From positions 4,481 through 68,480 of the forward strand of contig PLTT01000013.1 of the NCBI GenBank assembly GCA_003164595.1: a stretch of DNA of 64,000 bases, in the 5' to 3' direction. The first letter of the stretch is position 1. The number at the start of each line of letters is the position of its first letter. The stretch comes from Candidatus Saccharimonadota bacterium (lineage in GTDB: Bacteria > Patescibacteriota > Saccharimonadia > Saccharimonadales > UBA4665). Shown piece after piece: positions 1-64,000 of this stretch. The translations under genes were made by a program, and so were the position numbers. The notes beneath the pieces are model-generated. The model was not told the origin of the DNA, searched no databases, and was given only the letters and a program-made list of their open reading frames with translations.

Positions 1-692
1 TCGATTATGATGGTACCTTGGTACCGTTTAGCGCTCATTACAAGAACACGCATCCGCCAAAAGCGATTATTAAACTACTCTCTGATTTGAGCGCCAACCC
101 GGTAAACGAGGTTGTGTTAATTAGCGGCCGGAGCGCCGATTTCCTACAAAAGTGGTTTGGCGCAATACCAATGAATCTTGTCGCGGAGCATGGAGCTGCA
201 ATTAAAAAAAACGAAAATAAAAATTGGCAAACAATTGATAAAACCAGCACCAGTTGGAAAAAGCTGCTACTGCCAGTCCTAAAAAAATACGCACGGTTAG
301 CGCCTGGAGCTCATGTTGAAGTGAAATCAAATTCGCTCGTATGGCACTACCGAGCTGCCAAACCGTATAATGCCCAGAAGTATGCAGTCATTATTAAACG
401 GTCTCTAAAACCCATTCTTAAGAAGTATGGCTTGGAAATACTTCAGGGTAACAAGGTCCTGGAGATTAAAAATCCACAGATTAGTAAAGCTAATGCCGCG
501 AAGCAGTGGTTAGATCAAAACTATCCATTCGTTCTCTTCATTGGCGATGATCTGACCGATGAAGATTTATTTTTGGCTCTTTCGCCCGACAGCTACGCCA
601 TTAAGGTGGGGCGAGGCCGAACAGCTGCCCGGTTTCGAGTGGACTCCAGTAGAGACGTTGTAGGTCTACTACGAAAGCTGGCAAAACTCTAA
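1..692 (+). CDS. otsB: Trehalose-6-phosphate phosphatase-like HAD-IIB hydrolase (5' end cut by window edge)
   Basis: The frame of ORF 18..692 stays open back to nt 3 and reads DYDGTLVPF (HAD motif I, DxDGT) at nt 3-29. ISGR and GDDLTDEDLF motifs follow, giving an OtsB-like layout. Confidence 0.7.
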   Translation, partial: DYDGTLVPFSAHYKNTHPPKAIIKLLSDLSANPVNEVVLISGRSADFLQKWFGAIPMNLVAEHGAAIKKNENKNWQTIDKTSTSWKKLLLPVLKKYARLAPGAHVEVKSNSLVWHYRAAKPYNAQKYAVIIKRSLKPILKKYGLEILQGNKVLEIKNPQISKANAAKQWLDQNYPFVLFIGDDLTDEDLFLALSPDSYAIKVGRGRTAARFRVDSSRDVVGLLRKLAKL

Positions 693-885
693 TCAAGGAG
701 TTCTCAGACCTAATTTACTAACGGATATTCCTGGCATGGATCTTCCCAGCTTTTCTCCATCTATATATTTCACCCCTTATAAGGTGTAAATTTTTACCAA
801 CTTGCTGCACCAAACATAACCGTTATGACTTTCTTGCTTAGTAATTTCATACTTTTGAAAGTGCTACTTTTTGTGAGTGGGCTAT

Positions 886-1746
886 TTAAGTAATAAGTGC
901 ATTTACCGATAACATGAAAGATAGGGCAATAATGATAATCAGAGAAAACAAAAATAGCTTACGCGCCGATTGCTGATGGTTTCGGGAATTAAAGCTCCTT
1001 GAGCTCAAATACATCCACCACAGACCCAAAAGTAGCATAACTGCGGCGAATACGTAGCCAGTGTATCCAAAAAACGTTAGGCATAGCGTCGCCACAATAA
1101 AGATACCGATATATGCCAGCATCTGTATCTCGGTATTTCTAATACCTTTCACTGCCGGTAAGACAGGTATGCCAGCTGACTTATAGTCATCAAGTCTAGA
1201 GATAGCAATGGCGTAAAAATGCGCCATCTGCCAAGTTACCATTATTATAAATAATATAACAGCAGCAGTATTAATATTATTTGATACTGCGCAGTAGCCA
1301 GCAACCATCGAAGCCGCTCCTGGCGCGGTACCAACTAATGTTCCGTGAATACTACGACGCTTAACCATCCCATAAAGAACCACATAAATTAGGAATGCAG
1401 AGATTCCAATAAACACAACAAATAAGTTTGTATATATTGTCAGGATCGCAACGCCAATTACCCCAAGTATCAGACCAAAAATTAAAGCGTTTACTGGCCT
1501 AATTAAACCACTAACCAAAGCTCGGTTTTTGGTTCTAGCCATTCTAGAGTCAATATTGCGGTCAATATAGTTATTAAAGACACAGGCTGAGGCAATAATT
1601 AACGAAGTACCCAATAGTGTAAATAATAATAAGGTTAGATCAATATGATCTCGAGCGGCAAGCAAAAACCCACCGCTGGCGGTTAATAAATTACCATAGA
1701 TGATCCCTGGTTTTGTTAGATTGTAATAGTCTTTAAGTCGGTTCAC
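886..1746 (-). CDS. cyoE: Protoheme IX farnesyltransferase (heme O synthase)
   Basis: 286 aa polytopic membrane protein with the UbiA-family motif NNYIDRNIDSRMARTKNRAL. It is the last gene of the cyo operon, 3 nt after cyoD. Confidence 0.85.
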   Translation of the reverse strand: MNRLKDYYNLTKPGIIYGNLLTASGGFLLAARDHIDLTLLLFTLLGTSLIIASACVFNNYIDRNIDSRMARTKNRALVSGLIRPVNALIFGLILGVIGVAILTIYTNLFVVFIGISAFLIYVVLYGMVKRRSIHGTLVGTAPGAASMVAGYCAVSNNINTAAVILFIIMVTWQMAHFYAIAISRLDDYKSAGIPVLPAVKGIRNTEIQMLAYIGIFIVATLCLTFFGYTGYVFAAVMLLLGLWWMYLSSRSFNSRNHQQSARKLFLFSLIIIIALSFMLSVNALIT

Positions 1747-1749
1747 GTA

Positions 1750-2130
1750 TTAAAAACCACCACCTTGGTTGTTCAAGTAGGTATTGATTTGCTCAGGTGT
1801 CATGCGATGATTGAGGTTGTTCATTATCCAGATAGATCCAAATACTAAAATTAACACAATAGTAATCATAAAAATAAGAACAAACAATTTCCATCTTGGT
1901 TTTGTCTCCTTGCCAAGGTGCAAGAAATAGAACATCTGAACAAGAAATTGGATTAATGCAAGACCTATGATTGCGGCAATAACCCAATCATTAGTCGAAA
2001 CGCGGTGAACAACCATTAAATATGCGCATAATGTTAGGGCGATTGACAACAAAAAGCCGGTAACGTAGCTTCTAAGGCTCCCCTCATTATCCTCGTGTTT
2101 TACGACCACGCTGTCATGTTCGTTACTCAT
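1750..2130 (-). CDS. cyoD: Cytochrome o ubiquinol oxidase subunit IV
   Basis: Small 3-TM protein between cyoC and cyoE. The preferred start is the internal ATG at 2130 (MSNEHDS...), which makes an ATGA overlap with the cyoC stop. The track ORF extends to 2178. Confidence 0.65.
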   Translation of the reverse strand: MSNEHDSVVVKHEDNEGSLRSYVTGFLLSIALTLCAYLMVVHRVSTNDWVIAAIIGLALIQFLVQMFYFLHLGKETKPRWKLFVLIFMITIVLILVFGSIWIMNNLNHRMTPEQINTYLNNQGGGF

Positions 2131-2744
2131 TTGCCTAGTGACCCCATTAAATAAACAATCGTGAATATAAAAATCCAAATTATGTCTAGAAAATGCCAGA
2201 ATATGCTAAACAGTGTTAATTGTCTTAAATTGTTTTTAGACAAACCTCCACTGAAAATCTTTCCTAGCAATACCACGAGCCAGAGTAGGCCTATACTTAT
2301 ATGCAATCCATGTGTTCCAACCAGAGTAAAGAATGCTGACAAAAAACCGCTTCTACGCCAACTATTGCCAGTAATAACCAGGTGCCTAAACTCTGTTAGC
2401 TCTAAACTTAAGAAAGCGATACCTAGTAAAAAAGTTATCAGGAACCAAAACAAAACCTTATTTTTATGGTTCGCTCTGGCCGCCAATATACCCAACCCGC
2501 ATGTAAAACTTGACGTTAAAAGTATCAAAGTCTCTGTCAGGACATTAGGTAGTGAGAATAGTGTCTGTCCTGATGGCCCTCCAAAAATATTGTGGTGTAG
2601 GACGGCGTATGTTGCAAAAAGACTAGCGAATAATACGCAGTCGGTCATTATATAAACCCAGAAACCGAACACGGTCTTTGAGTTTTTCTCATGATCAGTA
2701 CCGGAAAGACGTAGTGATGCAGCCGGCGTTGATGCGTCACTCAT
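2127..2744 (-). CDS. cyoC: Cytochrome o ubiquinol oxidase subunit III
   Basis: 205 aa, 5 TM, subunit III-like C-terminus (FWHFLDIIWIFIFTIVY). It overlaps cyoB by 4 nt. Confidence 0.85.
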   Translation of the reverse strand: MSDASTPAASLRLSGTDHEKNSKTVFGFWVYIMTDCVLFASLFATYAVLHHNIFGGPSGQTLFSLPNVLTETLILLTSSFTCGLGILAARANHKNKVLFWFLITFLLGIAFLSLELTEFRHLVITGNSWRRSGFLSAFFTLVGTHGLHISIGLLWLVVLLGKIFSGGLSKNNLRQLTLFSIFWHFLDIIWIFIFTIVYLMGSLGK

Positions 2745-4753
2745 GCATATCTCCTTTTTGGAGCTTGAGCTTTCCTAGCGGCGTATTCCGTTTCAATTCG
2801 TTCAATTTCTTTCGCTGGAACTATGAACTCGGTATGATCATCCGAGGAGCGTACGATAATGACTACTATTATCGTCACTAGAGCAGCGATGCATAGCCAC
2901 CAGACATGCCAAATCATACCGAAACCAAATGCTACACTCAACATACCAATAATGGGCGCAATGCCACTGTTTTTGGGCATGACAATGTCCTTGTAATGAG
3001 GCACTTCATCCGTATCCTTGTTTGATTGTCGCTTGGCTTCCCAGAATGGATCACGGTCGTGAACAATCGGGCTGATCGCAAAGTTGTAAAACGGTGCTGG
3101 GGAGGGGATTGACCACTCTAGAGTTCTGCCATTCCACGGATCACCAGTGTAGTCTATGTTGTCTTTTCGTTGAATAATGCTAAGAGCAATTTGCAATACA
3201 AATATCCCAACTCCTATGGCAATAATTCCGGCACCGATGCCGGATACGATAAATAACGGCTGCCAGCCTAGAGAAGCGCTATAGTGGTCAAGTCTCCTGG
3301 TAGCACCCATCAAACCCAAAATATAGAGTGGGATGAAGGCTAGCAAAAAACCTATAAACCAACACCAAAATGACCATCTCCCTAGCCGTTCGTTCAAGCG
3401 GAACCCGAATATTTTAGGGAACCAGTAGGTAATACCGGCCAGATATCCGAATACGACTCCACCTACGATCATGGTATGGAAGTGGGCTACCAAAAATAGA
3501 CTGTTGTGTAACTGAAAATCCGCCGGTGGTACCGACATAACAACGCCCGCCACTCCACCAACCGTAAACAGACCTATAAAGCCCATGAACCAGTACATCG
3601 GCGTCGAGAAATTGATTCTGCCCCTAAACATAGTAAACAACCAATTGAATACTTTTACTCCGGTCGGGATTGCAATAACCATGGTCATAATCCCAAAGAA
3701 CCCATTAACATCTGCTCCTGCGCCCATAGTAAAGAAGTGGTGTAGCCAAACACTGAATGACAAGACGGTGATGGCACCAATTGCCCATACCATTGAAGTG
3801 TAACCAAATAGTCTTTTTCTAGAGAAGGTTGCAACAATCTCCGAGTAGATTCCAAAAGCAGGGAGTATTAGTATATATACCTCAGGGTGACCCCATGCCC
3901 ATATAAGATTCACGTACATCATCGGGTTACCGCCAAAGCCACCGGTAAAGAAATGCATACCCATAGTACGGTCTAAGAATAAAAGAGTAAGAGTTACAGT
4001 TAGGATTGGGAAAGCAAACATAATAAGTAGAGTGCTACCCAAAACACTCCAGACAAACATCGGCATTTTCATTAGATTCATGCCGCTACAACGCATCTTT
4101 ACGATAGTTACAAAAAAGTTAATCCCAGAAAGTAAACTACCGATTCCGGCAATCTGCAAACTCCATATCCAGTAGTCGACCCCGACACCAGGACTATAAC
4201 GTAGCTCCGATAGTGGCGGGTAGGCTAGCCAGCCCGCAGTTGAGAATTCGCCAATTCCAAGTGACAAATTTATAAGAATCATCCCAGCCGCAAACAGCCA
4301 GAAGCTAGTTAGATTCAAAAACGGAAAGGCTACATCCCGCGCACCGATTTGAATGGGCAACACCAAATTAATTAGGCCAAACATTAATCCCATAGCTGCA
4401 AAAAATATCATTATTGTTCCGTGAGCACTAAATAATTGTTGGAAAGTGGTTGCCGATAATACACCGTGCGACGCTCCGACTGAGGTAGCTTGTTGGGTTT
4501 TCATCATCAGAGCATCGGCGCCGCCCCTGACTAGCATCAGTAAACCAACAATTATGTACATCACGCCAATCTTCTTAGGATCAACGCTAGTCAACCACTC
4601 CTTCCATAACCATTTCCACCGTTTGGTATAGGTCATAAACAAGATAGCAATAAAACCGCCTAGGACAATTGACACAGCAGCCCCCAAAGTAACTTTATCG
4701 TGTGGGAAGACATGGATATTAAGCTTGCCCAAAATACCCGCGACATAATTCAT
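2741..4753 (-). CDS. cyoB: Cytochrome o ubiquinol oxidase subunit I (heme-copper oxidase)
   Basis: 670 aa with WGHPEVYILILPAFG (CuB His and cross-linked Tyr), HHFFTMG (CuB His pair) and VAHFH (heme ligands). Confidence 0.95.
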   Translation of the reverse strand: MNYVAGILGKLNIHVFPHDKVTLGAAVSIVLGGFIAILFMTYTKRWKWLWKEWLTSVDPKKIGVMYIIVGLLMLVRGGADALMMKTQQATSVGASHGVLSATTFQQLFSAHGTIMIFFAAMGLMFGLINLVLPIQIGARDVAFPFLNLTSFWLFAAGMILINLSLGIGEFSTAGWLAYPPLSELRYSPGVGVDYWIWSLQIAGIGSLLSGINFFVTIVKMRCSGMNLMKMPMFVWSVLGSTLLIMFAFPILTVTLTLLFLDRTMGMHFFTGGFGGNPMMYVNLIWAWGHPEVYILILPAFGIYSEIVATFSRKRLFGYTSMVWAIGAITVLSFSVWLHHFFTMGAGADVNGFFGIMTMVIAIPTGVKVFNWLFTMFRGRINFSTPMYWFMGFIGLFTVGGVAGVVMSVPPADFQLHNSLFLVAHFHTMIVGGVVFGYLAGITYWFPKIFGFRLNERLGRWSFWCWFIGFLLAFIPLYILGLMGATRRLDHYSASLGWQPLFIVSGIGAGIIAIGVGIFVLQIALSIIQRKDNIDYTGDPWNGRTLEWSIPSPAPFYNFAISPIVHDRDPFWEAKRQSNKDTDEVPHYKDIVMPKNSGIAPIIGMLSVAFGFGMIWHVWWLCIAALVTIIVVIIVRSSDDHTEFIVPAKEIERIETEYAARKAQAPKRRYA

Positions 4754-5691
4754 GGCATTACCATCCCATTTATGTCACGTGCCTTGGGATTATTTATAGT
4801 TGTTACCGAGTCAATTGATTGGGTGCTGTCCTCGCTAGGGGACATATATTTATAGACTATAGAATTATATAAATCAGGCGAAACGTTCGAATAATGGGCT
4901 ACCTTATTATATTGGCTTGGCTTGGTCAGTTGATTGTAGGTAGCCACAGTTAGTTTTTTGGGTGACGCACTTAATTGTCTAATCCAATTAACATAGTCGC
5001 GGTTGGAACTGGCCTTAACTGTGAATGTCATACCGGAAAATCCCTCACCACTTATGTTAGCTGACGATCCATTAAATATACCATCTTTCGTGGCCATTAA
5101 ATTTAGTTGGGTGGACATACCTGGCATTGCGTAAATTTGACCACCGAGCTGGGGTATCCAAAACGAATTCATTGGGGCGTCAGAAGTAATCTCGAAATTT
5201 ATAGGTGTATTGGTTGGAATTTCAAAATTATTAATTGAGGCAACTTGGTCGTTTGGGTAGATAAACAACCACTTCCAGTCCAACGCCACAACTTGGATGT
5301 TTATTGTCTTATTATCAGAAGCTATTGGTTTATATGGGTCTAGCGAATGGGACGATGTCCATGCCACGACGGATAAGATTAGAATTATGCCAGAAGGTAT
5401 TAACCACCAGATAGCTTCAGCTACAGCGTTATGATCTAGGTTTGGCGAGTACTTGGATTTTGTATTGGTTTCTCTGTACCTAAAAGCAAAGACACCTAAA
5501 AGCGTAAATACCGGAATGACAACTATTAAGGATAACCCCAAGGCAAAATATATAAGATTTCGTTCTTTTAAAGCAATTGGGCCTGCCGGATCAAGAACGG
5601 CTATGTTGGTATGGTGCAGATACCAGGCCGAAATTCCAACAGAGGCAATTAACAAGATTGAAATTACCCCGATTTTTAGTTTTTTATTCAT
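4750..5691 (-). CDS. cyoA: Cytochrome o ubiquinol oxidase subunit II (no CuA ligands)
   Basis: 313 aa with N-terminal TM helices and a cupredoxin-like domain (FWIPQLGGQIYAMPGM). The CuA CxExCGxxHxxM site is replaced by SSANISGEGFSGM with no Cys, which indicates the quinol-oxidase type. Confidence 0.85.
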   Translation of the reverse strand: MNKKLKIGVISILLIASVGISAWYLHHTNIAVLDPAGPIALKERNLIYFALGLSLIVVIPVFTLLGVFAFRYRETNTKSKYSPNLDHNAVAEAIWWLIPSGIILILSVVAWTSSHSLDPYKPIASDNKTINIQVVALDWKWLFIYPNDQVASINNFEIPTNTPINFEITSDAPMNSFWIPQLGGQIYAMPGMSTQLNLMATKDGIFNGSSANISGEGFSGMTFTVKASSNRDYVNWIRQLSASPKKLTVATYNQLTKPSQYNKVAHYSNVSPDLYNSIVYKYMSPSEDSTQSIDSVTTINNPKARDINGMVMP

Positions 5692-5911
5692 GAGTTATAT
5701 GTTCTAAAGACTGATTATATTTATTTGAAGTGAGCCGTGATAATGGCTGCGTCACAAACATACTTTATTTTTCCATGCCTCAATTAAGGGTATAACCTCA
5801 ATCATTATAGCCCCTACTATAGCATTTTTCCCCTCGTCCATGTTATTAAAATAACCTTTTCGGCCATTATTTGAATTACAGTTTTTGGTCTAAGATAACT
5901 ATACTTTAGGC

Positions 5912-6946
5912 ATGCCCTCATTTGATTTATCCGCAGTCCTAGAGATTCCTGAACTAAAGTCTAATCTAGAAGCAGTCAACGATGTTCTTGCTAACGCCAT
6001 AAGCAAAGATAACGAGTTTATTTATGATCCTTATAATAGAATTATGCAATCTAAGAGTAAGCGACTACGGCCAAGCTTGGTAATTGCTATTGCAAGCGTT
6101 CAAAGGCCTCCGTCGGAGTCTGATGTTATCACATCGGCCGCGGCCGTTGAAATGGTACACATAGCTAGTCTTATACATGATGATATTATTGACCATGCTT
6201 CAGTAAGGCACGGCCTCAATACAATAAACTCCCAAGAAGGATTAGCTCAAGCCATCATAATTGGCGACTACCTTCTTGCGAAAGCTGGAGAAACTGCTGC
6301 TATGGTTAATGCTGAGATAGCTATCACGCTACAAACGGCTATCACTAGACTCTGCGCGGGGCAGGCTCGGGAGGTAAGCGATAACTATAATATAGATCGG
6401 TCATTGACCTCATATCTTGATGCTATATCTGGCAAAACGGCAGCTCTCTTTTCATGTTCTTGCCGTATCGGGGGTCTATTGAATGGTCGTGATGAAGCAG
6501 AGCTTGAGTATTTGAGCCAATTTGGAGAAAATTTTGGCATGGCTTTTCAGCTTATCGATGACCTGCTGGATTTTATATCTTCCGAAGAATTATTTGGTAA
6601 ACCGGTGGGCAATGACATCGCTGAAGGAGTATACACATTACCGATACTATTGGCGTTAGGTGCTAGGCAGCCAACCAAGATACGACAACTTCTAATCCCT
6701 AAAACAAATATAAATCTGGGGCAGCTAAATACAATACTTTTTAGTAGTGGCAGCATAGCTAAGACTATTGCAGAGATTGAAAAATATAATTCATTAGCCG
6801 TTGAATCGTTGGATATTTTCGGGAAGGGGAATCAGACTATTAGTAACTTATGCCGTTTGCCTCATGCTTATTTCAGTTGGGCAATAAATAACATGGTTGA
6901 TATGCCCTATAAACAACAAGTGTTTGATCTATTGTCGAATACTTGA
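5912..6946 (+). CDS. Long-chain trans-polyprenyl diphosphate synthase
   Basis: 344 aa with a first Asp-rich motif LIHDDIIDHA and a second FQLIDDLLDF. It is divergent from the cyo operon. Confidence 0.85.
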   Translation: MPSFDLSAVLEIPELKSNLEAVNDVLANAISKDNEFIYDPYNRIMQSKSKRLRPSLVIAIASVQRPPSESDVITSAAAVEMVHIASLIHDDIIDHASVRHGLNTINSQEGLAQAIIIGDYLLAKAGETAAMVNAEIAITLQTAITRLCAGQAREVSDNYNIDRSLTSYLDAISGKTAALFSCSCRIGGLLNGRDEAELEYLSQFGENFGMAFQLIDDLLDFISSEELFGKPVGNDIAEGVYTLPILLALGARQPTKIRQLLIPKTNINLGQLNTILFSSGSIAKTIAEIEKYNSLAVESLDIFGKGNQTISNLCRLPHAYFSWAINNMVDMPYKQQVFDLLSNT

Positions 6947-6957
6947 TGCTAAGCCGA

Positions 6958-7866
6958 TTAAATCAATATTTTACTGACATCATTTTTTATTTTTTTCCAC
7001 AACTGTTTCATGGGTAGCCAATCGCTACCTAAAATGGCAACGCCTAATAATATAAACAATGGCCCGCTGTTTGGATCAGTAGCAACCCCAGTGAAATATC
7101 CACCAAGCTGTTGCCCAAGAACCCAATAAATCACCGACGCACCAATACCAACGTATATAGCGGATTTTCGATAATTATTTGGGAAGAATACGAATAGTCC
7201 GACAATAATTTGTATAATCGCAACGACCGCGACAAACCAAAAGCCCATGTGGCCTATCATCGCGGCCGAATGTTCGTCTAGAAATGATATCCATCTAGGT
7301 GCGCCACTAGTCATTCTAGAAAGCATCTGCGAAGAATCGGCGGGAGAATTTTGGCCGGGCAGTAGAAGATAAATAGTACCTAAGATCCATAAACTTGCCC
7401 AAATAATTGGCAGCCAATACGCTGGCTTATTATTATCTTTGTTGGGCAAAACAGCCAAGGCTAATATGGCATAGATTAAAGCGGCACCCGGTAGTCCCAT
7501 GAAAAGTGTTGAGTGCCAACTTAACATACCAGCCAAACCTTCGCCCAAAGACCAGACACCTAATGCCCAGAAGACTGAAGCTATAAGACCAACTTTGTTA
7601 GTTTTTTTAACTAAAATTAGCACACCTAATGTAAGTTGCACTAAGGCAAACAAGCCATCCCACAAAGCCGGGTGTGACAGTATGAGCCGTATCTCAAAAT
7701 GCATGGGGCTTGAAACTATCCTTGGGTGTCCAAGGCTGACGGGAAGCAGCACTTTATTCGCAAAGTTGCTAGTAAACATCTGTCGTTGAAGCTGTAGTGC
7801 GCCATCCAATAGCCAAACCAGGCCAAGTGTTATTTGAATTTTTCGACGAGTAATTTTTTGTAGCAC
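6958..7866 (-). CDS. Polytopic membrane protein, function unknown (DoxX-like appearance)
   Basis: 302 aa ORF with about 8 hydrophobic segments. No motif recognised with certainty. Confidence 0.5.
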   Translation of the reverse strand: MLQKITRRKIQITLGLVWLLDGALQLQRQMFTSNFANKVLLPVSLGHPRIVSSPMHFEIRLILSHPALWDGLFALVQLTLGVLILVKKTNKVGLIASVFWALGVWSLGEGLAGMLSWHSTLFMGLPGAALIYAILALAVLPNKDNNKPAYWLPIIWASLWILGTIYLLLPGQNSPADSSQMLSRMTSGAPRWISFLDEHSAAMIGHMGFWFVAVVAIIQIIVGLFVFFPNNYRKSAIYVGIGASVIYWVLGQQLGGYFTGVATDPNSGPLFILLGVAILGSDWLPMKQLWKKIKNDVSKILI

Positions 7867-7923
7867 AATATCATCTTAAAACACATGGTCTGATTAAGTC
7901 AGACTTATGTGTGTTCTACGAAT

Positions 7924-8199
7924 CTACTTATTTGTAGCTGGGAGTCTTTGAAGGACGTATTCTGCGATAATGATCAGCGAGATAATGACAATCGAACTTA
8001 AACAGATACTTGAAATTGGAGATTTATCTAGGATTGCTAGAGCGGTACCGCTGATTACTATTCCCGAACCCAGTATTGGCGCAAACTTTGAGCCAGTTTT
8101 TCTATTAATCTTTGCGGTTAATACCGCAATATACCTAACGACAAAAGTTATCAATAAAGTTGCACCTAACACAATATGTACGATTAATAAATAAATCAT
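7924..8199 (-). CDS. Small membrane protein (about 3 TM)
   Basis: 91 aa hydrophobic ORF bracketed by an 11-nt inverted repeat. Coding status is uncertain. Confidence 0.4.
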   Translation of the reverse strand: MIYLLIVHIVLGATLLITFVVRYIAVLTAKINRKTGSKFAPILGSGIVISGTALAILDKSPISSICLSSIVIISLIIIAEYVLQRLPATNK

Positions 8200-8472
8200 A
8201 TTTTTTATTATACTTAAGTTTAATAATAAAGCTAGATTCGTAGCCTAAATTATTATATACGTAGCTATTATTTATTGCTAAATAGATAGTCTGTGGATAA
8301 TCTACGAATAATCAAATCGTAACAATCTCTATGCTCAATCTGTTAAAGCGCAATAAATTTGTTGCCCATTATTTTAGGCTTCGTGATAGACTTAATTAAG
8401 TGCCTAAAAACGTTATGCTTTAAGACAAAACACAGATATAATTGAAGAAGTAATAATAAAAAAAGAGGGTCC

Positions 8473-9675
8473 ATGAAAGTACTGATGCTAGGATGGGAGC
8501 TCCCCCCACAGAATAGTGGTGGTCTTGGTGTAGCTTGCTTTCAGCTTTGTAAGGCCCTCAGCGCTAACAACGTGGACATCGAATTTGTGCTGCCATACTA
8601 CGTTAAAATACCCGTGCCGTTTATGAAAATTACCACGGCTTGGCCAAAGAAATATCGTAATGTTGTACGTACGGGATTGGCTTATGATAGTGCCAGTTAT
8701 GTTGATAGTGGCGGGAATCCTCAGCATCTAGATATCATGCAACAGCAACGATTGTACGAGGAATCTGTTGATAAAGTCGTTGATCTTGGAAGTTTTGATA
8801 TTATTCATGCCCATGATTGGCTGACTTTTCGAGCCGGTCTAAAACTAAAGGCTCAATCAGGTATGCCGTTAATTGTTCACGTCCACTCAATAGAGAGCGA
8901 CCGCGCCGGTGGTAATAGCGGTAACTCACTAGTGAGGGAAATAGAGTATCTTGGACTTTCGATGGCTGACGAAGTTATTGCAGTTAGCGAGCACACTAAA
9001 CAAGCCATTATTCGTGATTATGACATCCCCGCTGAAAAGATAAATGTTGTTCACAATAGCATTGACCGAGATGAGCTTGACGAGCTTGATCCAGATAACA
9101 TCTACGTTTACCTAGAACTTATGAAGAGCCGGGGTTATCATGTAGTAACCAGTGTCGGCAGACTTACAGTCCAGAAAAACATCACCAATTTACTAAGGGC
9201 TGCTCAAAAAGTTATCGAGAAGGTCCCCAAAACGATTTTTGTTATCGTCGGAGGAGGCGAACAGTATAACGAGCTGGTTGATCTAGCTGCTGAACTAGGA
9301 ATCTTAAGGAATGTTGTATTTACAGGCTTCCAAAGAGGTAAGCCTTGGCGAGATGCCTTTGCTGTCGCAGATTTATTTGTAATGCCTTCGGTTTCAGAAC
9401 CTTTTGGACTAACGCCACTGGAAGCAATTAATTATGGAACTCCGTCACTAATTAGCTATCAGTCAGGTGTTAGCGAAGTGCTAAAAAATTGTTTAAAGGT
9501 TGATTACTGGGATGTCAAAGAAATGGCCAATCAGATAGTGGCAGTTCTTCGTACTTCGTCTCTAAGGCGAACACTTAAGGACAATGCTCAGGACGAGCTC
9601 CATCAACTGAGTTGGTCACCTTCTGCAGAGAAATTGCAGAAGATATATGTTAAGCGCCTTGCGGAGGTAGCCTAG
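8473..9675 (+). CDS. GT-B glycosyltransferase, glycogen/alpha-glucan synthase-like
   Basis: N-terminus MKVLMLGWELPPQNSGGLGV, HAHDW, and the C-terminal GT4/GT5 signature SEPFGLTPLEAINYG. RBS AAGAGGG lies upstream. Confidence 0.75.
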   Translation: MKVLMLGWELPPQNSGGLGVACFQLCKALSANNVDIEFVLPYYVKIPVPFMKITTAWPKKYRNVVRTGLAYDSASYVDSGGNPQHLDIMQQQRLYEESVDKVVDLGSFDIIHAHDWLTFRAGLKLKAQSGMPLIVHVHSIESDRAGGNSGNSLVREIEYLGLSMADEVIAVSEHTKQAIIRDYDIPAEKINVVHNSIDRDELDELDPDNIYVYLELMKSRGYHVVTSVGRLTVQKNITNLLRAAQKVIEKVPKTIFVIVGGGEQYNELVDLAAELGILRNVVFTGFQRGKPWRDAFAVADLFVMPSVSEPFGLTPLEAINYGTPSLISYQSGVSEVLKNCLKVDYWDVKEMANQIVAVLRTSSLRRTLKDNAQDELHQLSWSPSAEKLQKIYVKRLAEVA

Positions 9676-10881
9676 ATGCGTTCAATAGTCCTATATCTTC
9701 ATGTCCATCAACCGTACCGCATAAAACACTATACTATCTATGAATCAGGAGTTGATCACAACTACTTTAATGCAAATTATGACAGCAACGAAAGTAACGA
9801 AAAGATCATTCATAAGATTGCTGAGAAATCTTACATACCTACCAACAACAAACTCATTGATTTACTCAATCGTTACCCCAATTTCAAATTAAGTCTATCT
9901 ATAACAGGAACAGTACTTACTCAGTTGGAGCAATGGTCCCCGGAGGCGTTACAATCTTTCCGTGACCTGATTAGCACCGGTAGGGTAGAGATACTTGGCG
10001 AGACTTATCACCATAGTTTGGCTTTCTTTTATTCGTTAAAAGAATTCGAATCCCAAGTTAAAATGCACAAAGATAAGATTCAAGAACTTTTTGGCCAAAC
10101 ACCACAAGTATTCAGAAACACCGAGTTAGCCTATAACAATGATCTGGCTTATTGGGCAGACCAAGCTGGATATAAGGGTATTTTAGCAGAAGGCTGGGAT
10201 AAGCTTTTGGGTTGGCGGAACGCGAACTATGTCTATCGACCAGCCTATACTAACAATATTCGTTTGCTTCTAAAAAACTATAGTTTGAGTGATGATATTG
10301 CTTTCCGTTTTGGCGACCAGAATTGGAAAGAATGGCCATTAACCGCCAATAAATTTTCAAATTGGCTAAATGAAACTACCGACGCTCAGGTATTCAACTT
10401 ATTCATGGACTATGAAACTTTCGGCGAGCACCAATGGCAAGAATCCGGAATTTTTAATTTCCTGGATGATTTACCTAATCAATGGCTGAAGAACGATAAC
10501 AATAATTTCTTAACAGTTTCTGAGGCAATTGATAGCCTTGAACCGGTTGATTACATAGATGCTCCGAATACCGTTACTTGGGCAGACACCGAGCGAGATC
10601 TATCAGCTTGGCTAGGTAATCCGATGCAGCAACAAGCCATACAGGCAATATATGATCTTGAGAAAATAGTGCTCGATACCAATGATTTAACGCTCATTGA
10701 AGACTGGCGACGACTACAAACTTCAGACCACTTCTATTATATGTGCACCAAATGGTTTAATGACGGAGACATTCATGCCTACTTTAGCCCTTATGAGACG
10801 CCTTACGAGGCGGTAATCAATTACATGAATGTCTGGCACGATTTACAATTTAGGCTGACTGAAAAAGGGGCGGATATTTAA
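9676..10881 (+). CDS. Glycoside hydrolase family 57 protein
   Basis: LYLHVHQPYR near the N-terminus and DYETFGEHQW, both GH57-like catalytic-region motifs. It starts 1 nt after the GT stop. Confidence 0.8.
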   Translation: MRSIVLYLHVHQPYRIKHYTIYESGVDHNYFNANYDSNESNEKIIHKIAEKSYIPTNNKLIDLLNRYPNFKLSLSITGTVLTQLEQWSPEALQSFRDLISTGRVEILGETYHHSLAFFYSLKEFESQVKMHKDKIQELFGQTPQVFRNTELAYNNDLAYWADQAGYKGILAEGWDKLLGWRNANYVYRPAYTNNIRLLLKNYSLSDDIAFRFGDQNWKEWPLTANKFSNWLNETTDAQVFNLFMDYETFGEHQWQESGIFNFLDDLPNQWLKNDNNNFLTVSEAIDSLEPVDYIDAPNTVTWADTERDLSAWLGNPMQQQAIQAIYDLEKIVLDTNDLTLIEDWRRLQTSDHFYYMCTKWFNDGDIHAYFSPYETPYEAVINYMNVWHDLQFRLTEKGADI

Positions 10882-10882
10882 T

Positions 10883-12817
10883 ATGGGAAGACCGGTGATG
10901 TTAGGCAATGGGCAGCTTACGGTCGGTTTAAACGAGCAGGGCCTAGTCCACGATTTTTATTATCCTTATGTTGGTCTGGATAACTTAAGCACAGCGCGAA
11001 GCTCAGGTCATAAAATTGGCGTCTGGGTAGATGGAAACTTTAGTTGGATAGACGATAATTCCTGGGATATTAATGTAGATTTTTTCTCGGACGCGTTAAT
11101 TAGCAAGATAACCATGGATCATATGGGCCTAGAGATAACGCTATCATTCCAGGATTTTGTTGATGCCGGCGTTAATGCTTTTTGTCGACAGGTTGTTATT
11201 ACTAATAATGCCTCTAGAAAACGTGAAGTCCGGTTCTTCATGCATCAAGTTTTTGAAATTTCTAGGCAGGGCAGAGCTGATACAGCTATTTTTGTTCCCG
11301 AAGAGCATTACATACTGGACTATAAGGGTCGCTACAGCCTTCTTATCTATGGACAAGATAGTCGTGGTAACACCTATGATCAATTTGCTATTGGTAATTA
11401 TGGTATAGAGGGTAAAGAAGGAACATTCAAGGACGCTGAAGACGGTCAACTGTCCGGCAGTGCTGTTGAGCATGGTGGTGTTGATTCTGTAATCCGTTTC
11501 GTAGCCCCCTTGGAAGCCGGAGGCAAAGAGACAATTGATTATTGGGTTATTGCAGCTGATTCGCAATACAATGCCGAGAAACTACATTTGAAATTGAAAA
11601 GTGACACCCTAACTAAGCGACTGGAAGACACGAGAGATTATTGGCATGGTTGGCTTGGAATTGCTAACCGTGGGCTCCATTCTATTGACCCGAAGTATAT
11701 GGAAATGACCAAGAAGTCTCTCATGATGATCAAAGTCCACACCGATAAAAGAGGCGGGATTATTGCCTCTTGTGATTCGTCTATATATAACTATGGCCGT
11801 GACTACTATAGCTACGTCTGGCCTAGGGATGGCGCTTTTGCTATGTGGCCTTTGATCCGACTTGGCTATAGCGATGAGCCTAAACGTTTCTTTGAATTTT
11901 GTCGGGATATTCTAACTCCAGACGGCTATCTTATGCATAAATACCAGCCTGATAGAGCAATTGGTAGTACCTGGCATCCACTGCTTCATGGTCGACATAG
12001 TGAACTGGCCATACAAGAAGATGAAACGGCGATAGTTATATATATGCTTGGCGAGTATCTATCTTACTCCAAGGATAAAGATTTCGTCTTTAGTCTGTAC
12101 AGTACCCTCATTCAGCCGGCTTGTAATTTTATGGTAAGTTTTGTCGATGAATCTACTAATTTGCCACATGCTAGCTATGATCTTTGGGAAGAAAAGTTTC
12201 TTACAAATACCTACACCGTAATGGTGGTTTATCAAGCATTACTTATAGGTTCTGATCTTGCGGAGGCCTTTGAATATCCTGACGATGCCATTGCCTGGCG
12301 AGACGCAGCGGAGCGGATCGCAGAGAACGCAGGAGTTCTATTCAACGAGGAGTTACACAGCTACCGAAAAGGCTATTTACTTAAAGACGATAACACTACT
12401 GAATATGATGATACTCTGGATGTCTCCAGCATGTACGCCGCCATGATGTTTGGAGGAGAAAGTTTTGATCTAGCCAGGCTGCAAGCCACTGCTACGCGGA
12501 TTGAATCCGTACTTCTAGGTCAGGCCCCAGTTGGCGGAAGTCCTCGTTACGAGCACGACCATTATTTTGAATCACATCCCGCTTTCCAGGGTAACCCTTG
12601 GATTGTCACGACACTGTGGATAGCGCAGTATTATATTAGAGTAAATAATTTTGAGCGTGCTGCATACTACGTTGATTGGTCTATTAAGCATGCCATGCCT
12701 AGTGGTGTACTGCCCGAACAGGTTGAACCCAGTAACGGTTCCCCAGTATCAGTTGCGCCATTGGTATGGAGTCACGCCGAGCTAGTTAATACAATTCTAG
12801 ATCTAGCGAAAATATAA
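10883..12817 (+). CDS. Glycoside hydrolase family 15 (glucoamylase/trehalase-like)
   Basis: 644 aa with an N-terminal beta-sandwich plus an (alpha/alpha)6-type region containing YSYVWPRDGAF and LWEE motifs. It starts 2 nt after the GH57 gene. Confidence 0.8.
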   Translation: MGRPVMLGNGQLTVGLNEQGLVHDFYYPYVGLDNLSTARSSGHKIGVWVDGNFSWIDDNSWDINVDFFSDALISKITMDHMGLEITLSFQDFVDAGVNAFCRQVVITNNASRKREVRFFMHQVFEISRQGRADTAIFVPEEHYILDYKGRYSLLIYGQDSRGNTYDQFAIGNYGIEGKEGTFKDAEDGQLSGSAVEHGGVDSVIRFVAPLEAGGKETIDYWVIAADSQYNAEKLHLKLKSDTLTKRLEDTRDYWHGWLGIANRGLHSIDPKYMEMTKKSLMMIKVHTDKRGGIIASCDSSIYNYGRDYYSYVWPRDGAFAMWPLIRLGYSDEPKRFFEFCRDILTPDGYLMHKYQPDRAIGSTWHPLLHGRHSELAIQEDETAIVIYMLGEYLSYSKDKDFVFSLYSTLIQPACNFMVSFVDESTNLPHASYDLWEEKFLTNTYTVMVVYQALLIGSDLAEAFEYPDDAIAWRDAAERIAENAGVLFNEELHSYRKGYLLKDDNTTEYDDTLDVSSMYAAMMFGGESFDLARLQATATRIESVLLGQAPVGGSPRYEHDHYFESHPAFQGNPWIVTTLWIAQYYIRVNNFERAAYYVDWSIKHAMPSGVLPEQVEPSNGSPVSVAPLVWSHAELVNTILDLAKI

Positions 12818-12832
12818 AACCAATCAAAACAA

Positions 12833-14065
12833 TCAAGGTCTAAAGCGAATGATGCGCCACCACCATGGGGCGGGGCTGAGATTACTGGCTAAAATAATCT
12901 TTGTGCTATCTTGATTCGCCGAGCTGTGCCACAGACTGATTCTCCCGACATTCGTACCGACTGGCTTAGGGGCCTGTAGAGAGACTAGACTCAGCACTGG
13001 CTTATAGTAAGTCGTTGACCAGTTTATTGTCGATAAAGCGCTAGAGACTTCGGCATTGATAATGTTTTTCTGCCAAGGTACTTTATAAGAACCAACCGCT
13101 TGGTGGGCATTTACTACTACATCATTATTGAAATTGGCCTCAGCAAAACTTATAAGCTGCACTGCCACAGTAAAACTATCTTCAAGGTTTGGCGTGCCCT
13201 CAATGGTACCCACGATCACTACGTTGTGATTTGAGACTAACTCATCATTTACTGCAAAAATATATACCCCCCCAGCTTGATCAGAATTTCCGGTTTTTAT
13301 GCCAACCACATCACCTCGGCTGAGTAGTTGATTTACGTTATAGACTACTCCAGCTATGGGTATGGTGGCTTGCTTCTGGGCAACTATCTGGGCAATAACC
13401 GGATTCTGCAAAGCATCAAGCCCCAGTATAGTTAGGTCTGAAGCGGTGCTGGTTGTGGTGGGCAGGAAGCCACTAGCATCTGATCCGATAGTCGTATGCT
13501 TAAGCCCTAGGATTGGCAAATATTCATTAGCAGCCTTGGAATATTGTTCTAGCGAACCGTATGCCCAAATTGCCAGACTATCGGCTATGTTATTCGCCGA
13601 GGGCAATAACATAGCTTGCAAAGCCTGGTATTCGCTGATTTGCTCGCCTGAAACAACCTGAACTACTGAGCCGTCTTCGGCTAAATATTGCTGATACAGT
13701 GCCACGTCAGTTGGCTCGATAGTAATTAGCGGCGCGGTTGTTTGGCCGACTCGCAAGGGAAATTTTTTCAGTATCATAAGTGCTGCTACAAGTTTGGCGG
13801 TACTAGCTGTTGGTACCTGGGATTGTTGGCCGTCAGTCGCCAGAAGACCATAACCAACCGCGCCAATAGCCGCCTGACCACTATTAATCACTGGCCACTG
13901 TAGCGGGGTCACTGCAGAGCGCTGGTTATTATCTTTGGTGATGGGCTCAATTGGGGGAATAGGCCGAAAATAATTAATGAGTCCGAGGATGATCACAACT
14001 ACCAGCACTATTAATAGTGATGTCTTTATCCAACCCGAGTGTTGACGCCTTCCATTTGTCTTCAT
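12833..14065 (-). CDS. D-alanyl-D-alanine carboxypeptidase (S11, PBP5-like)
   Basis: N-terminal anchor followed by SxxK (ASTAKL), SxN (PSANN) and KTG (KTGNS) motifs in the correct order. Confidence 0.8.
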   Translation of the reverse strand: MKTNGRRQHSGWIKTSLLIVLVVVIILGLINYFRPIPPIEPITKDNNQRSAVTPLQWPVINSGQAAIGAVGYGLLATDGQQSQVPTASTAKLVAALMILKKFPLRVGQTTAPLITIEPTDVALYQQYLAEDGSVVQVVSGEQISEYQALQAMLLPSANNIADSLAIWAYGSLEQYSKAANEYLPILGLKHTTIGSDASGFLPTTTSTASDLTILGLDALQNPVIAQIVAQKQATIPIAGVVYNVNQLLSRGDVVGIKTGNSDQAGGVYIFAVNDELVSNHNVVIVGTIEGTPNLEDSFTVAVQLISFAEANFNNDVVVNAHQAVGSYKVPWQKNIINAEVSSALSTINWSTTYYKPVLSLVSLQAPKPVGTNVGRISLWHSSANQDSTKIILASNLSPAPWWWRIIRFRP

Positions 14066-14186
14066 AGCTTTATAATAACCTTTGATAACACTAATCGCGA
14101 ACCGATTTGTCGAGGCCGCTGTGCCTCCAAATCCATAGCTATTTCATGCTATACTAAATATGGAAAATTAAAGGAGTAATTCGACC

Positions 14187-14747
14187 ATGCTTACAATTAT
14201 TATTGTTGTCGTTGTGTTAGTAGTTATCGTGTTGGCTTTCATATATAACGGTCTAGTTAGGCTTAATGTTCGATCCAATGAAGCCTGGAGTGACATAACT
14301 GTGCAGCTTAAGCGTCGTTCTGATTTAATACCTAACCTTGTCGAGACAGTTAAGGGATATGCCACCCATGAAAAATCCGTTTTTGAGGATGTTACTAAGG
14401 CTCGTAGTGCAGTGTTGGCTGCCAATGGTCCAGCCGAGACCGCAAAGGCTGACAACCAATTTCAGCAGACAATGAAGAGCCTTTTTGCTGTTGCGGAAGC
14501 CTATCCACAACTTAGAGCCAGTGAAAATTTCCAGAAGCTACAAGACGAATTAACGGATACCGAAGACAAAATTCAGGCCTCAAGACGTTTTTATAACGGC
14601 GTAGTCCGAGATTTTAATACTAGGCGCAAAGTTTTCCCAACAAATATCTTTGCTAACATGTTAGGTTTCAAACAAGATAAAGAATTTTTTGACGTTGATG
14701 CCGCCGAGCAGGCAAAAATCGATGAACCAGTTGACGTTAAATTTTAA
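14187..14747 (+). CDS. lemA: LemA family protein
   Basis: 186 aa with an N-terminal TM and the LemA-typical YNGLV...QLKRRSDLIPNLVETVKGYA..HE and RRFYN motifs. Confidence 0.85.
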   Translation: MLTIIIVVVVLVVIVLAFIYNGLVRLNVRSNEAWSDITVQLKRRSDLIPNLVETVKGYATHEKSVFEDVTKARSAVLAANGPAETAKADNQFQQTMKSLFAVAEAYPQLRASENFQKLQDELTDTEDKIQASRRFYNGVVRDFNTRRKVFPTNIFANMLGFKQDKEFFDVDAAEQAKIDEPVDVKF

Positions 14748-14780
14748 ATAGGCTTTAAGCAGAGACGAATACTTTAGAAT

Positions 14781-15663
14781 ATGTACAGCCAAATCGCTGC
14801 CAATAAAAGACGTAGTTCTGTAATCATACTGGGCTTCTTAATTTTCGTTGGAGTTATGGCTTGGTTCTTAAGTCGTTATTTTAACAATAACAACTCCTTC
14901 TACTATATTCTAGCTGGAGGCTTAGTTTATGCGATTATCGCCTACTTTATGGCCAGTCGTTTGGCTTTGGCTGTTAACGGTGCCAAGGAAATTGCTAAGA
15001 AGGATAATCCTCGGTTGTGGCGCATCATTGAGAACTTGAGCATAACCGATGGACTCCCCATGCCTAGAGTATTTATAATTGACGACCCGGCCCCAAATGC
15101 TTTTGCGACCGGTAATCGCCCCGATAAGGCCATAGTTTGTGCAACCACTGGCCTGCTGGAGGTCATGGATGATACCGAGCTACAAGGCGTTTTTGCACAC
15201 GAATTAGGTCATGTAAAAAACTATGACATTAGAGTCAGCATGGTTGTTTTTGCTCTTGTAGCTGTCGTAGCTCTTCTAACAGACATAATTATTAGATTTA
15301 CATGGTTTGGTGTAGGTGGCAGACGAAGAGATAACGAAGGTCAAGCCGGAGCCATAATTCTGCTAGTAGGAATTGTTGCTGCTGTTTTGGCGCCAATTAT
15401 AGCCACCCTTATTCAGCTTGCCATTTCTCGTCAGCGCGAGTATCTCGCGGATGCTACTGGCGCATTAACGACTCGTTATCCGGAAGGACTAATTAGTGCC
15501 CTAGAGAAGATTGACAGAACAGGCAGCGCTTTGAATAAACAAAATACTGCAACTGCTCATTTTTTCTTTGCCAACCCCCTAAAGGGGCATAGTATTACCA
15601 ATCTCTTTAGTACCCATCCTCCTATTAAAGATCGAATTGCCCGTTTGAGGAATATTGAAACTC

Positions 15664-15671
<8 letters not shown>
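14781..15671 (+). CDS. htpX: M48 zinc metalloprotease HtpX
   Basis: 4 TM, an HELGHV zinc site, a downstream REYLAD, and a C-terminal STHPPIKDRI. Confidence 0.9.
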
Positions 15672-18596
<2,925 letters not shown>

Positions 18597-18693
18597 GAAG
18601 AAGTTATGCTTATATTGTATTCGTGCGCAAGCGGCGCAATTTTAAAACAAAAATAAATACCAAACATTACGCCGTGGTGGGCGCGCACGAAAG

Positions 18694-18717
18694 GTCGTCC
18701 TATCTGGACGACTTTTA
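18694..18717 (+). terminator. Rho-independent terminator-like hairpin
   Basis: GTCGTCC (18694-18700), loop TATCT, GGACGAC (18706-18712), followed by TTTTATT. Confidence 0.5.
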
Positions 18718-18754
18718 TTATTGCTATCTTCTTGCTAAAATACCTCTGTTCTGG

Positions 18755-18831
<77 letters not shown>

Positions 18832-18844
18832 TTGTTATGGCCGG

Positions 18845-18918
18845 GGCGCGGTGGCCGAGGAGTTAGGCAAAGGTCTGCAAAACCTTGTACACGAGTGCGA
18901 ATCTCGTCCGCGCCTCCA
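18845..18918 (+). tRNA. tRNA-Cys (anticodon GCA), CCA encoded
   Basis: Acceptor GGCGCGG/CCGCGCC with discriminator U73. Anticodon arm is AAGGU-CUGCAAA-ACCUU and the T arm is ACGAG-UGCGAAU-CUCGU. The T-loop has G where U55 is expected, which lowers confidence slightly. Confidence 0.78.
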
Positions 18919-18940
18919 AATTAACAATCATAAGCAAATC

Positions 18941-19028
18941 GGGCGAGTGGCGGAATTGGTATACGCGACGGACTTAAAATCCGTTGGTCTTAACAACCTT
19001 GTGGGTTCAAGTCCCACCTCGCCCACCA
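18941..19028 (+). tRNA. tRNA-Leu (anticodon UAA), type II with long variable arm, CCA encoded
   Basis: Acceptor GGGCGAG/CUCGCCC. Anticodon arm is ACGGA-CUUAAAA-UCCGU, with a long variable arm and T arm GUGGG-UUCAAGU-CCCAC. Confidence 0.9.
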
Positions 19029-19036
19029 GGAAAATA

Positions 19037-20485
19037 ATGAAGACAAACTATTATATAACAACATCGATACCTTATCTTAACGGGCAGCCCCATTTGGGAC
19101 ATGCCCTAGAATTTGTCATGGCTGACGTTTTAGCTCGATCAGCTCGCCAAAATGGACACCCCACAATATTTAGTACAGGCACAGACGAGCACGGGGCAAA
19201 AGTTGCTCAAGCCGCAGCGGCTAGTAAGATGACCCCACAGGCATATTGTGATCACTTAAGCCTAGAGTTTAAGCACTTACTAAAACTGCTTGGCATAAGT
19301 GCCGATCGTTTTATCCGGACAACGGACGCAAATCACGAGAAGCGAGCTGGGCTGATATGGAAAGCCTTATCTAAGGACATTTACAAAGATCAGTACACGG
19401 GCTGGTACGACGTCAAGCAAGAAGAATTTATACCAATAGGTAAGGCAGACCCTGAGCGAATGAAGCCTGAGCACCCACAGGCTTATCAACGCCTTGAAGA
19501 AGAAAATTATTTCTTTCGGCTGAGCAAATATAACGATCAGATAAAAAAGGCCATATTATCAAACAGCTTTCAAATACTCCCTCAAACGCGCCGTAATGAA
19601 ATCTTATCTTTGCTGGAAGAAGGGTTGGAGGACATCAGTATATCTAGGCCTAAAGATCAGCTAGAATGGGGCATAGCCGTACCTGGCGACACCACCCAGG
19701 TTATGTATGTCTGGCTTGAGGCTCTAATGAACTACATAACAGTACTAAATTACCCCGAAGGCAGTGATTTTAAGGACTTTTGGCCAGCTAATGTTCAAGT
19801 AGTAGGCAAGGATATTCTGCGCTTTCATGGTGCCATCTGGCCGGCGATGTTATTGGCTCTTGGTTTACCATTGCCAAAAACTCTTTTTGTTCATGGTTTC
19901 ATAACTGTTGAGGGGCAGACAATGAGTAAGTCGGTCGGCAATGGCATACATCCCAAAGAGATAGTCAATAAGTATGGTCTAGACGCCTTTCGTTACTATT
20001 TCCTGCGACATATACCATCTTATGATGATGGGGACTTTAGCTGGCAAACTTTTGATGCCGCCTATAACAATGAATTAGCCAACGAGCTAGGTAACGCTGT
20101 ACAAAGAACAGTAGTAATGATTGAAAAATATCAAGATAGCGTGATTGGCACAATACCGCCTGCCACGCATGACAATGCCGCCATTGCCAAGGCGATTGAA
20201 CTCTGTAAGTTTGATCGAGCCCTGGATGAAATCTGGCAGCAGGTAAGGGGACTTAATCAATATATCGACGAAGAAAAACCCTGGGAGATTGCCAAGGCTA
20301 AAGACAAGGATCATCTTCAAGAAGTATTGGCCTATCAAGTTAGCTGCTTAATGGAAATTGCCGATTTATTGACACCATTCTTGCCAGAGACAGCCTCTAA
20401 AATTCAAGGCATCTTTAACTCTGAAAAGGTAAAGCCATTACCAACCACCCTATTCCCTAAACTAGATATACCCGAAAAGCAGTAG
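19037..20485 (+). CDS. metG: Methionine--tRNA ligase
   Basis: The true start is MKTNYYITTSIPYLNGQPHLGH (HIGH motif) at the ATG at 19037. The KMSKS motif appears as TMSKSVGN. The upstream 62 codons of the track ORF are tRNA genes. Confidence 0.9.
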   Translation: MKTNYYITTSIPYLNGQPHLGHALEFVMADVLARSARQNGHPTIFSTGTDEHGAKVAQAAAASKMTPQAYCDHLSLEFKHLLKLLGISADRFIRTTDANHEKRAGLIWKALSKDIYKDQYTGWYDVKQEEFIPIGKADPERMKPEHPQAYQRLEEENYFFRLSKYNDQIKKAILSNSFQILPQTRRNEILSLLEEGLEDISISRPKDQLEWGIAVPGDTTQVMYVWLEALMNYITVLNYPEGSDFKDFWPANVQVVGKDILRFHGAIWPAMLLALGLPLPKTLFVHGFITVEGQTMSKSVGNGIHPKEIVNKYGLDAFRYYFLRHIPSYDDGDFSWQTFDAAYNNELANELGNAVQRTVVMIEKYQDSVIGTIPPATHDNAAIAKAIELCKFDRALDEIWQQVRGLNQYIDEEKPWEIAKAKDKDHLQEVLAYQVSCLMEIADLLTPFLPETASKIQGIFNSEKVKPLPTTLFPKLDIPEKQ

Positions 20486-20506
20486 ATTGTATTTGGTAAA
20501 AATGCT

Positions 20507-21328
20507 ATGAACCTAATAGATACCCACTGTCATATTCAATCAATTGGTCTAGACAAGGGCGAACGAACAACGCGTTCGCTTTGGGCTAAATCGCCAGAGC
20601 TTAGTGTTTCTTCAGTTATTGCCGATGCCAAGGCCGCCGGTGTCAATCAAATGATTTGTGTTGGCTGTGACCTGGAAGATAGTGTCTTGGCTACTGATTT
20701 CGTAAATCATCACCAAGGTACTTTCGCTTCCATAGGACTGCACCCTCATGAGGCAGACATTTATAGCGGTGATAGCGAAAAACTCTCCAAATTCTCTGAG
20801 CTGATAGGTCGTCCAAAAGTTGTTGCCATAGGTGAATGCGGATTGGATTACTATTATAATCACTCGGCGAAAGAAAATCAGATAGCTATCCTAAAATTCC
20901 AAATAGAATTAGCACTAAGCTCAGGCCTACCCATAATTTTCCATGTTCGAGATGCCTATGATGATTTTTGGCCAGTATTTGAAAGTTATAAGAATATTCA
21001 GGGAGTTCTGCACAGTTACACCGACTCAACTCAAAATTTAGCCAGAGCTTTGAAGAACGGTTTATATATTGGTGTTAATGGAATAGCCACCTTCGCTAAA
21101 ATGCCCGAACAACTGTCAATGTATCAAGCTATCCCTCTCGATAGACTAGTTCTGGAGACTGATGCGCCATTCCTGACCCCAGTACCTTTTAGAGGCAAAA
21201 TCTGCCAACCCAAATACATTGAGCAAACTGCTAATTTTTTGTCGACTCTACGTCACGAGGATTTGGAAGTATTGGCTCAGGCAACAACTAATAATGCTAA
21301 GAAATTATTTAATCTGGGACTAGGCTAG
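20507..21328 (+). CDS. tatD: TatD family metal-dependent hydrolase
   Basis: IDTHCH N-terminal motif, GECGLDYYY, FHVRDA and ETDAPFLTP. Confidence 0.9.
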   Translation: MNLIDTHCHIQSIGLDKGERTTRSLWAKSPELSVSSVIADAKAAGVNQMICVGCDLEDSVLATDFVNHHQGTFASIGLHPHEADIYSGDSEKLSKFSELIGRPKVVAIGECGLDYYYNHSAKENQIAILKFQIELALSSGLPIIFHVRDAYDDFWPVFESYKNIQGVLHSYTDSTQNLARALKNGLYIGVNGIATFAKMPEQLSMYQAIPLDRLVLETDAPFLTPVPFRGKICQPKYIEQTANFLSTLRHEDLEVLAQATTNNAKKLFNLGLG

Positions 21329-21339
21329 GCGCTTAACTC

Positions 21340-22482
21340 ATGAAGAACATAATTTATCTAGACCACGCTGCTGCAACCCCGCTTGACCCATTAGTCCTAA
21401 AGTCCATGGAACCTTATTTCACTGAAAAATTTTATAATCCATCGGCAACTTATTTACTAGCTCAGGCAGTTCAAAAAGACCTTGAAATTGCCAGGTCGGC
21501 TATCGCCAATATTCTGGGCTCTAAGCCATCGGAAATCATCTTCACAGCCGGGGGTACAGAGGCTAATAATTTAGCCATTAAGGGGATTATGGAGCAGTTC
21601 CCCTTGAGTAATGTGGTTCTGTCAGCTATTGAGCATGATTCAGTTATGCAGCCGGGCAAACAATACAAACATAAGATCGCACCAGTTGGGCTGGATGGCA
21701 TAATAGATACTGATAAATTGCTAGACATCATCGATGACCAAACAGTTCTTTTGAGTATTATGTACTGCAATAACGAAGTTGGGTCTGTGCAACCAATCCA
21801 TAGAATAGCAACGGCGTTAGAAGCTGTTAAAAAGGCTAGGCTTTTAAAGGGTAACAATTTGCCGCTATATTTTCATAGTGACGCAGCTCAAGCAGGTAAT
21901 TATTTAGATATGCACGTTGCCCGACTGGGTCTTGATTTAATGACCATAAATGGCGGAAAAATATATGGGCCTAAACAATCAGGAGCACTTTTCGTAAAAA
22001 CAGGTATAGTACTTCGGCCACAAATTTTAGGCGGTGGTCAAGAATTTGGAATTCGTAGTGGTACAGAAAACGTAGCCGCAGATATCGGACTGGCCAAAGC
22101 TCTAAATATCTCCCAGGGAATACGTCATGAAGAGACTCAGCGTCTCGGTCAACTTCAATCGATGTTCATGGAGTTATTAAATAACAAGATTCCTGGGATA
22201 GTCATCAACGGTTCGCTTAAGTATCGCTTGGCAAATAATATTCACATAACTCTACCCGGTCAAGACAACGAGAGAATCCTAATGTTACTCGATGAGGCTG
22301 GGATTTTGGCGGCTGCCGGCTCGGCTTGTAGCGCTAGCCAAGAAGAACCTTCGCACGTTCTTAAGGCTATGGGCATTAGCGAATCTGATGCTCAGTCCAG
22401 TATTCGTCTTACTATGGGCAGACAAACAGATCAAAGTTCGATTAAAAGGGTTGTTGACGTTCTGTCATCTTTGTCAATCTAG
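21340..22482 (+). CDS. Cysteine desulfurase (class V aminotransferase, NifS/IscS-like)
   Basis: YLDHAATTP, FTAGGTEANN, a PLP-Lys region INGGKIYGPKQSGALFV, SGTENV, and the active-site loop AAGSACSAS. Confidence 0.85.
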   Translation: MKNIIYLDHAAATPLDPLVLKSMEPYFTEKFYNPSATYLLAQAVQKDLEIARSAIANILGSKPSEIIFTAGGTEANNLAIKGIMEQFPLSNVVLSAIEHDSVMQPGKQYKHKIAPVGLDGIIDTDKLLDIIDDQTVLLSIMYCNNEVGSVQPIHRIATALEAVKKARLLKGNNLPLYFHSDAAQAGNYLDMHVARLGLDLMTINGGKIYGPKQSGALFVKTGIVLRPQILGGGQEFGIRSGTENVAADIGLAKALNISQGIRHEETQRLGQLQSMFMELLNNKIPGIVINGSLKYRLANNIHITLPGQDNERILMLLDEAGILAAAGSACSASQEEPSHVLKAMGISESDAQSSIRLTMGRQTDQSSIKRVVDVLSSLSI

Positions 22483-22508
22483 TGCTTAACGATATACTAA
22501 ATATAAGC

Positions 22509-23339
22509 ATGTTCAAAAAAACGACTCTTTATTCAACTCTCTTACTGGCCATTGTTATTTTAAGTTCAACGTTCTTTGGAAAAGTTTACGCTCAACTAGT
22601 CGTACAAAGCTACGAGACTGCCCAGACATTACAAAATGGTCTAATAGTCAGCCTGAAAGTTGCCTCATCATCTGAAGTAGTACCAGCTACAAAAAGTGCC
22701 GAAAAAGAGATGTTTGGCGTGGTAACGACGCTATCATCATCTTCCATTGCCCTTTCCGGCGGTGCTTCACAGCAGGTATTTGTAGCTAATAGTGGCGATT
22801 ACCAGGTACTGGTAAGCAGTGAGAATGGCTCCATTAACACTGGCGACTACATCACAGTTTCTTCGGTGGACGGAATTGGAATGAAAGCATCAAATACCGA
22901 TGGGTACATCATTGGTAAAGCTCTCAGTAGTTTTAACCCCAGTACTAACAGTATCGGTTCAACATCGTTAGTTAACTCATCTGGTTCTAAATCAACGGTT
23001 CAAATTGGACGTATTCTGCTTGCCGTGGGAGTTAGTCATAATCCCTTGCAGGTGCCTACTCATTCGGATTTACCAGCTTTTTTGGTAAATGCCGGTAACA
23101 GTGTTGCCAGTAGACCAGTCAGTACCTCGAGGTTAACACTAGCTTTTGTGATTCTATTAATTAGCTGTGCTATCACGGCTACTCTTCTTTATTCGGGGGT
23201 CAGGACTGCTTTCGTAGCAATTGGTCGTAATCCATTGTCTAGGCCATCAATTTATCACGGCTTACTGCAGGTTATCTTAACAAGTATCATGGTTTTTATT
23301 ATTGGTCTTTTTGGGGTATATTTATTACTGAGGTTTTAA
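22509..23339 (+). CDS. Membrane protein: signal peptide/anchor, about 190-aa Ser-rich extracytoplasmic domain, C-terminal ATP-synthase-c-like hairpin
   Basis: ATG at 22509 (MFKKTTLYSTLLLAIVILSSTFFGKVYA); an alternative GTG lies at 22482. The C-terminal two TM helices are joined by the loop AIGRNPLSRP. It sits immediately upstream of the atp b-like gene. Confidence 0.55.
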   Translation: MFKKTTLYSTLLLAIVILSSTFFGKVYAQLVVQSYETAQTLQNGLIVSLKVASSSEVVPATKSAEKEMFGVVTTLSSSSIALSGGASQQVFVANSGDYQVLVSSENGSINTGDYITVSSVDGIGMKASNTDGYIIGKALSSFNPSTNSIGSTSLVNSSGSKSTVQIGRILLAVGVSHNPLQVPTHSDLPAFLVNAGNSVASRPVSTSRLTLAFVILLISCAITATLLYSGVRTAFVAIGRNPLSRPSIYHGLLQVILTSIMVFIIGLFGVYLLLRF

Positions 23340-23377
23340 ATATCAGAATCTTTAAAAAATGATGGGCAAAAAATAAA

Positions 23378-24001
23378 ATGAATAACGGGTGGAATATAGC
23401 GATAATTGTCCTACTGGTCCTAGTGGCTGGGGTGCTTATTTGGTTGGCGCTGACTATAAGTAAACTAAGACTACCGGCCAAACATTTAACAAAAGGCACA
23501 TTCGAGGATCAGGCCAAACGCGACGTTGAGCACATATTTAATGACGAATTTCGCGAAGAGCTAAGAAATCGTGGCCGTCTGCACTTTGAAAAAATAATTG
23601 GCGAGAATGCTATGTTTCTTCAGCAAGACCTGCGCCTAACTACTTCCCAGGTCAACGAATATATCAAGAAAGAGATTACCGAAAAACTCCAGGGGGAGTT
23701 TACTAAGTATGAGCAGACAATTAGTGATGCCAAGCAAATCGCCATTGATTCAATTACTAAGACAAACACCCAACTAGAACAGGAAAGTCATACTCTCAGC
23801 GTTCAACTACACCAAGAATTTGACGGTGAAAAAGCCCGCATGATAAAAAGATTTGATGAACACATGGCTGAGATAGTAAATTATTATGTTCTTTCCGCAG
23901 TCGGTAACCAAGTAGACCTTAACGATCAACTTGAATTTATACTTAAAGATCTGCAAGAAAATAAAGAAGACATATTCAAGGACATTAATAATGGCGCCTA
24001 A
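23378..24001 (+). CDS. atpF: ATP synthase subunit b-like stator protein
   Basis: A single N-terminal TM followed by a long, highly charged predicted helix. It sits directly before the delta-alpha-gamma-beta-epsilon genes. Confidence 0.55.
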   Translation: MNNGWNIAIIVLLVLVAGVLIWLALTISKLRLPAKHLTKGTFEDQAKRDVEHIFNDEFREELRNRGRLHFEKIIGENAMFLQQDLRLTTSQVNEYIKKEITEKLQGEFTKYEQTISDAKQIAIDSITKTNTQLEQESHTLSVQLHQEFDGEKARMIKRFDEHMAEIVNYYVLSAVGNQVDLNDQLEFILKDLQENKEDIFKDINNGA

Positions 24002-24494
24002 AGAATCTCATCAGGTAATACTACCGTCACAGGTAACTACTACTGGCGATCTGAACCGCTTGATTAGGGAACTAGATACTCTTGATGACTATCTAAACCA
24101 GGCGGCACTACGTAGTGCGCAAGAGGCCTCTAAACTGCCCCAAACCAGCAGAGTTTTGGAAGAATTAGCAGCATCTCACTCTTTGCAACTTTTAAGGCCT
24201 GGTGACCGAAAAGCTTTTAAGGCGATACTTGGTGAAATCAAACAACAAGCCCCAACAATTCACTTTAGCTTTGCGTCGCCGCCGTCGCTAACTTTCTTAA
24301 ATAAACTGGTAACCTGGCTGAGAACCAATATTGACACAAACTTGTTGCTGAAAATTGGACTGGAACCATCCATTGCCGGTGGTTGTATTGTCAGAACTAC
24401 AAACAAGCAATTCGATTTTAGTCTGCGCAAGCACTTTGTCCTTCAACACGACCTACTGGTCAACGTATTAACTGGGCGAAAAGAGTCGCAGTAG
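23991..24494 (+). CDS. atpH: ATP synthase subunit delta (OSCP-like)
   Basis: Start chosen at the ATG at 23991 (MAPKES...). The C-terminal OSCP-like signature is SIAGGCIVRTTNKQFDFSLRKHF, and the gene lies before atpA. Confidence 0.65.
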   Translation: MAPKESHQVILPSQVTTTGDLNRLIRELDTLDDYLNQAALRSAQEASKLPQTSRVLEELAASHSLQLLRPGDRKAFKAILGEIKQQAPTIHFSFASPPSLTFLNKLVTWLRTNIDTNLLLKIGLEPSIAGGCIVRTTNKQFDFSLRKHFVLQHDLLVNVLTGRKESQ

Positions 24495-24497
24495 ACC

Positions 24498-26000
24498 ATG
24501 AGTGATAATAAACGATTCGATAAACTGGTTGAGTCCGGTAACCCGGTGGGTGAAGTAACGGCGATTAATAGGTTTCTGATTCGTGCTAGCGGATTACAGC
24601 CTATTAACATACATGCTTTAGTTATGTTTGAAGATGGCAGTAATGGTTTTATCCAAGCCATTTTTGAAGACTATGTGATGATTCTTCATTTAGGATCTAA
24701 GAATCTTAAAATTGGCATGATGGTTGCGATGCAGCATCATGAGCTAGTCACTAAGGTAGGGAAAAGCCTCATTGGTCGCGTAGTCTCTGTATCGGGCAAT
24801 CCTCTTGATGGTAAGGGCCCGATAACTGCCGAAACCACCTGGCCGGTTTTTGCCGATGCCCCAATGCTATATAAAAGGGAACTATTAGATACCCAGCTAG
24901 AGACTGGCATAACAATGCTTGATGCTCTTTTTCCTCTGGTGAGAGGGCAGCGTATTGCAGTTCTCGGAGATAGTAAGGTCGGGAAAAGCACCTTGGTTAC
25001 CCAGATTGCTATAAACCAACGAACATCTGACGAGATTGTTATATATTGCCTGATCGCCAAACGGCGTAGTGATATTGACAGTTTAATTAATCAGCTGGAG
25101 GCCAATAAAGCGATGGAAAAATCTATCGTCGTTGTATCGGTCATGTCAGAATCACTAGTTTTGAGCTACCTTGCTCCTTATGTGGCGTGTTCTATTGGTG
25201 AATACCTTTGGCAGAAAGCCGATCAAGATACCATAGTAATTTACGACGACCTAACATCTCACGCCCAAAGCTACCGAGAGATTGCACTTTTATCCGGTAC
25301 CAGCCCAGGCCGGGATTCTTACCCTGGAGATATTTTCTACGCTCATTCTAGCCTTCTGGAGAGGGCCGGCAAACTGGCTGGCAATCATAAAACCCAGACG
25401 ACCATTCCTTTGGTTTTGACGCCGAGCGGAGATATTACGGCCTATCTGCCGACTAATATTATGTCAATTACTGACGGGCAGTGGATCCTAGATGAAAAAA
25501 TTTTCCATGAGACGGTCCGGCCAGCGCTGAGCATAGGCCTTAGCGTTACGCGTGTTGGCGGTCGTGGGCAAAACTCCAGACAAAAAGACCAAGGGGTGCG
25601 CACTACAGCTGTCTTAAGTAACTATGCCGAGGCACTAGAGTTTTCACACTTCGGTTCCGAAATGGCCCTTCAATCCGCTGGCAACCTAACTTTAGGGAAA
25701 AATCTCTATGAAATTTTCAATCAGAAGCCCGGTGAATTATATAATCTGGTTTGCCAGCAGTTAATGATTGACATAGCCCTAGGGGTTAATCAGGATATTG
25801 AGATCCTAAATACGCAGCTGCTTAAAAGCAAAGTTGAAGAAGCTGCTAGTAAAATAAAGTCTGAGGATGATTTCGACAAAGTTCGTGACCATCTAAGATC
25901 TCTTTGCGTGGGCAGGAGCTTAGCTGGTGCGCCAACCCCAGCTACAGAGGAGGCGCCTCCGGCTAGTACCGAAGCCCCAGCCGTGGAGGCCAAAAAATGA
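24498..26000 (+). CDS. atpA: ATP synthase F1 alpha subunit (divergent)
   Basis: 500 aa with Walker A GDSKVGKST, IVIYDDLTSHAQSYREIALL, PGRDSYPGDIFYAHSSLLERA and ITDGQWIL. It has an Ala/Pro/Glu-rich C-terminal tail. Confidence 0.9.
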   Translation: MSDNKRFDKLVESGNPVGEVTAINRFLIRASGLQPINIHALVMFEDGSNGFIQAIFEDYVMILHLGSKNLKIGMMVAMQHHELVTKVGKSLIGRVVSVSGNPLDGKGPITAETTWPVFADAPMLYKRELLDTQLETGITMLDALFPLVRGQRIAVLGDSKVGKSTLVTQIAINQRTSDEIVIYCLIAKRRSDIDSLINQLEANKAMEKSIVVVSVMSESLVLSYLAPYVACSIGEYLWQKADQDTIVIYDDLTSHAQSYREIALLSGTSPGRDSYPGDIFYAHSSLLERAGKLAGNHKTQTTIPLVLTPSGDITAYLPTNIMSITDGQWILDEKIFHETVRPALSIGLSVTRVGGRGQNSRQKDQGVRTTAVLSNYAEALEFSHFGSEMALQSAGNLTLGKNLYEIFNQKPGELYNLVCQQLMIDIALGVNQDIEILNTQLLKSKVEEAASKIKSEDDFDKVRDHLRSLCVGRSLAGAPTPATEEAPPASTEAPAVEAKK

Positions 26001-26836
26001 GGCAACTCTTAGACATAGACAAAGAACGATCTAGTATGATGACCATCGTGCAGTTAACTAGCGCTTTTGAAACCCTAGCCAGCATGCGAATTTCCCAGAT
26101 TAAGAACCAGGTACTTCAGGCACAGGGCTTTTTCGATGAATTATGGAATATCTATATACAGCTGCGAGTCGATAGCATATTTCGCTTTGGTAGACACAAC
26201 AGCGAGAAGGTAATCGATAAAGAGCTATATATCCTAATTACTGCTTCTGGTGGTTTTAGTGGTGATATTGACCAAAGAGTGATTAACATGATGTTGGAAA
26301 AATATGACAAAGACAAACAAGATATAATCGTGATTGGTCATCACGGATCGATATTGCTGGCACAAGCCGGCATCCCATACAAGAGGTTTTTTGAACTTCC
26401 CGCCAGTGATCACAACATTAATGTCGAACCACTAATACACGAGATTAGTCAGTACAAGAATAGCTTTGTTTATTATCAAACCTATCTATCTCTGATGAGT
26501 CAGGAGATAAAACGCCTAGAGTTAAGCACAGCTATAAAACAGTACAGCTCGATGGCAGCCGAGAATAAGGAAATTATTAGTGAGCAAACTTATATTTTTG
26601 AACCAAGTGCCTTTGACGTAGCCGCTCACTTGGAACGATCTATGCTGCAAATCACCCTCGGCCAAGTAATCTTTGATTCAAAATTGGCCCAATATGCCAG
26701 TAGATTCCGGGCAATGAGTGCTGCCAATGATAAATCAAAGGAATCATACTCCGACCTCAATACCTTGTATAATCGTACCAAACGATCAATACGTGATTCT
26801 CAACTCAAGCAAATTATAATCGGACTAACTAGGTAG
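25997..26836 (+). CDS. atpG: ATP synthase F1 gamma subunit (divergent)
   Basis: 279 aa with ATGA overlap to atpA. It has N- and C-terminal helices with a gamma-like end (ASRFRAMSAANDKSKE...LYNRTKRSIRDSQL..II). Confidence 0.75.
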   Translation: MRQLLDIDKERSSMMTIVQLTSAFETLASMRISQIKNQVLQAQGFFDELWNIYIQLRVDSIFRFGRHNSEKVIDKELYILITASGGFSGDIDQRVINMMLEKYDKDKQDIIVIGHHGSILLAQAGIPYKRFFELPASDHNINVEPLIHEISQYKNSFVYYQTYLSLMSQEIKRLELSTAIKQYSSMAAENKEIISEQTYIFEPSAFDVAAHLERSMLQITLGQVIFDSKLAQYASRFRAMSAANDKSKESYSDLNTLYNRTKRSIRDSQLKQIIIGLTR

Positions 26837-26846
26837 GTATAAAATT

Positions 26847-28154
26847 ATGGGACAAGGAATTATTCAGACAGTTAAAGACTTAGTGGTCATGGTGGTATTT
26901 GATGATGATTGCCCAGATATCAATGAACTAATACTTGTTGATAATCCAAAGAAGACTCTTCTACTGGTTGATAGTGTATCTGTGGGCAATAAGGCTCTAT
27001 GTCTAAATATCTATGGCGATAGAACCATCCAAAAGGGTATGGCTGTGAAAAATACTGGTAAAAGCATTGAGATTCCGGTTGGAGATAAGACTATCGGTCG
27101 AATGCTTGACGCGCTGGGTAATCCAATAGATGGTTTGGACTCACTTGATAGCCCGGACATTGCTAGGCGGAACATTTTCGATACTCCTGTTCAGAATGAT
27201 ACATTTAAAATTGCTAAACCAGAGATACTCGAAACAGGTGTCAAAGTTATTGATTTCTTTACGCCGTTTGTAAAGGGACGCAAAATTGGGATTATTGGCG
27301 GAGCTGGCGTAGGCAAGACTATCCTCATGATGGAACTCATGCACAACGTTGCTATGAGTGGCTCTGGACTTAGCTTCTTTACTGGTATTGGCGAACGCAT
27401 TAGGGAAGGCCATGAGTTATACATGACTCTTAAGGATAATAATTTGTTAGGTAGTACCTGTATGTTCTTCGGTCAAATGAATGAAAACCCTGTCCAGAGA
27501 GGTCTGGTGGCAATATCTGCCGTTACGTTGGCAGAATATTTTAGGGATGATCAACACAAAGACGTTCTCTTCTTCGCTGACAATATGTATCGTTACGTGC
27601 AGGCAAAAAACGAAGTATCGACGATTATTTCTCAAATACCGGCCGAAGGCGGCTATGAGCCAACAATTTTTAGTGATGTAAAAACGCTGCAAGATCGACT
27701 TAGTTCCAATGACAAAGGTTCTATCACTGCCGTTGAAACAATCTATGTACCGGCAGATGACTTGTCTGATCCTGCCGTCCAGATGATCCAGCACGAATTA
27801 GACTCCACTATCGTATTAAGTCGAAAAGTTGCCGAACAGGGCATTCGACCGGCAGTTGATTTAATTAATACCAGCTCAGCCCTGCTGGCGCCAGACATAG
27901 TCGGCGATCGCCACTATAACCTTAGCGTTCAGGTTCAAGGGCTGCTACAAAAGTACGAATCACTCAAAGGGATTATTGCCATTATTGGCGAGAACGAACT
28001 ATCACCTAGTGACCGGACAGATTACGGTAAGGCTAAACTACTGATAGAGTATTTTTCTCAGAACATGTCTGTTATGGAGACTCTAAATGGCGTGAAGGGT
28101 GAACAATTTACCAGGGAACAAACCCTTCAAGGCGTTGAGGCGATAGTTGCATGA
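26847..28154 (+). CDS. atpD: ATP synthase F1 beta subunit
   Basis: Walker A GGAGVGKT, GIGERIREG, GQMNENP, LFFADNMYRY, YVPADDLSDPA and IIAIIGENELS. Confidence 0.92.
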   Translation: MGQGIIQTVKDLVVMVVFDDDCPDINELILVDNPKKTLLLVDSVSVGNKALCLNIYGDRTIQKGMAVKNTGKSIEIPVGDKTIGRMLDALGNPIDGLDSLDSPDIARRNIFDTPVQNDTFKIAKPEILETGVKVIDFFTPFVKGRKIGIIGGAGVGKTILMMELMHNVAMSGSGLSFFTGIGERIREGHELYMTLKDNNLLGSTCMFFGQMNENPVQRGLVAISAVTLAEYFRDDQHKDVLFFADNMYRYVQAKNEVSTIISQIPAEGGYEPTIFSDVKTLQDRLSSNDKGSITAVETIYVPADDLSDPAVQMIQHELDSTIVLSRKVAEQGIRPAVDLINTSSALLAPDIVGDRHYNLSVQVQGLLQKYESLKGIIAIIGENELSPSDRTDYGKAKLLIEYFSQNMSVMETLNGVKGEQFTREQTLQGVEAIVA

Positions 28155-28201
28155 TAAATGAATCCATGAAAATCATTAATAATAGAGTATAGGACAAAGC
28201 C

Positions 28202-28534
28202 ATGGCAAATCCTGATACAACCAAAACCGCTCAAACAACATTGACTGCAGCGTCAGCGACAAAACAAGCTACCGTTGATTCTTCTGGTAAGGAGATGATT
28301 CATATAAAGGTTTTTTCACCCTACAAAACCTACTATAACTTCATAGGCTACAGTATATCTGGCGTTAACGATACTGGCCCTTTTGATATTCTCCCCCGCC
28401 ATCACAATTTTATTACACTACTGAACCCCTGTGTCTTGGACATTAGGGTTCAGAGTGGCTCTAAGCGAATTCGAATCTCAAAAGGTGTAATGCACGTTAA
28501 AGCTGACAAAGTAGTTGTTTTTCTCGATGTCTAG
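28202..28534 (+). CDS. atpC: ATP synthase F1 epsilon subunit, beta-sandwich domain only
   Basis: 110 aa with the core IHIKVFSP...GPFDILPRHHNFITLL...GVMHV typical of the epsilon N-domain. No C-terminal helical hairpin. The N-terminal about 30 aa are low complexity. Confidence 0.65.
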   Translation: MANPDTTKTAQTTLTAASATKQATVDSSGKEMIHIKVFSPYKTYYNFIGYSISGVNDTGPFDILPRHHNFITLLNPCVLDIRVQSGSKRIRISKGVMHVKADKVVVFLDV

Positions 28535-28554
28535 ATCAAGACTCAAGCTTTCAT

Positions 28555-29604
28555 CTAAAGAACAACGTAGTCAAAACCGAAAGTGGTGCTAGCTGGTGCT
28601 GCGGAATCACTGCATATGCTGAAATTTGTTGTAGCCCGAGTAATATAATAGGCGAGCCCTCCGGCAGCACTGCCGACCGGAGTTATAACTACGTATGGTG
28701 TTGCAGAAAAGCTATGAGCGAAAGTTACCGTTATAAAGCAGCCTGCTCCGGGAGAACTGCCAGTATTAATTGTGACGGCTCCAGCAGTGTCTGTTCCGCT
28801 AAGTGAAACAGTACCTCCGTTACCAAGGGCACTACCGCCAGGACTGGGGTTTGGCGAGGTGCCAGAGACTAGTATGTGGCTTGCAATTGTTAGATCGTCG
28901 CTAAGGTCAAGGCTCTGTACTATAAGTTGATTGGCCGTAACAGTGCCGCTGAAACTCGATGCGCCACTGACGTCCAGAGTATTGTTGATTGCAACTTGTC
29001 CTTGTATAGAAGCATTGCCTGACACTGAGAGTTTGCCGGCTTGTATCTGTGCAATGTTGGCTGTTCCAGAAACAGTTACGGAAGAAAGATTCAAGGCCGA
29101 GCTAACATTAATTGTTCCAGCTACGTCCAAATCCTTACGGATTAGCACTTGTCCGCTAAAAATTGAATTAGGCTCAATATTTAGTACCTGATCTGAGCTA
29201 CCAATGGTCGTTGACCCAGAAGCCAATAACTCTAATTGACTAGCGCTGAGGTTTTGTGGCTTTATAGTGTTTTGGCTGGAACCTGAAGGGGTTTTAATAA
29301 AGGCAATGACCGTAACCGCAATACCTATTGTTATAACTAACCCAAAAATCAAGAGATAAACATTTATTCGCTGGAGTATGTCAGATATATGATTTTTCTT
29401 TGTCTCGGCTGCTGCCGGAGTAGGCGTACCCTCTGTAGTAGACCTAGCTTCGATCTCGTCTGATCTGACGGACTTTATTTCACCCTGTCCTGGGGTTGGG
29501 TCAGTGGCCTTGGGTTCTGCCGGCGCGGGAGCATTATTTAAACCAATCCCCTCTAAGGACTCTGTCTGCTCGTTTGGTTGTTGTGGTGGGGCTGGTGGTT
29601 CCAT
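28555..29604 (-). CDS. Type II membrane-anchored surface protein with beta-helix-like repeats and a possible lectin-like C-terminal domain
   Basis: Pro/Glu-rich N-terminus, one TM (INVYLLIFGLVITIGIAVTVIAFI), then repeats of the type L.VSG.A.I.G.V (LNLSSVTVSGTANIAQIQAGKLSVSGNASIQGQVAINNTLDVSGASSFSGTVTAN). It is divergent from the paralog array. Confidence 0.6.
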   Translation of the reverse strand: MEPPAPPQQPNEQTESLEGIGLNNAPAPAEPKATDPTPGQGEIKSVRSDEIEARSTTEGTPTPAAAETKKNHISDILQRINVYLLIFGLVITIGIAVTVIAFIKTPSGSSQNTIKPQNLSASQLELLASGSTTIGSSDQVLNIEPNSIFSGQVLIRKDLDVAGTINVSSALNLSSVTVSGTANIAQIQAGKLSVSGNASIQGQVAINNTLDVSGASSFSGTVTANQLIVQSLDLSDDLTIASHILVSGTSPNPSPGGSALGNGGTVSLSGTDTAGAVTINTGSSPGAGCFITVTFAHSFSATPYVVITPVGSAAGGLAYYITRATTNFSICSDSAAPASTTFGFDYVVL

Positions 29605-29701
29605 AATCTTCTAATAAAGTTTCTTCTTAATGATACAAGATTAGACTATAAAGCGTAAACGGATTGATTTTTATTGAAAAATCTTCCACAATTATATCTA
29701 T

Positions 29702-30469
29702 ATGCATAAGTGGCGGAGAATAATTACTATAGTTATTGTTGGAATACTAATTCCGTTCGGCAGTTTTGGTATAGCTGGGGCTACTGTTTACACGTCGCCA
29801 CATTACGAAGTGAACCAAGTCTTCTTTGGTAGTGGCGGGGGCCTAAGCTCCAGCACGAATTATGAATCAAAAATCGCTATTGGCGAGGTTGGGGTAGGTA
29901 ATACCAAGGACTCAACTTATCAAGCAGATTCTGGTTTTAATACTAACGATGCTCCTTATCTTCAGTTTACAGTGACTAGCTCGGCAACTAGTCTTGGTAC
30001 GCTCTCTACGACGTCCGTAGCAACTGCGACAGGAACTTTCTCAGTCAAGGACTATCTATCACAGGGTTATGTCGTTGAGCTAGCTAGTCCACCGCCAGCG
30101 ACTGCATCGCACACTCTTACAGCCCTATCTTCGCCTACACTGTCAACGCCCGGGACGGAACAATTTGGTATCAATCTGGTTGCCAACACTAGCCCTAGCG
30201 AGGGAGCAATACCGGTTCAGAACCCAAGTAACACTTATAGCTTCGGCTCAGTTACCGCTGGCGCGTCTGGTCCTAATGGGACAACCGTTGCGGCTGGCTA
30301 TAGCAGCCCAAACCATTTTAAATATAATCAAGGAGATATAATCGCCGCCTCCAATCAGAGCTCCGGTGAAACGGATTACACGATATCTTACATTATGAAT
30401 ATAACCAACACCACGACAGCCGGTAACTATACATTCAACCAAGTGCTCATTGCATTACCGACTTATTAG
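29702..30469 (+). CDS. Secreted surface protein, short divergent member of the tandem family (member 0)
   Basis: Signal peptide ...GIAGA then TVY. T/S/A/G-rich. The C-terminal half aligns by eye with that of 36913..37983 (LQFTV/LEFCV, EQFGINLVAN/DQFGLNLRAD). It ends in an aromatic residue (..ALPTY). Confidence 0.7.
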   Translation: MHKWRRIITIVIVGILIPFGSFGIAGATVYTSPHYEVNQVFFGSGGGLSSSTNYESKIAIGEVGVGNTKDSTYQADSGFNTNDAPYLQFTVTSSATSLGTLSTTSVATATGTFSVKDYLSQGYVVELASPPPATASHTLTALSSPTLSTPGTEQFGINLVANTSPSEGAIPVQNPSNTYSFGSVTAGASGPNGTTVAAGYSSPNHFKYNQGDIIAASNQSSGETDYTISYIMNITNTTTAGNYTFNQVLIALPTY

Positions 30470-30526
30470 TCGACTTATTACTGTCTAATAAAAAACGCTT
30501 ATGATACGCTTATAAGGTAGAGGGTT

Positions 30527-31786
30527 TTGAGCAAAATTATGAGGTACTATCCTAGAACGCGTGGGAGAATATTCTACAGGGGCGCACTGCTTACTGTCGC
30601 GTTTGTGGTGGCTATCTTTGGGCTTTTGGAAGCTAGACCATTAAGTAAAGTTGATGCGGCTCAAATTACTACTCGTAGTATTACTATGAGTAGTTCAAAC
30701 GCTGCTGCCGCTGCCAATAGTAATACTTATCAAATTCGCTTTACCGCCGCTTCGAGCTATACGGTCAAAGCCATAGTTGTAGATTTTTGTTCCAATGATC
30801 CAATTGTTGGTGATGCAACTTGTACGGCTCCAACCGGTTTCGATGTTGGTGGCGCAACTCCAACAATAATTACAAGTTCCGGAACCGACCCGACTCTTTC
30901 TGCGACCCTAGGGACAGGCTGGACAGGAGCAGGCACAAACCTAATTACTGGATCTCAGTACAGAACACTTACCATAACAAACTCTACGGGTGTGGCGGTA
31001 ACCAGTGCTTCGGTAGTCTCTTTTGATATGTCAAACGTTACTAACCCAACTACGGTAGGTTCATTTTATGCACGAATCCTAACCTACACAACCACTACGA
31101 CGGGCTATGCTCCAGGCTCAGAAGGTAGCTACAGCGACTATGGTGGCGTGGCTTTGTCAACAGCCGCCCTCATTACTATTACTTCCAGAGTGCAGGAGCA
31201 ACTCAGCTTCTGTGTCTATATAAGTTCCTGTGGTACCGCCGCTACCCTCAATCTAGGTGACTCTCACGATGTTCTATCTACCACGGCACCTGCCATCGCC
31301 GCCGGTGCAACTTACGGCGTATATTACAGTCTCAGTACCAATGCCTCGCATGGAGCAATGGTCTATCTTAAGGGCAGTACATTAACGTCTGGGGCATATA
31401 CTATACCTGCAGCTGGATCATCAGCGTTTACCTACAGCGGAGTTAACAATGATTTCTTTGGGCTTTGTACGTATAACTCTGCCCTCACCGCTGGGTCAGC
31501 ACCAACAGTTATTGGTGAATATCAAGGAGTTGGTGCTGGCGGAACCTGTGCTGGCGCAACCAATAACTCTGGCGGAACTCTTTCAACAACAAATCTTGGA
31601 ACGCCTTATGCGACCTTTGGTTTCAACAGCACCAACACAGGTTCTACCTATGGTGACCAGCTAGCTTCGATTGCTGCTCCTGGATCATCAGTTAATGCTA
31701 TAGTACTCGCCGCAGGTGTTAACGCAACCCAAGGCGACGGTATTTATTCGACCACACTACAGCTAATAGCCACCGGGGCTTATTAG
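30527..31786 (+). CDS. Secreted two-domain surface protein, tandem family member 1
   Basis: Signal peptide ..KVDA then AQITTRS. Family motifs VVDFCSNDPIVGDATCTAPTGF, VTNPTTVGSFYARILTY, DYGGVALS, VQEQLSFCVYISSCGT and NLGDSHDVLSTTAP; ends GIYSTTLQLIATGAY. Start is TTG at 30527 or ATG at 30539. Confidence 0.8.
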   Translation: MSKIMRYYPRTRGRIFYRGALLTVAFVVAIFGLLEARPLSKVDAAQITTRSITMSSSNAAAAANSNTYQIRFTAASSYTVKAIVVDFCSNDPIVGDATCTAPTGFDVGGATPTIITSSGTDPTLSATLGTGWTGAGTNLITGSQYRTLTITNSTGVAVTSASVVSFDMSNVTNPTTVGSFYARILTYTTTTTGYAPGSEGSYSDYGGVALSTAALITITSRVQEQLSFCVYISSCGTAATLNLGDSHDVLSTTAPAIAAGATYGVYYSLSTNASHGAMVYLKGSTLTSGAYTIPAAGSSAFTYSGVNNDFFGLCTYNSALTAGSAPTVIGEYQGVGAGGTCAGATNNSGGTLSTTNLGTPYATFGFNSTNTGSTYGDQLASIAAPGSSVNAIVLAAGVNATQGDGIYSTTLQLIATGAY

Positions 31787-31811
31787 TTGTCGTTATTACA
31801 ACAATATCTAT

Positions 31812-31840
31812 TTGTATATGCGTAAGCATTACTGTATAAA
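31812..31840 (+). promoter_or_regulatory. Sigma70-like promoter, copy 1 of a duplicated promoter-leader
   Basis: TTGTAT (31812-31817), a 17-nt spacer ATGCGTAAGCATTACTG, then TATAAA (31835-31840). AAGGAGA RBS and a GTG start at 31868 follow. A near-identical unit lies at 34353. Confidence 0.55.
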
Positions 31841-31867
31841 TTGTACATAGGTAAGGAGAACAAACAG

Positions 31868-33103
31868 GTGAGTTTTGGCAAATTCAGATATCGTAGCGTC
31901 ACTGCAGTTGTAATTATGGTAATGCTACTAGTTTTAGCAGGACCAAATTTTCTTTCTTCGTTTAAGGTACACGCCGTAGATGGTCAGATTACCTCACGTT
32001 CCATTCAGATGGGGGATGATAGCTCTAACACTAGCGGCGGTACAACTAAATACCAGGTGACTTTCAAGCCATATACTTCCGCAACCATTTACGGTGTAAT
32101 TGTCGATTTCTGTAACACTGACCCAATTCCTGGCGATGTTTGTACCGCTCCAACAGGCTTTAGTGACTACGTTACTACTGCCTCAGCTTCAAACGTTAGC
32201 GGGCTATCGGGGACTTGGGTGGCCGCACAAGCTAATTCTGGTCGAACTTTTGAGTACACCAACGCGAGCGGTCAGTCTATGCCGACCTCTACTGCTGTCT
32301 CGTTTGCGATTAACAATGTTACTAACCCAACTGTTGTCGGTACTTTCTATGCACGTATTTTTACATTCAACTCTAACTCTGGGGCCGGTAGCGCCACGCA
32401 GTGGCTTACGACGGCTAATGGTACTGATATTACCAATGATTTTGATTACGGTGGAATTGCCTTGTCAGTTGCTGCTACGATTAACGTCACTTCAAAGGTT
32501 CAGGAACAAATTACTTTCTGTGTCTATATTAGTTCCTGTGGCACCGCCGCTACCGTTAACCTGGGTGACTCTCACGATGTCCTATCTACCACGGCACCCG
32601 CTGTGGCCTCTGGTGCGACCTATGGAGTCTTCTATAGTCTTAGCACTAACGCGTCCAATGGTGCAGTGGTTTATTTGAAAGGTGCTACATTGACCTCTGG
32701 AGCTAATACCATCCCTGCAGCGGGCGCAACACCCTATTTATATAGTGGTACTAATAACGATTTCTTTGGGCTTTGTTCGTACAACTCGGCCGTTACCGTT
32801 GGATCAGCTCCAACGATTCCCTCATCGGAATATCAAGGAACGTCTAATGGTGGCACCTGTTCAGGATTAGCTACACTATCTGACGTTAATACAACCCAGA
32901 CGACGGCAGCTCTTGGGGCGACCTATGCGACCTTTGGCTTTAACAGCACCAACACAACATCTACCTATGGTGATGAGCTAGCCGCTATCACTGCTCCTGG
33001 CGCGTCAGTTAATGCTGTCGTGTTGGCAGCCGGCGTAAGCGTAACCCAAGCTTCTGGTGTTTATACGACAACATTACAACTAATTGCCACAGGCACCTAT
33101 TAA
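31868..33103 (+). CDS. Secreted two-domain surface protein, tandem family member 2
   Basis: GTG start 8 nt after AAGGAGA (the track ORF begins at the TTG at 31841). Signal peptide ..KVHA then VDGQITSRSIQMGDD. Carries all family motifs and ends GVYTTTLQLIATGTY. Confidence 0.8.
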   Translation: MSFGKFRYRSVTAVVIMVMLLVLAGPNFLSSFKVHAVDGQITSRSIQMGDDSSNTSGGTTKYQVTFKPYTSATIYGVIVDFCNTDPIPGDVCTAPTGFSDYVTTASASNVSGLSGTWVAAQANSGRTFEYTNASGQSMPTSTAVSFAINNVTNPTVVGTFYARIFTFNSNSGAGSATQWLTTANGTDITNDFDYGGIALSVAATINVTSKVQEQITFCVYISSCGTAATVNLGDSHDVLSTTAPAVASGATYGVFYSLSTNASNGAVVYLKGATLTSGANTIPAAGATPYLYSGTNNDFFGLCSYNSAVTVGSAPTIPSSEYQGTSNGGTCSGLATLSDVNTTQTTAALGATYATFGFNSTNTTSTYGDELAAITAPGASVNAVVLAAGVSVTQASGVYTTTLQLIATGTY

Positions 33104-33116
33104 GCGAATAATAAAA

Positions 33117-34328
33117 ATGAACACTAGACTATTTACCCAACGAATTACCCCAGCTTACGTAGTTTTCGTAATGCTACTCATGCTAACAGTACCAGTTATC
33201 TTCAGCGTCGCTAACGTACATGCAGCCGGTGGACAGGTAACAAACCGAACGCTCCAAATGGGTGACGATACTATTAACACTAGTGGCGGAACGACTAATT
33301 ATCTAGTATCTTTTAATCCGTTTTCCACCAAAACAATTTATGGTATTATTGTTGATTTTTGTAACACTGACCCAATCCCTGGCGATGTTTGTACTGCTCC
33401 AACTGGTTTTGGAGTAGGGGCCACACCAACATTTACTGCCGTAAGTGGTGTTAGCAGTAGTTGGGTAGCTGCCTCGGCCAATTCCCAGCGTACGTTTGAA
33501 CTAACCTATGCCACCGGCGCCGCTCTATCGTCCTTAACCCCAGTATCATTCTCCATTAACACTGTAACCAACCCGACTGTTGTTGGTACATTTTATGCCC
33601 GTATATTTACTTTCTCCGCTTACAGCGGCGCTGGCAGTGCAGCAGCCTGGCTAACAGCCGGTAGTACAGGTCAAGATATAACAGATAATTGGGACTACGG
33701 CGGTATTGCTCTGTCAACTGCCCAAACGGTTATTGTCACTTCCAAGGTACAGGAACAATTAACCTTTTGTGTATATATAACGATCTGCGGAACCCAGGCA
33801 ATTATTAATCTGGGTGATGCCCACGATGTACTGTCGACCACAGCTCCCTTTGTTGATAATACAACTACATATTTTCTTAGCACGAATGCCTCTCATGGAG
33901 CAGTCGTATATTTGAAAGGCGCCACTCTGACTTCCGGGACCAACACGATTCCTGCAGCTGGGGCAACACCCTTTTTGTACGGAACGCCTTCTACGAATAT
34001 AGATTTCTTCGGTATCTGCAGTTATAACACGTCTGGTATAGTGCCGACTGTTGCAACGGATTACCTAGGGACATCTAACAGTGGTAGTTGTGCAAGCACA
34101 GTAACCGATACCGGCGCAACGGCAGTTGTAACTTCCCTTGGTACTCCATATGCCACCTTTGGCTTTAATAGCACCAACACAACATCTACCTATGGTGACC
34201 TTTTGGCAACACTGGCCGTACCGGGTATTACTACTAATCAACTTGCTCTGGCAGCTGGCGTTAATTTAACTCAGCCATCGGGTATCTATACCACTACTTT
34301 ACAACTTATCGCAACCGGTAGTTATTAA
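33117..34328 (+). CDS. Secreted two-domain surface protein, tandem family member 3
   Basis: ATG at 33117 (MNTRLFTQRITPAYVV..) avoids overlap with member 2. Signal peptide ..NVHA then AGGQVTNRTLQMGDD. Ends GIYTTTLQLIATGSY. Confidence 0.8.
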   Translation: MNTRLFTQRITPAYVVFVMLLMLTVPVIFSVANVHAAGGQVTNRTLQMGDDTINTSGGTTNYLVSFNPFSTKTIYGIIVDFCNTDPIPGDVCTAPTGFGVGATPTFTAVSGVSSSWVAASANSQRTFELTYATGAALSSLTPVSFSINTVTNPTVVGTFYARIFTFSAYSGAGSAAAWLTAGSTGQDITDNWDYGGIALSTAQTVIVTSKVQEQLTFCVYITICGTQAIINLGDAHDVLSTTAPFVDNTTTYFLSTNASHGAVVYLKGATLTSGTNTIPAAGATPFLYGTPSTNIDFFGICSYNTSGIVPTVATDYLGTSNSGSCASTVTDTGATAVVTSLGTPYATFGFNSTNTTSTYGDLLATLAVPGITTNQLALAAGVNLTQPSGIYTTTLQLIATGSY

Positions 34329-34352
34329 ATCCCTAGCTTCTCTTAAAAGTAG

Positions 34353-34381
34353 TTGCATATGCGTAAGCATTACGCTATAAA
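34353..34381 (+). promoter_or_regulatory. Sigma70-like promoter, copy 2 of a duplicated promoter-leader
   Basis: TTGCAT (34353-34358), a 17-nt spacer ATGCGTAAGCATTACGC, then TATAAA (34376-34381). GGGGAGAACAAACA and a TTG start at 34412 follow. Confidence 0.55.
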
Positions 34382-34411
34382 CTATAGGTATATATTAGGG
34401 GAGAACAAACA

Positions 34412-35617
34412 TTGAGTTTTGGCTCATTCACAGGACGCATTATTCCGGCATACATGGCATTTCTAGTGTTATTCATGCTACTTATACCGGCTCTTCTATT
34501 GACAGATAGGGTTACTGCTGCCGGTGGACAGGTACAATCCCGCTCTATCCAAATGGGTGACGACACGATTACCACTAGCGGTGGTACGACCAAATATCTT
34601 GTAACCTTTAATCCGGCATCAACTAAAACTATTTATGGGGTTATAGTGGATTTCTGTAACACTGACCCTATCCCGGGTGATGTGTGTACCGCACCAACTG
34701 GCTTTAGCGTCGGCTCTGGATCATATACGGCCGTTAGTGGTGTTTCGTCGAGTTGGACTGGTACCAGCACTAACAGTGGCCGTACATTTGAGTTAACCTA
34801 TGCCACTGGGTCTGCTTGGACGTCAGCGACTACCGTTTCCTTCTCGATTAACGGTGTCACTAACCCTACGGTAGTAGATACTTTCTATGCCAGAATATTA
34901 ACTTTCTCGGCAACCAGCGGCGCTGGTAGTGCCACGCAGTGGCTTACAACGACTAATGGTAGCGACAATACCAATGATTGGGACTATGGCGGTATAGCTC
35001 TTTCGACAATACAAACAATTATCGTCACTACTAAGGTTCAGGAACAACTTACTTTCTGCGTATATATTACGTCCTGCGGTACCCAGGCATCGATAAATCT
35101 CGGTGATGCCCATGACGTGCTATCGACTACGGCACCTGCTGTTGATAACACCACTACTTATAGCATTGTTACCAATGCGTCGCATGGGGCAGTCGTTTAT
35201 TTGAAAGGCTCTACCTTAACATCTGGCTCTAATACCATCCCAGCAGCGGGCGCAACAGCCTTTTTGTACGGGACACCCTCGACAAATATAGATTTCTTTG
35301 GCGTTTGTAGTTATAACACCTCTGGTGAGGTGCCGACTGTGGCAACTTCATATCTAGGCACTTCGAACGGCGGTACTTGTGCTGGTACTGTCACTGACAC
35401 CGGGATAACAGCAGCACTAAGCTCCCTAGGTTCTCCATATGCCACTTTTGGCTTTAATAGCACCAACACAACATCTACCTATGGCGACCTTCTGGCAACT
35501 CTGGCTACAGCAGGGGCAAGCGTGAATCAAATTGCTCTGGCCGCAGGGGCAAACCTAACTCAACCGTCGGGTATTTATTCAACCACCTTACAGCTTATCT
35601 GTACCGGCACGTACTAG
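34412..35617 (+). CDS. Secreted two-domain surface protein, tandem family member 4
   Basis: TTG start. Signal peptide ..RVTA then AGGQVQSRSIQMGDD. Carries the family motifs and ends GIYSTTLQLICTGTY. Confidence 0.8.
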   Translation: MSFGSFTGRIIPAYMAFLVLFMLLIPALLLTDRVTAAGGQVQSRSIQMGDDTITTSGGTTKYLVTFNPASTKTIYGVIVDFCNTDPIPGDVCTAPTGFSVGSGSYTAVSGVSSSWTGTSTNSGRTFELTYATGSAWTSATTVSFSINGVTNPTVVDTFYARILTFSATSGAGSATQWLTTTNGSDNTNDWDYGGIALSTIQTIIVTTKVQEQLTFCVYITSCGTQASINLGDAHDVLSTTAPAVDNTTTYSIVTNASHGAVVYLKGSTLTSGSNTIPAAGATAFLYGTPSTNIDFFGVCSYNTSGEVPTVATSYLGTSNGGTCAGTVTDTGITAALSSLGSPYATFGFNSTNTTSTYGDLLATLATAGASVNQIALAAGANLTQPSGIYSTTLQLICTGTY

Positions 35618-35701
35618 CCGTAGTAATTAATACATTATATAACTTGCAATTATTTGCTATTAGGTATAAATTCTAGTTAGGAACTATAAAAACAAAAATA
35701 A

Positions 35702-36895
35702 ATGAAAATGACCTTTAATCGGATTACTCCAGCCTACGTGGTTATAGTACTACTAACTGTTCTGCTCGCCCCAACATTTCTATTAACAGGGGGAAAAGTT
35801 CATGCTAGTCCTGGTCAAATTCAGTTCCGCTCTATTCAGATGAGTGATGACACTGTTAATACCAGTGGCTCAACAGCTAACTATAATGTTCAGTTTAATA
35901 CTGCTACTGCCGGAGCTATCGGAGCGATTGTTGTTGATTTTTGTAATACCGACCCAATACCAGGCGATACGTGCGTAGCCCCAGTAGGTTTTACCCTAAC
36001 TGGTGCTAGCTATATTTCAGGGACAAATACCTCTGGTTATACGGTTAACACCGCTAACTCTGGAAGGACTTTTGAGATATCCAATGCCGGTGCCTCTAGC
36101 TTACCATCAGCCACTACAGTCTCATTCGCTATTACAGGGGTTACTAACCCTACTGTTGTCGGGACATTCTATGCTCGTATATTCACTTTTGCATTGCCTG
36201 GTGATGCAGCTACCTGGATAGCCGCCGCAGCAGACGGTAGCACGACAACAGGTTATGTCGACTACGGTGGCATAGCCCTTTCAACAGTACAAACAATCCT
36301 AGTAACTTCTAAAATACAGGAACAGATTAGCTTCTGTGTTTATATAGTTACTTGTGGAACTCAAGCCGCCATTAACTTAGGTGACTCGCATGATGTATTA
36401 TCAATATCTGCACCTTTTGCGGATAACACGACTACTTATTACCTTAGTACTAATGCTTCTCATGGCGCCGTAATCAACCTAAAAGGCAATACTCTTCAAT
36501 CCGGCACTAATAGCATCCCTGCTGCAGGAACGACACCCTACCTTTATGGTACCCCTTCGACCAATATTAACTTCTTTGGAATGTGTAGTTATACTACCTC
36601 GGGCGAAGTACTAACAGTTGCTACGGACTATGTGGGCAACTCTAACGGCGGTAGCTGTGCTAGCGTCGTAACCGATACTGGTGGGACGGCAGTTATAACT
36701 TCCCTTGGAACACCATATGCCACCTTTGGCTTTAACGCTACGGCTACAACTTCCACGTACGGCGACCTACTAGCTACTATGCCCGTAGCTGGTGCTACTA
36801 TTGGCCAGGTTGTTCTGGCCGCTGGGGTAAACGTAACTCAGCCATCTGGCATCTATACCACTACCCTACAATTGATAGCAATTGGTACTTACTGA
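35702..36895 (+). CDS. Secreted two-domain surface protein, tandem family member 5
   Basis: Signal peptide ..KVHA then SPGQIQFRSIQMSDD. Contains VVDFCNTDPIPGDTCVAPVGF and IQEQISFCVYIVTCGT. Ends GIYTTTLQLIAIGTY. Confidence 0.8.
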   Translation: MKMTFNRITPAYVVIVLLTVLLAPTFLLTGGKVHASPGQIQFRSIQMSDDTVNTSGSTANYNVQFNTATAGAIGAIVVDFCNTDPIPGDTCVAPVGFTLTGASYISGTNTSGYTVNTANSGRTFEISNAGASSLPSATTVSFAITGVTNPTVVGTFYARIFTFALPGDAATWIAAAADGSTTTGYVDYGGIALSTVQTILVTSKIQEQISFCVYIVTCGTQAAINLGDSHDVLSISAPFADNTTTYYLSTNASHGAVINLKGNTLQSGTNSIPAAGTTPYLYGTPSTNINFFGMCSYTTSGEVLTVATDYVGNSNGGSCASVVTDTGGTAVITSLGTPYATFGFNATATTSTYGDLLATMPVAGATIGQVVLAAGVNVTQPSGIYTTTLQLIAIGTY

Positions 36896-36912
36896 GGATC
36901 TAGCTAATTGCT

Positions 36913-37983
36913 ATGGCGAGAAAATACCGGCTAACAACCTATTTGTTCTGCTCCGTAGTTATATTCATAGCTTGCCTGGCGAATTTTGCCGCCGCTGATA
37001 CTAATACGCAAGTTCAAGACCGTTTTGACCAAATGGCCGATTCCTCGGCCTCGACCACCACAACCCACGACCTTGGTTTTACCTTATCTAACAACACTAG
37101 CCCCTTAGGATCTATAGAATTTCAATTTTGTTCAAATGATCCTTTGGCCGGAGAACCATGCACTGCGCCGACAGGCTTTTCAATGAGTGGCGGCATTTTA
37201 AGTAGTCAATCTGGCAACATTGGCTTTAGTATCTCACCGCTAACCTCGGCTAACGACTTAATACTCACCAGCAATTCGGCAATAACTACGCCAAGTTTAT
37301 CTCCAAATCTATATGTTATATCTAACGTAGTCAATCCGGCCGATGTCGGGACGTTTTACGTTCGTATTTATACCTATTCGTCGCTTGACGCTAGTGGTAC
37401 TCCTACTGAAACCGGTGGAGTGGCCTTGTCTACTACGACCGGATTTACTATAAGCAGTGTCGTTCCGCCATTTCTGGAATTTTGTGTCGGCGTCGTAATC
37501 TATAACAGTGACTGTTCAACAATTGATACATATATCGTAAACATGGGTGATTTCACTACCAATCAAACTTCAGCGGCAACTTCACAGTTTCTGGCCGCAA
37601 CCAATGCCACTGGCGGCTACAGTGTGAGTATGACTGGGACAACCCTAACTTCGGGCAACAATGTAGTTGCTTCGCTATCAACACCAAGCCCATCGATAAT
37701 TGGCCAAGACCAGTTCGGGTTAAACCTACGCGCTGACAATATTCCCAACGTTGGCAGTGACCCAGCGGGGCAAATATATCCTCTAAATCCTAGCCCCGTA
37801 ATAAGTAGCGATTACGACAATATCAACCGCTATACTTTTAATGACAATGCGAATTTAGTGTCAATCCCAAGACCTTCACTCCCGGTAACATACACGACTA
37901 GTTATATAACAAATATTGATCAGAATCAGCCCGTTGGAGTCTATACTACGACCATTACCTATATTTGCTTGGCTAACTTCTGA
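36913..37983 (+). CDS. Secreted surface protein, divergent tandem family member 6
   Basis: Signal peptide ..FAAA then DTNTQVQDRFDQMADSS. Contains EFQFCSNDPLAGEPCTAPTGF, VVNPADVGTFYVRIYTY, GGVALS, FLEFCVGV and DQFGLNLRADN. Ends GVYTTTITYICLANF. Confidence 0.75.
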   Translation: MARKYRLTTYLFCSVVIFIACLANFAAADTNTQVQDRFDQMADSSASTTTTHDLGFTLSNNTSPLGSIEFQFCSNDPLAGEPCTAPTGFSMSGGILSSQSGNIGFSISPLTSANDLILTSNSAITTPSLSPNLYVISNVVNPADVGTFYVRIYTYSSLDASGTPTETGGVALSTTTGFTISSVVPPFLEFCVGVVIYNSDCSTIDTYIVNMGDFTTNQTSAATSQFLAATNATGGYSVSMTGTTLTSGNNVVASLSTPSPSIIGQDQFGLNLRADNIPNVGSDPAGQIYPLNPSPVISSDYDNINRYTFNDNANLVSIPRPSLPVTYTTSYITNIDQNQPVGVYTTTITYICLANF

Positions 37984-38027
37984 TGTGTATGTTATTATTG
38001 ATTTGAATTAAGAGGTGTATTAAATCT

Positions 38028-38987
38028 ATGAGATCAAAAGTTACTTTAATAGTATTTTCAGTCATCGCTAGTTTGACATTATTCATCGCTCCTTACGCAT
38101 CAGCAGCCCCACAAGCAACTGGCTACACAATATCTCCGGTTGAGACAGAAATTACCGTCAATAAGGGTACTTCTCAAACTGTCGAGTTGTCTGTTCAAAA
38201 CCCAGCTAACACCGCAGTTGAGATTAAAGCTATTGTTAATGATTTTGTTGCAAGTAGTAACGAATCCGGTAACCCTTCTCTAATACTCAATAGCAATTCA
38301 CCAACTCCGGCCAATAATTTCGTATCATTAGTATCACCTATTCCTAACATAAATCTAGGTCCACTTGCTAAGGTATATTTCCCGGTGACTATTACTGTTC
38401 CAGTAAATGCTAATTCTGGTGGATACTATGGAGCGGTTCGCTTCTTACCAGAAAGCATAAATCAAACTGGAAATGTTGGTTTAACCGCTAGTGCTGGATC
38501 GATTTTTCTTATTACCGTTCCTGGCAATTTAGTTGAGAGGTTAAGTCTAACCCAACTATCGGCCGCCGATAGCAGTGGTAATGCCACTACTTTTCTAACA
38601 TCGGGCCCAGTATCAGTTCTTACTCGACTTGATAATACTGGCGATATCCACGTCCAACCCTTTGGTAATATTCTTATCAAGAATATGTTTGGCCATATCG
38701 TTAAGTCATATCAATTCAACAACGTTACACCCAGAGCAAACATTCTACCAGATAGCATCCGTAAGTTTATTAACCCACTAACTGGAGTTAGTTGGTTTGG
38801 AAAATATACGATAGTAGAAACCGTTGCCTATCAGCAGGGAACTGGGAATTACATAACCTCTTCTGCTACCTTCTACTACTTTCCCGTTTGGTTTTTAATC
38901 ATCGTCGTAGCTCTCGTGGTCTTACTGGCAGTCGGTATTTACTGGCTAGGCTACCGACGACGCGCTTCAGCTCCTAAACGAAAATAG
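38028..38987 (+). CDS. Membrane-anchored two-domain Ig/beta-sandwich protein (DUF916/DUF3324-like, CscA-like architecture)
   Basis: Signal peptide ..ASA then APQATGYTISPVETEITVNKGTSQTVELSVQN, followed by GGYYGAVRF. A second beta domain follows (RLDNTGDIHVQPFGNILIKNMFG), then a C-terminal TM and a basic tail YRRRASAPKRK. RBS AAGAGG. Confidence 0.7.
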   Translation: MRSKVTLIVFSVIASLTLFIAPYASAAPQATGYTISPVETEITVNKGTSQTVELSVQNPANTAVEIKAIVNDFVASSNESGNPSLILNSNSPTPANNFVSLVSPIPNINLGPLAKVYFPVTITVPVNANSGGYYGAVRFLPESINQTGNVGLTASAGSIFLITVPGNLVERLSLTQLSAADSSGNATTFLTSGPVSVLTRLDNTGDIHVQPFGNILIKNMFGHIVKSYQFNNVTPRANILPDSIRKFINPLTGVSWFGKYTIVETVAYQQGTGNYITSSATFYYFPVWFLIIVVALVVLLAVGIYWLGYRRRASAPKRK

Positions 38988-39044
38988 ACATTCTCTTTCT
39001 ATAACGCTTGCGCTATTATTAGACAGAGTGCTAAAGAAGCGTCT

Positions 39045-39959
39045 ATGAAGATATTTCAAACAAACAATAAGCCATTTCTCCGTATTCTAATAGTCATTAG
39101 TTGTTTGTTTATATTCGCCAGTAATGTACCTGTCGTTCATGCCGTAGTTAACCCGCAAAACGGTGCCGTTGGGCTAGAGGGTACAATTAACGGGCCACCA
39201 CCATCTAAGGCAGCTTCTATAGCAACGCCCGGTAATGGTCAGAGTTTTACGACACTACCTATTACCGTGTCTGGTACATGCCCCAACGGCCTATTAATTA
39301 AAGTCTATGATAACAATATATTTGCCGGCTCCGCAGAGTGCAGCAACGGTAGCTACGAGCTAAAGATAAGTTTGTTCGAAGGCGCTAATAGTCTAGTGAG
39401 TATTGACTATGATGCCCTCAATCAAGCCGGGCCTAATTCTAACACCGTTAACATTAATTACACCAGTGCCCAATTCACAAGCTTTGGGACACAGATGACC
39501 ATAAGTAGTAATTATTCCCAGCTAGGCGCGAATCCTACTCAACAGTTATCCTGGCCGATTACTATCAATGGCGGTACCGGCCCCTATGCGCTCAGCATTG
39601 ACTGGGGTGATGGAACTCCCTCTGTCCTTATGAGCGTAACCACTGCCGGTTTGCAGACCGTGACACATACCTATCAACTAGCTGGTACTTATACGGTTAC
39701 GATTCAAGGCACAGATAAAAATGGCCAACCAGCATTCTTGCAGATTGTTGCTGTTATTGCAGGCCCAGTTCAGCGTTTAGCTAGTAGTACCTCGAGTTCT
39801 ACAACATCTAAGACTGAGGTTGTTACTATATCAATTTGGGCCAAAATCGCCATGATTTGCTTGATAATATTAATTATCGTTGCTTTTTGGATCGGACGCC
39901 GTTACGAACTGCTTGCTATTATAAGAAAAGTTGAGAAGAGTGATAGATCTAACCCTTAG
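39045..39959 (+). CDS. Membrane-anchored surface protein with Ig-like and PKD-like domains
   Basis: Signal peptide ..VVHA then VVNP. Ig-like segment (LPITVSGTCPNGLLIKVYDNN..GSYELKISL). PKD-like signature IDWGDGT...VTHTYQLAGTYTVTIQGTDKNGQ (about nt 39537-39749). Ser/Thr linker, C-terminal TM and a charged tail. Confidence 0.7.
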   Translation: MKIFQTNNKPFLRILIVISCLFIFASNVPVVHAVVNPQNGAVGLEGTINGPPPSKAASIATPGNGQSFTTLPITVSGTCPNGLLIKVYDNNIFAGSAECSNGSYELKISLFEGANSLVSIDYDALNQAGPNSNTVNINYTSAQFTSFGTQMTISSNYSQLGANPTQQLSWPITINGGTGPYALSIDWGDGTPSVLMSVTTAGLQTVTHTYQLAGTYTVTIQGTDKNGQPAFLQIVAVIAGPVQRLASSTSSSTTSKTEVVTISIWAKIAMICLIILIIVAFWIGRRYELLAIIRKVEKSDRSNP

Positions 39960-39999
39960 GATGGACGTTAGCTTGGCGATTTGATAATATAGTCAGACT

Positions 40000-41055
40000 A
40001 TGTCAAAAAAAGTCTTTGTTGGAATGTCCGGAGGAGTCGATAGTTCGGTAACAGCTGCTCTCTTGAAAGAGCAGGGTTATGATGTGACCGGTGTTTATAT
40101 GAAGAACTGGACTAAAGACCTACCTGGTCTAGTTTGCCCATGGAAACAGGACTATCAAGATGCCAAACGAGTTGCCGTACAACTAAATATTCCTTTCAAA
40201 GTATATGATTTTCAAAAAGAATATAAGCAGCAAGTAGTTGATTACATGCTAAACGAGTACCAAAAAGGTCGCACTCCGAACCCCGATATTATGTGTAACC
40301 AGGAGATAAAATTTAAGCTTTTTCTAAATACTGCAGTCGCTGACGGAGCTGATTTAATAGCAACTGGTCATTATGCTCGGACGCATGGTGGTAAATTATT
40401 TGTCGCTAAAAATAAAGATAAAGATCAGACATATTTTCTATATCGTGTTGATTCAGTTGCCCTCAAGAAGACCTTGATGCCAATTGGGGAGTTTGGCTCA
40501 AAGTCGGAAGTTAGAGTGTTGGCTACAAAATATCATCTCGTTACGGCTGATAAGAAAGATAGCCAAGGAATATGTTTTGTCGGTAAAGTAGGTATTAAAG
40601 ATTTTCTAACCTTCGAGTTAGGACAGCAACCAAAAGGGGAAATTATTGATCAAAATGGTTTTGTGATTGGCGAGCATGACGGTGCTATATTCTATACACT
40701 TGGGCAAAGGCATGGTTTGGATATTGGCGGCGGTCTGCCATATTATGTAACTGGTAAAAACATTAAACGCAATGAAATATTCGTTACAACCGATTTGCAA
40801 GATGAGGCTCTGTGGAAGCATGAAGTCAATCTTGCTGATATTCATTGGATAAGTGGTGTTGCGCCCAAAACCAATAAGGATTTGCGAATTCGCTTGCGGT
40901 ACCGATTGCCTCTGATAGAAATTGAAGATTTAACCCACGCCAGCAAAGATAACTGGCGCGTATTACTAACTGAAGATGTTCGTGCTATTACACCAGGCCA
41001 ATCGGCAGTAATTTATGATGGCGATCAAGTATTGGGCGGTGGGGTAGTTATCTAA
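40000..41055 (+). CDS. mnmA: tRNA-specific 2-thiouridylase
   Basis: PP-loop VGMSGGVDSSV, TPNPDIMCN, GHYAR and DQTYFL. Confidence 0.92.
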   Translation: MSKKVFVGMSGGVDSSVTAALLKEQGYDVTGVYMKNWTKDLPGLVCPWKQDYQDAKRVAVQLNIPFKVYDFQKEYKQQVVDYMLNEYQKGRTPNPDIMCNQEIKFKLFLNTAVADGADLIATGHYARTHGGKLFVAKNKDKDQTYFLYRVDSVALKKTLMPIGEFGSKSEVRVLATKYHLVTADKKDSQGICFVGKVGIKDFLTFELGQQPKGEIIDQNGFVIGEHDGAIFYTLGQRHGLDIGGGLPYYVTGKNIKRNEIFVTTDLQDEALWKHEVNLADIHWISGVAPKTNKDLRIRLRYRLPLIEIEDLTHASKDNWRVLLTEDVRAITPGQSAVIYDGDQVLGGGVVI

Positions 41056-41129
41056 GGTAATTGTTCGAAATACGTGGCATAATCAGATAACTGCTTTATA
41101 CTTAGTAGCGTTAATTAACCCTAGGAAAC

Positions 41130-42722
41130 ATGGCAGCAACGACCAAACCACGCCCACGTCGAATCTCACTTGGAAACACAGCATTCTTGTTGGTGTCTAC
41201 TGCTTTCTTCGGCCAATTATTAGGACTGGTTCGTACAAAACTTGTTAACGCAAACTTTCCGGCCGTTGGGCCAGGCAGTACGGACTCCTACTTCGCGGCT
41301 TTCAACATTCCAGATTTTTTCTTTTTCACATTAGCGGCCGGAGCACTTGGTGTAGCCTTCATGCCAGTACTAGCTGATAGACTTGCTCGGGGTGATAAGA
41401 AAGGGATGTGGGAACTTTCCACTAGCTTGCTAAACCTTCTGATGATAATAATGGCCGCCGTATCATTAATTATCTTCATTTTCGCTGAGCCAATGGTTCA
41501 TTATATAATATCGCCGAATCTTTCACCCCAGCAACTCCATAACACCGTAACGATTATGCGTTTTCTAGCGCTAAACCCTCTGTTATTCACCATATCCGGA
41601 GTTTTAACTGCTACGCAACAGACTATGGGAAGATTCTTTTTTTATGCGATATCACCCTTAGTGTATAACGCATCAATAATAGCCAGCATCTATATCTTTA
41701 AACATAACATTGGATTAATTGGTTTGGGGATCGGTGCTTTAGTTGGAGCAGTTCTCCAGCTTGTTATTATATCTATCGGTTTGTTTAACACTGGTTTTTA
41801 TTGGTCGCCAAAAATCCTTTGGCGCAATTCAGAATTCAAAACTATCCTGCGTCAACTTCCGCCGCGTTCGCTTGATCAGGGAATTGACCAAGTTGAGGAT
41901 ATAATTCAAACACACTTTGCTAGGCGACTCGGTACGGGCTTTATTAGTTATTACAACAATGCCTACACACTCTCAACGGCACCAACTTTTTTGATCGGTA
42001 CGGCAATAAGCACGGCGGCCTTCCCCCATATGAATAATCGCCTGTCTCAGGGCAGGCCAGATCTCTTCAGAAAGGACTTTTTGAGAATACTGCAAGGCAT
42101 GATCTGGGTAGCAGCCCCGGTCGCCATATCGAGTTATTTCCTGCGAGGCTATCTCGCTAGATTAATTTTCAGTAAGAATGCCCCACAGATTGCCGTAATT
42201 TTTGGTTTTCTTACGTTGGCAATATTTGCAACTACACTTTATACCTTTATTTCAAGATGGTTTTATTCCCAGAAAGATACCATTACACCACTACTTGTTT
42301 CCGTATTTGCCGTGATACTAGATATTGTGCTGGTTTCAATTCTTGCTAGACCATCGACTTATGGCATGAGTGGGTTGGCAATGACTCAGTCCATTGTGGC
42401 GAGTTCGGAGGTATTTATTCTAGCCATAATTATGGTTATTCGTGATCACAAATTATTCGATAGTGAGTTTATTCGTGGCGTGGTAATGATAATTTCCGTG
42501 ACAGGCTTTTCAGCCGCGGCAGGTTTCTTCATGGTTCAACTCCTGCCGCTTGGCATAAATGATAGGGGCATTATCACACTAGGCGGTAAACTTATACTAA
42601 TTTTTGGTGTTGTAGCAATTGTCCATCTGACTATTTCGGCACTATTTGGTCTCAACGAAGCAAAGACAGTTATAAGGCGAATCCGTCGGCTAATTCTCCA
42701 ACCAATTAAATCCCAACTTTAA
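41130..42722 (+). CDS. murJ: Lipid II flippase MurJ (MviN family)
   Basis: 530 aa with about 14 TM. N-terminal pattern GQLLGLVRTKLVNANF...DSYFAAFNIPDFFF..AAGALGVAFMPV is typical of MurJ. Confidence 0.8.
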   Translation: MAATTKPRPRRISLGNTAFLLVSTAFFGQLLGLVRTKLVNANFPAVGPGSTDSYFAAFNIPDFFFFTLAAGALGVAFMPVLADRLARGDKKGMWELSTSLLNLLMIIMAAVSLIIFIFAEPMVHYIISPNLSPQQLHNTVTIMRFLALNPLLFTISGVLTATQQTMGRFFFYAISPLVYNASIIASIYIFKHNIGLIGLGIGALVGAVLQLVIISIGLFNTGFYWSPKILWRNSEFKTILRQLPPRSLDQGIDQVEDIIQTHFARRLGTGFISYYNNAYTLSTAPTFLIGTAISTAAFPHMNNRLSQGRPDLFRKDFLRILQGMIWVAAPVAISSYFLRGYLARLIFSKNAPQIAVIFGFLTLAIFATTLYTFISRWFYSQKDTITPLLVSVFAVILDIVLVSILARPSTYGMSGLAMTQSIVASSEVFILAIIMVIRDHKLFDSEFIRGVVMIISVTGFSAAAGFFMVQLLPLGINDRGIITLGGKLILIFGVVAIVHLTISALFGLNEAKTVIRRIRRLILQPIKSQL

Positions 42723-42755
42723 ACTCCTACCCTAACGCTGTTATAATTTTAGACT

Positions 42756-44537
42756 ATGAACCAAGACCATATCCGAAATTTTTGCATAATTGCCCATATT
42801 GATCATGGCAAGTCAACGCTCGCCGACCGCTTATTGGAAATCACTGGGACGGTAGATAAGCGCTTAATGAAAGCACAGTTGCTCGATAAGATGGATCTTG
42901 AAAGAGAAAAGGGTATTACCATAAAGCTGGCACCAGTCCGAATGCGTTATCAAGATTATGAACTCAATTTGATCGACACCCCAGGCCATGTCGACTTTAG
43001 TTATGAAGTTTCTAGGAGCTTAGAGGCCTGTGAGGGAGCGGTCTTGGTGGTAGATGCTACGCAAGGGATTCAGGCACAAACCTTAGCAAATGTTTATTTG
43101 GCAATCGGTGCCAATCTTAAGATCATACCAGTCTTAAATAAGATTGATTTACCTGCTGCGAACGTTGAAAGAGTTGCTGCGGAGATAGTTGGTTTACTTG
43201 GTTGTGACAAAGACGACATTCTCCATATAAGCGCCAAAACCGGTCAGGGAGTGGATAAGTTACTCGATGAAATTGTTACTAAAATACCTTTTCCAAGGGG
43301 TGATACATCCAAGCCGACACGAGCCCTGATTTTTGATAGTTATTACGATGACTACCGAGGCGTTATTCTATACGCTAGAGTTGTAGACGGCCAACTACAG
43401 AAGGGCGACGCGATCCATATGATATCAGCTGACAGTAATGGCTTAGCCCTAGAAGTGGGTAGTTTAACGCCGGAAATGTCGGTAAAAGATAAACTGACAT
43501 CAGGAGAGATTGGCTACATTGTAACTAACCTAAAGACTACGCGAGAAGCCAAGGTCGGTGATACTGTGACACTAGTTAGCCGACCGGCAACTGAGGCCCT
43601 ACCAGGGTATAAAAATGTCCAGCCTTTTGTTTATGCTGGTTTTTTCCCTGACAGTAACGAGAACTACCAGACACTAAAAGAAGCCATAGATAGATTAAGT
43701 CTTAGTGACTCTGCACTGCAATTTACTCCGGAGAATTCCCCTGTTCTTGGCTATGGCTTTAGAATCGGTTTCCTTGGGCTATTGCATATGGATATCGTCC
43801 GTGAACGGCTGGAACGTGAATACGATCTTGAGCTTATTATTACTAATCCCTCTACTGACTACCATATAACATTAACAACCGGCGAGCAGTTAGTTATTAA
43901 ATCGGCATCCGATTTGCCTGACGTTAGCAGAATAAGTGACATTAAAGAGCCTTGGATAAAAGGCGAGTTGGTTTGTCCAAAAGATTACGTTGGTGCCGTG
44001 ATTCAGCTGGTAGCTAACAAAAGAGGTCTCCAGAAAAATCTCAGTTTTGTCGATGCCGAACTAGCAATAATAGATTTTGAGGCACCACTCGCCAATCTGC
44101 TGACAGATTTTTATGATCAACTAAAAAGTCTGACTTCAGGCTATGGTTCTTTCAATTATGAACTAGCTGATTATAGGACAGAAGATCTGGTGCGTTTGGA
44201 TTTTTATGTTGCCGGAGACCGTATCGATGCGTTGAGCGTTATGGTTCACCGCAGCGAATCCCTGAGACTTGGGCGAGAGATTGTTGAAAAACTCAAAGAA
44301 GTTATCCCGAAGCAGAACTTCCAGGTAAGTCTTCAAGCTGGGATTGGCGGGAAGTTTATTGCCAGGGCAGACATTAGCGCCTATCGGAAAGACGTTACTA
44401 CCGGATTATATGGCGGAGATGTATCTAGGAAGAAAAAGGTTTTAGCTAAGCAGAAGAAAGGTAAGCAGCGCTTAAAGAGATTTGGGCGAGTAGATATACC
44501 GGCAGATGCTTTCACGGTTATGCTAAAGAGGGATTAA
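42756..44537 (+). CDS. lepA: Translation elongation factor 4
   Basis: IRNFCIIAHIDHGKSTLADRLL, DTPGHVDF, NKID, and the LepA-specific C-terminal domain. Confidence 0.95.
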   Translation: MNQDHIRNFCIIAHIDHGKSTLADRLLEITGTVDKRLMKAQLLDKMDLEREKGITIKLAPVRMRYQDYELNLIDTPGHVDFSYEVSRSLEACEGAVLVVDATQGIQAQTLANVYLAIGANLKIIPVLNKIDLPAANVERVAAEIVGLLGCDKDDILHISAKTGQGVDKLLDEIVTKIPFPRGDTSKPTRALIFDSYYDDYRGVILYARVVDGQLQKGDAIHMISADSNGLALEVGSLTPEMSVKDKLTSGEIGYIVTNLKTTREAKVGDTVTLVSRPATEALPGYKNVQPFVYAGFFPDSNENYQTLKEAIDRLSLSDSALQFTPENSPVLGYGFRIGFLGLLHMDIVRERLEREYDLELIITNPSTDYHITLTTGEQLVIKSASDLPDVSRISDIKEPWIKGELVCPKDYVGAVIQLVANKRGLQKNLSFVDAELAIIDFEAPLANLLTDFYDQLKSLTSGYGSFNYELADYRTEDLVRLDFYVAGDRIDALSVMVHRSESLRLGREIVEKLKEVIPKQNFQVSLQAGIGGKFIARADISAYRKDVTTGLYGGDVSRKKKVLAKQKKGKQRLKRFGRVDIPADAFTVMLKRD

Positions 44538-44558
44538 CTCTGTTACAATAAAATATAA

Positions 44559-46463
44559 ATGAATGCTCAAGAAATCCGATCAGCTTATATAAAATTCTTT
44601 GAAGGGCGGGGTCATAGTGCCATACCACGTGCTTTGTTGGTACCGCAAAACGACCCAACGACACTTTTCACTGGTAGTGGCATGCAGCCCCTTATTAGTT
44701 ATTTGCTTGGCGAAGAACATCCTTCTGGCCAAAGGCTAGTCGATAGTCAAACCTGTCTTAGGGCTCAGGATATTGAAGAAGTTGGAGATAATCGGCATAC
44801 GACTTTTTTTGAAATGCTTGGTAATTGGAGTCTTGGCTCATATTTTAAGAGTGAACAGTTACCATGGTTCTTCGAATTTTTAACCGACGTTGTTGGTTTA
44901 GATCCCGTTAAGCTTTACGTTACTTGCTTTATTGGTGACCAGAGCTACGATATAGCCAAAGATGTTGACAGTGCCAATATATGGGAAGAATTATTCAGGT
45001 CTAAGGGTATTGAAGCCGGGCAAGTTGAAATTGGCAGTGAGGAGAATGGCTATAGGGTTGGTATGCAGGAAGGTAGAATCTTCTACTATGATGCTAGCAA
45101 GAACTGGTGGTGCCGAGCTGGCAAGATTAATTTGATGCCCGAGGGGGAACCCGGTGGCCCAGACAGCGAAGTCTTTTATCGATTCTATGAACGCGACCAT
45201 GATGAGAATGAGAAGTTAAAATATGGTGATTTTTGTCATCCTAACTGTGATTGTGGCCAATTTTTGGAGATTGGTAATAGTGTGTTCATGGAGTATCTAA
45301 AAACTGACACTGGCTTTAGCAAGTTGCCCAAACAAAACGTCGATTTTGGTGGAGGTCTGGAGAGAATAGCCGCCGCGGCATTAAATGAACAGGACGTTTT
45401 CAAAGTTAGCATCCTTTGGCCAATAGTCGAGAAGCTAGAAGATCTAAGTGGCAAGAATTATGCTTCCCATACTGAGAGCATGAGAGTTATAGCCGATCAC
45501 TTAAGAGCAGCTACAGTTCTGGCGGTTGATGGAATAGTGCCCAGCAATAAAGAGCAAGGCTACGTCATGCGACGTTTAATGAGACGAGCTATACGTTTTG
45601 CTTTTGAGCTTGGTGTTGAACAGAATCTTTGCGCAGAGTTAGTACCGATAATTACCTCTCTATATCAAGATTCGTTTCCTGAAATAAACGACTCTAAAGA
45701 TAGGGTAATTGATATTCTAATTAAAGAGGAAAAAGTATTTCGCCAGACACTTCGCAAGGGACTGGGAGTTTTCAATTCAATCACAGCTTCCGGCAAAAAT
45801 ATTACTGGACAGGATATTTTCAAACTCTATGATACCTATGGTTTCCCTTTAGAGCTTTCCAAGGAAGAAGCATATAAGAATGGCGTTGAAATCGATGCCA
45901 ATTCCGATGCAGAATTCGATCGCTTGATGGAAGAACAACGAGATCGTTCTAGGACGGCTACCAAGGGAGAGTTTAAGGGTGGTCTAGGCGGTCAGACCAT
46001 GCAACACAAAAAATACCACACAGCTACTCATCTTATGTATCAAGCCCTCCGACAAACACTCGGTGACCACGTGATTCAGCACGGATCAAATATTAATGAG
46101 GAGCGTTTGAGATTTGATTTTTCACATCCTGAAAAAATGACATCCGAACAAATCAAGCATGTTGAAGATATTGTTAATGAGCAGATTGACAAGGATTTGA
46201 AAGTTACCTGGGAAGAGCATCCCACCAATGAAGCAATCAACGACCTCCATGCTCTTGGCGCATTTGGAGATCGTTATGGAGCGGTTGTGAAAGTCTATCG
46301 AATGCAAGCCGAGAATGAGGAGCAGCCTTTCAGTTTTGAAATATGTGGCGGGCCACATGTCGACCACACCTCACAACTATCCGAGGATGGCAAGAGGTTT
46401 AAGATTATAAAAGAAGAATCCAGCTCGGCAGGAATTCGTCGAATTAAAGCTGTTCTTCAGTAA
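44559..46463 (+). CDS. alaS: Alanine--tRNA ligase, short form (no C-Ala domain)
   Basis: N-terminus IRSAYIKFFEGRGHSAIPRALLVPQNDPTTLFTGSGMQ and FLEIGNSVFMEY. Editing-domain motifs HTATHLM and CGGPHV are present. The protein ends right after the editing domain at 634 aa. Confidence 0.85.
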   Translation: MNAQEIRSAYIKFFEGRGHSAIPRALLVPQNDPTTLFTGSGMQPLISYLLGEEHPSGQRLVDSQTCLRAQDIEEVGDNRHTTFFEMLGNWSLGSYFKSEQLPWFFEFLTDVVGLDPVKLYVTCFIGDQSYDIAKDVDSANIWEELFRSKGIEAGQVEIGSEENGYRVGMQEGRIFYYDASKNWWCRAGKINLMPEGEPGGPDSEVFYRFYERDHDENEKLKYGDFCHPNCDCGQFLEIGNSVFMEYLKTDTGFSKLPKQNVDFGGGLERIAAAALNEQDVFKVSILWPIVEKLEDLSGKNYASHTESMRVIADHLRAATVLAVDGIVPSNKEQGYVMRRLMRRAIRFAFELGVEQNLCAELVPIITSLYQDSFPEINDSKDRVIDILIKEEKVFRQTLRKGLGVFNSITASGKNITGQDIFKLYDTYGFPLELSKEEAYKNGVEIDANSDAEFDRLMEEQRDRSRTATKGEFKGGLGGQTMQHKKYHTATHLMYQALRQTLGDHVIQHGSNINEERLRFDFSHPEKMTSEQIKHVEDIVNEQIDKDLKVTWEEHPTNEAINDLHALGAFGDRYGAVVKVYRMQAENEEQPFSFEICGGPHVDHTSQLSEDGKRFKIIKEESSSAGIRRIKAVLQ

Positions 46464-46500
46464 ACCTTAACCTTCTATCGTGGTATAATCGGATAAGATT

Positions 46501-47817
46501 ATGCTTGATAAATTTAAAAGCCTAACTAAGGGTGTTGCCGGCAAAGCCTCTGGTGGTATAAAGAGTGCCCGATCAAAAAGAAAATCATCTGAAGAGTATA
46601 TTGTAGCTTTAGATATCGGCACGGAGTTCGTTAAAACACTCATCGGGCGAGTTGTCGGTAATGGTGTAGAAATTATCGGGGTAGGCCGAGCCCACCAGAG
46701 TCTTAGTGATATGCAAGCTGGAGCAATTGCCGATATTGCCAGCGTCGTAGATAACTGCGATAAAGCCTTAGCGCAGGCCGAAGAACAGGCAGGGGTATCA
46801 GCCCGAAGCGCAGTAATTGGTATAGCCGGAGAACTAGTCAAGGGAACTACCAAAGCGGTAAAATTCACCCGAAAAGATCCTAACAGACCCTTGGATTTGG
46901 CTGAAGTTGAACAGATCATCAAACTTGTCCAAGAGAGAGCAGAAGCTAGTGCCAAAGAGTCATTAGCCCTTGAGTTAGGTGGCAAAGACGTAGAAGTAAG
47001 ACTAGTAAATAGTGCTCTAGTTAGTATCGATATTGATGGATATAAAGTAACCAATCCCATAGGCTTCCAAGGCAAAGAAGTCTTAGTGCAATTATATACA
47101 GCCTTTGCTCCATTGATTCATATTGGGGCGCTTGAGCGAACAGCCCAAGAACTAGATTTGGATTTACTGGCGGTTGCCGCCGAACCATTTGCTGTTGCCC
47201 GAAGTGTTATTGGTGATGACCCAAATGCAACGATGAGCGCGATCCTAATGGACGTCGGTGGAGGCACGACAGATATTGCCATAATTGACGAAGGCGGAGT
47301 ACAAGGTACCAAGATGTTTGGTATTGGTGGCCGAGCCTACACCCGCGCCATAGAAAGAGAACTTGGCACGACCTTCTCGGTCGCTGAGGAGTTAAAAATA
47401 GGCCTAAGTAAAAATACACTACCACCCAATAAAGTTCCCGTAGTTGAGCGAGCTTTGCGTAAAACATTGGATGTTTGGGCTAGCGGAGTGGAACTTGCAT
47501 TAAGTGAATTCACCAATGTCGATAACCTACCCCACCGCGTTCTATTGTGTGGCGGTGGTTCATCACTCCAAATGTTAATGGACGAATTACACACCTCAAC
47601 TTGGTATCGACAATTACCGTTCACTAGAAGGCCGCAAGTTGATTATATTAATCCCAAAGAAGTGGTTGGCATAACCGATATTACCGGTGATGCCAATGAC
47701 CATACTTTTATCACGGCAATGGGGCTTTTGAGAGTCGGTCTTGATACAATGTTACAAGCGAATGCCACGCCAACCAATTCGGTTCGCGAGAAACTCGATA
47801 GGATGCTAAGAGTATGA
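46501..47817 (+). CDS. ftsA: Actin-like cell division protein FtsA
   Basis: ALDIGTEFVKTLIG, DVGGGTTDIAI and LCGGGS actin-fold phosphate/adenosine motifs. The C-terminal end SVREKLDRMLRV may be amphipathic. Confidence 0.75.
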   Translation: MLDKFKSLTKGVAGKASGGIKSARSKRKSSEEYIVALDIGTEFVKTLIGRVVGNGVEIIGVGRAHQSLSDMQAGAIADIASVVDNCDKALAQAEEQAGVSARSAVIGIAGELVKGTTKAVKFTRKDPNRPLDLAEVEQIIKLVQERAEASAKESLALELGGKDVEVRLVNSALVSIDIDGYKVTNPIGFQGKEVLVQLYTAFAPLIHIGALERTAQELDLDLLAVAAEPFAVARSVIGDDPNATMSAILMDVGGGTTDIAIIDEGGVQGTKMFGIGGRAYTRAIERELGTTFSVAEELKIGLSKNTLPPNKVPVVERALRKTLDVWASGVELALSEFTNVDNLPHRVLLCGGGSSLQMLMDELHTSTWYRQLPFTRRPQVDYINPKEVVGITDITGDANDHTFITAMGLLRVGLDTMLQANATPTNSVREKLDRMLRV

Positions 47818-49583
47818 ACAACAAAGACACCATCTACATCGATGTTGATGATGAGATTACATCCATCATCGATAAAGTCCAAAATACTCAAGAAAGTATC
47901 GTTGCTCTAGTCTTACCCAAACGCGCTGCTATGCTTCAAAGTAGCGTTAATATGAAACTCCTCAAACGGGCTGCAGATAAGGCTAAGAAGAATGTGGTCC
48001 TTATTACCACCGAGGCCGGTCTTTTGCCGCTGGCAAGCTCTGTAGGACTGTTTGTGGCCAAGAATTTGCAGTCTAAGCCTGAGATCCCAAAAGCAACCGT
48101 ACCAATTGGCGCTATAGATGAATTAATAAAAGCTGATGACCAAGAATCAACCACAGCTGACTTTGATTCTAAGGCGGTAGCCGGAGTGGCTGTCGGCGAA
48201 TTAGCCACCGATGACCTTATGACCAACAATCATCCAGCAAAACCCGAGCTCACCCCCCTACCATATAAGCGCGCTTCGAATGAAGAAGAGTCCGTAATGC
48301 TAGATAACAGCGAAAAGACTGAAGAAAAAGAAGCAGACAACACCAAGGAAGATAAAAAAGCTAAAGACAAAAATCTTAAAGTCCCGAACTTTGATAAATT
48401 CAGAAAGGGACTAATAATCGCGGTTGTATTAATTATTCTTCTGGTAGTAGGTTTTATTTTTGCTAACAGGATTCTGCCAAAGGCAGTAATTACCATTTCT
48501 ACCAATACCTCATCGGTAAACAGTAGCCTGGCGCTGACTCTTAGCCCGAGTACTTCAACCCTAAACACTAATCAATTGATCGTCCCCACAAAAATTCAGC
48601 AGAGCCCACAAACTGCCTCAAAACAGGTTCCTACAACTGGAACAAAAAATGAAGGACAGGTTGCTACGGGTACAGTATCGTTTGTAGCGACAGTCAATAG
48701 TAGTAGTGGGGCTATTACGCCATCTACTATCCCCGCCGGGATTGGCATTAGTAGTGGAGGATTAACTTTTATAACCCAACAGCCAACTGTTTTTAGCGGC
48801 CGCGTACATAATTGTGGGACGAATTGTGATCAATATTACTCAAACCCCACAACAACGACGATAACAGCCCAATCACCCGGCTCTAAATATAACCTGGGGT
48901 CAAATTCACAACCCGCACCCTTTACGAGCACGTACCAGGATTCAAATAATAGCGGGACTGTATATTCGGCAACCGGCTCTACGACTCAGGGAACGGATAA
49001 TTTAGTTACTGTCGTAAGTCAAACAGATATCACAAATGCTGCCCAAGCAATTGCTATGCCCCCAACTGCTTCAGTTAAGTCCACACTAACTAGTGCTTTA
49101 GAGACGGCTGGTTATTATCCCGTTCAAACAAGCTATAGTGCCGGTACGCCCGCTATTACCCAAAGTGCTAATGTGGGCGATCAAGCTACCACGGTTACTG
49201 TAACCGAAGCTGTTACTTACACCATGTTTGGAGTTCACGAGAGCGACCTTAGCACTCTGGTAACCGCCAGCGTAGACCAGCAAATTAATACCAAGAAACA
49301 ATCCATCCAAGATCTAGGCCTAGGCAAGGCAACATTTACTGGAGTTACCCAATCACCAACTCAGGCAACCCTAACCATGCAAACTTCTTCAACAGTTGGT
49401 CCATTACTAAATATCGCCCAGATTAAGTCGCAAATAGCTGGGCTGAAAAAAGGCGACCTTGAAACCCTTATAGAACAAAATCCTGGAGTAACCAGCGTGA
49501 GCGTAAAATATAGTCCGTTCTGGGTTAGCTCTACGCCGAAGAATACTAGCAAAATAACTATTAAAGTAAAAAAGGCTTCATGA
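47814..49583 (+). CDS. Single-pass membrane protein, unknown function, translationally coupled to ftsA
   Basis: 589 aa with ATGA overlap to ftsA. About 200-aa cytoplasmic N-domain with an acidic/Lys-rich linker, a TM (GLIIAVVLIILLVVGFIFA), and about 360 aa of Thr/Ser/Gln-rich extracytoplasmic region. Confidence 0.55.
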   Translation: MNNKDTIYIDVDDEITSIIDKVQNTQESIVALVLPKRAAMLQSSVNMKLLKRAADKAKKNVVLITTEAGLLPLASSVGLFVAKNLQSKPEIPKATVPIGAIDELIKADDQESTTADFDSKAVAGVAVGELATDDLMTNNHPAKPELTPLPYKRASNEEESVMLDNSEKTEEKEADNTKEDKKAKDKNLKVPNFDKFRKGLIIAVVLIILLVVGFIFANRILPKAVITISTNTSSVNSSLALTLSPSTSTLNTNQLIVPTKIQQSPQTASKQVPTTGTKNEGQVATGTVSFVATVNSSSGAITPSTIPAGIGISSGGLTFITQQPTVFSGRVHNCGTNCDQYYSNPTTTTITAQSPGSKYNLGSNSQPAPFTSTYQDSNNSGTVYSATGSTTQGTDNLVTVVSQTDITNAAQAIAMPPTASVKSTLTSALETAGYYPVQTSYSAGTPAITQSANVGDQATTVTVTEAVTYTMFGVHESDLSTLVTASVDQQINTKKQSIQDLGLGKATFTGVTQSPTQATLTMQTSSTVGPLLNIAQIKSQIAGLKKGDLETLIEQNPGVTSVSVKYSPFWVSSTPKNTSKITIKVKKAS

Positions 49584-50008
49584 CCTTGGCTGATTCGAAC
49601 GATGGGCCTGTTATGGGCCTTGATGTAGGTAGTAGACGAATAGGTGTGTCGCTGGCCAGTCCAGAAACACGGCTTCCTCAACCACTACTTACCCTTAGTC
49701 GCAGTGATGATTCCATGATCGATATACAAAAATTAATCGATGAGCATGCGGTAAGTAAAATCGCGGTCGGTTTGCCTCGAAGTCTTGATGGTAATGTAAC
49801 TCAACAAACTCGTGATACAATTCTCTTTATCAAAGAGTTAAGAAAAGCTACTACTATTCCGATATTCGAACAAGACGAAGCTTTAACCTCGCGCCTGGCT
49901 GAGGCTGAGCTGATCGAGAGAGCCAAACCTTATACCAAGGCTGATATTGATGCACTTGCTGCGACATATATTCTACAAGACTTTTTGGGAGAGCACGGTA
50001 ATGAATAA
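49580..50008 (+). CDS. ruvX: Holliday junction resolvase-like nuclease RuvX/YqgF
   Basis: GLDVGSRRIGVSLA, VGLPRSLDG, DEALTS and AAATYILQDFL. Confidence 0.85.
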   Translation: MTLADSNDGPVMGLDVGSRRIGVSLASPETRLPQPLLTLSRSDDSMIDIQKLIDEHAVSKIAVGLPRSLDGNVTQQTRDTILFIKELRKATTIPIFEQDEALTSRLAEAELIERAKPYTKADIDALAATYILQDFLGEHGNE

Positions 50009-51062
50009 ATATAGGGTCAAGAACCGTACTCGTCAGCAAAGACTCAAGACGTTTCTCATTATAATTGCCGTAGTCATTATTCTACTTATCGGAATAACGA
50101 TTATTGTACGTAGGATTTATGACGAGAATATACAGCCTTTGAGTCATAGTCAGCGAACCCAGATAATTGTTGTTAGTGATGGTATGTCTTCTCAACAAAT
50201 TGCCAACCTACTAAAAAAGGACAATATTATCCGTAGTAGTTGGGCATTTGAGTGGTACGTGCGCAGTCAAACTCTTCGTGGTGACCTGCAAGCTGGAACC
50301 TATTCACTATCGCCTAGCCAAAGTGTCTCAGATATTATTAATGTTCTGACAGAAGGCAAGGTTACTATACGCTTGATTACGATTCTCCCCGATAGGCGTC
50401 TTGATCAAATACAGTCAGACCTTATTAATGATGGTTTTTCGCCGGCTTCCGTAGCCCAGGCTTTACAGCCGGCTCAGTACTCATTCTTACCAGTACTGGC
50501 CTTTAAGCCAAGTAGCGCTAATCTCGAAGGACTACTATATCCTGATTCGTTTCAAAAAGATTCTAACACCACTCCGGAACAAATAATTCAGGAATCTCTA
50601 ACTGAGATGGGTCAGCATCTAACTCCCTCACTTCAGGCTGCATTTGCATCTGAGGGGCTAAGCACCTATCAGGGCATTATTTTAGCATCTATCGTTCAGC
50701 AAGAAGTGATCGGTAGCTCAGATCAAGCACAGGCAGCCCAAGTATTCCTAAAGCGCTTAAGCACAGGTATGCCACTGGGGAGTGACCAAACTGCATTCTA
50801 TGGCGCTATAATTGCTGGCCAGTCACCAAGCGTTAGTTACGACAGTCCCTATAACACCTTACTCCACACCGGTTTACCGCCTACCCCACTAAGTAATGTC
50901 AACGCCCAAGCCTTAAATGCCATGGCTCATCCGGCCAATACCGACTGGTTATATTTTGTAACTGGTGATAACGGGACAACGTACTTTGAGCAGACCGCGC
51001 AGGAACATCAAAATGATATTAACCAATATTGCCATATTAAGTGTGCTCAAGATAGCCAATAA
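50001..51062 (+). CDS. mltG: Endolytic murein transglycosylase MltG (YceG-like)
   Basis: ATG at 50001 (MNKYRVK..) overlaps the ruvX stop. N-terminal TM, a GTYSLSP..I..L region, LASIVQQE (catalytic Glu region) and SPYNT..GLPPTPLSN. Confidence 0.85.
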   Translation: MNKYRVKNRTRQQRLKTFLIIIAVVIILLIGITIIVRRIYDENIQPLSHSQRTQIIVVSDGMSSQQIANLLKKDNIIRSSWAFEWYVRSQTLRGDLQAGTYSLSPSQSVSDIINVLTEGKVTIRLITILPDRRLDQIQSDLINDGFSPASVAQALQPAQYSFLPVLAFKPSSANLEGLLYPDSFQKDSNTTPEQIIQESLTEMGQHLTPSLQAAFASEGLSTYQGIILASIVQQEVIGSSDQAQAAQVFLKRLSTGMPLGSDQTAFYGAIIAGQSPSVSYDSPYNTLLHTGLPPTPLSNVNAQALNAMAHPANTDWLYFVTGDNGTTYFEQTAQEHQNDINQYCHIKCAQDSQ

Positions 51063-51275
51063 CAGAGGTAGTAGGCTATCTATTGGCTTGAAGTAACCAC
51101 CAATTTTTGATAAAATTGGTGTTACGAAGATATTTAATCAATATAATCGTTATTCGAGTCGGTATTAATAAGAAGGTACCAGGGAGAATCTATTAGCACA
51201 TCACGAGCATCTGCTCAGCAGACTGCCATAACAGAGGAGTCAAAAAGTCCCGTAGAACACCAACTACGAAGACTC

Positions 51276-52310
51276 ATGAGTCGATCAACAAAGTTGAGTC
51301 GGCGGGCGGTACGTTATAGCCTCATAGGGGTCAACCTATTGATCCTTGTTGCTGTAGTATTATTTTTTCTTTACTACAAACAGGGTTCCGTAGCCAATAA
51401 AGTGGTTGCTATGGCCTCGAGTAGCAGTAGCTCCGCGACATCAAATGACCCCCTAGACCAAGTTTCAGCTGCGGATATAGCCGTTGAGGTTGCCGATATG
51501 GTAAGTATGCCCGAAGCGACAGCTGTCCAAAACCAAGCGGAGACAGTCAATGCTCAGCTAGCCATTACTCCCGCCGAGGATCTTGTTGCGGCTAAGCCAT
51601 TAATTGTCGCCACAGCGCTTAAAACACGTGAAGACATACAAACCTATGTTGCGCAGTCGGGGGATACCCTGGCCAGTATTGCTGCAAAATTTAACATTAC
51701 ATCCAACAGTGTCTTATGGTCCAACGGTTTGACTTCAACAAACATTACGGCTGGCGATAAACTAGTCATACCTCCTATATCAGGAATTGTCTACGCAGTT
51801 AAGTCGGGTGATACTTCCCAGAGCCTGGCTCAGAAATATAATGCTAGTGCCGATCAAATAACTGCCTTTAATGACGCTGAAATATCTGGTTTAATCATTG
51901 GTGAGCAGATTGTTATACCAAACGGTCAGCAACCCGTCGCCGCTGCAACTGGTTATGGAGTCTATGGAGGCCTGGCTTCATATGGTTTCAATGGTTATGA
52001 CTTTGGTTATTGCACGTACTGGGTGGCATTGCGCCGATCCCAGGTTGGTGAGTCGCTTCCAGATAATTTGGGGAATGCCTCTTCCTGGGCCTACCTAGCT
52101 AGAGCTTATGGTCTGTCAGTGGGGAATACCCCAATGCAATATGCGGCGGCTGTAGTAAGCACTGCCGGAGAAGGTCATGTCGTTTTTGTTGAATCAGTCA
52201 ATGCCGATGGCAGTATAAATATATCCGAGATGAACCACCTTGGCTGGGACATAGTTGATCATGAAACCGTACCTGCATCGACAGCTGCATATTACAGTTA
52301 TATCTATTAA
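51276..52310 (+). CDS. Peptidoglycan hydrolase with two LysM domains and a C-terminal CHAP domain
   Basis: N-terminal TM. LysM 1 is YVAQSGDTLASIAAKFNIT...LVIPP and LysM 2 is YAVKSGDTSQSLAQKYNAS...IVIPNG. CHAP region has CTYWV and GHVVFVESV. Confidence 0.8.
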   Translation: MSRSTKLSRRAVRYSLIGVNLLILVAVVLFFLYYKQGSVANKVVAMASSSSSSATSNDPLDQVSAADIAVEVADMVSMPEATAVQNQAETVNAQLAITPAEDLVAAKPLIVATALKTREDIQTYVAQSGDTLASIAAKFNITSNSVLWSNGLTSTNITAGDKLVIPPISGIVYAVKSGDTSQSLAQKYNASADQITAFNDAEISGLIIGEQIVIPNGQQPVAAATGYGVYGGLASYGFNGYDFGYCTYWVALRRSQVGESLPDNLGNASSWAYLARAYGLSVGNTPMQYAAAVVSTAGEGHVVFVESVNADGSINISEMNHLGWDIVDHETVPASTAAYYSYIY

Positions 52311-52347
52311 TTCTAAATAAATGTGTTAAACCTGCTATTCTATTAGT

Positions 52348-53628
52348 ATGTTTATAGATAATGCCCAGATAACTATTCATGCTGGTGACGGCGGTAATGG
52401 CCGGTCAAGTTTTCGTCACGAAAAATTTATTGACCGTGGTGGCCCAGATGGTGGTGATGGTGGTGACGGTGGCAATATTATCTTTGTCGGTAGTCTAAGT
52501 GAGAATACTTTAGCCAATTTTCGATTTCAAAGAGAATTATTTGCCGAAGCAGGTGCAGCCGGTGGTAAGAATAATAAACACGGTAAGAGAGGCAAAGAGA
52601 TGCGCGTTCGAGTTCCTGTCGGCACAGCTATATATAACGAGAATGGTGATTTGCTGGCGGATTTAGTTATTAACAACATGGAAGCTATTATTGCCCAAGG
52701 CGGTAAGGGTGGCTTTGGTAACGCTCATTTCGTAAGCTCTGTTCGGCAAGCACCAAGGGTTGCTGAAAAAGGCGAACCTGGCGAGGTTTTAGAGGTTAAG
52801 CTAGAGTTAAAAATGATTGCCGATGTCGGGTTGATAGGTTTACCTAACGCCGGTAAGTCCACTTTGCTTAGTATTATTAGTAACGCTCGTCCAGAGATAG
52901 CCGACTATCCCTTTACCACTCTTACGCCAAATCTAGGAGTGGTTGACATAGACAAAAGTCACAGCCTAGTGTTCGCTGATATCCCAGGTTTGATCGAGGG
53001 GGCTGCCCAGGGCAAAGGTCTAGGCGATGATTTTCTTCGTCACGTCGAGAGAACTAGTATTCTGCTCCATTTAATTGATGTGTATAGTGAAGACGTAGCC
53101 AAAGATTACTCAACAATTCAAACAGAGCTAAAAAGTTACAAGATAAATCTTAGTAATCGCCCGCAGGTAGTTGTGCTGACTAAAATTGATGGTCTTGATC
53201 AAGACGTTGTTGATATGGTTGTAGCGCAGCTCAGGGTGATCATACCAAAGTCGACACCCATATTTGCAATCTCATCGAAAACTAATTCAGGAATTAATGA
53301 GCTACTTCGATATGTTTTAAAGGTAGTACAAAAACAACAAGAAAAAATAGAGGCCGAAAAACCGAAGGAGGATGAAATACCAATCATTCGGCTACCGGCA
53401 ACCAGCGAGCCTTGGCGTATAGTTAAGGAAAAAGAGGTTTATGTTGTCTTGGGCCGAAAAATCGAACGTTTTGCTATGCGAACAGATTTTAGCACCGATG
53501 AAGGTACTCGCCGACTACGTGATATTATGAAAAAAATGGGGATTATGCACGAACTGTCTCGGCAGGGCGCCAAAGCCGGATCAAAGATTGTTATTGGAAA
53601 GTCCAAGCTATATAGTTTGACGTATTAA
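52348..53628 (+). CDS. obg: GTPase Obg/CgtA
   Basis: Gly-rich Obg fold (GGDGGDGGN), G1 GLPNAGKST, DIPGLIEGA, TKID, and a C-terminal OCT-like domain. Confidence 0.93.
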   Translation: MFIDNAQITIHAGDGGNGRSSFRHEKFIDRGGPDGGDGGDGGNIIFVGSLSENTLANFRFQRELFAEAGAAGGKNNKHGKRGKEMRVRVPVGTAIYNENGDLLADLVINNMEAIIAQGGKGGFGNAHFVSSVRQAPRVAEKGEPGEVLEVKLELKMIADVGLIGLPNAGKSTLLSIISNARPEIADYPFTTLTPNLGVVDIDKSHSLVFADIPGLIEGAAQGKGLGDDFLRHVERTSILLHLIDVYSEDVAKDYSTIQTELKSYKINLSNRPQVVVLTKIDGLDQDVVDMVVAQLRVIIPKSTPIFAISSKTNSGINELLRYVLKVVQKQQEKIEAEKPKEDEIPIIRLPATSEPWRIVKEKEVYVVLGRKIERFAMRTDFSTDEGTRRLRDIMKKMGIMHELSRQGAKAGSKIVIGKSKLYSLTY

Positions 53629-53658
53629 GTAGCTCAATAAACTAAATTTCCGAGGTCT

Positions 53659-55086
53659 ATGAATACAACTTTTTTCTTTTATGACTTAGAGACAAGCGGC
53701 TTGAGCCCAAGATCTGCTCGGATTATGCAGTTTGCCGGACAGCGCACCGACCAAGATCTTAAACCAATAGGCGAGCCGGTAAATGTTCTCATAAAACTAA
53801 CCGACGACACTCTACCTGACCCCAGGGCAATTCTAATAACCGGCATCACCCCACAGGAAACTTTGAAGAATGGGATCACTGAGGCAGAATTTTTAAAAAT
53901 CTTCCATAACAAAATTAGCTTGCCTAATACAATTTTCGTTGGTTATAACACAATACGTTTTGATGACGAGTTCATGAGGTTTCTAAATTATAGAAATTTT
54001 TATGATCCTTATGAATGGCAATGGCAAGATGGACGAAGCCGATGGGATCTACTAGACGTTGTTCGTATGACCAGGGCCCTTAGGCCGGAAGGCATAACCT
54101 GGTTTTCTGACTCGGAAGGTAAAGCTGGCAACAGGCTTGAGCAGATCACGACCGCTAATAATATTCCTCACTCTAATGCCCATGACGCACTGGCGGATGT
54201 TAATGCTACGATAGCGGTAGCAAATCTTATACACCAAAAACAGCCAAAACAGTTTAATTATTTACTAGATATGCGCCAGAAAAAACATATTGCCGAACTA
54301 GCCCTTTCTGGTCAACCGTTTATCTACACAAGCGGCAAATATCCGACCGAGTTTCAAAAGACCACTGTCGTTAAAACTATAGCCGAACACCCCCGCCGGG
54401 GTGGGGTGCTGGTTTATGATCTTCGATTTGACCCAACACCGTATTCTAAAATGTCCGTCAAGCAGTTGGTTGATGCTTGGAAGTTCGATCCCGATAAATC
54501 TAAACCCAGACTGCCAGTAAAAACGTTGCAGTACAATCGTTGCCCAGCAGTAGCCCCATTTGGGGTTTTAGACAAAGATAGCCAAGTCAGAGTTGATATT
54601 AACCCAGATAAGATTAATGAGAATGAAGCTCGTTTGTCTAAGATTGTTGACTGGCCCACGAAAATACTCGATGCCTTGGCAATTATGGACGTTGCCCAAG
54701 AAAAACGATACGGCGCAAAGAAGCATGATGTCGACGAGTCTCTGTACGAGGGATTCTTCGGTCAAAAGGATAGACAGTTAATGACAAAGGTTCATCAGGC
54801 AAGAGACCAGAAATTAATAAACTTAGATCCCAAATTTGACGACCAACGCCTGAATGACTTATATCCTCTTTATAAGGCTAGAAACTTTCCAGATAGTTTA
54901 ACCATAGCCGAAAGAGAGTCTTGGGATAAATACAGGCTTGCTAAGCTAATGAACGGTAAGACTGACAGCCCATTAAATAAGTTCAAAATAGACATGAAAA
55001 CGCTAACTTTGAGCAAAGACATATCTGAAAAAGATATTCAGTTGCTCAAACAGTTAGAACTGTACTCTGAAACAATTATATCTTGA
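53659..55086 (+). CDS. sbcB: Exodeoxyribonuclease I
   Basis: FFFYDLETSG (Exo I motif), YNTIRFDDEF, and HSNAHDALADV (DEDDh H-x4-D). The 475 aa length and SH3-like/C-terminal regions match SbcB. Confidence 0.85.
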   Translation: MNTTFFFYDLETSGLSPRSARIMQFAGQRTDQDLKPIGEPVNVLIKLTDDTLPDPRAILITGITPQETLKNGITEAEFLKIFHNKISLPNTIFVGYNTIRFDDEFMRFLNYRNFYDPYEWQWQDGRSRWDLLDVVRMTRALRPEGITWFSDSEGKAGNRLEQITTANNIPHSNAHDALADVNATIAVANLIHQKQPKQFNYLLDMRQKKHIAELALSGQPFIYTSGKYPTEFQKTTVVKTIAEHPRRGGVLVYDLRFDPTPYSKMSVKQLVDAWKFDPDKSKPRLPVKTLQYNRCPAVAPFGVLDKDSQVRVDINPDKINENEARLSKIVDWPTKILDALAIMDVAQEKRYGAKKHDVDESLYEGFFGQKDRQLMTKVHQARDQKLINLDPKFDDQRLNDLYPLYKARNFPDSLTIAERESWDKYRLAKLMNGKTDSPLNKFKIDMKTLTLSKDISEKDIQLLKQLELYSETIIS

Positions 55087-55267
55087 TCCGACGATGAGAT
55101 GACAGCATCACTGACAGGACAATAATCCAGCTACGAATGAAATGAATCCTTAGCATCAACCAGAAGCAGGCCATACAAAACAAAATTGAGCTTAAGATTA
55201 TCCATCCGAAAAATGTAATTTGTATGTCTGTTCCTGGTAGCTGCCCAGTCACGATAAATGCTTGCAT
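55076..55267 (-). CDS. Possible small 2-TM membrane protein
   Basis: 63 aa hydrophobic ORF overlapping the sbcB 3' end by 11 nt. No homology recognised. Confidence 0.3.
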   Translation of the reverse strand: MQAFIVTGQLPGTDIQITFFGWIILSSILFCMACFWLMLRIHFIRSWIIVLSVMLSSHRRIKI

Positions 55268-55455
55268 ATAACCACTCTTAATTTATATTACTTATATTAC
55301 ACATATTTGCTAAATAATCAAGTATAAAGTATAGAGTTTATGTTTAAGTTTATGATCTCATCTAAGCATCTTGTGACAGCTGTGGATAAGTTGTTGTATA
55401 GGAAATACTATTCAGTTAGAATCATTTTAGAGTTAAAAAAACAAAAAGGAAAAAA

Positions 55456-56838
55456 ATGATATCATTCAGAAAAAAGCTGAATTCAAAGGGATTTAGCCAT
55501 GTCGAGCTAGCCTTATTATTGATTGTAGTTATTGGCGTGTCCGGAGTTGGTTACTATGTTTACAAACATGGTAATAAATCTCATGCAGGATCAACTTATA
55601 CGTCCCTAGGTAGTCTTAGTTATGATAACCAGACATTCACCGAACAAGCTTGTATCAGTGCTCAAAGTGGTACGGCACCTAATCAGACAGACACAGTAAG
55701 CGTACTTATGTCTGCGGACACAGAGGTTGGGCCTTCGGCAACCACTACTACAATTACTCCGACTACAGCTCAACTGTCTGCAGTCACTGCAGTCCAATCT
55801 GCACTTAGTACTGCCGAAAATCAACTGTCTATTGATAGGACTACTGAAGCTAATACTCCCACAGCCGCAAATGCTGCAGCGGTTGTCGCCCTTACTGATA
55901 GGGTGAATACTGATAAGACTACTTTAGCGACTGATATCGCCGGTGAGGCTACAACTGCGAGCGCATTTAACCCTTCCGCGTACTATGAAATTAATGGCGG
56001 TGCGCCCGTAACAGAAGATAATTGGACGACCGGTTCCATCTCTATAGCTAACTTCGATGTGTCCCCGACTATCCAGACTGCAGACCTAGCATTAGGCTTA
56101 GTTGGGCCAAATGCGACATATGTCGGTGGGGCGAATACGGTAATAGGCGCAATTGCTGTTTGCAATGCAACTAGTCCTACAAATGTAACCGTCACAAGCA
56201 TAGGCGGTTCATCTACTTCATCCACCAGCAGTTCATCCCCCTCGCAACTATCCATTGACGAGAACATCGTCACCACTGACCTTACGGCGCTTAATGCCGC
56301 CAAAGCTGCAATTGTGGATGAGGAAATACCAACAGCTGCCCAGAATGCAGCTATAACGGCAGATAATGCTGCATGGGTAGCTGCTAAAAATAAAGTTATC
56401 GAGGATGAGGGGGGCACCGTTCCCAAGACCACAACTACAACACCTGCTTCATCTACAACAATCACTAAAATACCAATTCAAGTCATCAATGCTGAAAAAG
56501 CTGCTGGTATCAGTACGATTGCCCCAACAAAGCAGGTAACCCCAATTCAAGTCATCAATGCTGAAAAAGCTGCCGATATCCCAACAACCCAGACTACTAT
56601 AAAAGTTTCTACATCCGTACCGATCTCCAAGGGTGATCTAATCGAGGCCGTATTTGCAGCGCAAGCCGCCACCGCTGCCAAAAAATCTGCCATGACATCA
56701 TTCATGTATTGGGTAGACGCTCATATTGGGATAAAGGATAGTGTCGTTAAAAATGTTAATTATGGCGCTAATGGACAAGAAACTATAGTTACGGTTAATG
56801 GAAAATTGGACTCCACCAGTATCCAGGCAGCCCCATAA
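55456..56838 (+). CDS. Large type IV pilin-like protein (prepilin-type N-terminus)
   Basis: MISFRKKLNSKG then FSHVELALLLIVVIGVSGVGYYVY: short basic leader, Gly at -1, Phe at +1, Glu at +5, hydrophobic helix. The remainder is Thr/Ala/Ser-rich with an internal 23-aa tandem repeat. Confidence 0.7.
   Translation: MISFRKKLNSKGFSHVELALLLIVVIGVSGVGYYVYKHGNKSHAGSTYTSLGSLSYDNQTFTEQACISAQSGTAPNQTDTVSVLMSADTEVGPSATTTTITPTTAQLSAVTAVQSALSTAENQLSIDRTTEANTPTAANAAAVVALTDRVNTDKTTLATDIAGEATTASAFNPSAYYEINGGAPVTEDNWTTGSISIANFDVSPTIQTADLALGLVGPNATYVGGANTVIGAIAVCNATSPTNVTVTSIGGSSTSSTSSSSPSQLSIDENIVTTDLTALNAAKAAIVDEEIPTAAQNAAITADNAAWVAAKNKVIEDEGGTVPKTTTTTPASSTTITKIPIQVINAEKAAGISTIAPTKQVTPIQVINAEKAADIPTTQTTIKVSTSVPISKGDLIEAVFAAQAATAAKKSAMTSFMYWVDAHIGIKDSVVKNVNYGANGQETIVTVNGKLDSTSIQAAP
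56473..56573 (+). repeat. In-frame tandem duplication inside the pilin-like gene (69-nt period)
   Basis: The 32-nt string CCAATTCAAGTCATCAATGCTGAAAAAGCTGC occurs at 56473-56504 and again at 56542-56573, encoding PIQVINAEKAA twice. Confidence 0.9.
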
Positions 56839-56963
56839 TAGATTTTAGTGGGGCATCTACTAGGGCAGGTAGTCTCCGGAGCATATCTCATAGATGTTTG
56901 AGGGCGAAAATTTGTATATATCTTTGCCCCTGACTCTAGAAAAGTGAACCGATTTAGGATATA

Positions 56964-59789
56964 ATGCCAAAACTTATGGCAGAATATATCGTTGTTAAAG
57001 GCGCGAGGGAACACAATCTTAAAGATATTAGTGTTACGATTCCACGTAATAAACTGGTTGTTATAACCGGTTTGAGTGGCTCGGGAAAGTCATCCTTAGC
57101 CTTTGACACCATCTACGCTGAGGGTCAGAGACGCTATGTAGAATCACTTAGTTCCTATGCCCGACAATTCTTGGGCCTAATGGAAAAACCAGACGTCGAT
57201 CAGATTGACGGACTGAGCCCAGCAATTTCAATTGATCAAAAATCAACAAGTCGTAACCCCCGTTCAACGGTCGCGACCGTTACCGAGATATATGATTACC
57301 TGCGACTGTTATTCGCTCGCATTGGCGAGCCTCATTGCCCGGTTTGTGGGCAATCTATTAAACAACAAACCGCAGCCGATATTATTGATCAGGTAGCTAA
57401 TATGCCCGTGTCTGCTAAATTGATGATTTTAGCGCCAATTGTCATAGACAAAAAAGGTGCTTTTGAGCACATCCCCGAACAATATCTAAAAGCTGGCTTT
57501 GCCCGGGTCAGGGTCGACAAGGTTGTTTACGCCCTTGATGAATTCCCGGAGCTGGATAAGAATTTCAAGCACACCATTGAAATAATTGTCGACCGTATTG
57601 TTAATGACGAAGATAGTCGAACCAGACTGAGCCAATCTATAGAACAGAGCCTAGAGATTGCCGATCGAAAGTTGCGCGTGGTTAATGCTGACAGCAGTGA
57701 GGAGTTTGATTTTAGCCTACAGTATGCATGTCCAGATCATCCAGAAGTAGCAATACCCGAACTAGAACCTCGTAATTTTAGTTTTAACTCGCCTCACGGG
57801 GCTTGCCCGTCTTGTACGGGCTTGGGCTCGAGACTAGAAGTAGATCCTGAACTTGTCATGCCGAATGGTCGTTTAACGATCGCAGAGGGGGCTATACGTC
57901 CTTATAACCGTATTAACATAGATAACTGGTACATGAAAAAACTCCAAGCCGTTGCTGATCGCTATGGCTTTAGTCTCCACGTCCCAACATCCGAAATAAA
58001 GCGCGAAGATATGGAAAGAATCATGTATGGCACCGGCAAGGAAACCTACAGAGTTGCTTTGGGTATTGGCAGGAGTTTTGAGACTACCTATGAAGGTGTA
58101 GTGCCAAATTTGGAACGCCGTCACAAAGAAACTGATAGTGATTTTGTTCGTCGTGATATAGAAAAATTTATGCATGAAAAGCCATGCTATGCCTGTAAGG
58201 GTTTACGTTTGAAGCCTGAGATATTGGCGGTTACTATCGCTGGTAAATCAATTATGGACATCTGCAACCTATCCATCGATGACACCCTTGCATTGTTTAG
58301 GTCTTTAAGACTGAGTACTCGAGATATGACTATAGCTAAATTAATCTTGAAAGAAATAGATGCCAGACTGACTTTTTTGCAAGACGTTGGGCTAAACTAC
58401 CTAACGCTACTAAGGAGCGCGACGACACTGAGTGGTGGTGAAGCGCAGCGTATAAGACTGGCTACCCAAATTGGCTCGGGTTTAATGGGAGTTCTCTATG
58501 TACTAGACGAACCTAGTATCGGTTTGCACCAAAGAGACAACGCCCGGCTAATAAACACCCTAAAACACCTACGCGACCTAGGTAACAGTGTGATCGTAGT
58601 TGAACATGACGAAGAAACTATCCGTACAGCCGATTATTTATTAGACATTGGCCCAGGCGCCGGAATCCACGGTGGTTATGTTGTCGGTGAGGGTACTCCA
58701 AGTGAGGTAATGAAAGTCAAAGATAGCATTACCGCCCAATACCTATCTGGTACACTCAGTATCGCCATCCCTAAAAAGAGACGCCAGGGAAATGGCAAAT
58801 CTTTGATCATTAGAGGGGCAAGGGAGAATAACCTTCAAAACATTGATGTTGAAATTCCTCTGGGTGAGCTCGTGGTAGTTAGTGGCGTGTCAGGCTCTGG
58901 TAAATCCAGCCTTATAAACGATATTCTTGCCAAAGAACTACAGGCACGCCTGCATCGAGCCAGTACCGTTCCGGGAAAACACGATGATATTGAGGGTATT
59001 AAGGAACTCGATAAAGCTATTATTATTGACCAGTCACCAATTGGTCGCACGCCCCGGTCCAACCCGGCCACCTATACCGGTCTTTTCACACCTATACGTG
59101 AGCTATTTTCCAACGTCCCAGAAGCCAAGTTACGTGGCTATAGCCCAGGGCGTTTTAGCTTTAATGTTAAGGGCGGACGCTGCGAAAACTGTTCTGGTGA
59201 CGGTATTATCCAGATTGAGATGCATTTTCTGCCAGACGTCTATGTTCCTTGTGAAGTTTGCCATGGGAAGCGCTATAACCGTGAAGCTCTTGAGATACAT
59301 TATAAAGGCAAGTCTGTCAGCGACATCCTAGAGCTAACTTGTGACCAAGCTCTAGAGTTTTTTGCTAATATTCCAAGCATTGCCCGTAAACTACAGACCT
59401 TAGTTGACGTTGGGCTTGGTTATATACACCTCGGTCAACCGGCCACTCAACTAAGTGGGGGCGAGGCCCAGCGTATCAAACTGGCCAGCGAATTGAGTCG
59501 CCGCCCAACCGGCCGAACTCTATATATTCTGGACGAACCAACAACCGGACTGCACATGGCAGACGTCAATAAATTATTACATGTCTTGCATGCACTTGTG
59601 GATGCCGGTAACAGCATGGTGGTCATTGAGCACAACCTTGATGTTATAAAAAATGCTGACTGGCTAATTGATATGGGGCCTGAGGGTGGTGCCGCCGGTG
59701 GGCAGATCGTAGCATTGGGCACTCCAGAACAAGTTAGCAAACAAAAAGATTCCTACACTGGTCAATACTTAAAGAAAATATTTAAATAA
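56964..59789 (+). CDS. uvrA: Excinuclease ABC subunit A
   Basis: 941 aa with two ABC modules ([18 protein letters not shown]; LSGGEAQR twice) and zinc-finger Cys clusters. An alternative start is the ATG at 56976 ([15 protein letters not shown]). Confidence 0.95.
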
Positions 59790-59796
59790 CCAGTAA

Positions 59797-60405
59797 CTAG
59801 TTTGTTTTTCTTTTTCGTCTCTCCATTAATGCTTTAGTTAGATGATAGGCCATGGGTCCGAAACTAATAATGACCACTATTGCTACGACTGGCAAAATAT
59901 AGTTATCGATATTTGGGATTTTGCTGCCGAACCAATACCCCAGCATTGTCACAATTACTGCCCAGGCAGTGTCGCCAATAGCATCAAAAAATGCGAATTT
60001 CTCTCTTGGCATTCTCGCTACTCCAGCTACTGCGGGCGTGAAAGTTCTTACAACTGGCAGGAAATGCGCCAATAACATTGATTTGCTGCCATACTTTTCA
60101 AAGAATTTTTCGGAACGTGTCACATATTCCTGCTTAAACAACAAACCATCTTTTTTACGGAATAATCTAGGGCCAAGAGTCTTACCGATCTGATAGCCAA
60201 CATTATCTCCAGCAATAGCTGCCAGTGAGGCAATTATGAGCAACGCCGCCAGATTAAGTTTACCTTGAGCTGCAAAAATGCCGGCACTGAGCAGGAGGGT
60301 ATCGCCTGGGAAAAAGAAACCGACAAACATGCCGCTTTCAGCAAAAATCATCACGCCAACTAGGAACAAACCACCACTCTGTAATAGCTCGCTCGGATTC
60401 AACAT
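59797..60405 (-). CDS. dedA: DedA family membrane protein
   Basis: FFFPGDTLLLSAGIFAAQGKLN and the RFLPVVRTF-like HFLPVVRTFTP motif. 202 aa. Confidence 0.85.
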   Translation of the reverse strand: MLNPSELLQSGGLFLVGVMIFAESGMFVGFFFPGDTLLLSAGIFAAQGKLNLAALLIIASLAAIAGDNVGYQIGKTLGPRLFRKKDGLLFKQEYVTRSEKFFEKYGSKSMLLAHFLPVVRTFTPAVAGVARMPREKFAFFDAIGDTAWAVIVTMLGYWFGSKIPNIDNYILPVVAIVVIISFGPMAYHLTKALMERRKRKTN

Positions 60406-60505
60406 ATGCTTATAGCTTACTAACTTTATCTAAAAAGGTCTAATAACTTTGCTCATCATCTGGTATAATACCTTAAAGCCTAAAGAAAGTAAGGTCAGGA
60501 GAAAA

Positions 60506-61195
60506 ATGTCAGAAGATATTAGTTTGAAGCTAGAAGAGCGTACTGTAATCGGTAAACAGGTTAGGCAACTACGCCGTGACGGTCTAATTCCAGCTGTCAT
60601 TCACGACCACGGCAAGCCTTCATTGCACGTTATGGGTAGCTATCCAGACGTTTATAAAGTATACCGACAAGCAGGGAAGCACCACACTATCAAGATTAGT
60701 GTCGGAGGTAAAGAGTACACGGCTCTTATTAAAACAACTGCCTTTGAACCTCGTAAACACCTTCTTAGCCATGTAGTCTTCGGGGCTGTTGACGCCAACG
60801 AAACAGTTACCGCTGAGATACCAATTCGATTAACTGACGATATTCCTGCCGAACGAGCCAGTCTTCTAGTTATTCACCAACTTGAGTCAGTTGAAGTTGA
60901 ATCGCTACCTAAAGACTTGCCAAACGAGATTGTCGTTGATGCTTCATCATTAGTTGAAGTTGGCGACAAGCTAAGCGTATCGGACATTATTGCTCCAGCC
61001 GGAGTAGTAATTATCACGGAACTAGAACACGCTATTGCCACGGTCTATGAACCAAGTGCTGTTCAAGCAGCCAATGATGCCTTGGCTGGAGAAGCAGAAG
61101 AAGCTGCACCTGAAGCGGCTGAAGGCGTCGCCACCGAAGGCGCAGCACCTGAAGCTGGCGCAGAGTCTACCGAAGCAAGCACCGAAAAGAAATAG
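60506..61195 (+). CDS. rplY: 50S ribosomal protein L25 / Ctc form
   Basis: ATG at 60506 after AGGAGAA. Contains RTVIGKQVRQLRRDGLIPAVIH, two beta-barrel domains and an acidic Ala/Glu-rich tail. Confidence 0.85.
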   Translation: MSEDISLKLEERTVIGKQVRQLRRDGLIPAVIHDHGKPSLHVMGSYPDVYKVYRQAGKHHTIKISVGGKEYTALIKTTAFEPRKHLLSHVVFGAVDANETVTAEIPIRLTDDIPAERASLLVIHQLESVEVESLPKDLPNEIVVDASSLVEVGDKLSVSDIIAPAGVVIITELEHAIATVYEPSAVQAANDALAGEAEEAAPEAAEGVATEGAAPEAGAESTEASTEKK

Positions 61196-61246
61196 GCTAC
61201 TAGTCCCTCGGCAAAAACTAAGCTAAATTTGTTACAATATTTTAAG

Positions 61247-62128
61247 ATGGAAAAAATAATATTATTTTACGATTTTAGCCCAGTTAAAGATCCTGAGGCT
61301 ACTATGCTTTGGCAAAAAGCACTTTGTGAAAAGCTTGGTCTAAAGGGGCGAATAATAATCTCCCGTCACGGCATTAATGCCACGCTCGGCGGTGAATTAA
61401 CAGCCCTGAAAAGTTACGTAAAAGAATTAAAAACCTTTGGGTCTTTCAAAAAAACCCAAATCAAATGGAGCGATGGTGGCAGCCTGAATTTTCCTAAATT
61501 ATCAGTGAAAGTCCGAGATGAATTGGTTACATTCGGAGCAGCCGACGAACTTGAAGTAGATGAGCTTGGGGTGGTCGGCGGCGGCAAGCATCTTAAACCC
61601 GAAGAGGTTCACAAGTTGGTTGAAGAACGCGGTGATGATGTTACATTCTTTGATGGTAGAAATGCCTATGAGGCTGCCGTTGGTAGATTTAAAGGTGCCA
61701 TAGTCCCAGATGTGCGCACTGCTAAGGACTTTATTGCAGAGATCGAAAAACCTAAATATGACAAAATTAAAGACAAGCCAATAGTTACCTATTGTACTGG
61801 TGGTATTCGCTGCGAAGTATTATCTGCTCTGATGAAACGACGAGGTTTCAAGGAAGTTTATCAGATAGACGGTGGCATTGTTAAATATGGCGAGAAATAC
61901 GCTGATGAGGGTCTGTGGGAGGGCTCACTGTACGTTTTTGACGGACGAATGGTTACCAAATTCTCAGACAAAGCAAAAGATATTGGTGAATGCATTCATT
62001 GCCAGGCTCAGACCAGTAATTACAAGAACTGCGCCAATAAAGCTTGCAATGACTTGGTCTTAATTTGCGAGAACTGCCCACAGGAAACCTATTGCCTGAC
62101 TTGCGCAAAAGTCTATGCTGAAAAATAA
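61247..62128 (+). CDS. trhO: Rhodanese-domain tRNA uridine(34) hydroxylase TrhO (UPF0176/YceA)
   Basis: ATG at 61247 ([10 protein letters not shown]). Contains [13 protein letters not shown], the rhodanese active-site loop YCTGGIRCE, and a C-terminal Cys cluster. Confidence 0.8.
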
Positions 62129-63642
62129 TGAATACCAAGCTTCAGAATAAACTAAAGGAATTACCGACTACTCCTGGAATATATTTCCATAAGAATTCTA
62201 AAGACGAGATAATCTACATTGGTAAGGCCGCCAATCTTCGTAATAGGGTAAGGCAGTATTTTCAATCTTCACGGAAAAAAGATCCCAAAACTCAACTTCT
62301 GGTCAGCGAAATCACCGACACCGACTGGATGAGTGTCGATAGTGAGGTTGAGGCGCTGTTTTTAGAAGCAGAAATGGTTCGTCGCTACATGCCACGCTAC
62401 AACATCTTACTCAGGGATGATAAAAGTATGGTCTACATTCGAATTGATTATGACAGTGATTACCCAACGGTCTCATTTACCAGGCGTCCGCTGGATGACA
62501 GTGCACGCTACTTCGGACCATTCTCAAATGCTCAAACAACCAAACAAGCTATGAAAATTCTGCGCCGCGCGTTCCCCTACGCCACAGCTAGACATGTCGG
62601 CAAACAGCGGGTATCTTTGGATTACCATCTGGGGCTTGACCCTGGCCTAGAAGAGGCCAAAACCTCGCTAAAGGAATACCGGTCAAATCTGCGCCAACTG
62701 ATTGCCGTTATAGAAGGTAAGCGTAAAGGCATTCAAGATAAACTCGAAAAAGATATGCTAAAATTCGCCAAAGCAACTGAGTTTGAGCAGGCTGCTAAGG
62801 TTAGAAATCAGCTTAATGTACTGAGAAATCTTCATAACCAGATTGTCTTTAGTGATAAAGAATTTATGGATATTTCCAAAGACCACGCACTTGATGAATT
62901 AGTCAGATTGCTTGGTTTGGGTAGTTTCCCGCAGCGCATTGAAGGTTATGACATTAGCCATATGTCCGGTACGGATGTGGTAGCTAGTATGGTTGTTTTT
63001 ACCAACGGTGTTAGTGACAAAAGCGAGTACCGTAAGTTCAAAACCTATAAGGATCAAAACAATGATTTTGATAATATGTATGAAACCATTAAACGACGAC
63101 TAAGTATCAAAAATATTAAATTATGGGGAGCGCCTAACCTAGTTATTATTGATGGCGGCAAAGGTCAGCTTGGGGCTGCCATCAAAGCCCGTGACGAGAT
63201 GGGATGTTCGGGCATCCCCTTCATCTCACTAGCAAAACGAGAGGAACAAATTGTTGTCAGTAAATTAAAATCAAATGTAGCGATAAGCCAAGACACCCTG
63301 CATAGTCTTGGTGGGTTTTTACACGAAAGTGATGACTATGTTTTGATAAACATTCCACATAACACCAACCTCGTTAAGCTCTTGCAGCGAATTCGAGACG
63401 AATCCCATCGTTTTGCAGTAAGCTATCATTCAGTCCTGAAGACAAAACGACAAACTACTAGCCTGCTTGGTGAGATACCTGGCGTTGGGCAGCTGACCCG
63501 AAAAAAATTAATAAAATCGTTTGGGTCAAAGCGTGCTGTCGGGGAGGTGAGTGAGCAAGAATTGGCTGCAGTAGTTGGCGCTTCTAGAGCCAAGAAAATC
63601 TATAACTACTTGCACGAGCCAGGTTCTCCTATAAAATCCTAA
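62128..63642 (+). CDS. uvrC: Excinuclease ABC subunit C (compact)
   Basis: GIY-YIG domain (GIYFHKN..IIYIGKAANLRNRVRQY), UVR motif (FEQAAKVRNQL), endonuclease V-like domain, and a C-terminal HhH (IPGVGQLTRKKL). Confidence 0.9.
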   Translation: MNTKLQNKLKELPTTPGIYFHKNSKDEIIYIGKAANLRNRVRQYFQSSRKKDPKTQLLVSEITDTDWMSVDSEVEALFLEAEMVRRYMPRYNILLRDDKSMVYIRIDYDSDYPTVSFTRRPLDDSARYFGPFSNAQTTKQAMKILRRAFPYATARHVGKQRVSLDYHLGLDPGLEEAKTSLKEYRSNLRQLIAVIEGKRKGIQDKLEKDMLKFAKATEFEQAAKVRNQLNVLRNLHNQIVFSDKEFMDISKDHALDELVRLLGLGSFPQRIEGYDISHMSGTDVVASMVVFTNGVSDKSEYRKFKTYKDQNNDFDNMYETIKRRLSIKNIKLWGAPNLVIIDGGKGQLGAAIKARDEMGCSGIPFISLAKREEQIVVSKLKSNVAISQDTLHSLGGFLHESDDYVLINIPHNTNLVKLLQRIRDESHRFAVSYHSVLKTKRQTTSLLGEIPGVGQLTRKKLIKSFGSKRAVGEVSEQELAAVVGASRAKKIYNYLHEPGSPIKS

Positions 63643-63685
63643 AGCAAAATTACCGGCAAGAATATTTGCTATACTGTTCCAAAGG

Positions 63686-64000
63686 ATGAATATAGTTTTT
63701 AAAAATGATTTCTTTAAGGGTAATAGACAAAAGCTAAGGGCTGCTATTGGTAATAAAGCCCCAATTGTCATTACGGCCAGTGGTCTATTGCAAAGAGGCG
63801 CTGATGCTGCCTATCCGTTTCACCAAGACGCTAATTTTTGGTACTTAACGGGTATTGATATACCAGACGTCGTACTAGTGATGGGTTCAAAGGCAGATTT
63901 CTTGATCCTGCCGAAACGCAGCAATTATCAGGATATTTTTGAGGGTACCATTGATCAAAATGAACTTATTGAAACCTCGGGTGTTACTTCGATTTTGTCT
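63686..64000 (+). CDS. Xaa-Pro aminopeptidase-like (M24B) N-terminal domain, 3' end cut by window edge
   Basis: Hand translation from the ATG at 63686 gives MNIVFKNDFFKGNRQKLRAAI...GADAAYPFHQDANFWYLTGIDIP. This is the AMP_N-type motif Y.F.Q...F.YLTG. The frame is open to the window end. Confidence 0.65.
   Translation, partial: MNIVFKNDFFKGNRQKLRAAIGNKAPIVITASGLLQRGADAAYPFHQDANFWYLTGIDIPDVVLVMGSKADFLILPKRSNYQDIFEGTIDQNELIETSGVTSILS

Follow-up and report, generated by a model that had tools for sequence, protein, structure and literature searches.

A second F1-like gene cluster in Patescibacteria encodes a membrane protein with a carboxylate-less, c-derived hairpin

In addition to its ordinary F1Fo ATP synthase, a Candidatus Saccharimonadota bacterium has seven adjacent genes that encode another, divergent F1-like system; the membrane protein of this second system (herein X) carries a transmembrane hairpin that derives from subunit c and lacks the ion-binding carboxylate. 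We favor, with moderate confidence, the reading that this system (herein F1-X) is an ATP-hydrolyzing rotary motor, not coupled to ions, with an extracellular crown. If this is true, the rotor is unable to bind ions and the machine probably spends ATP on moving something at the cell surface. No publication describing F1-X was found in the literature searched.

The cluster, the canonical operon, and their distribution

The cluster occupies positions 22509 through 28534 of the window (the whole stretch of 64,000 nucleotides that was analyzed) and comprises X and the b-like, delta, alpha, gamma, beta, and short epsilon genes, in that order (Table 1). A class-V aminotransferase/cysteine desulfurase gene (PF00266, 171 bits) lies upstream of X. 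This arrangement is as an earlier note, made from the sequence alone, had described it; the same note opened X at GTG 22482 (285 aa), which we amend to ATG 22509 (276 aa) as the likely true start because close homologs are 276 aa long. Residue numbers of X herein follow the 285-aa form. No a or c gene was found within the cluster, and its intergenic gaps leave no room for an a gene.

Table 1. Features of the F1-X locus, in window coordinates
Feature	Coordinates	Strand	Remarks
X, exported beta domain and c-subunit-derived hairpin without carboxylate	22509..23339	+	
Probable Sec signal peptide of X	22509..22592	+	Cleavage after VYA, before Q38
Exported beta domain of X, residues ~38-190	22593..23051	+	Conserved GDYITxSSxxGIGMKA motif
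c-like transmembrane hairpin of X, helices 215-249 and 251-284	23124..23336	+	hhalign, AF2
Cytoplasmic loop GRNPL of X	23223..23237	+	Invariant in alignments A1 and A2
b-like peripheral-stalk protein, one N-terminal TM helix and long helical region	23378..24001	+	
delta (OSCP)-like subunit	23991..24494	+	Likely start ATG 23991; ORF opens at TTG 23931
alpha paralog	24498..26000	+	PF00006
gamma paralog	25997..26836	+	PF00231
beta paralog, catalytic subunit	26847..28154	+	TIGR01039, score below cut-off
epsilon, N-terminal beta-sandwich only	28202..28534	+	PF02823
Type-II membrane-anchored fiber-like protein, bactofilin-type repeats	28555..29604	-	PF04519, 28.6 bits

A complete canonical operon (atpB-E-F-H-A-G-D-C) lies on another contig (C5:7248-13634) and encodes a (274 aa), c (92 aa, with Glu), b, delta, alpha, gamma, beta, and epsilon (142 aa). 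The sole PF00137 and PF00119 matches of the genome, and with them its only a and c genes, are located there; with a full set of b-through-epsilon partners of their own, these genes are not missing parts of the window cluster. Every F1 subunit of the window cluster scores under the NCBIfam thresholds set for canonical equivalogs. Of the two possibilities raised in the earlier note, that of a and c genes elsewhere holds, with the pair belonging to a separate, complete operon, and that of an F1-like motor with a non-canonical membrane/extracellular partner is supported in that the system is a distinct one.

Alpha scores 221 bits on PF00006, falls short of the NCBIfam atpA cut-offs (390 against 554; 358 against 484), and shares 32% identity with the genome's own canonical alpha. 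Gamma passes PF00231 (97.9 bits; cut-off 39.9) and stays under every NCBIfam gamma cut-off, while beta reaches 428 bits on TIGR01039 (cut-off 463), is 41% identical to the canonical beta of the genome, and is ∼28 aa shorter at its C terminus. Both alpha and beta also score 180 to 210 bits on FliI/SctN models. Across 64 orthologs, beta conserves GGAGVGKT, GERIRE, and the Walker B Asp, and the catalytic features as a whole (P-loop, catalytic Glu, and Walker B in beta; Arg-finger region, RPALSIGLSVTRVGG, in alpha) are conserved across 64 to 70 orthologs. The alpha P-loop is likewise conserved. The Walker A of alpha, GDSKVGKS, had been called unusual, which was overstated: it is conserved in the family and is a valid GxxxxGK[ST] P-loop. 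The Ala/Pro/Glu-rich alpha tail pointed out at the same time is present but not conserved.

Epsilon matches PF02823 over residues 33 through 108 (41 bits) and lacks the C-terminal helices, as previously claimed, which the canonical epsilon of the genome has; its low-complexity 31-aa leader is possibly untranslated, given an internal ATG at 28295. We infer that the head is active from the conserved catalytic residues and from an epsilon without the inhibitory C-terminal domain. Delta lies marginally below the PF00213 cut-off (21.4 bits against 22.3; E 2.8e-4) and is matched by NCBIfam delta models down to E 3.8e-6. The b-like protein has no Pfam match; hhalign aligns it to canonical b (P 4.7e-4), colinear across the C-terminal 100 residues, and its TM helix carries no conserved charge and no conserved Arg.

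The X-containing arrangement recurs in 526 species genomes. X lies directly before the b-like gene, and the X-b-delta-alpha-gamma-beta-epsilon order is constant, in every related Saccharimonadia locus long enough to judge; the identical seven-gene order is found in 8/8 loci checked from other Patescibacteria classes. The arrangement is therefore not a product of chance. It is common in ultra-small CPR bacteria and spread phylum-wide. Among 151 Saccharimonadia genomes, full-length X is present in 93 and the beta paralog in 92, with both in 89 and neither in 55 (odds ratio ∼400, uncorrected for phylogeny). Canonical c is absent from 39 of the 92 genomes of the class with the beta paralog, and in other classes at least four cluster-bearing genomes lack an a subunit altogether; the cluster is thus independent of a canonical Fo. 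Its genes are transcribed in peat metatranscriptomes: RNA contigs of ≥99% identity cover X, delta, alpha, and gamma, and one (23241-23499) bridges the X/b junction, with the caveat that DNA carry-over is possible in such contigs.

Protein X and its c-like hairpin

X matches no Pfam or NCBIfam family, and its homologs, at least 536 of them, are all "hypothetical" wherever the source gives a name. The dN/dS of X against L004 is ∼0.08, and its AF2 model has a pLDDT of 85. A Sec signal peptide is likely; it is inferred, without a signal-peptide predictor, from a KK n-region, a hydrophobic core, and a VYA/Q site whose A-Q is conserved in alignment A1. AF2 places the strands of the beta domain at residues 41 through 186. 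Foldseek relates this domain to phage capsid decoration/cement proteins (E 2e-4 to 1e-3; TMt 0.43 to 0.60), and an X ortholog has weak PHROG head-decoration matches.

The two helices of the hairpin are joined by AIGRNPLSRP (23217-23246), whose GRNPL we take to be the R(Q/N)P loop with which subunit c contacts gamma and epsilon. The loop (A/S)(I/V)GRNP is common to X hairpins and the real c subunits of the class, 31/31 of which have GRNP(E/D). Profile-profile comparison of the X hairpin with these 31 canonical c subunits is significant (hhalign P 1.4e-6, probability 90%, score 34.8; highest score in 100 column shuffles, 14.8). The similarity of Saccharimonadia hairpins to c is mostly confined to ∼24 columns around the loop. 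Syntenic orthologs from other classes align over 47 columns that take in the loop and the whole of helix 2 (P 1.8e-9, probability 96%; shuffle maximum 18.9). When the hairpin HMM was run against 7242 genome ORFs, the best match outside the family was the canonical c subunit, and a related hairpin exceeds the Pfam PF00137 threshold.

X285 itself has neither a PF00137 match nor a PDB sequence-profile match, and in the reverse search with the canonical-c HMM X is within noise (E 0.76). The hairpin-only AF2 model (pLDDT 92) has c subunits as all of its top 28 PDB fold matches, but the Foldseek E-values (0.2 to 1.6) are not significant, and a likeness to the c fold is common to helical hairpins in general; ECOD places type IV secretion pilins in that fold.

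Neither helix of the X hairpin contains Asp or Glu, and the c carboxylate aligns to S268/I269 within LTSI. Across X hairpins the ion-binding residue is replaced by Ser, Ile, or Ala; helix 2 is free of D/E in 237 of 258 family hairpins, and no member examined has a carboxylate at the canonical position. Glu replaces Q263 in ∼17/258 members, 5 to 6 positions before that site. The hairpin of X is thus a derivative of subunit c, c-like and without the carboxylate. The loop position, the lack of Asp/Glu, and the placement of the carboxylate site had all been claimed from sequence alone, and all held. The earlier note would have been refuted by a canonical atpB-atpE pair elsewhere together with a hairpin unrelated to c profiles, or by a fused gene not conserved beside atp genes in relatives; only the pair was found, and with significant hairpin similarity and a conserved fused gene the refutation failed.

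X paralogs exist away from ATPase genes, and giant surface proteins too contain the beta domain of X and c-like hairpins; the hairpin could thus be a general membrane anchor.

The F1-X reading and its rivals

In the F1-X reading, alpha3beta3 with gamma and the short epsilon would make up a head capable of catalysis and a central stalk, and delta with the single-TM b-like protein a peripheral stalk. X would be the membrane partner: a hairpin descended from subunit c, its GRNP loop docking gamma and epsilon, that lost the carboxylate and acquired, at the N-terminal end that faces outward, an exported beta domain. That X is part of the F1-like system is supported by synteny, co-occurrence, and the RNA contig spanning X and b; there are no binding data for gamma or epsilon. 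Lacking both the a subunit and the carboxylate, the system would have no H+/Na+ coupling and so would neither synthesize ATP nor pump ions. Most likely, ATP hydrolysis would set an oligomeric X ring turning or drive it in some other way, and the extracellular crown of the ring would perform mechanical work at the cell surface. Ring formation, rotation, hydrolysis as the working direction, and surface output are all inferred. Without an a subunit, nothing evident holds the b-like stalk against the ring, and torque generation is unexplained.

Candidate targets of this work would be nearby-encoded type-II-anchored fiber proteins and giant surface proteins. Nearly every Saccharimonadales locus that reaches far enough has a fiber-like gene immediately beyond epsilon, on the other strand; that this gene belongs to the F1-X system is possible, by inference only. 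A pilus operon also adjoins the cluster.

The best-surviving rival, which we consider unlikely, is a membrane-tethered ATPase that energizes export or assembly without a turning ring. The b-like protein and X, the latter monomeric or in small oligomers, would do no more than anchor the F1-like ATPase at the membrane, and the work would be secretion, unfolding, or assembly of surface fibers, Pam pili, or giant proteins. FliI, FliJ, and FliH, relatives of F1 subunits, act in this way in flagellar and type III export. The adjoining pilus and fiber-like genes, the FliI/SctN scores of alpha and beta, the lack of an evident torque stator, and a positive association of the Pam chaperone with the beta paralog (both in 62 genomes, neither in 42) speak for this rival. 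Against it, the full rotary set is kept (an alpha and beta heterohexamer, gamma, the ring-binding domain of epsilon, and delta), and a c-derived hairpin sits in the c position. Moreover, 30 genomes have the beta paralog without a detectable Pam chaperone and 17 the chaperone without the paralog, the Pam paper suggests that the pilus assembles with no machinery of its own, and the cluster is flanked by housekeeping genes in other classes.

An ion-coupled enzyme of unconventional chemistry, either a divergent ATP synthase or an ion pump, is less likely still. Here polar residues of X (Q263 and T267/S268; N/T in other classes) and an unidentified stator would move H+ or Na+. Helix 2 polar residues are conserved, some members have Glu at Q263, many CPR genomes have only the F1-X cluster, and published reconstructions read CPR F-type ATPase genes as ATP synthase. 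However, the a subunit is missing from the cluster, and genome-wide in the four or more cluster-bearing genomes noted above; the canonical-position carboxylate is absent; the Q/E position lies close to the cytoplasmic interface; the b-like TM helix offers no conserved Arg; and the organism also keeps a normal F1Fo.

Similarly improbable is that X is an unrelated surface protein, merely syntenic with an F1-like ATPase that is soluble or anchored differently. X paralogs and c-like hairpins away from ATPase genes favor this view, as does Saccharimonadales synteny that extends to the unrelated housekeeping genes metRS, tatD, and csd. Against it stand a seven-gene order that persists across classes despite entirely different flanks, the co-occurrence of X and beta, the c loop motif in a protein at the c position, and the bridged X/b junction.

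A decaying, functionless duplicate of the ATP synthase operon would fit the divergence of all subunits below curated cut-offs, but it is all but ruled out, being contradicted by phylum-wide distribution, conserved catalytic motifs, the low dN/dS of X, frames intact everywhere, transcription, and the many genomes where this is the sole F-type cluster.

Comparison with known systems

F1-X shares with canonical F1Fo (atpIBEFHAGDC, as in the C5 operon and E. coli atp) the gene order from the c position onward, the catalytic motifs, and, in the X hairpin, the c loop and topology. It differs in having no a subunit, a ring protein with an added exported domain of ∼175 aa and no carboxylate, and the shortened C termini of epsilon and beta. 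In the beta tree, canonical Patescibacteria betas and E. coli form one clade (SH-aLRT 98) from which X-type betas are excluded. The N-ATPases (TIGR03305/TIGR03324) are likewise a second divergent F-type operon beside a housekeeping enzyme, but they keep a, an ion-binding c, and AtpQ/AtpR; membership of F1-X in that group is rejected (beta 396 against a cut-off of 752; alpha 312 against 750).

The F1-like X0 ATPases of Mycoplasma include Type 3 (MMCAP2_0575-0581/MSC_0618-0624), on which MIB-MIP antibody cleavage depends (PMC12994834, PMC3369863), and Type 2, the G1-ATPase gliding motor of Mycoplasma mobile (PMC11864180). Curated model scores and the beta tree reject F1-X as a member of this family, a comparison the earlier note had drawn and which is apt as an analogy only: on the MSC_0618_beta model beta reaches 370 bits where 570 are required, and on MMOB1670 326 where 850 are required; alpha attains 245 (cut-off 520) and gamma 17 (cut-off 95); and beta is nearer canonical beta (Bacillus PS3, 358 bits) than M. 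mobile G1 beta (268 bits). Unlike the Mycoplasma clusters, F1-X has delta and a b-like stalk, has no 12-TM protein, and has a two-TM protein that is demonstrably c-derived; its range is a whole phylum, not a single genus-level group. By analogy, these ATPases are nevertheless its closest counterparts: in both, a genome-reduced, host-dependent bacterium carries beside its genuine F1Fo a second F1-like cluster with alpha, beta, gamma, and epsilon homologs and without a and c genes, presumed to hydrolyze ATP for work at the cell surface.

A second F-type gene cluster

The first cluster gene, X, encodes an exported beta domain joined to a c-like helical hairpin; the b-like, delta, alpha, gamma, beta, and epsilon homologs follow. 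Pfam places alpha, beta, gamma, and the N-terminal domain of epsilon above their cut-offs and delta just below (see the table), and X and the b-like gene have no family match in Pfam or NCBIfam scans. Every F1 subunit of the cluster falls under the NCBIfam equivalog cut-offs for canonical F1 subunits: alpha scores 390 against 554 and 358 against 484, beta 428 against 463, and gamma 79 against 194. None of its genes is multi-TM, and the cluster leaves no free coding space for an a gene and contains no free c ORF of 70 to 90 aa with a helix-2 Glu/Asp; PF00119 (subunit a) has no match in the window. The gene order described in the earlier note, the class-V aminotransferase/cysteine desulfurase gene upstream, and the motif AIGRNPLSRP at 23217 to 23246 held. 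Its start for X at 22482 is corrected: the closest X homologs are all 276 aa, and X therefore probably starts at ATG 22509, not GTG 22482 (residues are numbered here on the 285-aa form, X285). Because orthologous ORFs are 85 to 117 aa, the annotated start of epsilon is possibly too early. The epsilon ORF carries a 31-residue Thr/Ala-rich low-complexity leader ahead of an internal ATG (MIHIKVF…).

The genome (868 kb, 18 contigs, 95% complete) was searched for atpB and atpE, as the earlier note had proposed; PF00119 and PF00137 each match once, both on contig C5. The suggestion that a and c genes might lie elsewhere is thus partly held, but these genes are part of a separate, complete operon, whose c subunit has a GRNPE loop and a helix-2 Glu. 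As this canonical operon is complete, the window cluster is a second F-type system, here called F1-X; its alpha and beta are 32% and 41% identical to the genome's canonical alpha and beta. Clusters of this type are independent of the canonical Fo: canonical c is missing in 39 of the 92 genomes having the beta paralog in an even sample of 151 Saccharimonadia genomes (the class sample), and subunit a is wholly absent from four cluster-bearing genomes of other classes in the phylum sample.

An alignment of 64 beta and 70 alpha orthologs shows that beta conserves the P-loop GGAGVGKT, the catalytic Glu of GERxRE, and the Walker B Asp, and that alpha keeps its Arg-finger region and GDSKVGKS, a valid P-loop that had been described as an unusual Walker A. 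The beta C terminus is ∼28 residues short of canonical, and epsilon lacks its C-terminal helices, as had been claimed. In bacterial F1Fo the C-terminal helices of epsilon inhibit ATP hydrolysis. These features of the head fit a dedicated hydrolase, which we regard as likely, an inference from sequence without ATPase data. The b-like protein shows weak colinear profile similarity to canonical b (hhalign, P 4.7e-4) and no conserved charge in its TM helix, including no stator Arg.

X is under strong purifying selection, with dN/dS ∼0.08 against its ortholog at locus L004 (79% identity); most genes in the comparison of the window with L004 have a saturated dS, and a value was obtained for X alone. 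Two peat metatranscriptomes contain contigs with ≥99% identity to X, delta, alpha, and gamma, and one contig (23241 to 23499) bridges the X/b-like junction; DNA carry-over is not excluded for these contigs. With that reservation for the RNA, the cluster is a real, conserved, and transcribed second F-type machine.

Coordinates and properties of the features discussed (L, locus; G, genome; C, contig)
Feature	Location	Strand	Description
F1-X cluster	window 22482-28534	+	seven close-packed genes
X	window, from GTG 22482	+	membrane protein, 285 aa
X, N-terminal helix			hydrophobic (AlphaFold2)
X, beta domain	residues 41-186		then short helix (AlphaFold2)
X, helical hairpin	residues 215-249 and 251-284		long helices (AlphaFold2)
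b-like		+	207 aa; single N-terminal TM helix, then long helical region
delta			PF00213 (OSCP) 21.4 bits, cut-off 22.3
alpha			PF00006 221 bits, cut-off 29.5
gamma			PF00231 98 bits, cut-off 39.9
beta			PF00006 212 bits, cut-off 29.5
epsilon			N-terminal domain alone; PF02823 41 bits, cut-off 27
epsilon leader	window 28202-28294		
Fiber-like protein	window 28555-29604	-	type-II-anchored
Pam pilus operon	window 29702-39959		
Canonical operon	C5:7248-13634		AtpI-like, a (274 aa), c (92 aa), b, delta, alpha, gamma, beta, epsilon (142 aa, full-length)
Canonical a	C5:7341-7985		sole genomic PF00119 match
Second X paralog, own genome	L117 7554-8444 (C16 33553-34443)		
G077 giant ORF	L116 2746-10452 (C1 84745-92451)		2568 aa
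G068 X paralog and giant ORFs	L157/L158 (C3 705-37358)		X paralog 705-1631; giants 3763, 4079, 2853 aa
HTH-TM-fiber gene	L149 10654-12999		
HTH-TM-fiber gene	L150 787-3591		
HTH-TM-fiber gene	L152 3-3767		
HTH-TM-fiber gene	L154 1-3630		
HTH-TM-fiber gene	L155 13657-14940		
Other second beta	G195:C112:500-1861		
Other second beta	G168:C5:15493-16851		
Other second beta	G203:C5:48565-49920		
Other second beta	G226:C32:5974-7332		
Other second beta	G177:C7:59327-60676		

The hairpin of X and subunit c

The AlphaFold2 model of X (41-sequence alignment, pLDDT 85) comprises an N-terminal helix, a beta domain, and a long hairpin. By sequence the first helix resembles a cleavable signal peptide (KK, a hydrophobic core, and VYA/Q, with A-Q conserved). 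From this signal peptide and the exported domain we infer that the beta domain lies outside, helix 1 runs inward, the loop is cytoplasmic, and helix 2 runs outward; X would then be oriented in the membrane like subunit c, with an extra domain at its outward N terminus. The beta domain is like phage capsid decoration/cement proteins (Foldseek E 2e-4 to 1e-3, TMt 0.43 to 0.60); PHROGs gave no match for X285. Within the hairpin the loop GRNPL is invariant and R241, Q263, and Y280 are almost invariant, and Asp and Glu are absent from both helices.

Similarity of the hairpin to c is visible only by profile–profile comparison and via orthologs of other classes. PF00137, which the earlier note had proposed running on the hairpin, went unreported at E ≤ 10 for X285 and for 31 family hairpins; a sequence-profile search of PDB chains with the hairpin matched no c subunit; and a canonical-c HMM run against all genome ORFs ranked X fifth (E 0.76), within noise. 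The profile–profile similarity is significant. Comparison of 258 family hairpins with 31 c subunits by hhalign gave a probability of 90% (P 1.4e-6, score 34.8; maximum of 14.8 in 100 column shuffles), and syntenic X orthologs from other Patescibacteria classes, whose loop region reads G(I/V)EA(L/V)GRNPLA, gave 96% (P 1.8e-9, score 49.7; shuffle maximum 18.9) over 47 columns spanning the end of helix 1, the loop, and the whole of helix 2. The loop itself is A(V/I/L)GRNP(E/D) in each of the 31 canonical c subunits that were sampled within the class and (A/S)(I/V)GRNPL in the X family. PF00137 scores 20.9 bits on an X ortholog in genome G108 in the genome scan (12.3 bits as protein) and 26.6 to 27.5 bits, over the threshold of 24, on the hairpin of a giant protein of genome G077. 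A hairpin HMM run against 7242 genome ORFs returned canonical c as its top match outside its own family (E 0.086).

Structure prediction points the same way. When the hairpin is modeled alone (pLDDT 92), the 28 best PDB matches are all c subunits, with TM-scores of 0.5 to 0.9, rmsd values mostly of 1.2 to 1.9 Å for the closest, and identity up to 22%. The Foldseek E-values are nonsignificant, as expected for a 74-residue hairpin, and caution is needed because unrelated membrane helical hairpins, such as type IV secretion pilins, are also filed under the c fold.

The claim that the hairpin has no carboxylate held: the carboxylate column of c aligns to S268/I269 of X285, is filled by Ala, Phe, Ile, Val, Leu, or Ser in other-class X proteins, and helix 2 lacks Asp and Glu in 237 of 258 family hairpins. 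We take it as very likely that the hairpin is a derivative of c whose ion site has been lost. The possibility that Q263 marks a displaced carboxylate was rejected; Glu occurs there in only ∼17 of 258 members, and the site lies five to six residues ahead of the canonical position, near the cytoplasmic interface.

Distribution and origin of F1-X

When one genome per GTDB species was scanned, X relatives turned up in 526 genomes, nearly all labeled Saccharibacteria or unclassified. In 80 fetched loci, wherever the contig is long enough, X stands immediately before the b-like gene, and the X-b-delta-alpha-gamma-beta-epsilon order is unbroken. Within the class sample, full-length X is present in 93 genomes and the beta paralog in 92 (both in 89, neither in 55). 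The assemblies are fragmented or incomplete for all four genomes with X alone and for one of the three with the beta paralog alone. The beta paralogs were matched at 46 to 72% identity, distinctly apart from canonical beta at 40 to 45%.

Since synteny in Saccharimonadales also takes in the unrelated metRS, tatD, and csd, loci of other classes provide the stronger argument. Eight such Patescibacteria loci were picked solely for a low-scoring second or sole beta gene. The seven-gene order is identical in all eight, with quite different flanking genes, and the loci are headed by an X-like protein of 262 to 308 aa with a signal peptide, the motif GD(F/Y)xTSSxxPGxGxKA, and a GRNP hairpin. Conservation of the fused gene ahead of b-like in relatives, raised in the earlier note, therefore held in the sufficiently long class loci and in every other-class locus, and F1-X is widespread through an entire phylum, Patescibacteria.

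A quick maximum-likelihood tree, with alpha subunits as its root, places 31 canonical betas (that of Escherichia coli and 30 from Patescibacteria) in one clade (SH-aLRT 98). X-type betas lie outside it in two clades, one holding Saccharimonadia and a single other-class sequence and the second holding the remaining other classes. The X-type beta lineage is thus either old or fast-evolving, not a recent copy of the resident operon; long-branch effects are not excluded by this method. Other Patescibacteria carry further second beta genes, scoring 510 to 610 bits on TIGR01039 in unusually long frames (671 to 765 aa; five examples are in the table); these probably belong to a different kind of divergent F-type ATPase from F1-X.

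Proteins related to X also occur apart from ATPase genes. The window's own genome has a second X paralog of the same architecture (loop SIGRNPLA) with no ATPase genes adjacent, then a type-II-anchored fiber-like protein running off the contig end; no homology was found between the latter and the fiber-like protein of the window. In genome G068, three giant ORFs come immediately downstream of an X paralog. When the whole genome was scanned, two of these giants matched the X beta domain near their C-terminal part, and by eye their last ∼60 residues resemble the C terminus of the window's fiber-like protein. The giant ORF of G077 ends in the c-like hairpin that passes the PF00137 threshold (…AMEAIGRNPYARGKIIG…), without a carboxylate; a PamC/D-like chaperone gene is just upstream, and that genome has neither X nor the beta paralog.

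Proposed mechanism, significance, and known systems

In the mechanism we propose, delta and the b-like stalk would hold the alpha3beta3 head, a shaft of gamma and epsilon would be seated on an oligomer of X hairpins via the GRNPL loops, and an extracellular crown of beta domains would stand atop the X ring; these steps are inferred, and there are no direct data for the ring or the docking. With neither an a subunit nor a carboxylate, F1-X would be uncoupled from ion flow, and ATP hydrolysis would therefore be converted to motion or conformational work reaching outside. F1-X is thus inferred to be an ATP-hydrolyzing rotary complex; the counter-hold of the stalk and the target of the crown are unexplained.

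Three possible targets can be named. The type-II-anchored fiber-like protein, directly after epsilon in the window, is convergent in nearly all Saccharimonadales loci. Large HTH-TM-fiber proteins are encoded divergently upstream of X in five of the eight other-class loci; they are mutually homologous and have an N-terminal MerR/excisionase-like HTH, one TM, and a long fiber-like exterior. The third consists of giant surface proteins, either with the X beta domain or with a terminal c-like hairpin of their own that lacks the carboxylate. Looked at for functional partners, the flanks of other-class loci showed only housekeeping genes; flank genes include those for an M50 protease, a Wzy-like/TPR protein, FtsW, H+-PPase, trigger factor, and LeuRS. 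Adjoining the window cluster is the Pam pilus operon of bioRxiv 10.64898/2026.03.03.709456, which encodes pilins of the donor-strand-exchange type and chaperones anchored in the membrane. An obligate link of F1-X to Pam pili was rejected, as the association is loose: in the class sample a Pam chaperone and the cluster occur together in 62 genomes, Pam only in 17, the cluster only in 30, and neither in 42.

A bolder reading of F1-X can be put forward, which we judge less likely than not. F1-X would be a phylum-wide transmembrane rotary actuator made from ATP synthase, in which ATP hydrolysis would spin an ion-blind ring of c-like hairpins with its crown of phage-decoration-like domains. The ring would be a socket or drive for type-II-anchored fibers and giant surface proteins; because some giants carry the crown domain or a c-like hairpin of their own, they could co-assemble into it. 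The cell would thus move, twist, extend, or retract host-contact surface structures.

A full-text literature search found no paper in which F1-like, atypical, or second ATP synthases come together with CPR, Patescibacteria, or Saccharibacteria. Reconstructions of CPR/Patescibacteria metabolism routinely score alpha, beta, and gamma genes as F-type ATP synthase (e.g., PMC11659515), and a Saccharibacteria genome survey treats the F-type ATPase module as driven by protons. In the 2026 Pam-pilus preprint, ATP synthase genes beside the pam operon are read as "ATP production"; judged by synteny in the window, these are probably the F1-X cluster. The Southlakia Tn-seq study bears on the canonical operon alone: its gene table has few ATP synthase entries and a single canonical atp operon, which includes atpI, a, c, b, delta, and alpha; a second F1-like cluster there is unlikely, and those data are uninformative on F1-X. 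If F1-X cannot couple to ions, cluster-bearing genomes without a canonical Fo have no PMF-driven ATP synthesis, and, should the bolder reading be true, many CPR bacteria credited with an "ATP synthase" would be without any PMF-coupled one. F1-X would be a second, independent case, after Mycoplasma X0, of an ATP synthase recruited for extracellular work. F1-X is a good system for studying motor re-purposing because its c origin is still readable and its peripheral stalk is kept, and it is testable, given cultivated Saccharibacteria made genetically tractable by natural transformation (PMC10633639) and cryo-EM under way on Mycosynbacter (PMC13278184). To judge from the gene-neighborhood analysis in PMC13278184, Mycosynbacter amalyticus may be a cultivable carrier of the cluster.

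Among known systems, canonical F1Fo shares with F1-X the catalytic beta motifs and the alpha Arg finger, and F1-X lacks a and a free c. F1-X is not an N-ATPase (TIGR03305/TIGR03324): beta scores 396 against 752 and alpha 312 against 750, and there is no a or c gene. Its closest analogs are the Mycoplasma F1-like X0 ATPases (PMC3369863, PMC12994834, PMC11864180), a comparison made in the earlier note that holds as an analogy and fails on family cut-offs. Both are F1-like clusters without a or c beside a genuine F1Fo, and the Mycoplasma Type 3 cluster likewise includes a gene for an exported protein that has two TM helices at its C terminus. The match of X to this MMCAP2_0577/MSC_0620 type of subunit is known for architecture only; X has one unrelated NCBIfam match (E 0.011) alone at E ≤ 0.1, and the presence there of a model for MMCAP2_0577/MSC_0620 is unconfirmed. 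F1-X lies under every NCBIfam cut-off for Mycoplasma Types 2 and 3 (scores/cut-offs of 370/570, 245/520, 17/95, 312/600, and 326/850 for MSC_0618, MSC_0619, MSC_0622, MMOB1660, and MMOB1670), and against PDB sequences its beta stands nearer to ordinary betas (358 bits to Bacillus PS3) than to the Mycoplasma mobile G1 beta (268 bits). Whereas the Mycoplasma X0 systems have a 12-TM protein and no delta/b stalk (PMC12994834), F1-X has delta and b, no 12-TM subunit, and a membrane partner recognizably derived from c.

Follow-up and report, generated by a model that had tools for sequence, protein, structure and literature searches.

The nine genes at positions 29702-39959 (+ strand) of the 64,000-nt stretch analysed here (the window), which comes from an uncultured Saccharimonadia bacterium, very probably constitute a pam operon, the type of locus from which CPR bacteria build pili by donor-strand exchange, with the help of a chaperone but without an usher. 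For the locus proteins themselves the analysis established family membership and folds, conserved motifs and synteny; filament formation and donor-strand exchange would hold here by analogy with the homologues PamA and PamB of Ca. Mycosynbacter amalyticus. The initial annotation regarded the system as undescribed, but Pam already has a name, filament structures and curated NCBIfam models. Distinctive at this locus is an unusually large set of shaft subunits, with five genes in tandem.

Pam pili of CPR bacteria were published in 2026 with cryo-EM structures, and their named components are PamA, PamB, PamC, PamD, PamE, PamT and PamR (10.64898/2026.03.03.709456). The PamA and PamB filaments of M. 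amalyticus, documented by cryo-EM at 2.8 and 3.6 Å and by proteomic abundance, assemble without an usher through donor-strand exchange, the donated strand being the inter-domain linker (10.64898/2026.03.03.709456). The roles of the chaperones, PamT, PamE and PamR come from AlphaFold models, not from experiments, and the published models have the N-terminus of PamR inserted into PamE (10.64898/2026.03.03.709456). Likeness to PamA and PamB (PDB 25PZ, 25QA) was assessed through the published description and the NCBIfam models. The models NF058578 (CPR_pilus_PamR, cutoff 300 bits), NF058579 (CPR_pilus_PamT, 240 bits) and NF058581 (Pam pilin C-domain, 55 bits) belong to the June 2026 NCBIfam release.

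Organisation and conservation of the locus

The locus comprises nine ORFs, each where the initial annotation had placed it: seven secreted paralogs, related to each other by BLASTP, and two proteins that carry both a signal peptide and, C-terminally, a TM helix. Signal peptides were deduced from hydrophobicity and AXA-like sites. The N-terminal hydrophobic segment is the only one in the seven paralogs (a second hydrophobic stretch of member 6 is a beta-strand region) and no LPXTG motif was found in them, in agreement with the reported lack of anchors. Threonine, serine, alanine, glycine and asparagine make up 48-56% of their residues, as had been noted, but "almost no charged residues" was an overstatement, as D+E+K+R amount to 6-9%. 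Among the scanned window ORFs, neither an usher or sortase gene nor any type IV pilus gene turned up.

The order PamT, one to five pilins, PamE-like pilin, chaperone and PamR is kept in 52 related species, so that the linkage of paralogs and anchored proteins, for which a survey had been proposed, is conserved. Across these species the wider synteny reads atpD-atpC-bactofilin-like, T-P(n)-E-C-R, mnmA, and the five variable pilins of this locus are the maximum per operon. Flanking genes encode ATP synthase subunits, mnmA, murJ, lepA, alaS and ftsA. The conserved divergent neighbour (28555..29604, - strand) is a membrane protein in which a low-complexity N-terminus and a single TM segment accompany a beta-helical repeat region resembling bactofilins (Pfam Bactofilin 28.6 bits, cutoff 27.9); it lies directly upstream of PamT in 51 of the 52 complete operons. 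A PHROGs search with this protein gave no match. It probably corresponds to the "tail fibre-like protein" that is central in the pam neighbourhood (10.64898/2026.03.03.709456). ATP synthase and "tail fibre-like" genes likewise adjoin the M. amalyticus genes, and the lineage, Saccharimonadia, is the same. The two loci differ in that M. amalyticus has two chaperone genes against one here, and in that no pilin or chaperone genes follow PamR in the present locus.

Predicted tip, shaft and proximal subunits

The first gene (29702..30469, + strand, 255 aa) encodes PamT, the single-domain tip subunit, with 267.5 bits to NF058579, above the cutoff; it also matches NF058581 (149 bits, residues 91-255). 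PamT has the acceptor C-domain fold only, without linker strand or cysteines (mature mass ~23.5 kDa), and in member 6 only the C-terminal half aligns with it (24% identity, E 2e-9). Its earlier description as a short divergent relative is right as to kinship, yet it is a subunit in its own right, consisting of the C-domain alone. Member 6 (36913..37983, + strand, 356 aa; NF058581 142.5 bits, above the cutoff) is a conserved two-domain proximal pilin with a PamT-type C-domain (QFGLNL motif) and 26-33% identity to members 1-5 (E ~1e-22). Its family matches PamT in hhalign with 100% probability, and nearly every complete operon has a pilin of ~350 aa at this place. We call it PamE-like because of its position directly before the chaperone and PamR.

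Between the two lie the shaft pilin paralogs, all on the + strand: paralog 1 (30527..31786, 419 aa; NF058581 32.7 bits), paralog 2 (31841..33103, 420 aa; 37.8 bits), paralog 3 (33084..34328, 414 aa from TTG; 43.0 bits), paralog 4 (34412..35617, 401 aa; 44.3 bits) and paralog 5 (35702..36895, 397 aa; 38.7 bits). The TTG at 33084 overlaps paralog 2 by 20 nt; the ATG at 33117 of the public gene call (L082) is the more likely start of paralog 3, giving 403 aa. With 33-44 bits the five remain under the NF058581 cutoff of 55, although this model matches all 64 relatives of member 4 (best E 4.6e-50). In hhalign, the variable-pilin family matches the member-6 family over its full length (100% probability, E 1e-57) and PamT over the C-domain (98.4%, E 5e-15). 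These profile-profile comparisons, together with a confident AF2 model of paralog 4, place members 1-5 in the same family as the Pam pilins.

The model (pLDDT 90.2) shows a beta-sandwich N-domain (strands at 5-128, mature numbering), a single linker strand (154-161) and a beta C-domain (176-362), and paralog 1 has the same layout of N-terminal beta-sandwich, linker strand and C-domain. A structure search with the full-length pilin returned generic two-Ig-domain adhesins only, at TM-scores of ~0.2. The M. amalyticus pilins share this plan of beta-sandwich N-domain, linker strand and truncated-Ig C-domain, the PamT, PamR and pilin C-domain families (curated HMMs) and paired cysteines; the shaft pilins carry three pairs, as does PamB. 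However, between PamT and PamE, M. amalyticus has one large PamA (55 kDa) and its PamB (38.7 kDa) is encoded separately, whereas here five paralogs of PamB-like size (36.6-37.8 kDa mature) and cysteine pattern occupy this place.

Every shared motif quoted in the initial annotation is present in alignment A2: VDFCNTDP, VTNPTVVGTFYARI, DYGGIALS, VQEQLTFCVYI..CGT, NLGDSHDVLS, STNASHGAVVYLKG.TLTSG.NTIPAAG, FFG.C.Y, YATFGFN and GIYTTTLQLIATGTY. The linker ranks with the best-conserved segments of the pilin family (in 91 sequences D98%, G98%, G78%, [IV], A97%, L71%, S90%, T89%). In paralog 4 it reads DYGGIALST (D191-T199; 34982..35008, + strand) and forms a beta-strand in the model; an equivalent segment is present in paralogs 1-6. 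We infer that the linker is the donor strand of these pilins.

Pairwise identity among members 1-5 ranges from 47 to 78% (BLASTP E 1e-101 to 0), with paralogs 3 and 4 the closest at 78%. By region, identity rises from the N-domain (55%) to the C-domain (69%) and the linker (73%). Because linker and C-domain are conserved while the N-domain is the main variable part, the five paralogs are probably able to co-polymerise yet present different surfaces. Alternatively, each paralog may form its own homopolymer, or the paralogs may be alternately expressed variants directed at different hosts or evasion, a reading that competes with the co-polymerisation step only. We consider this possible but the less likely course. 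The divergence of the N-domains would suit it as well, as would the long compositionally homogeneous stretches that PamA and PamB form in M. amalyticus filaments and the premature stop in paralog 1 of one natural population (otherwise unchanged over 21 kb), which indicates that paralog 1 is dispensable. Switches from PamA to PamB nevertheless occur within single filaments (10.64898/2026.03.03.709456), linker and groove motifs are common to all five paralogs, and the tightly spaced same-strand genes have no internal promoter or terminator signals above background. Rapidly switching variants, moreover, fit poorly with most paralogs being old and having orthologues in a related species (L001; 71% identity for paralog 1 and 69-70% for paralog 2). 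The suggested antigenic diversity likewise finds no support: four public copies of the locus are 99.9-100% identical, and the paralog set is largely common to the nearest relative species.

The probable membrane-anchored chaperone

The PamC/PamD-like chaperone (38028..38987, + strand, 319 aa) has two beta-sandwich domains between a signal peptide and a C-terminal TM segment (38886..38966, + strand; hydrophobic residues 279-310), which is a helix at mature residues 261-287 in the AF2 model (pLDDT 87.3, pTM 0.77). M. amalyticus likewise combines a PapD-like chaperone bearing a C-terminal TM helix with the lack of an usher. In Foldseek the best matches are the WxL-interacting protein (WxLIP) of E. 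faecium (9i25_C, E 5.7e-12; 9i1y, E ~6e-12), followed by the pilus chaperones CfaA (4ncd, 6k73_B, 4y2o) and CsuC (6fqa, 5d6h). PF06030 (DUF916) scores 23.7 bits and matches 61 of 62 chaperone family members; the PapD Pfam family was not detected by sequence search. The earlier comparison with DUF916/DUF3324 (CscA) proteins thus stands for DUF916, but DUF3324 was not detected in the second domain, unlike in WxLIP. We found the homology of the chaperone to WxL-interacting proteins in no paper.

WxL clusters of Firmicutes encode small WxL, large WxL and TM-anchored WxLIP proteins (PMC10599100, PMC9772566; PDB 9i1y, 9i25). The pam locus follows a similar logic, with a single-domain subunit, larger subunits sharing that domain C-terminally and one anchored partner; WxLIP (DUF916-DUF3324-TM) has the same two Ig domains and C-terminal TM segment, and in both systems the anchored partner is predicted to complete the subunit beta-sandwich by a loop strand. 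A WxLIP hairpin, unstructured in the AlphaFold2 monomer, becomes ordered upon binding, whereby the WxL beta-sandwich is completed (PMC10599100). The nearly invariant chaperone loop NVGLTASAGS (N149-S158; 38472..38501, + strand; alignment A4) shares residues with the one internal segment that our model predicts with low confidence (mature 121-128, TGNVGLTA); it is a candidate complementing strand and may be the equivalent of this hairpin.

The shared parts list, the WxLIP/DUF916 membership and the best structural match, a WxLIP bound to a long WxL protein, would also suit a static surface complex in which the anchored protein permanently holds single secreted subunits by completing their beta-sandwich, a role proposed for WxLIP, and no polymer forms; WxL proteins are thought to be non-polymerising, peptidoglycan-binding monomers (PMC10599100, PMC9772566). 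We regard such a complex as improbable. The locus subunits have no WxL motifs, and the proposed check for the WxL domain (PF13731) detected none. A static complex would not need the highly conserved linker strand, one chaperone gene to seven subunit genes fits a catalytic rather than a stoichiometric role, and the homologous M. amalyticus pilins form long helical filaments in cryo-EM.

PamR, the probable anchor, and the proposed assembly

In PamR (39045..39959, + strand, 304 aa; NF058578 359.5 bits, above the cutoff), the predicted RbmA-like terminator and membrane anchor, a signal peptide and a conserved N-terminal strand precede Ig-like and PKD-like domains, and a TM helix lies at the C-terminus (hydrophobic residues 257-289). 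The PKD-like assignment of this protein was correct (PKD_4, PF18911, 29.4 bits; cutoff 27), and 1247 homologues were found. The strand GAVGLEGTI (G40-I48; 39162..39188, + strand) is conserved in 79 sequences (G88%, S83%, [VI], G98%, L73%, [EQ], G93%, T74%, I74%), one of the best-conserved stretches of its family, and would fill the groove left open in the last pilin. WxL clusters have no such terminator.

The presence of tip (PamT) and terminator (PamR) subunits implies a linear polymer. This argues against a two-dimensional lattice, i.e. a surface layer, matrix or sheath, which several abundant-looking, Thr/Ser-rich, acidic secreted proteins might otherwise bring to mind and which the initial annotation gave as an alternative; profile searches detected neither S-layer families nor SLH-type anchors, and the homologues that define the family form filaments. 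We consider a lattice very unlikely.

For the pilus, we envisage that Sec exports all nine proteins and that the membrane-anchored chaperone covers the still open groove in the C-domain of every subunit that has just been exported. The fibre would begin at its distal tip with PamT, which offers only an acceptor C-domain. Two-domain pilins would then join singly, each placing its linker strand (D-x-G-G-[IV]-A-L-S-T) in the groove that the preceding subunit offers in its C-domain, which expels the chaperone. The five paralogs (30527-36895) would make up the shaft and member 6 the proximal subunit, whose groove the N-terminal strand of PamR would close, while the PamR TM helix would fasten the fibre to the membrane.

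Comparison with other fibres

Chaperone-usher pili (Pap/Fim, archaic Csu, class 5 CFA/I) likewise rely on donor-strand complementation and exchange of incomplete Ig-like subunits, comprise tip, shaft and terminator subunits, and use chaperones of the same two-domain fold (CfaA and CsuC, TM-score ~0.5, target-normalised). In contrast to these Gram-negative systems, Pam has no usher and no outer membrane, its chaperone is anchored in the cytoplasmic membrane, and the donated strand is the internal linker rather than an N-terminal extension. The Pam fibre is an extended helix, not a coiled rod (10.64898/2026.03.03.709456). TasA and archaeal cannulae (10.1101/2024.12.30.630787) are also non-covalent, beta-strand-complemented fibres of cells without an outer membrane, but have no dedicated chaperone and consist of unrelated subunit families; TasA/camelysin profiles gave no match to the locus proteins.

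The initial idea that polymerising subunits and anchored partners, one PapD-like/DUF916-like and one Ig/PKD-like, build a non-covalent pilus on a monoderm CPR cell agrees with the filaments that cryo-EM revealed in M. amalyticus. The locus extends what is known of Pam in two respects: an expansion of the shaft paralogs, and a chaperone homologous to WxL-interacting proteins of Firmicutes. The pilus most likely serves as the first contact with the host bacterium.

Assignment of the locus to the Pam system

In sequence, fold, architecture and synteny, the nine-gene locus is a Pam pilus system, of which the PamA and PamB filaments of Candidatus Mycosynbacter amalyticus have been resolved by cryo-EM at 2.8 and 3.6 Å (10.64898/2026.03.03.709456). 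The N-domain of a Pam pilin is a nine-strand beta-sandwich, joined by a single linker strand to a C-domain of truncated Ig-like fold, which takes up the linker of the neighbouring subunit; the pilins carry two or three cysteine pairs (10.64898/2026.03.03.709456). In the proposed assembly, PamT is the tip pilin, with one domain only, and PamE another pilin, PamC and PamD are PapD-like chaperones with a C-terminal TM helix, and PamR is the RbmA-like, TM-anchored terminator; neither an usher nor trans-envelope machinery is reported, and the neighbourhood includes ATP synthase genes and a "tail fibre-like" gene (10.64898/2026.03.03.709456).

All nine genes lie on the plus strand and encode PamT (member 0; 29702-30469, 255 aa), five variable shaft pilins (member 1, 30527-31786, 419 aa; member 2, 31841-33103, 420 aa; member 3, 33084-34328, 414 aa; member 4, 34412-35617, 401 aa; member 5, 35702-36895, 397 aa), a PamE-like pilin (member 6; 36913-37983, 356 aa), a chaperone (38028-38987, 319 aa) and PamR (39045-39959, 304 aa). 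The gene observation of the initial annotation is accurate, as each of its nine ORFs and all motifs it quoted as shared by the paralogs were recovered. Its functional guess, a surface fibre or surface layer of secreted subunits with two membrane-anchored Ig-fold partners, was largely right, while its description of the system as undescribed is outdated by the 2026 description of Pam. The TTG start of member 3 overlaps member 2 by 20 nt (33084-33103), and the ATG at 33117 is the likelier start; a 192-aa ORF inside paralog 2 in a different frame (32100-32678) is probably spurious.

Thr, Ser, Ala, Gly and Asn together make up 48-56% of the paralog residues, and Asp, Glu, Lys and Arg 6-9%. Each of the seven paralogs has one N-terminal hydrophobic segment, whereas the chaperone and PamR have an N-terminal and a C-terminal one. 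Members 1 to 5 share 47-78% pairwise identity (E 1e-101 to 0) and 26-33% with member 6, to the C-terminal half of which member 0 is solely alignable.

Pfam is nearly without matches for the seven paralogs. Among the curated models of NCBIfam release 20 (June 2026), member 0 matches the equivalog NF058579 ("CPR-type pilus protein PamT") over residues 6-255 with 267.5 bits (cutoff 240). The model NF058581 ("Pam pilus system pilin subunit", cutoff 55) is matched by member 0 with 149.2 and by member 6 with 142.5 bits. PamR, with a C-terminal hydrophobic segment at residues 257-289 and 1247 homologues, scores 359.5 bits against the equivalog NF058578 ("pilus system RbmA-like protein PamR", cutoff 300).

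Members 1 to 5 stay under the NF058581 cutoff (32.7-44.3 bits, E 7e-8 to 2e-11), and several lines of evidence identify them as Pam pilins. NF058581 is matched at E ≤ 0.01 by every one of the 64 member-4 family sequences (best 4.6e-50). In hhalign comparisons of family profiles made from the best 80 of 272 related loci, the variable pilins align over their full length with the member-6-like family (100% probability, E 1e-57) and over the C-domain only with the PamT family (98.4%, E 5e-15). The AF2 model of mature member 4 is all-beta (pLDDT 90.2), with N-domain strands in residues 5-128, an isolated linker strand at 154-161 and a C-domain at 176-362; the linker strand coincides exactly with the DYGGIALS motif that had been described as a hinge. 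The mature masses of 36.6-37.8 kDa and the six mature-region cysteines, arranged as three conserved pairs, liken members 1 to 5 to PamB (38.7 kDa, three pairs), and their position between PamT and the PamE-like gene is that of PamA. In Foldseek, the model of the full-length pilin matched nothing but generic adhesins with two Ig domains (SdrG, ClfB, FnBPA; TM-scores of about 0.2). Neither members 4 and 6 nor the pilin and PamT profiles gave anything relevant in sequence and profile searches of the PDB (for the PamT profile, no chain at E ≤ 10), the set searched evidently being without the filament entries 25PZ (PamA) and 25QA (PamB). The pilin family is large: of the 2094 cluster representatives recovered by an exhaustive profile search at E ≤ 1e-3, 832 also pass E ≤ 1e-30, and most matches are full-length.

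The locus lacks the defining features of classical chaperone-usher pili, sortase pili and WxL clusters. As regards the first, no outer-membrane usher was found, neither in the locus nor in those window ORFs that were scanned, and no member of the PapD families is recognised by sequence. It differs from sortase-assembled Gram-positive pili in that LPXTG is absent from all nine proteins, and no sortase gene was found among the neighbours scanned.

Operon conservation and pilin copy number

Scanned with the PamR profile, species-representative genomes yielded 272 relatives, of which the best 80 loci, almost all from Saccharibacteria or Saccharimonadales MAGs, were annotated with local HMMs; the M. 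amalyticus operon is outside those 80. The gene order is near-universal: atpD, atpC, a bactofilin-like gene on the minus strand, PamT (about 250 aa), a varying number of variable pilins (380-480 aa), a member-6-type pilin (about 350 aa), a chaperone (about 330 aa), PamR (about 300 aa) and mnmA. The window and 42 of the 52 complete operons have atpD, atpC and the bactofilin-like gene upstream, and nine more have them in part. With a single chaperone gene, as in 49 of the 52, this layout (T-P-E-C-R) is simpler than the arrangement in M. amalyticus. Two loci (L033 and L037) show the multi-chaperone order T P C P E C P R C, which is nearer to that of M. amalyticus.

One variable pilin is present in 36 of the 52 complete operons, two in 12, three in three and five in a single one, that of the window. 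Outside the 52, two loci with a split PamT likewise have expanded arrays, namely four to five variable pilins in the nearest relative species (L001) and four in L071. The locus thus adds no new principle, and shows the usual Saccharimonadia layout of PamT, pilins, PamE-like pilin, one chaperone and PamR, with a shaft-pilin copy number that ranges from one to five between species and a divergence mainly in the N-domain.

The bactofilin-like gene lies directly upstream of PamT in 51 of the 52 complete operons and is probably the "tail fibre-like protein" of the Pam paper. Its product in the window (28555-29604, minus strand) is a membrane protein with a low-complexity N-terminus and a bactofilin-like beta-helical repeat region, and its gene is transcribed divergently from PamT. 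PHROGs gave no match for this protein, the chaperone or a pilin. Downstream of mnmA, 11 of the 52 operons (L016, L018, L019, L021, L023, L027 and L028 among them) carry a second, longer PamR-like gene (345-407 aa); the window has none, and murJ follows mnmA. Three pam contigs are labelled Chlamydiae (L007), Limnocylindrales (L033) and Acidimicrobiales (P0184), and are probably mis-binned Saccharibacteria contigs rather than instances of pam outside CPR.

Elsewhere in the window, a heme-copper oxidase subunit I (COX1, E 6e-146) and a subunit II with a COX_ARM motif are encoded on the minus strand at 2741-5691, in a genome fragment of Saccharibacteria type. A tRNA cluster, Ala(GGC), Cys(GCA) and Leu(TAA), lies at 18755-19028; the mechanically called MetRS ORF (18851-20485, GTG start) overlaps it, so that its real start must be downstream.

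Divergence and variation of the shaft pilins

The shaft paralogs are on average 55% identical in the N-domain, 73% in the linker and 69% in the C-domain. The best match of each of members 1, 2, 3/4, 5 and 6 is a protein of the nearest relative species, L001 (69-76%), which indicates that the expansion predates that split and that only the duplication of members 3 and 4 is lineage-specific. To judge from these sequences, the array fits subfunctionalised shaft subunits on a conserved polymerisation core. The antigenic diversity proposed initially, if taken as a fast antigenic-variation cassette, does not fit an expansion older than the split.

Strain-level variation in pilin length was likewise considered and rejected. 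Public metagenome contigs (ENA WOOD18-1 scaffold_346, JGI, Logan), among them records in which an identical chaperone goes with differing lengths of the pilin genes, are 99.93-100% identical to the window at the DNA level, and the differences in pilin length therefore reflect only start choices of gene callers and one 15-bp deletion. This deletion, in paralog 1 (window 31584-31598; 3571-3573 in locus L081), is the sole polymorphism among the public copies, and the population carrying it (JGI 3300037207) shows no other difference from the window across 21 kb. The resulting TGA stop (...NNSGGTL*) shortens paralog 1 by about 67 residues at the C-terminus, the conserved last strand among them; either one shaft paralog is naturally knocked out here, or the deletion is an artefact of assembly. 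A promoter and terminator scan across the operon is uninformative on sub-operonic expression, as its counts were not above those in shuffled sequence.

Six long relatives of the pilins (P0184, P0325, P0415, P0418, P0432 and P0434) carry lectin or propeller modules (Kelch, BNR/sialidase-like, Laminin_G_3/ConA-like, Lcl_C) N-terminal to the Pam pilin module, and resemble tip adhesins and "large WxL" proteins. The pam operon and mnmA of another Saccharibacterium are followed directly by an RVT_1 reverse transcriptase and a bAvd accessory gene (L085, 13140-15829), which look like a diversity-generating retroelement.

The chaperone and its relation to WxL clusters

The AF2 model of the chaperone shows two beta-sandwiches followed by a TM helix at 261-287 (pLDDT 87.3, pTM 0.77). 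Its best Foldseek matches are the Enterococcus faecium WxLIP structures 9i25_C ("bound to long WxL") and 9i1y (E about 6e-12), followed by RbmA and then by CfaA (4ncd, 6k73_B, 4y2o) and CsuC (6fqa, 5d6h). The PapD families PF00345 and PF02753 match neither the window chaperone nor any of its 62 relatives, and the likeness to PapD-family chaperones is at the level of the fold only. PF06030 (DUF916/WxLIP_PGBD) is matched by 61 of the 62 relatives at E ≤ 0.01 (best 9e-12), the window chaperone itself reaching 23.7-23.9 bits (E 5e-5), below the cutoff of 27.3. Where the 647 homologues of the chaperone are named in their sources, the name is DUF916 or "WxL protein peptidoglycan domain-containing protein". 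The chaperone profile gave only E 0.28 against PDB sequences. None of the Pam models of NCBIfam for chaperones matches the window protein, and its orthology to PamC/PamD thus rests on fold and gene position.

The likeness to the WxL clusters of Firmicutes, a probable homology of the chaperone to WxLIP in sequence and structure, holds for the chaperone only. DUF3324 (PF11797) is matched by none of the 62 chaperone-family members at E ≤ 0.01, and 31 of them match fn3_5 instead. A WxL domain in the subunits was considered and rejected: neither the seven window proteins nor 41 PamT orthologues match PF13731 at E ≤ 1, the W-x-L tripeptide is absent from all seven window paralogs, and no PDB profile match was obtained. 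The Pam preprint mentions neither WxL nor DUF916, and neither term occurs in the papers listed by a literature search that combined them with CPR. The five-fold expansion of the shaft pilin and the probable homology of a Pam-type chaperone to WxLIP are the two points that go beyond the literature found.

Conserved strands and a possible mechanism

Three short segments stand out as the most conserved: the linker of the pilins (D-x-G-G-[IV]-A-L-S-T), the first mature residues of PamR (G-S-[VI]-G-L-[EQ]-G-T-I) and, in the chaperone, a loop (N-V-x-L-x-A-S-V-G-S-L) that overlaps the sole internal low-confidence stretch of its AF2 model. The C-terminal strand of the pilins is also strongly conserved, which, with the conservation of the linker, lends indirect support to the idea that these subunits may polymerise into a helical filament by donor-strand exchange. 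The three short segments follow a common small-[VI]-small-L pattern. We interpret this pattern as a sign that the three segments may be alternative occupants of one C-domain groove, which would be filled by the chaperone loop, then by the linker of the next pilin and then by the PamR strand. [quoted passage not shown]

It is conceivable, at odds we would put somewhat short of even, that Pam pili and WxL/Csc clusters are two branches of one ancient monoderm system with a shared origin and mechanism, in both of which a membrane-tethered two-Ig-domain protein of the DUF916 family would complete the beta-sandwich of a subunit. If so, the ancestry of the Pam chaperone would lie in WxLIP-type proteins and not in the PapD of Gram-negative bacteria, WxL clusters might also use chaperone-like or polymerising strand exchange, and the five-paralog array would represent a shaft of variable surface on a conserved polymerisation core.

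Pam pili are unusual in being assembled by chaperone-assisted strand exchange with neither usher nor outer membrane, of which few examples are known, and are thought to give some CPR parasites the first touch with their host bacteria. The probable homology between the chaperone and WxLIP could bear on how this system arose and on the still unsettled way in which WxL adhesion clusters work in enterococci, listeriae and lactobacilli.
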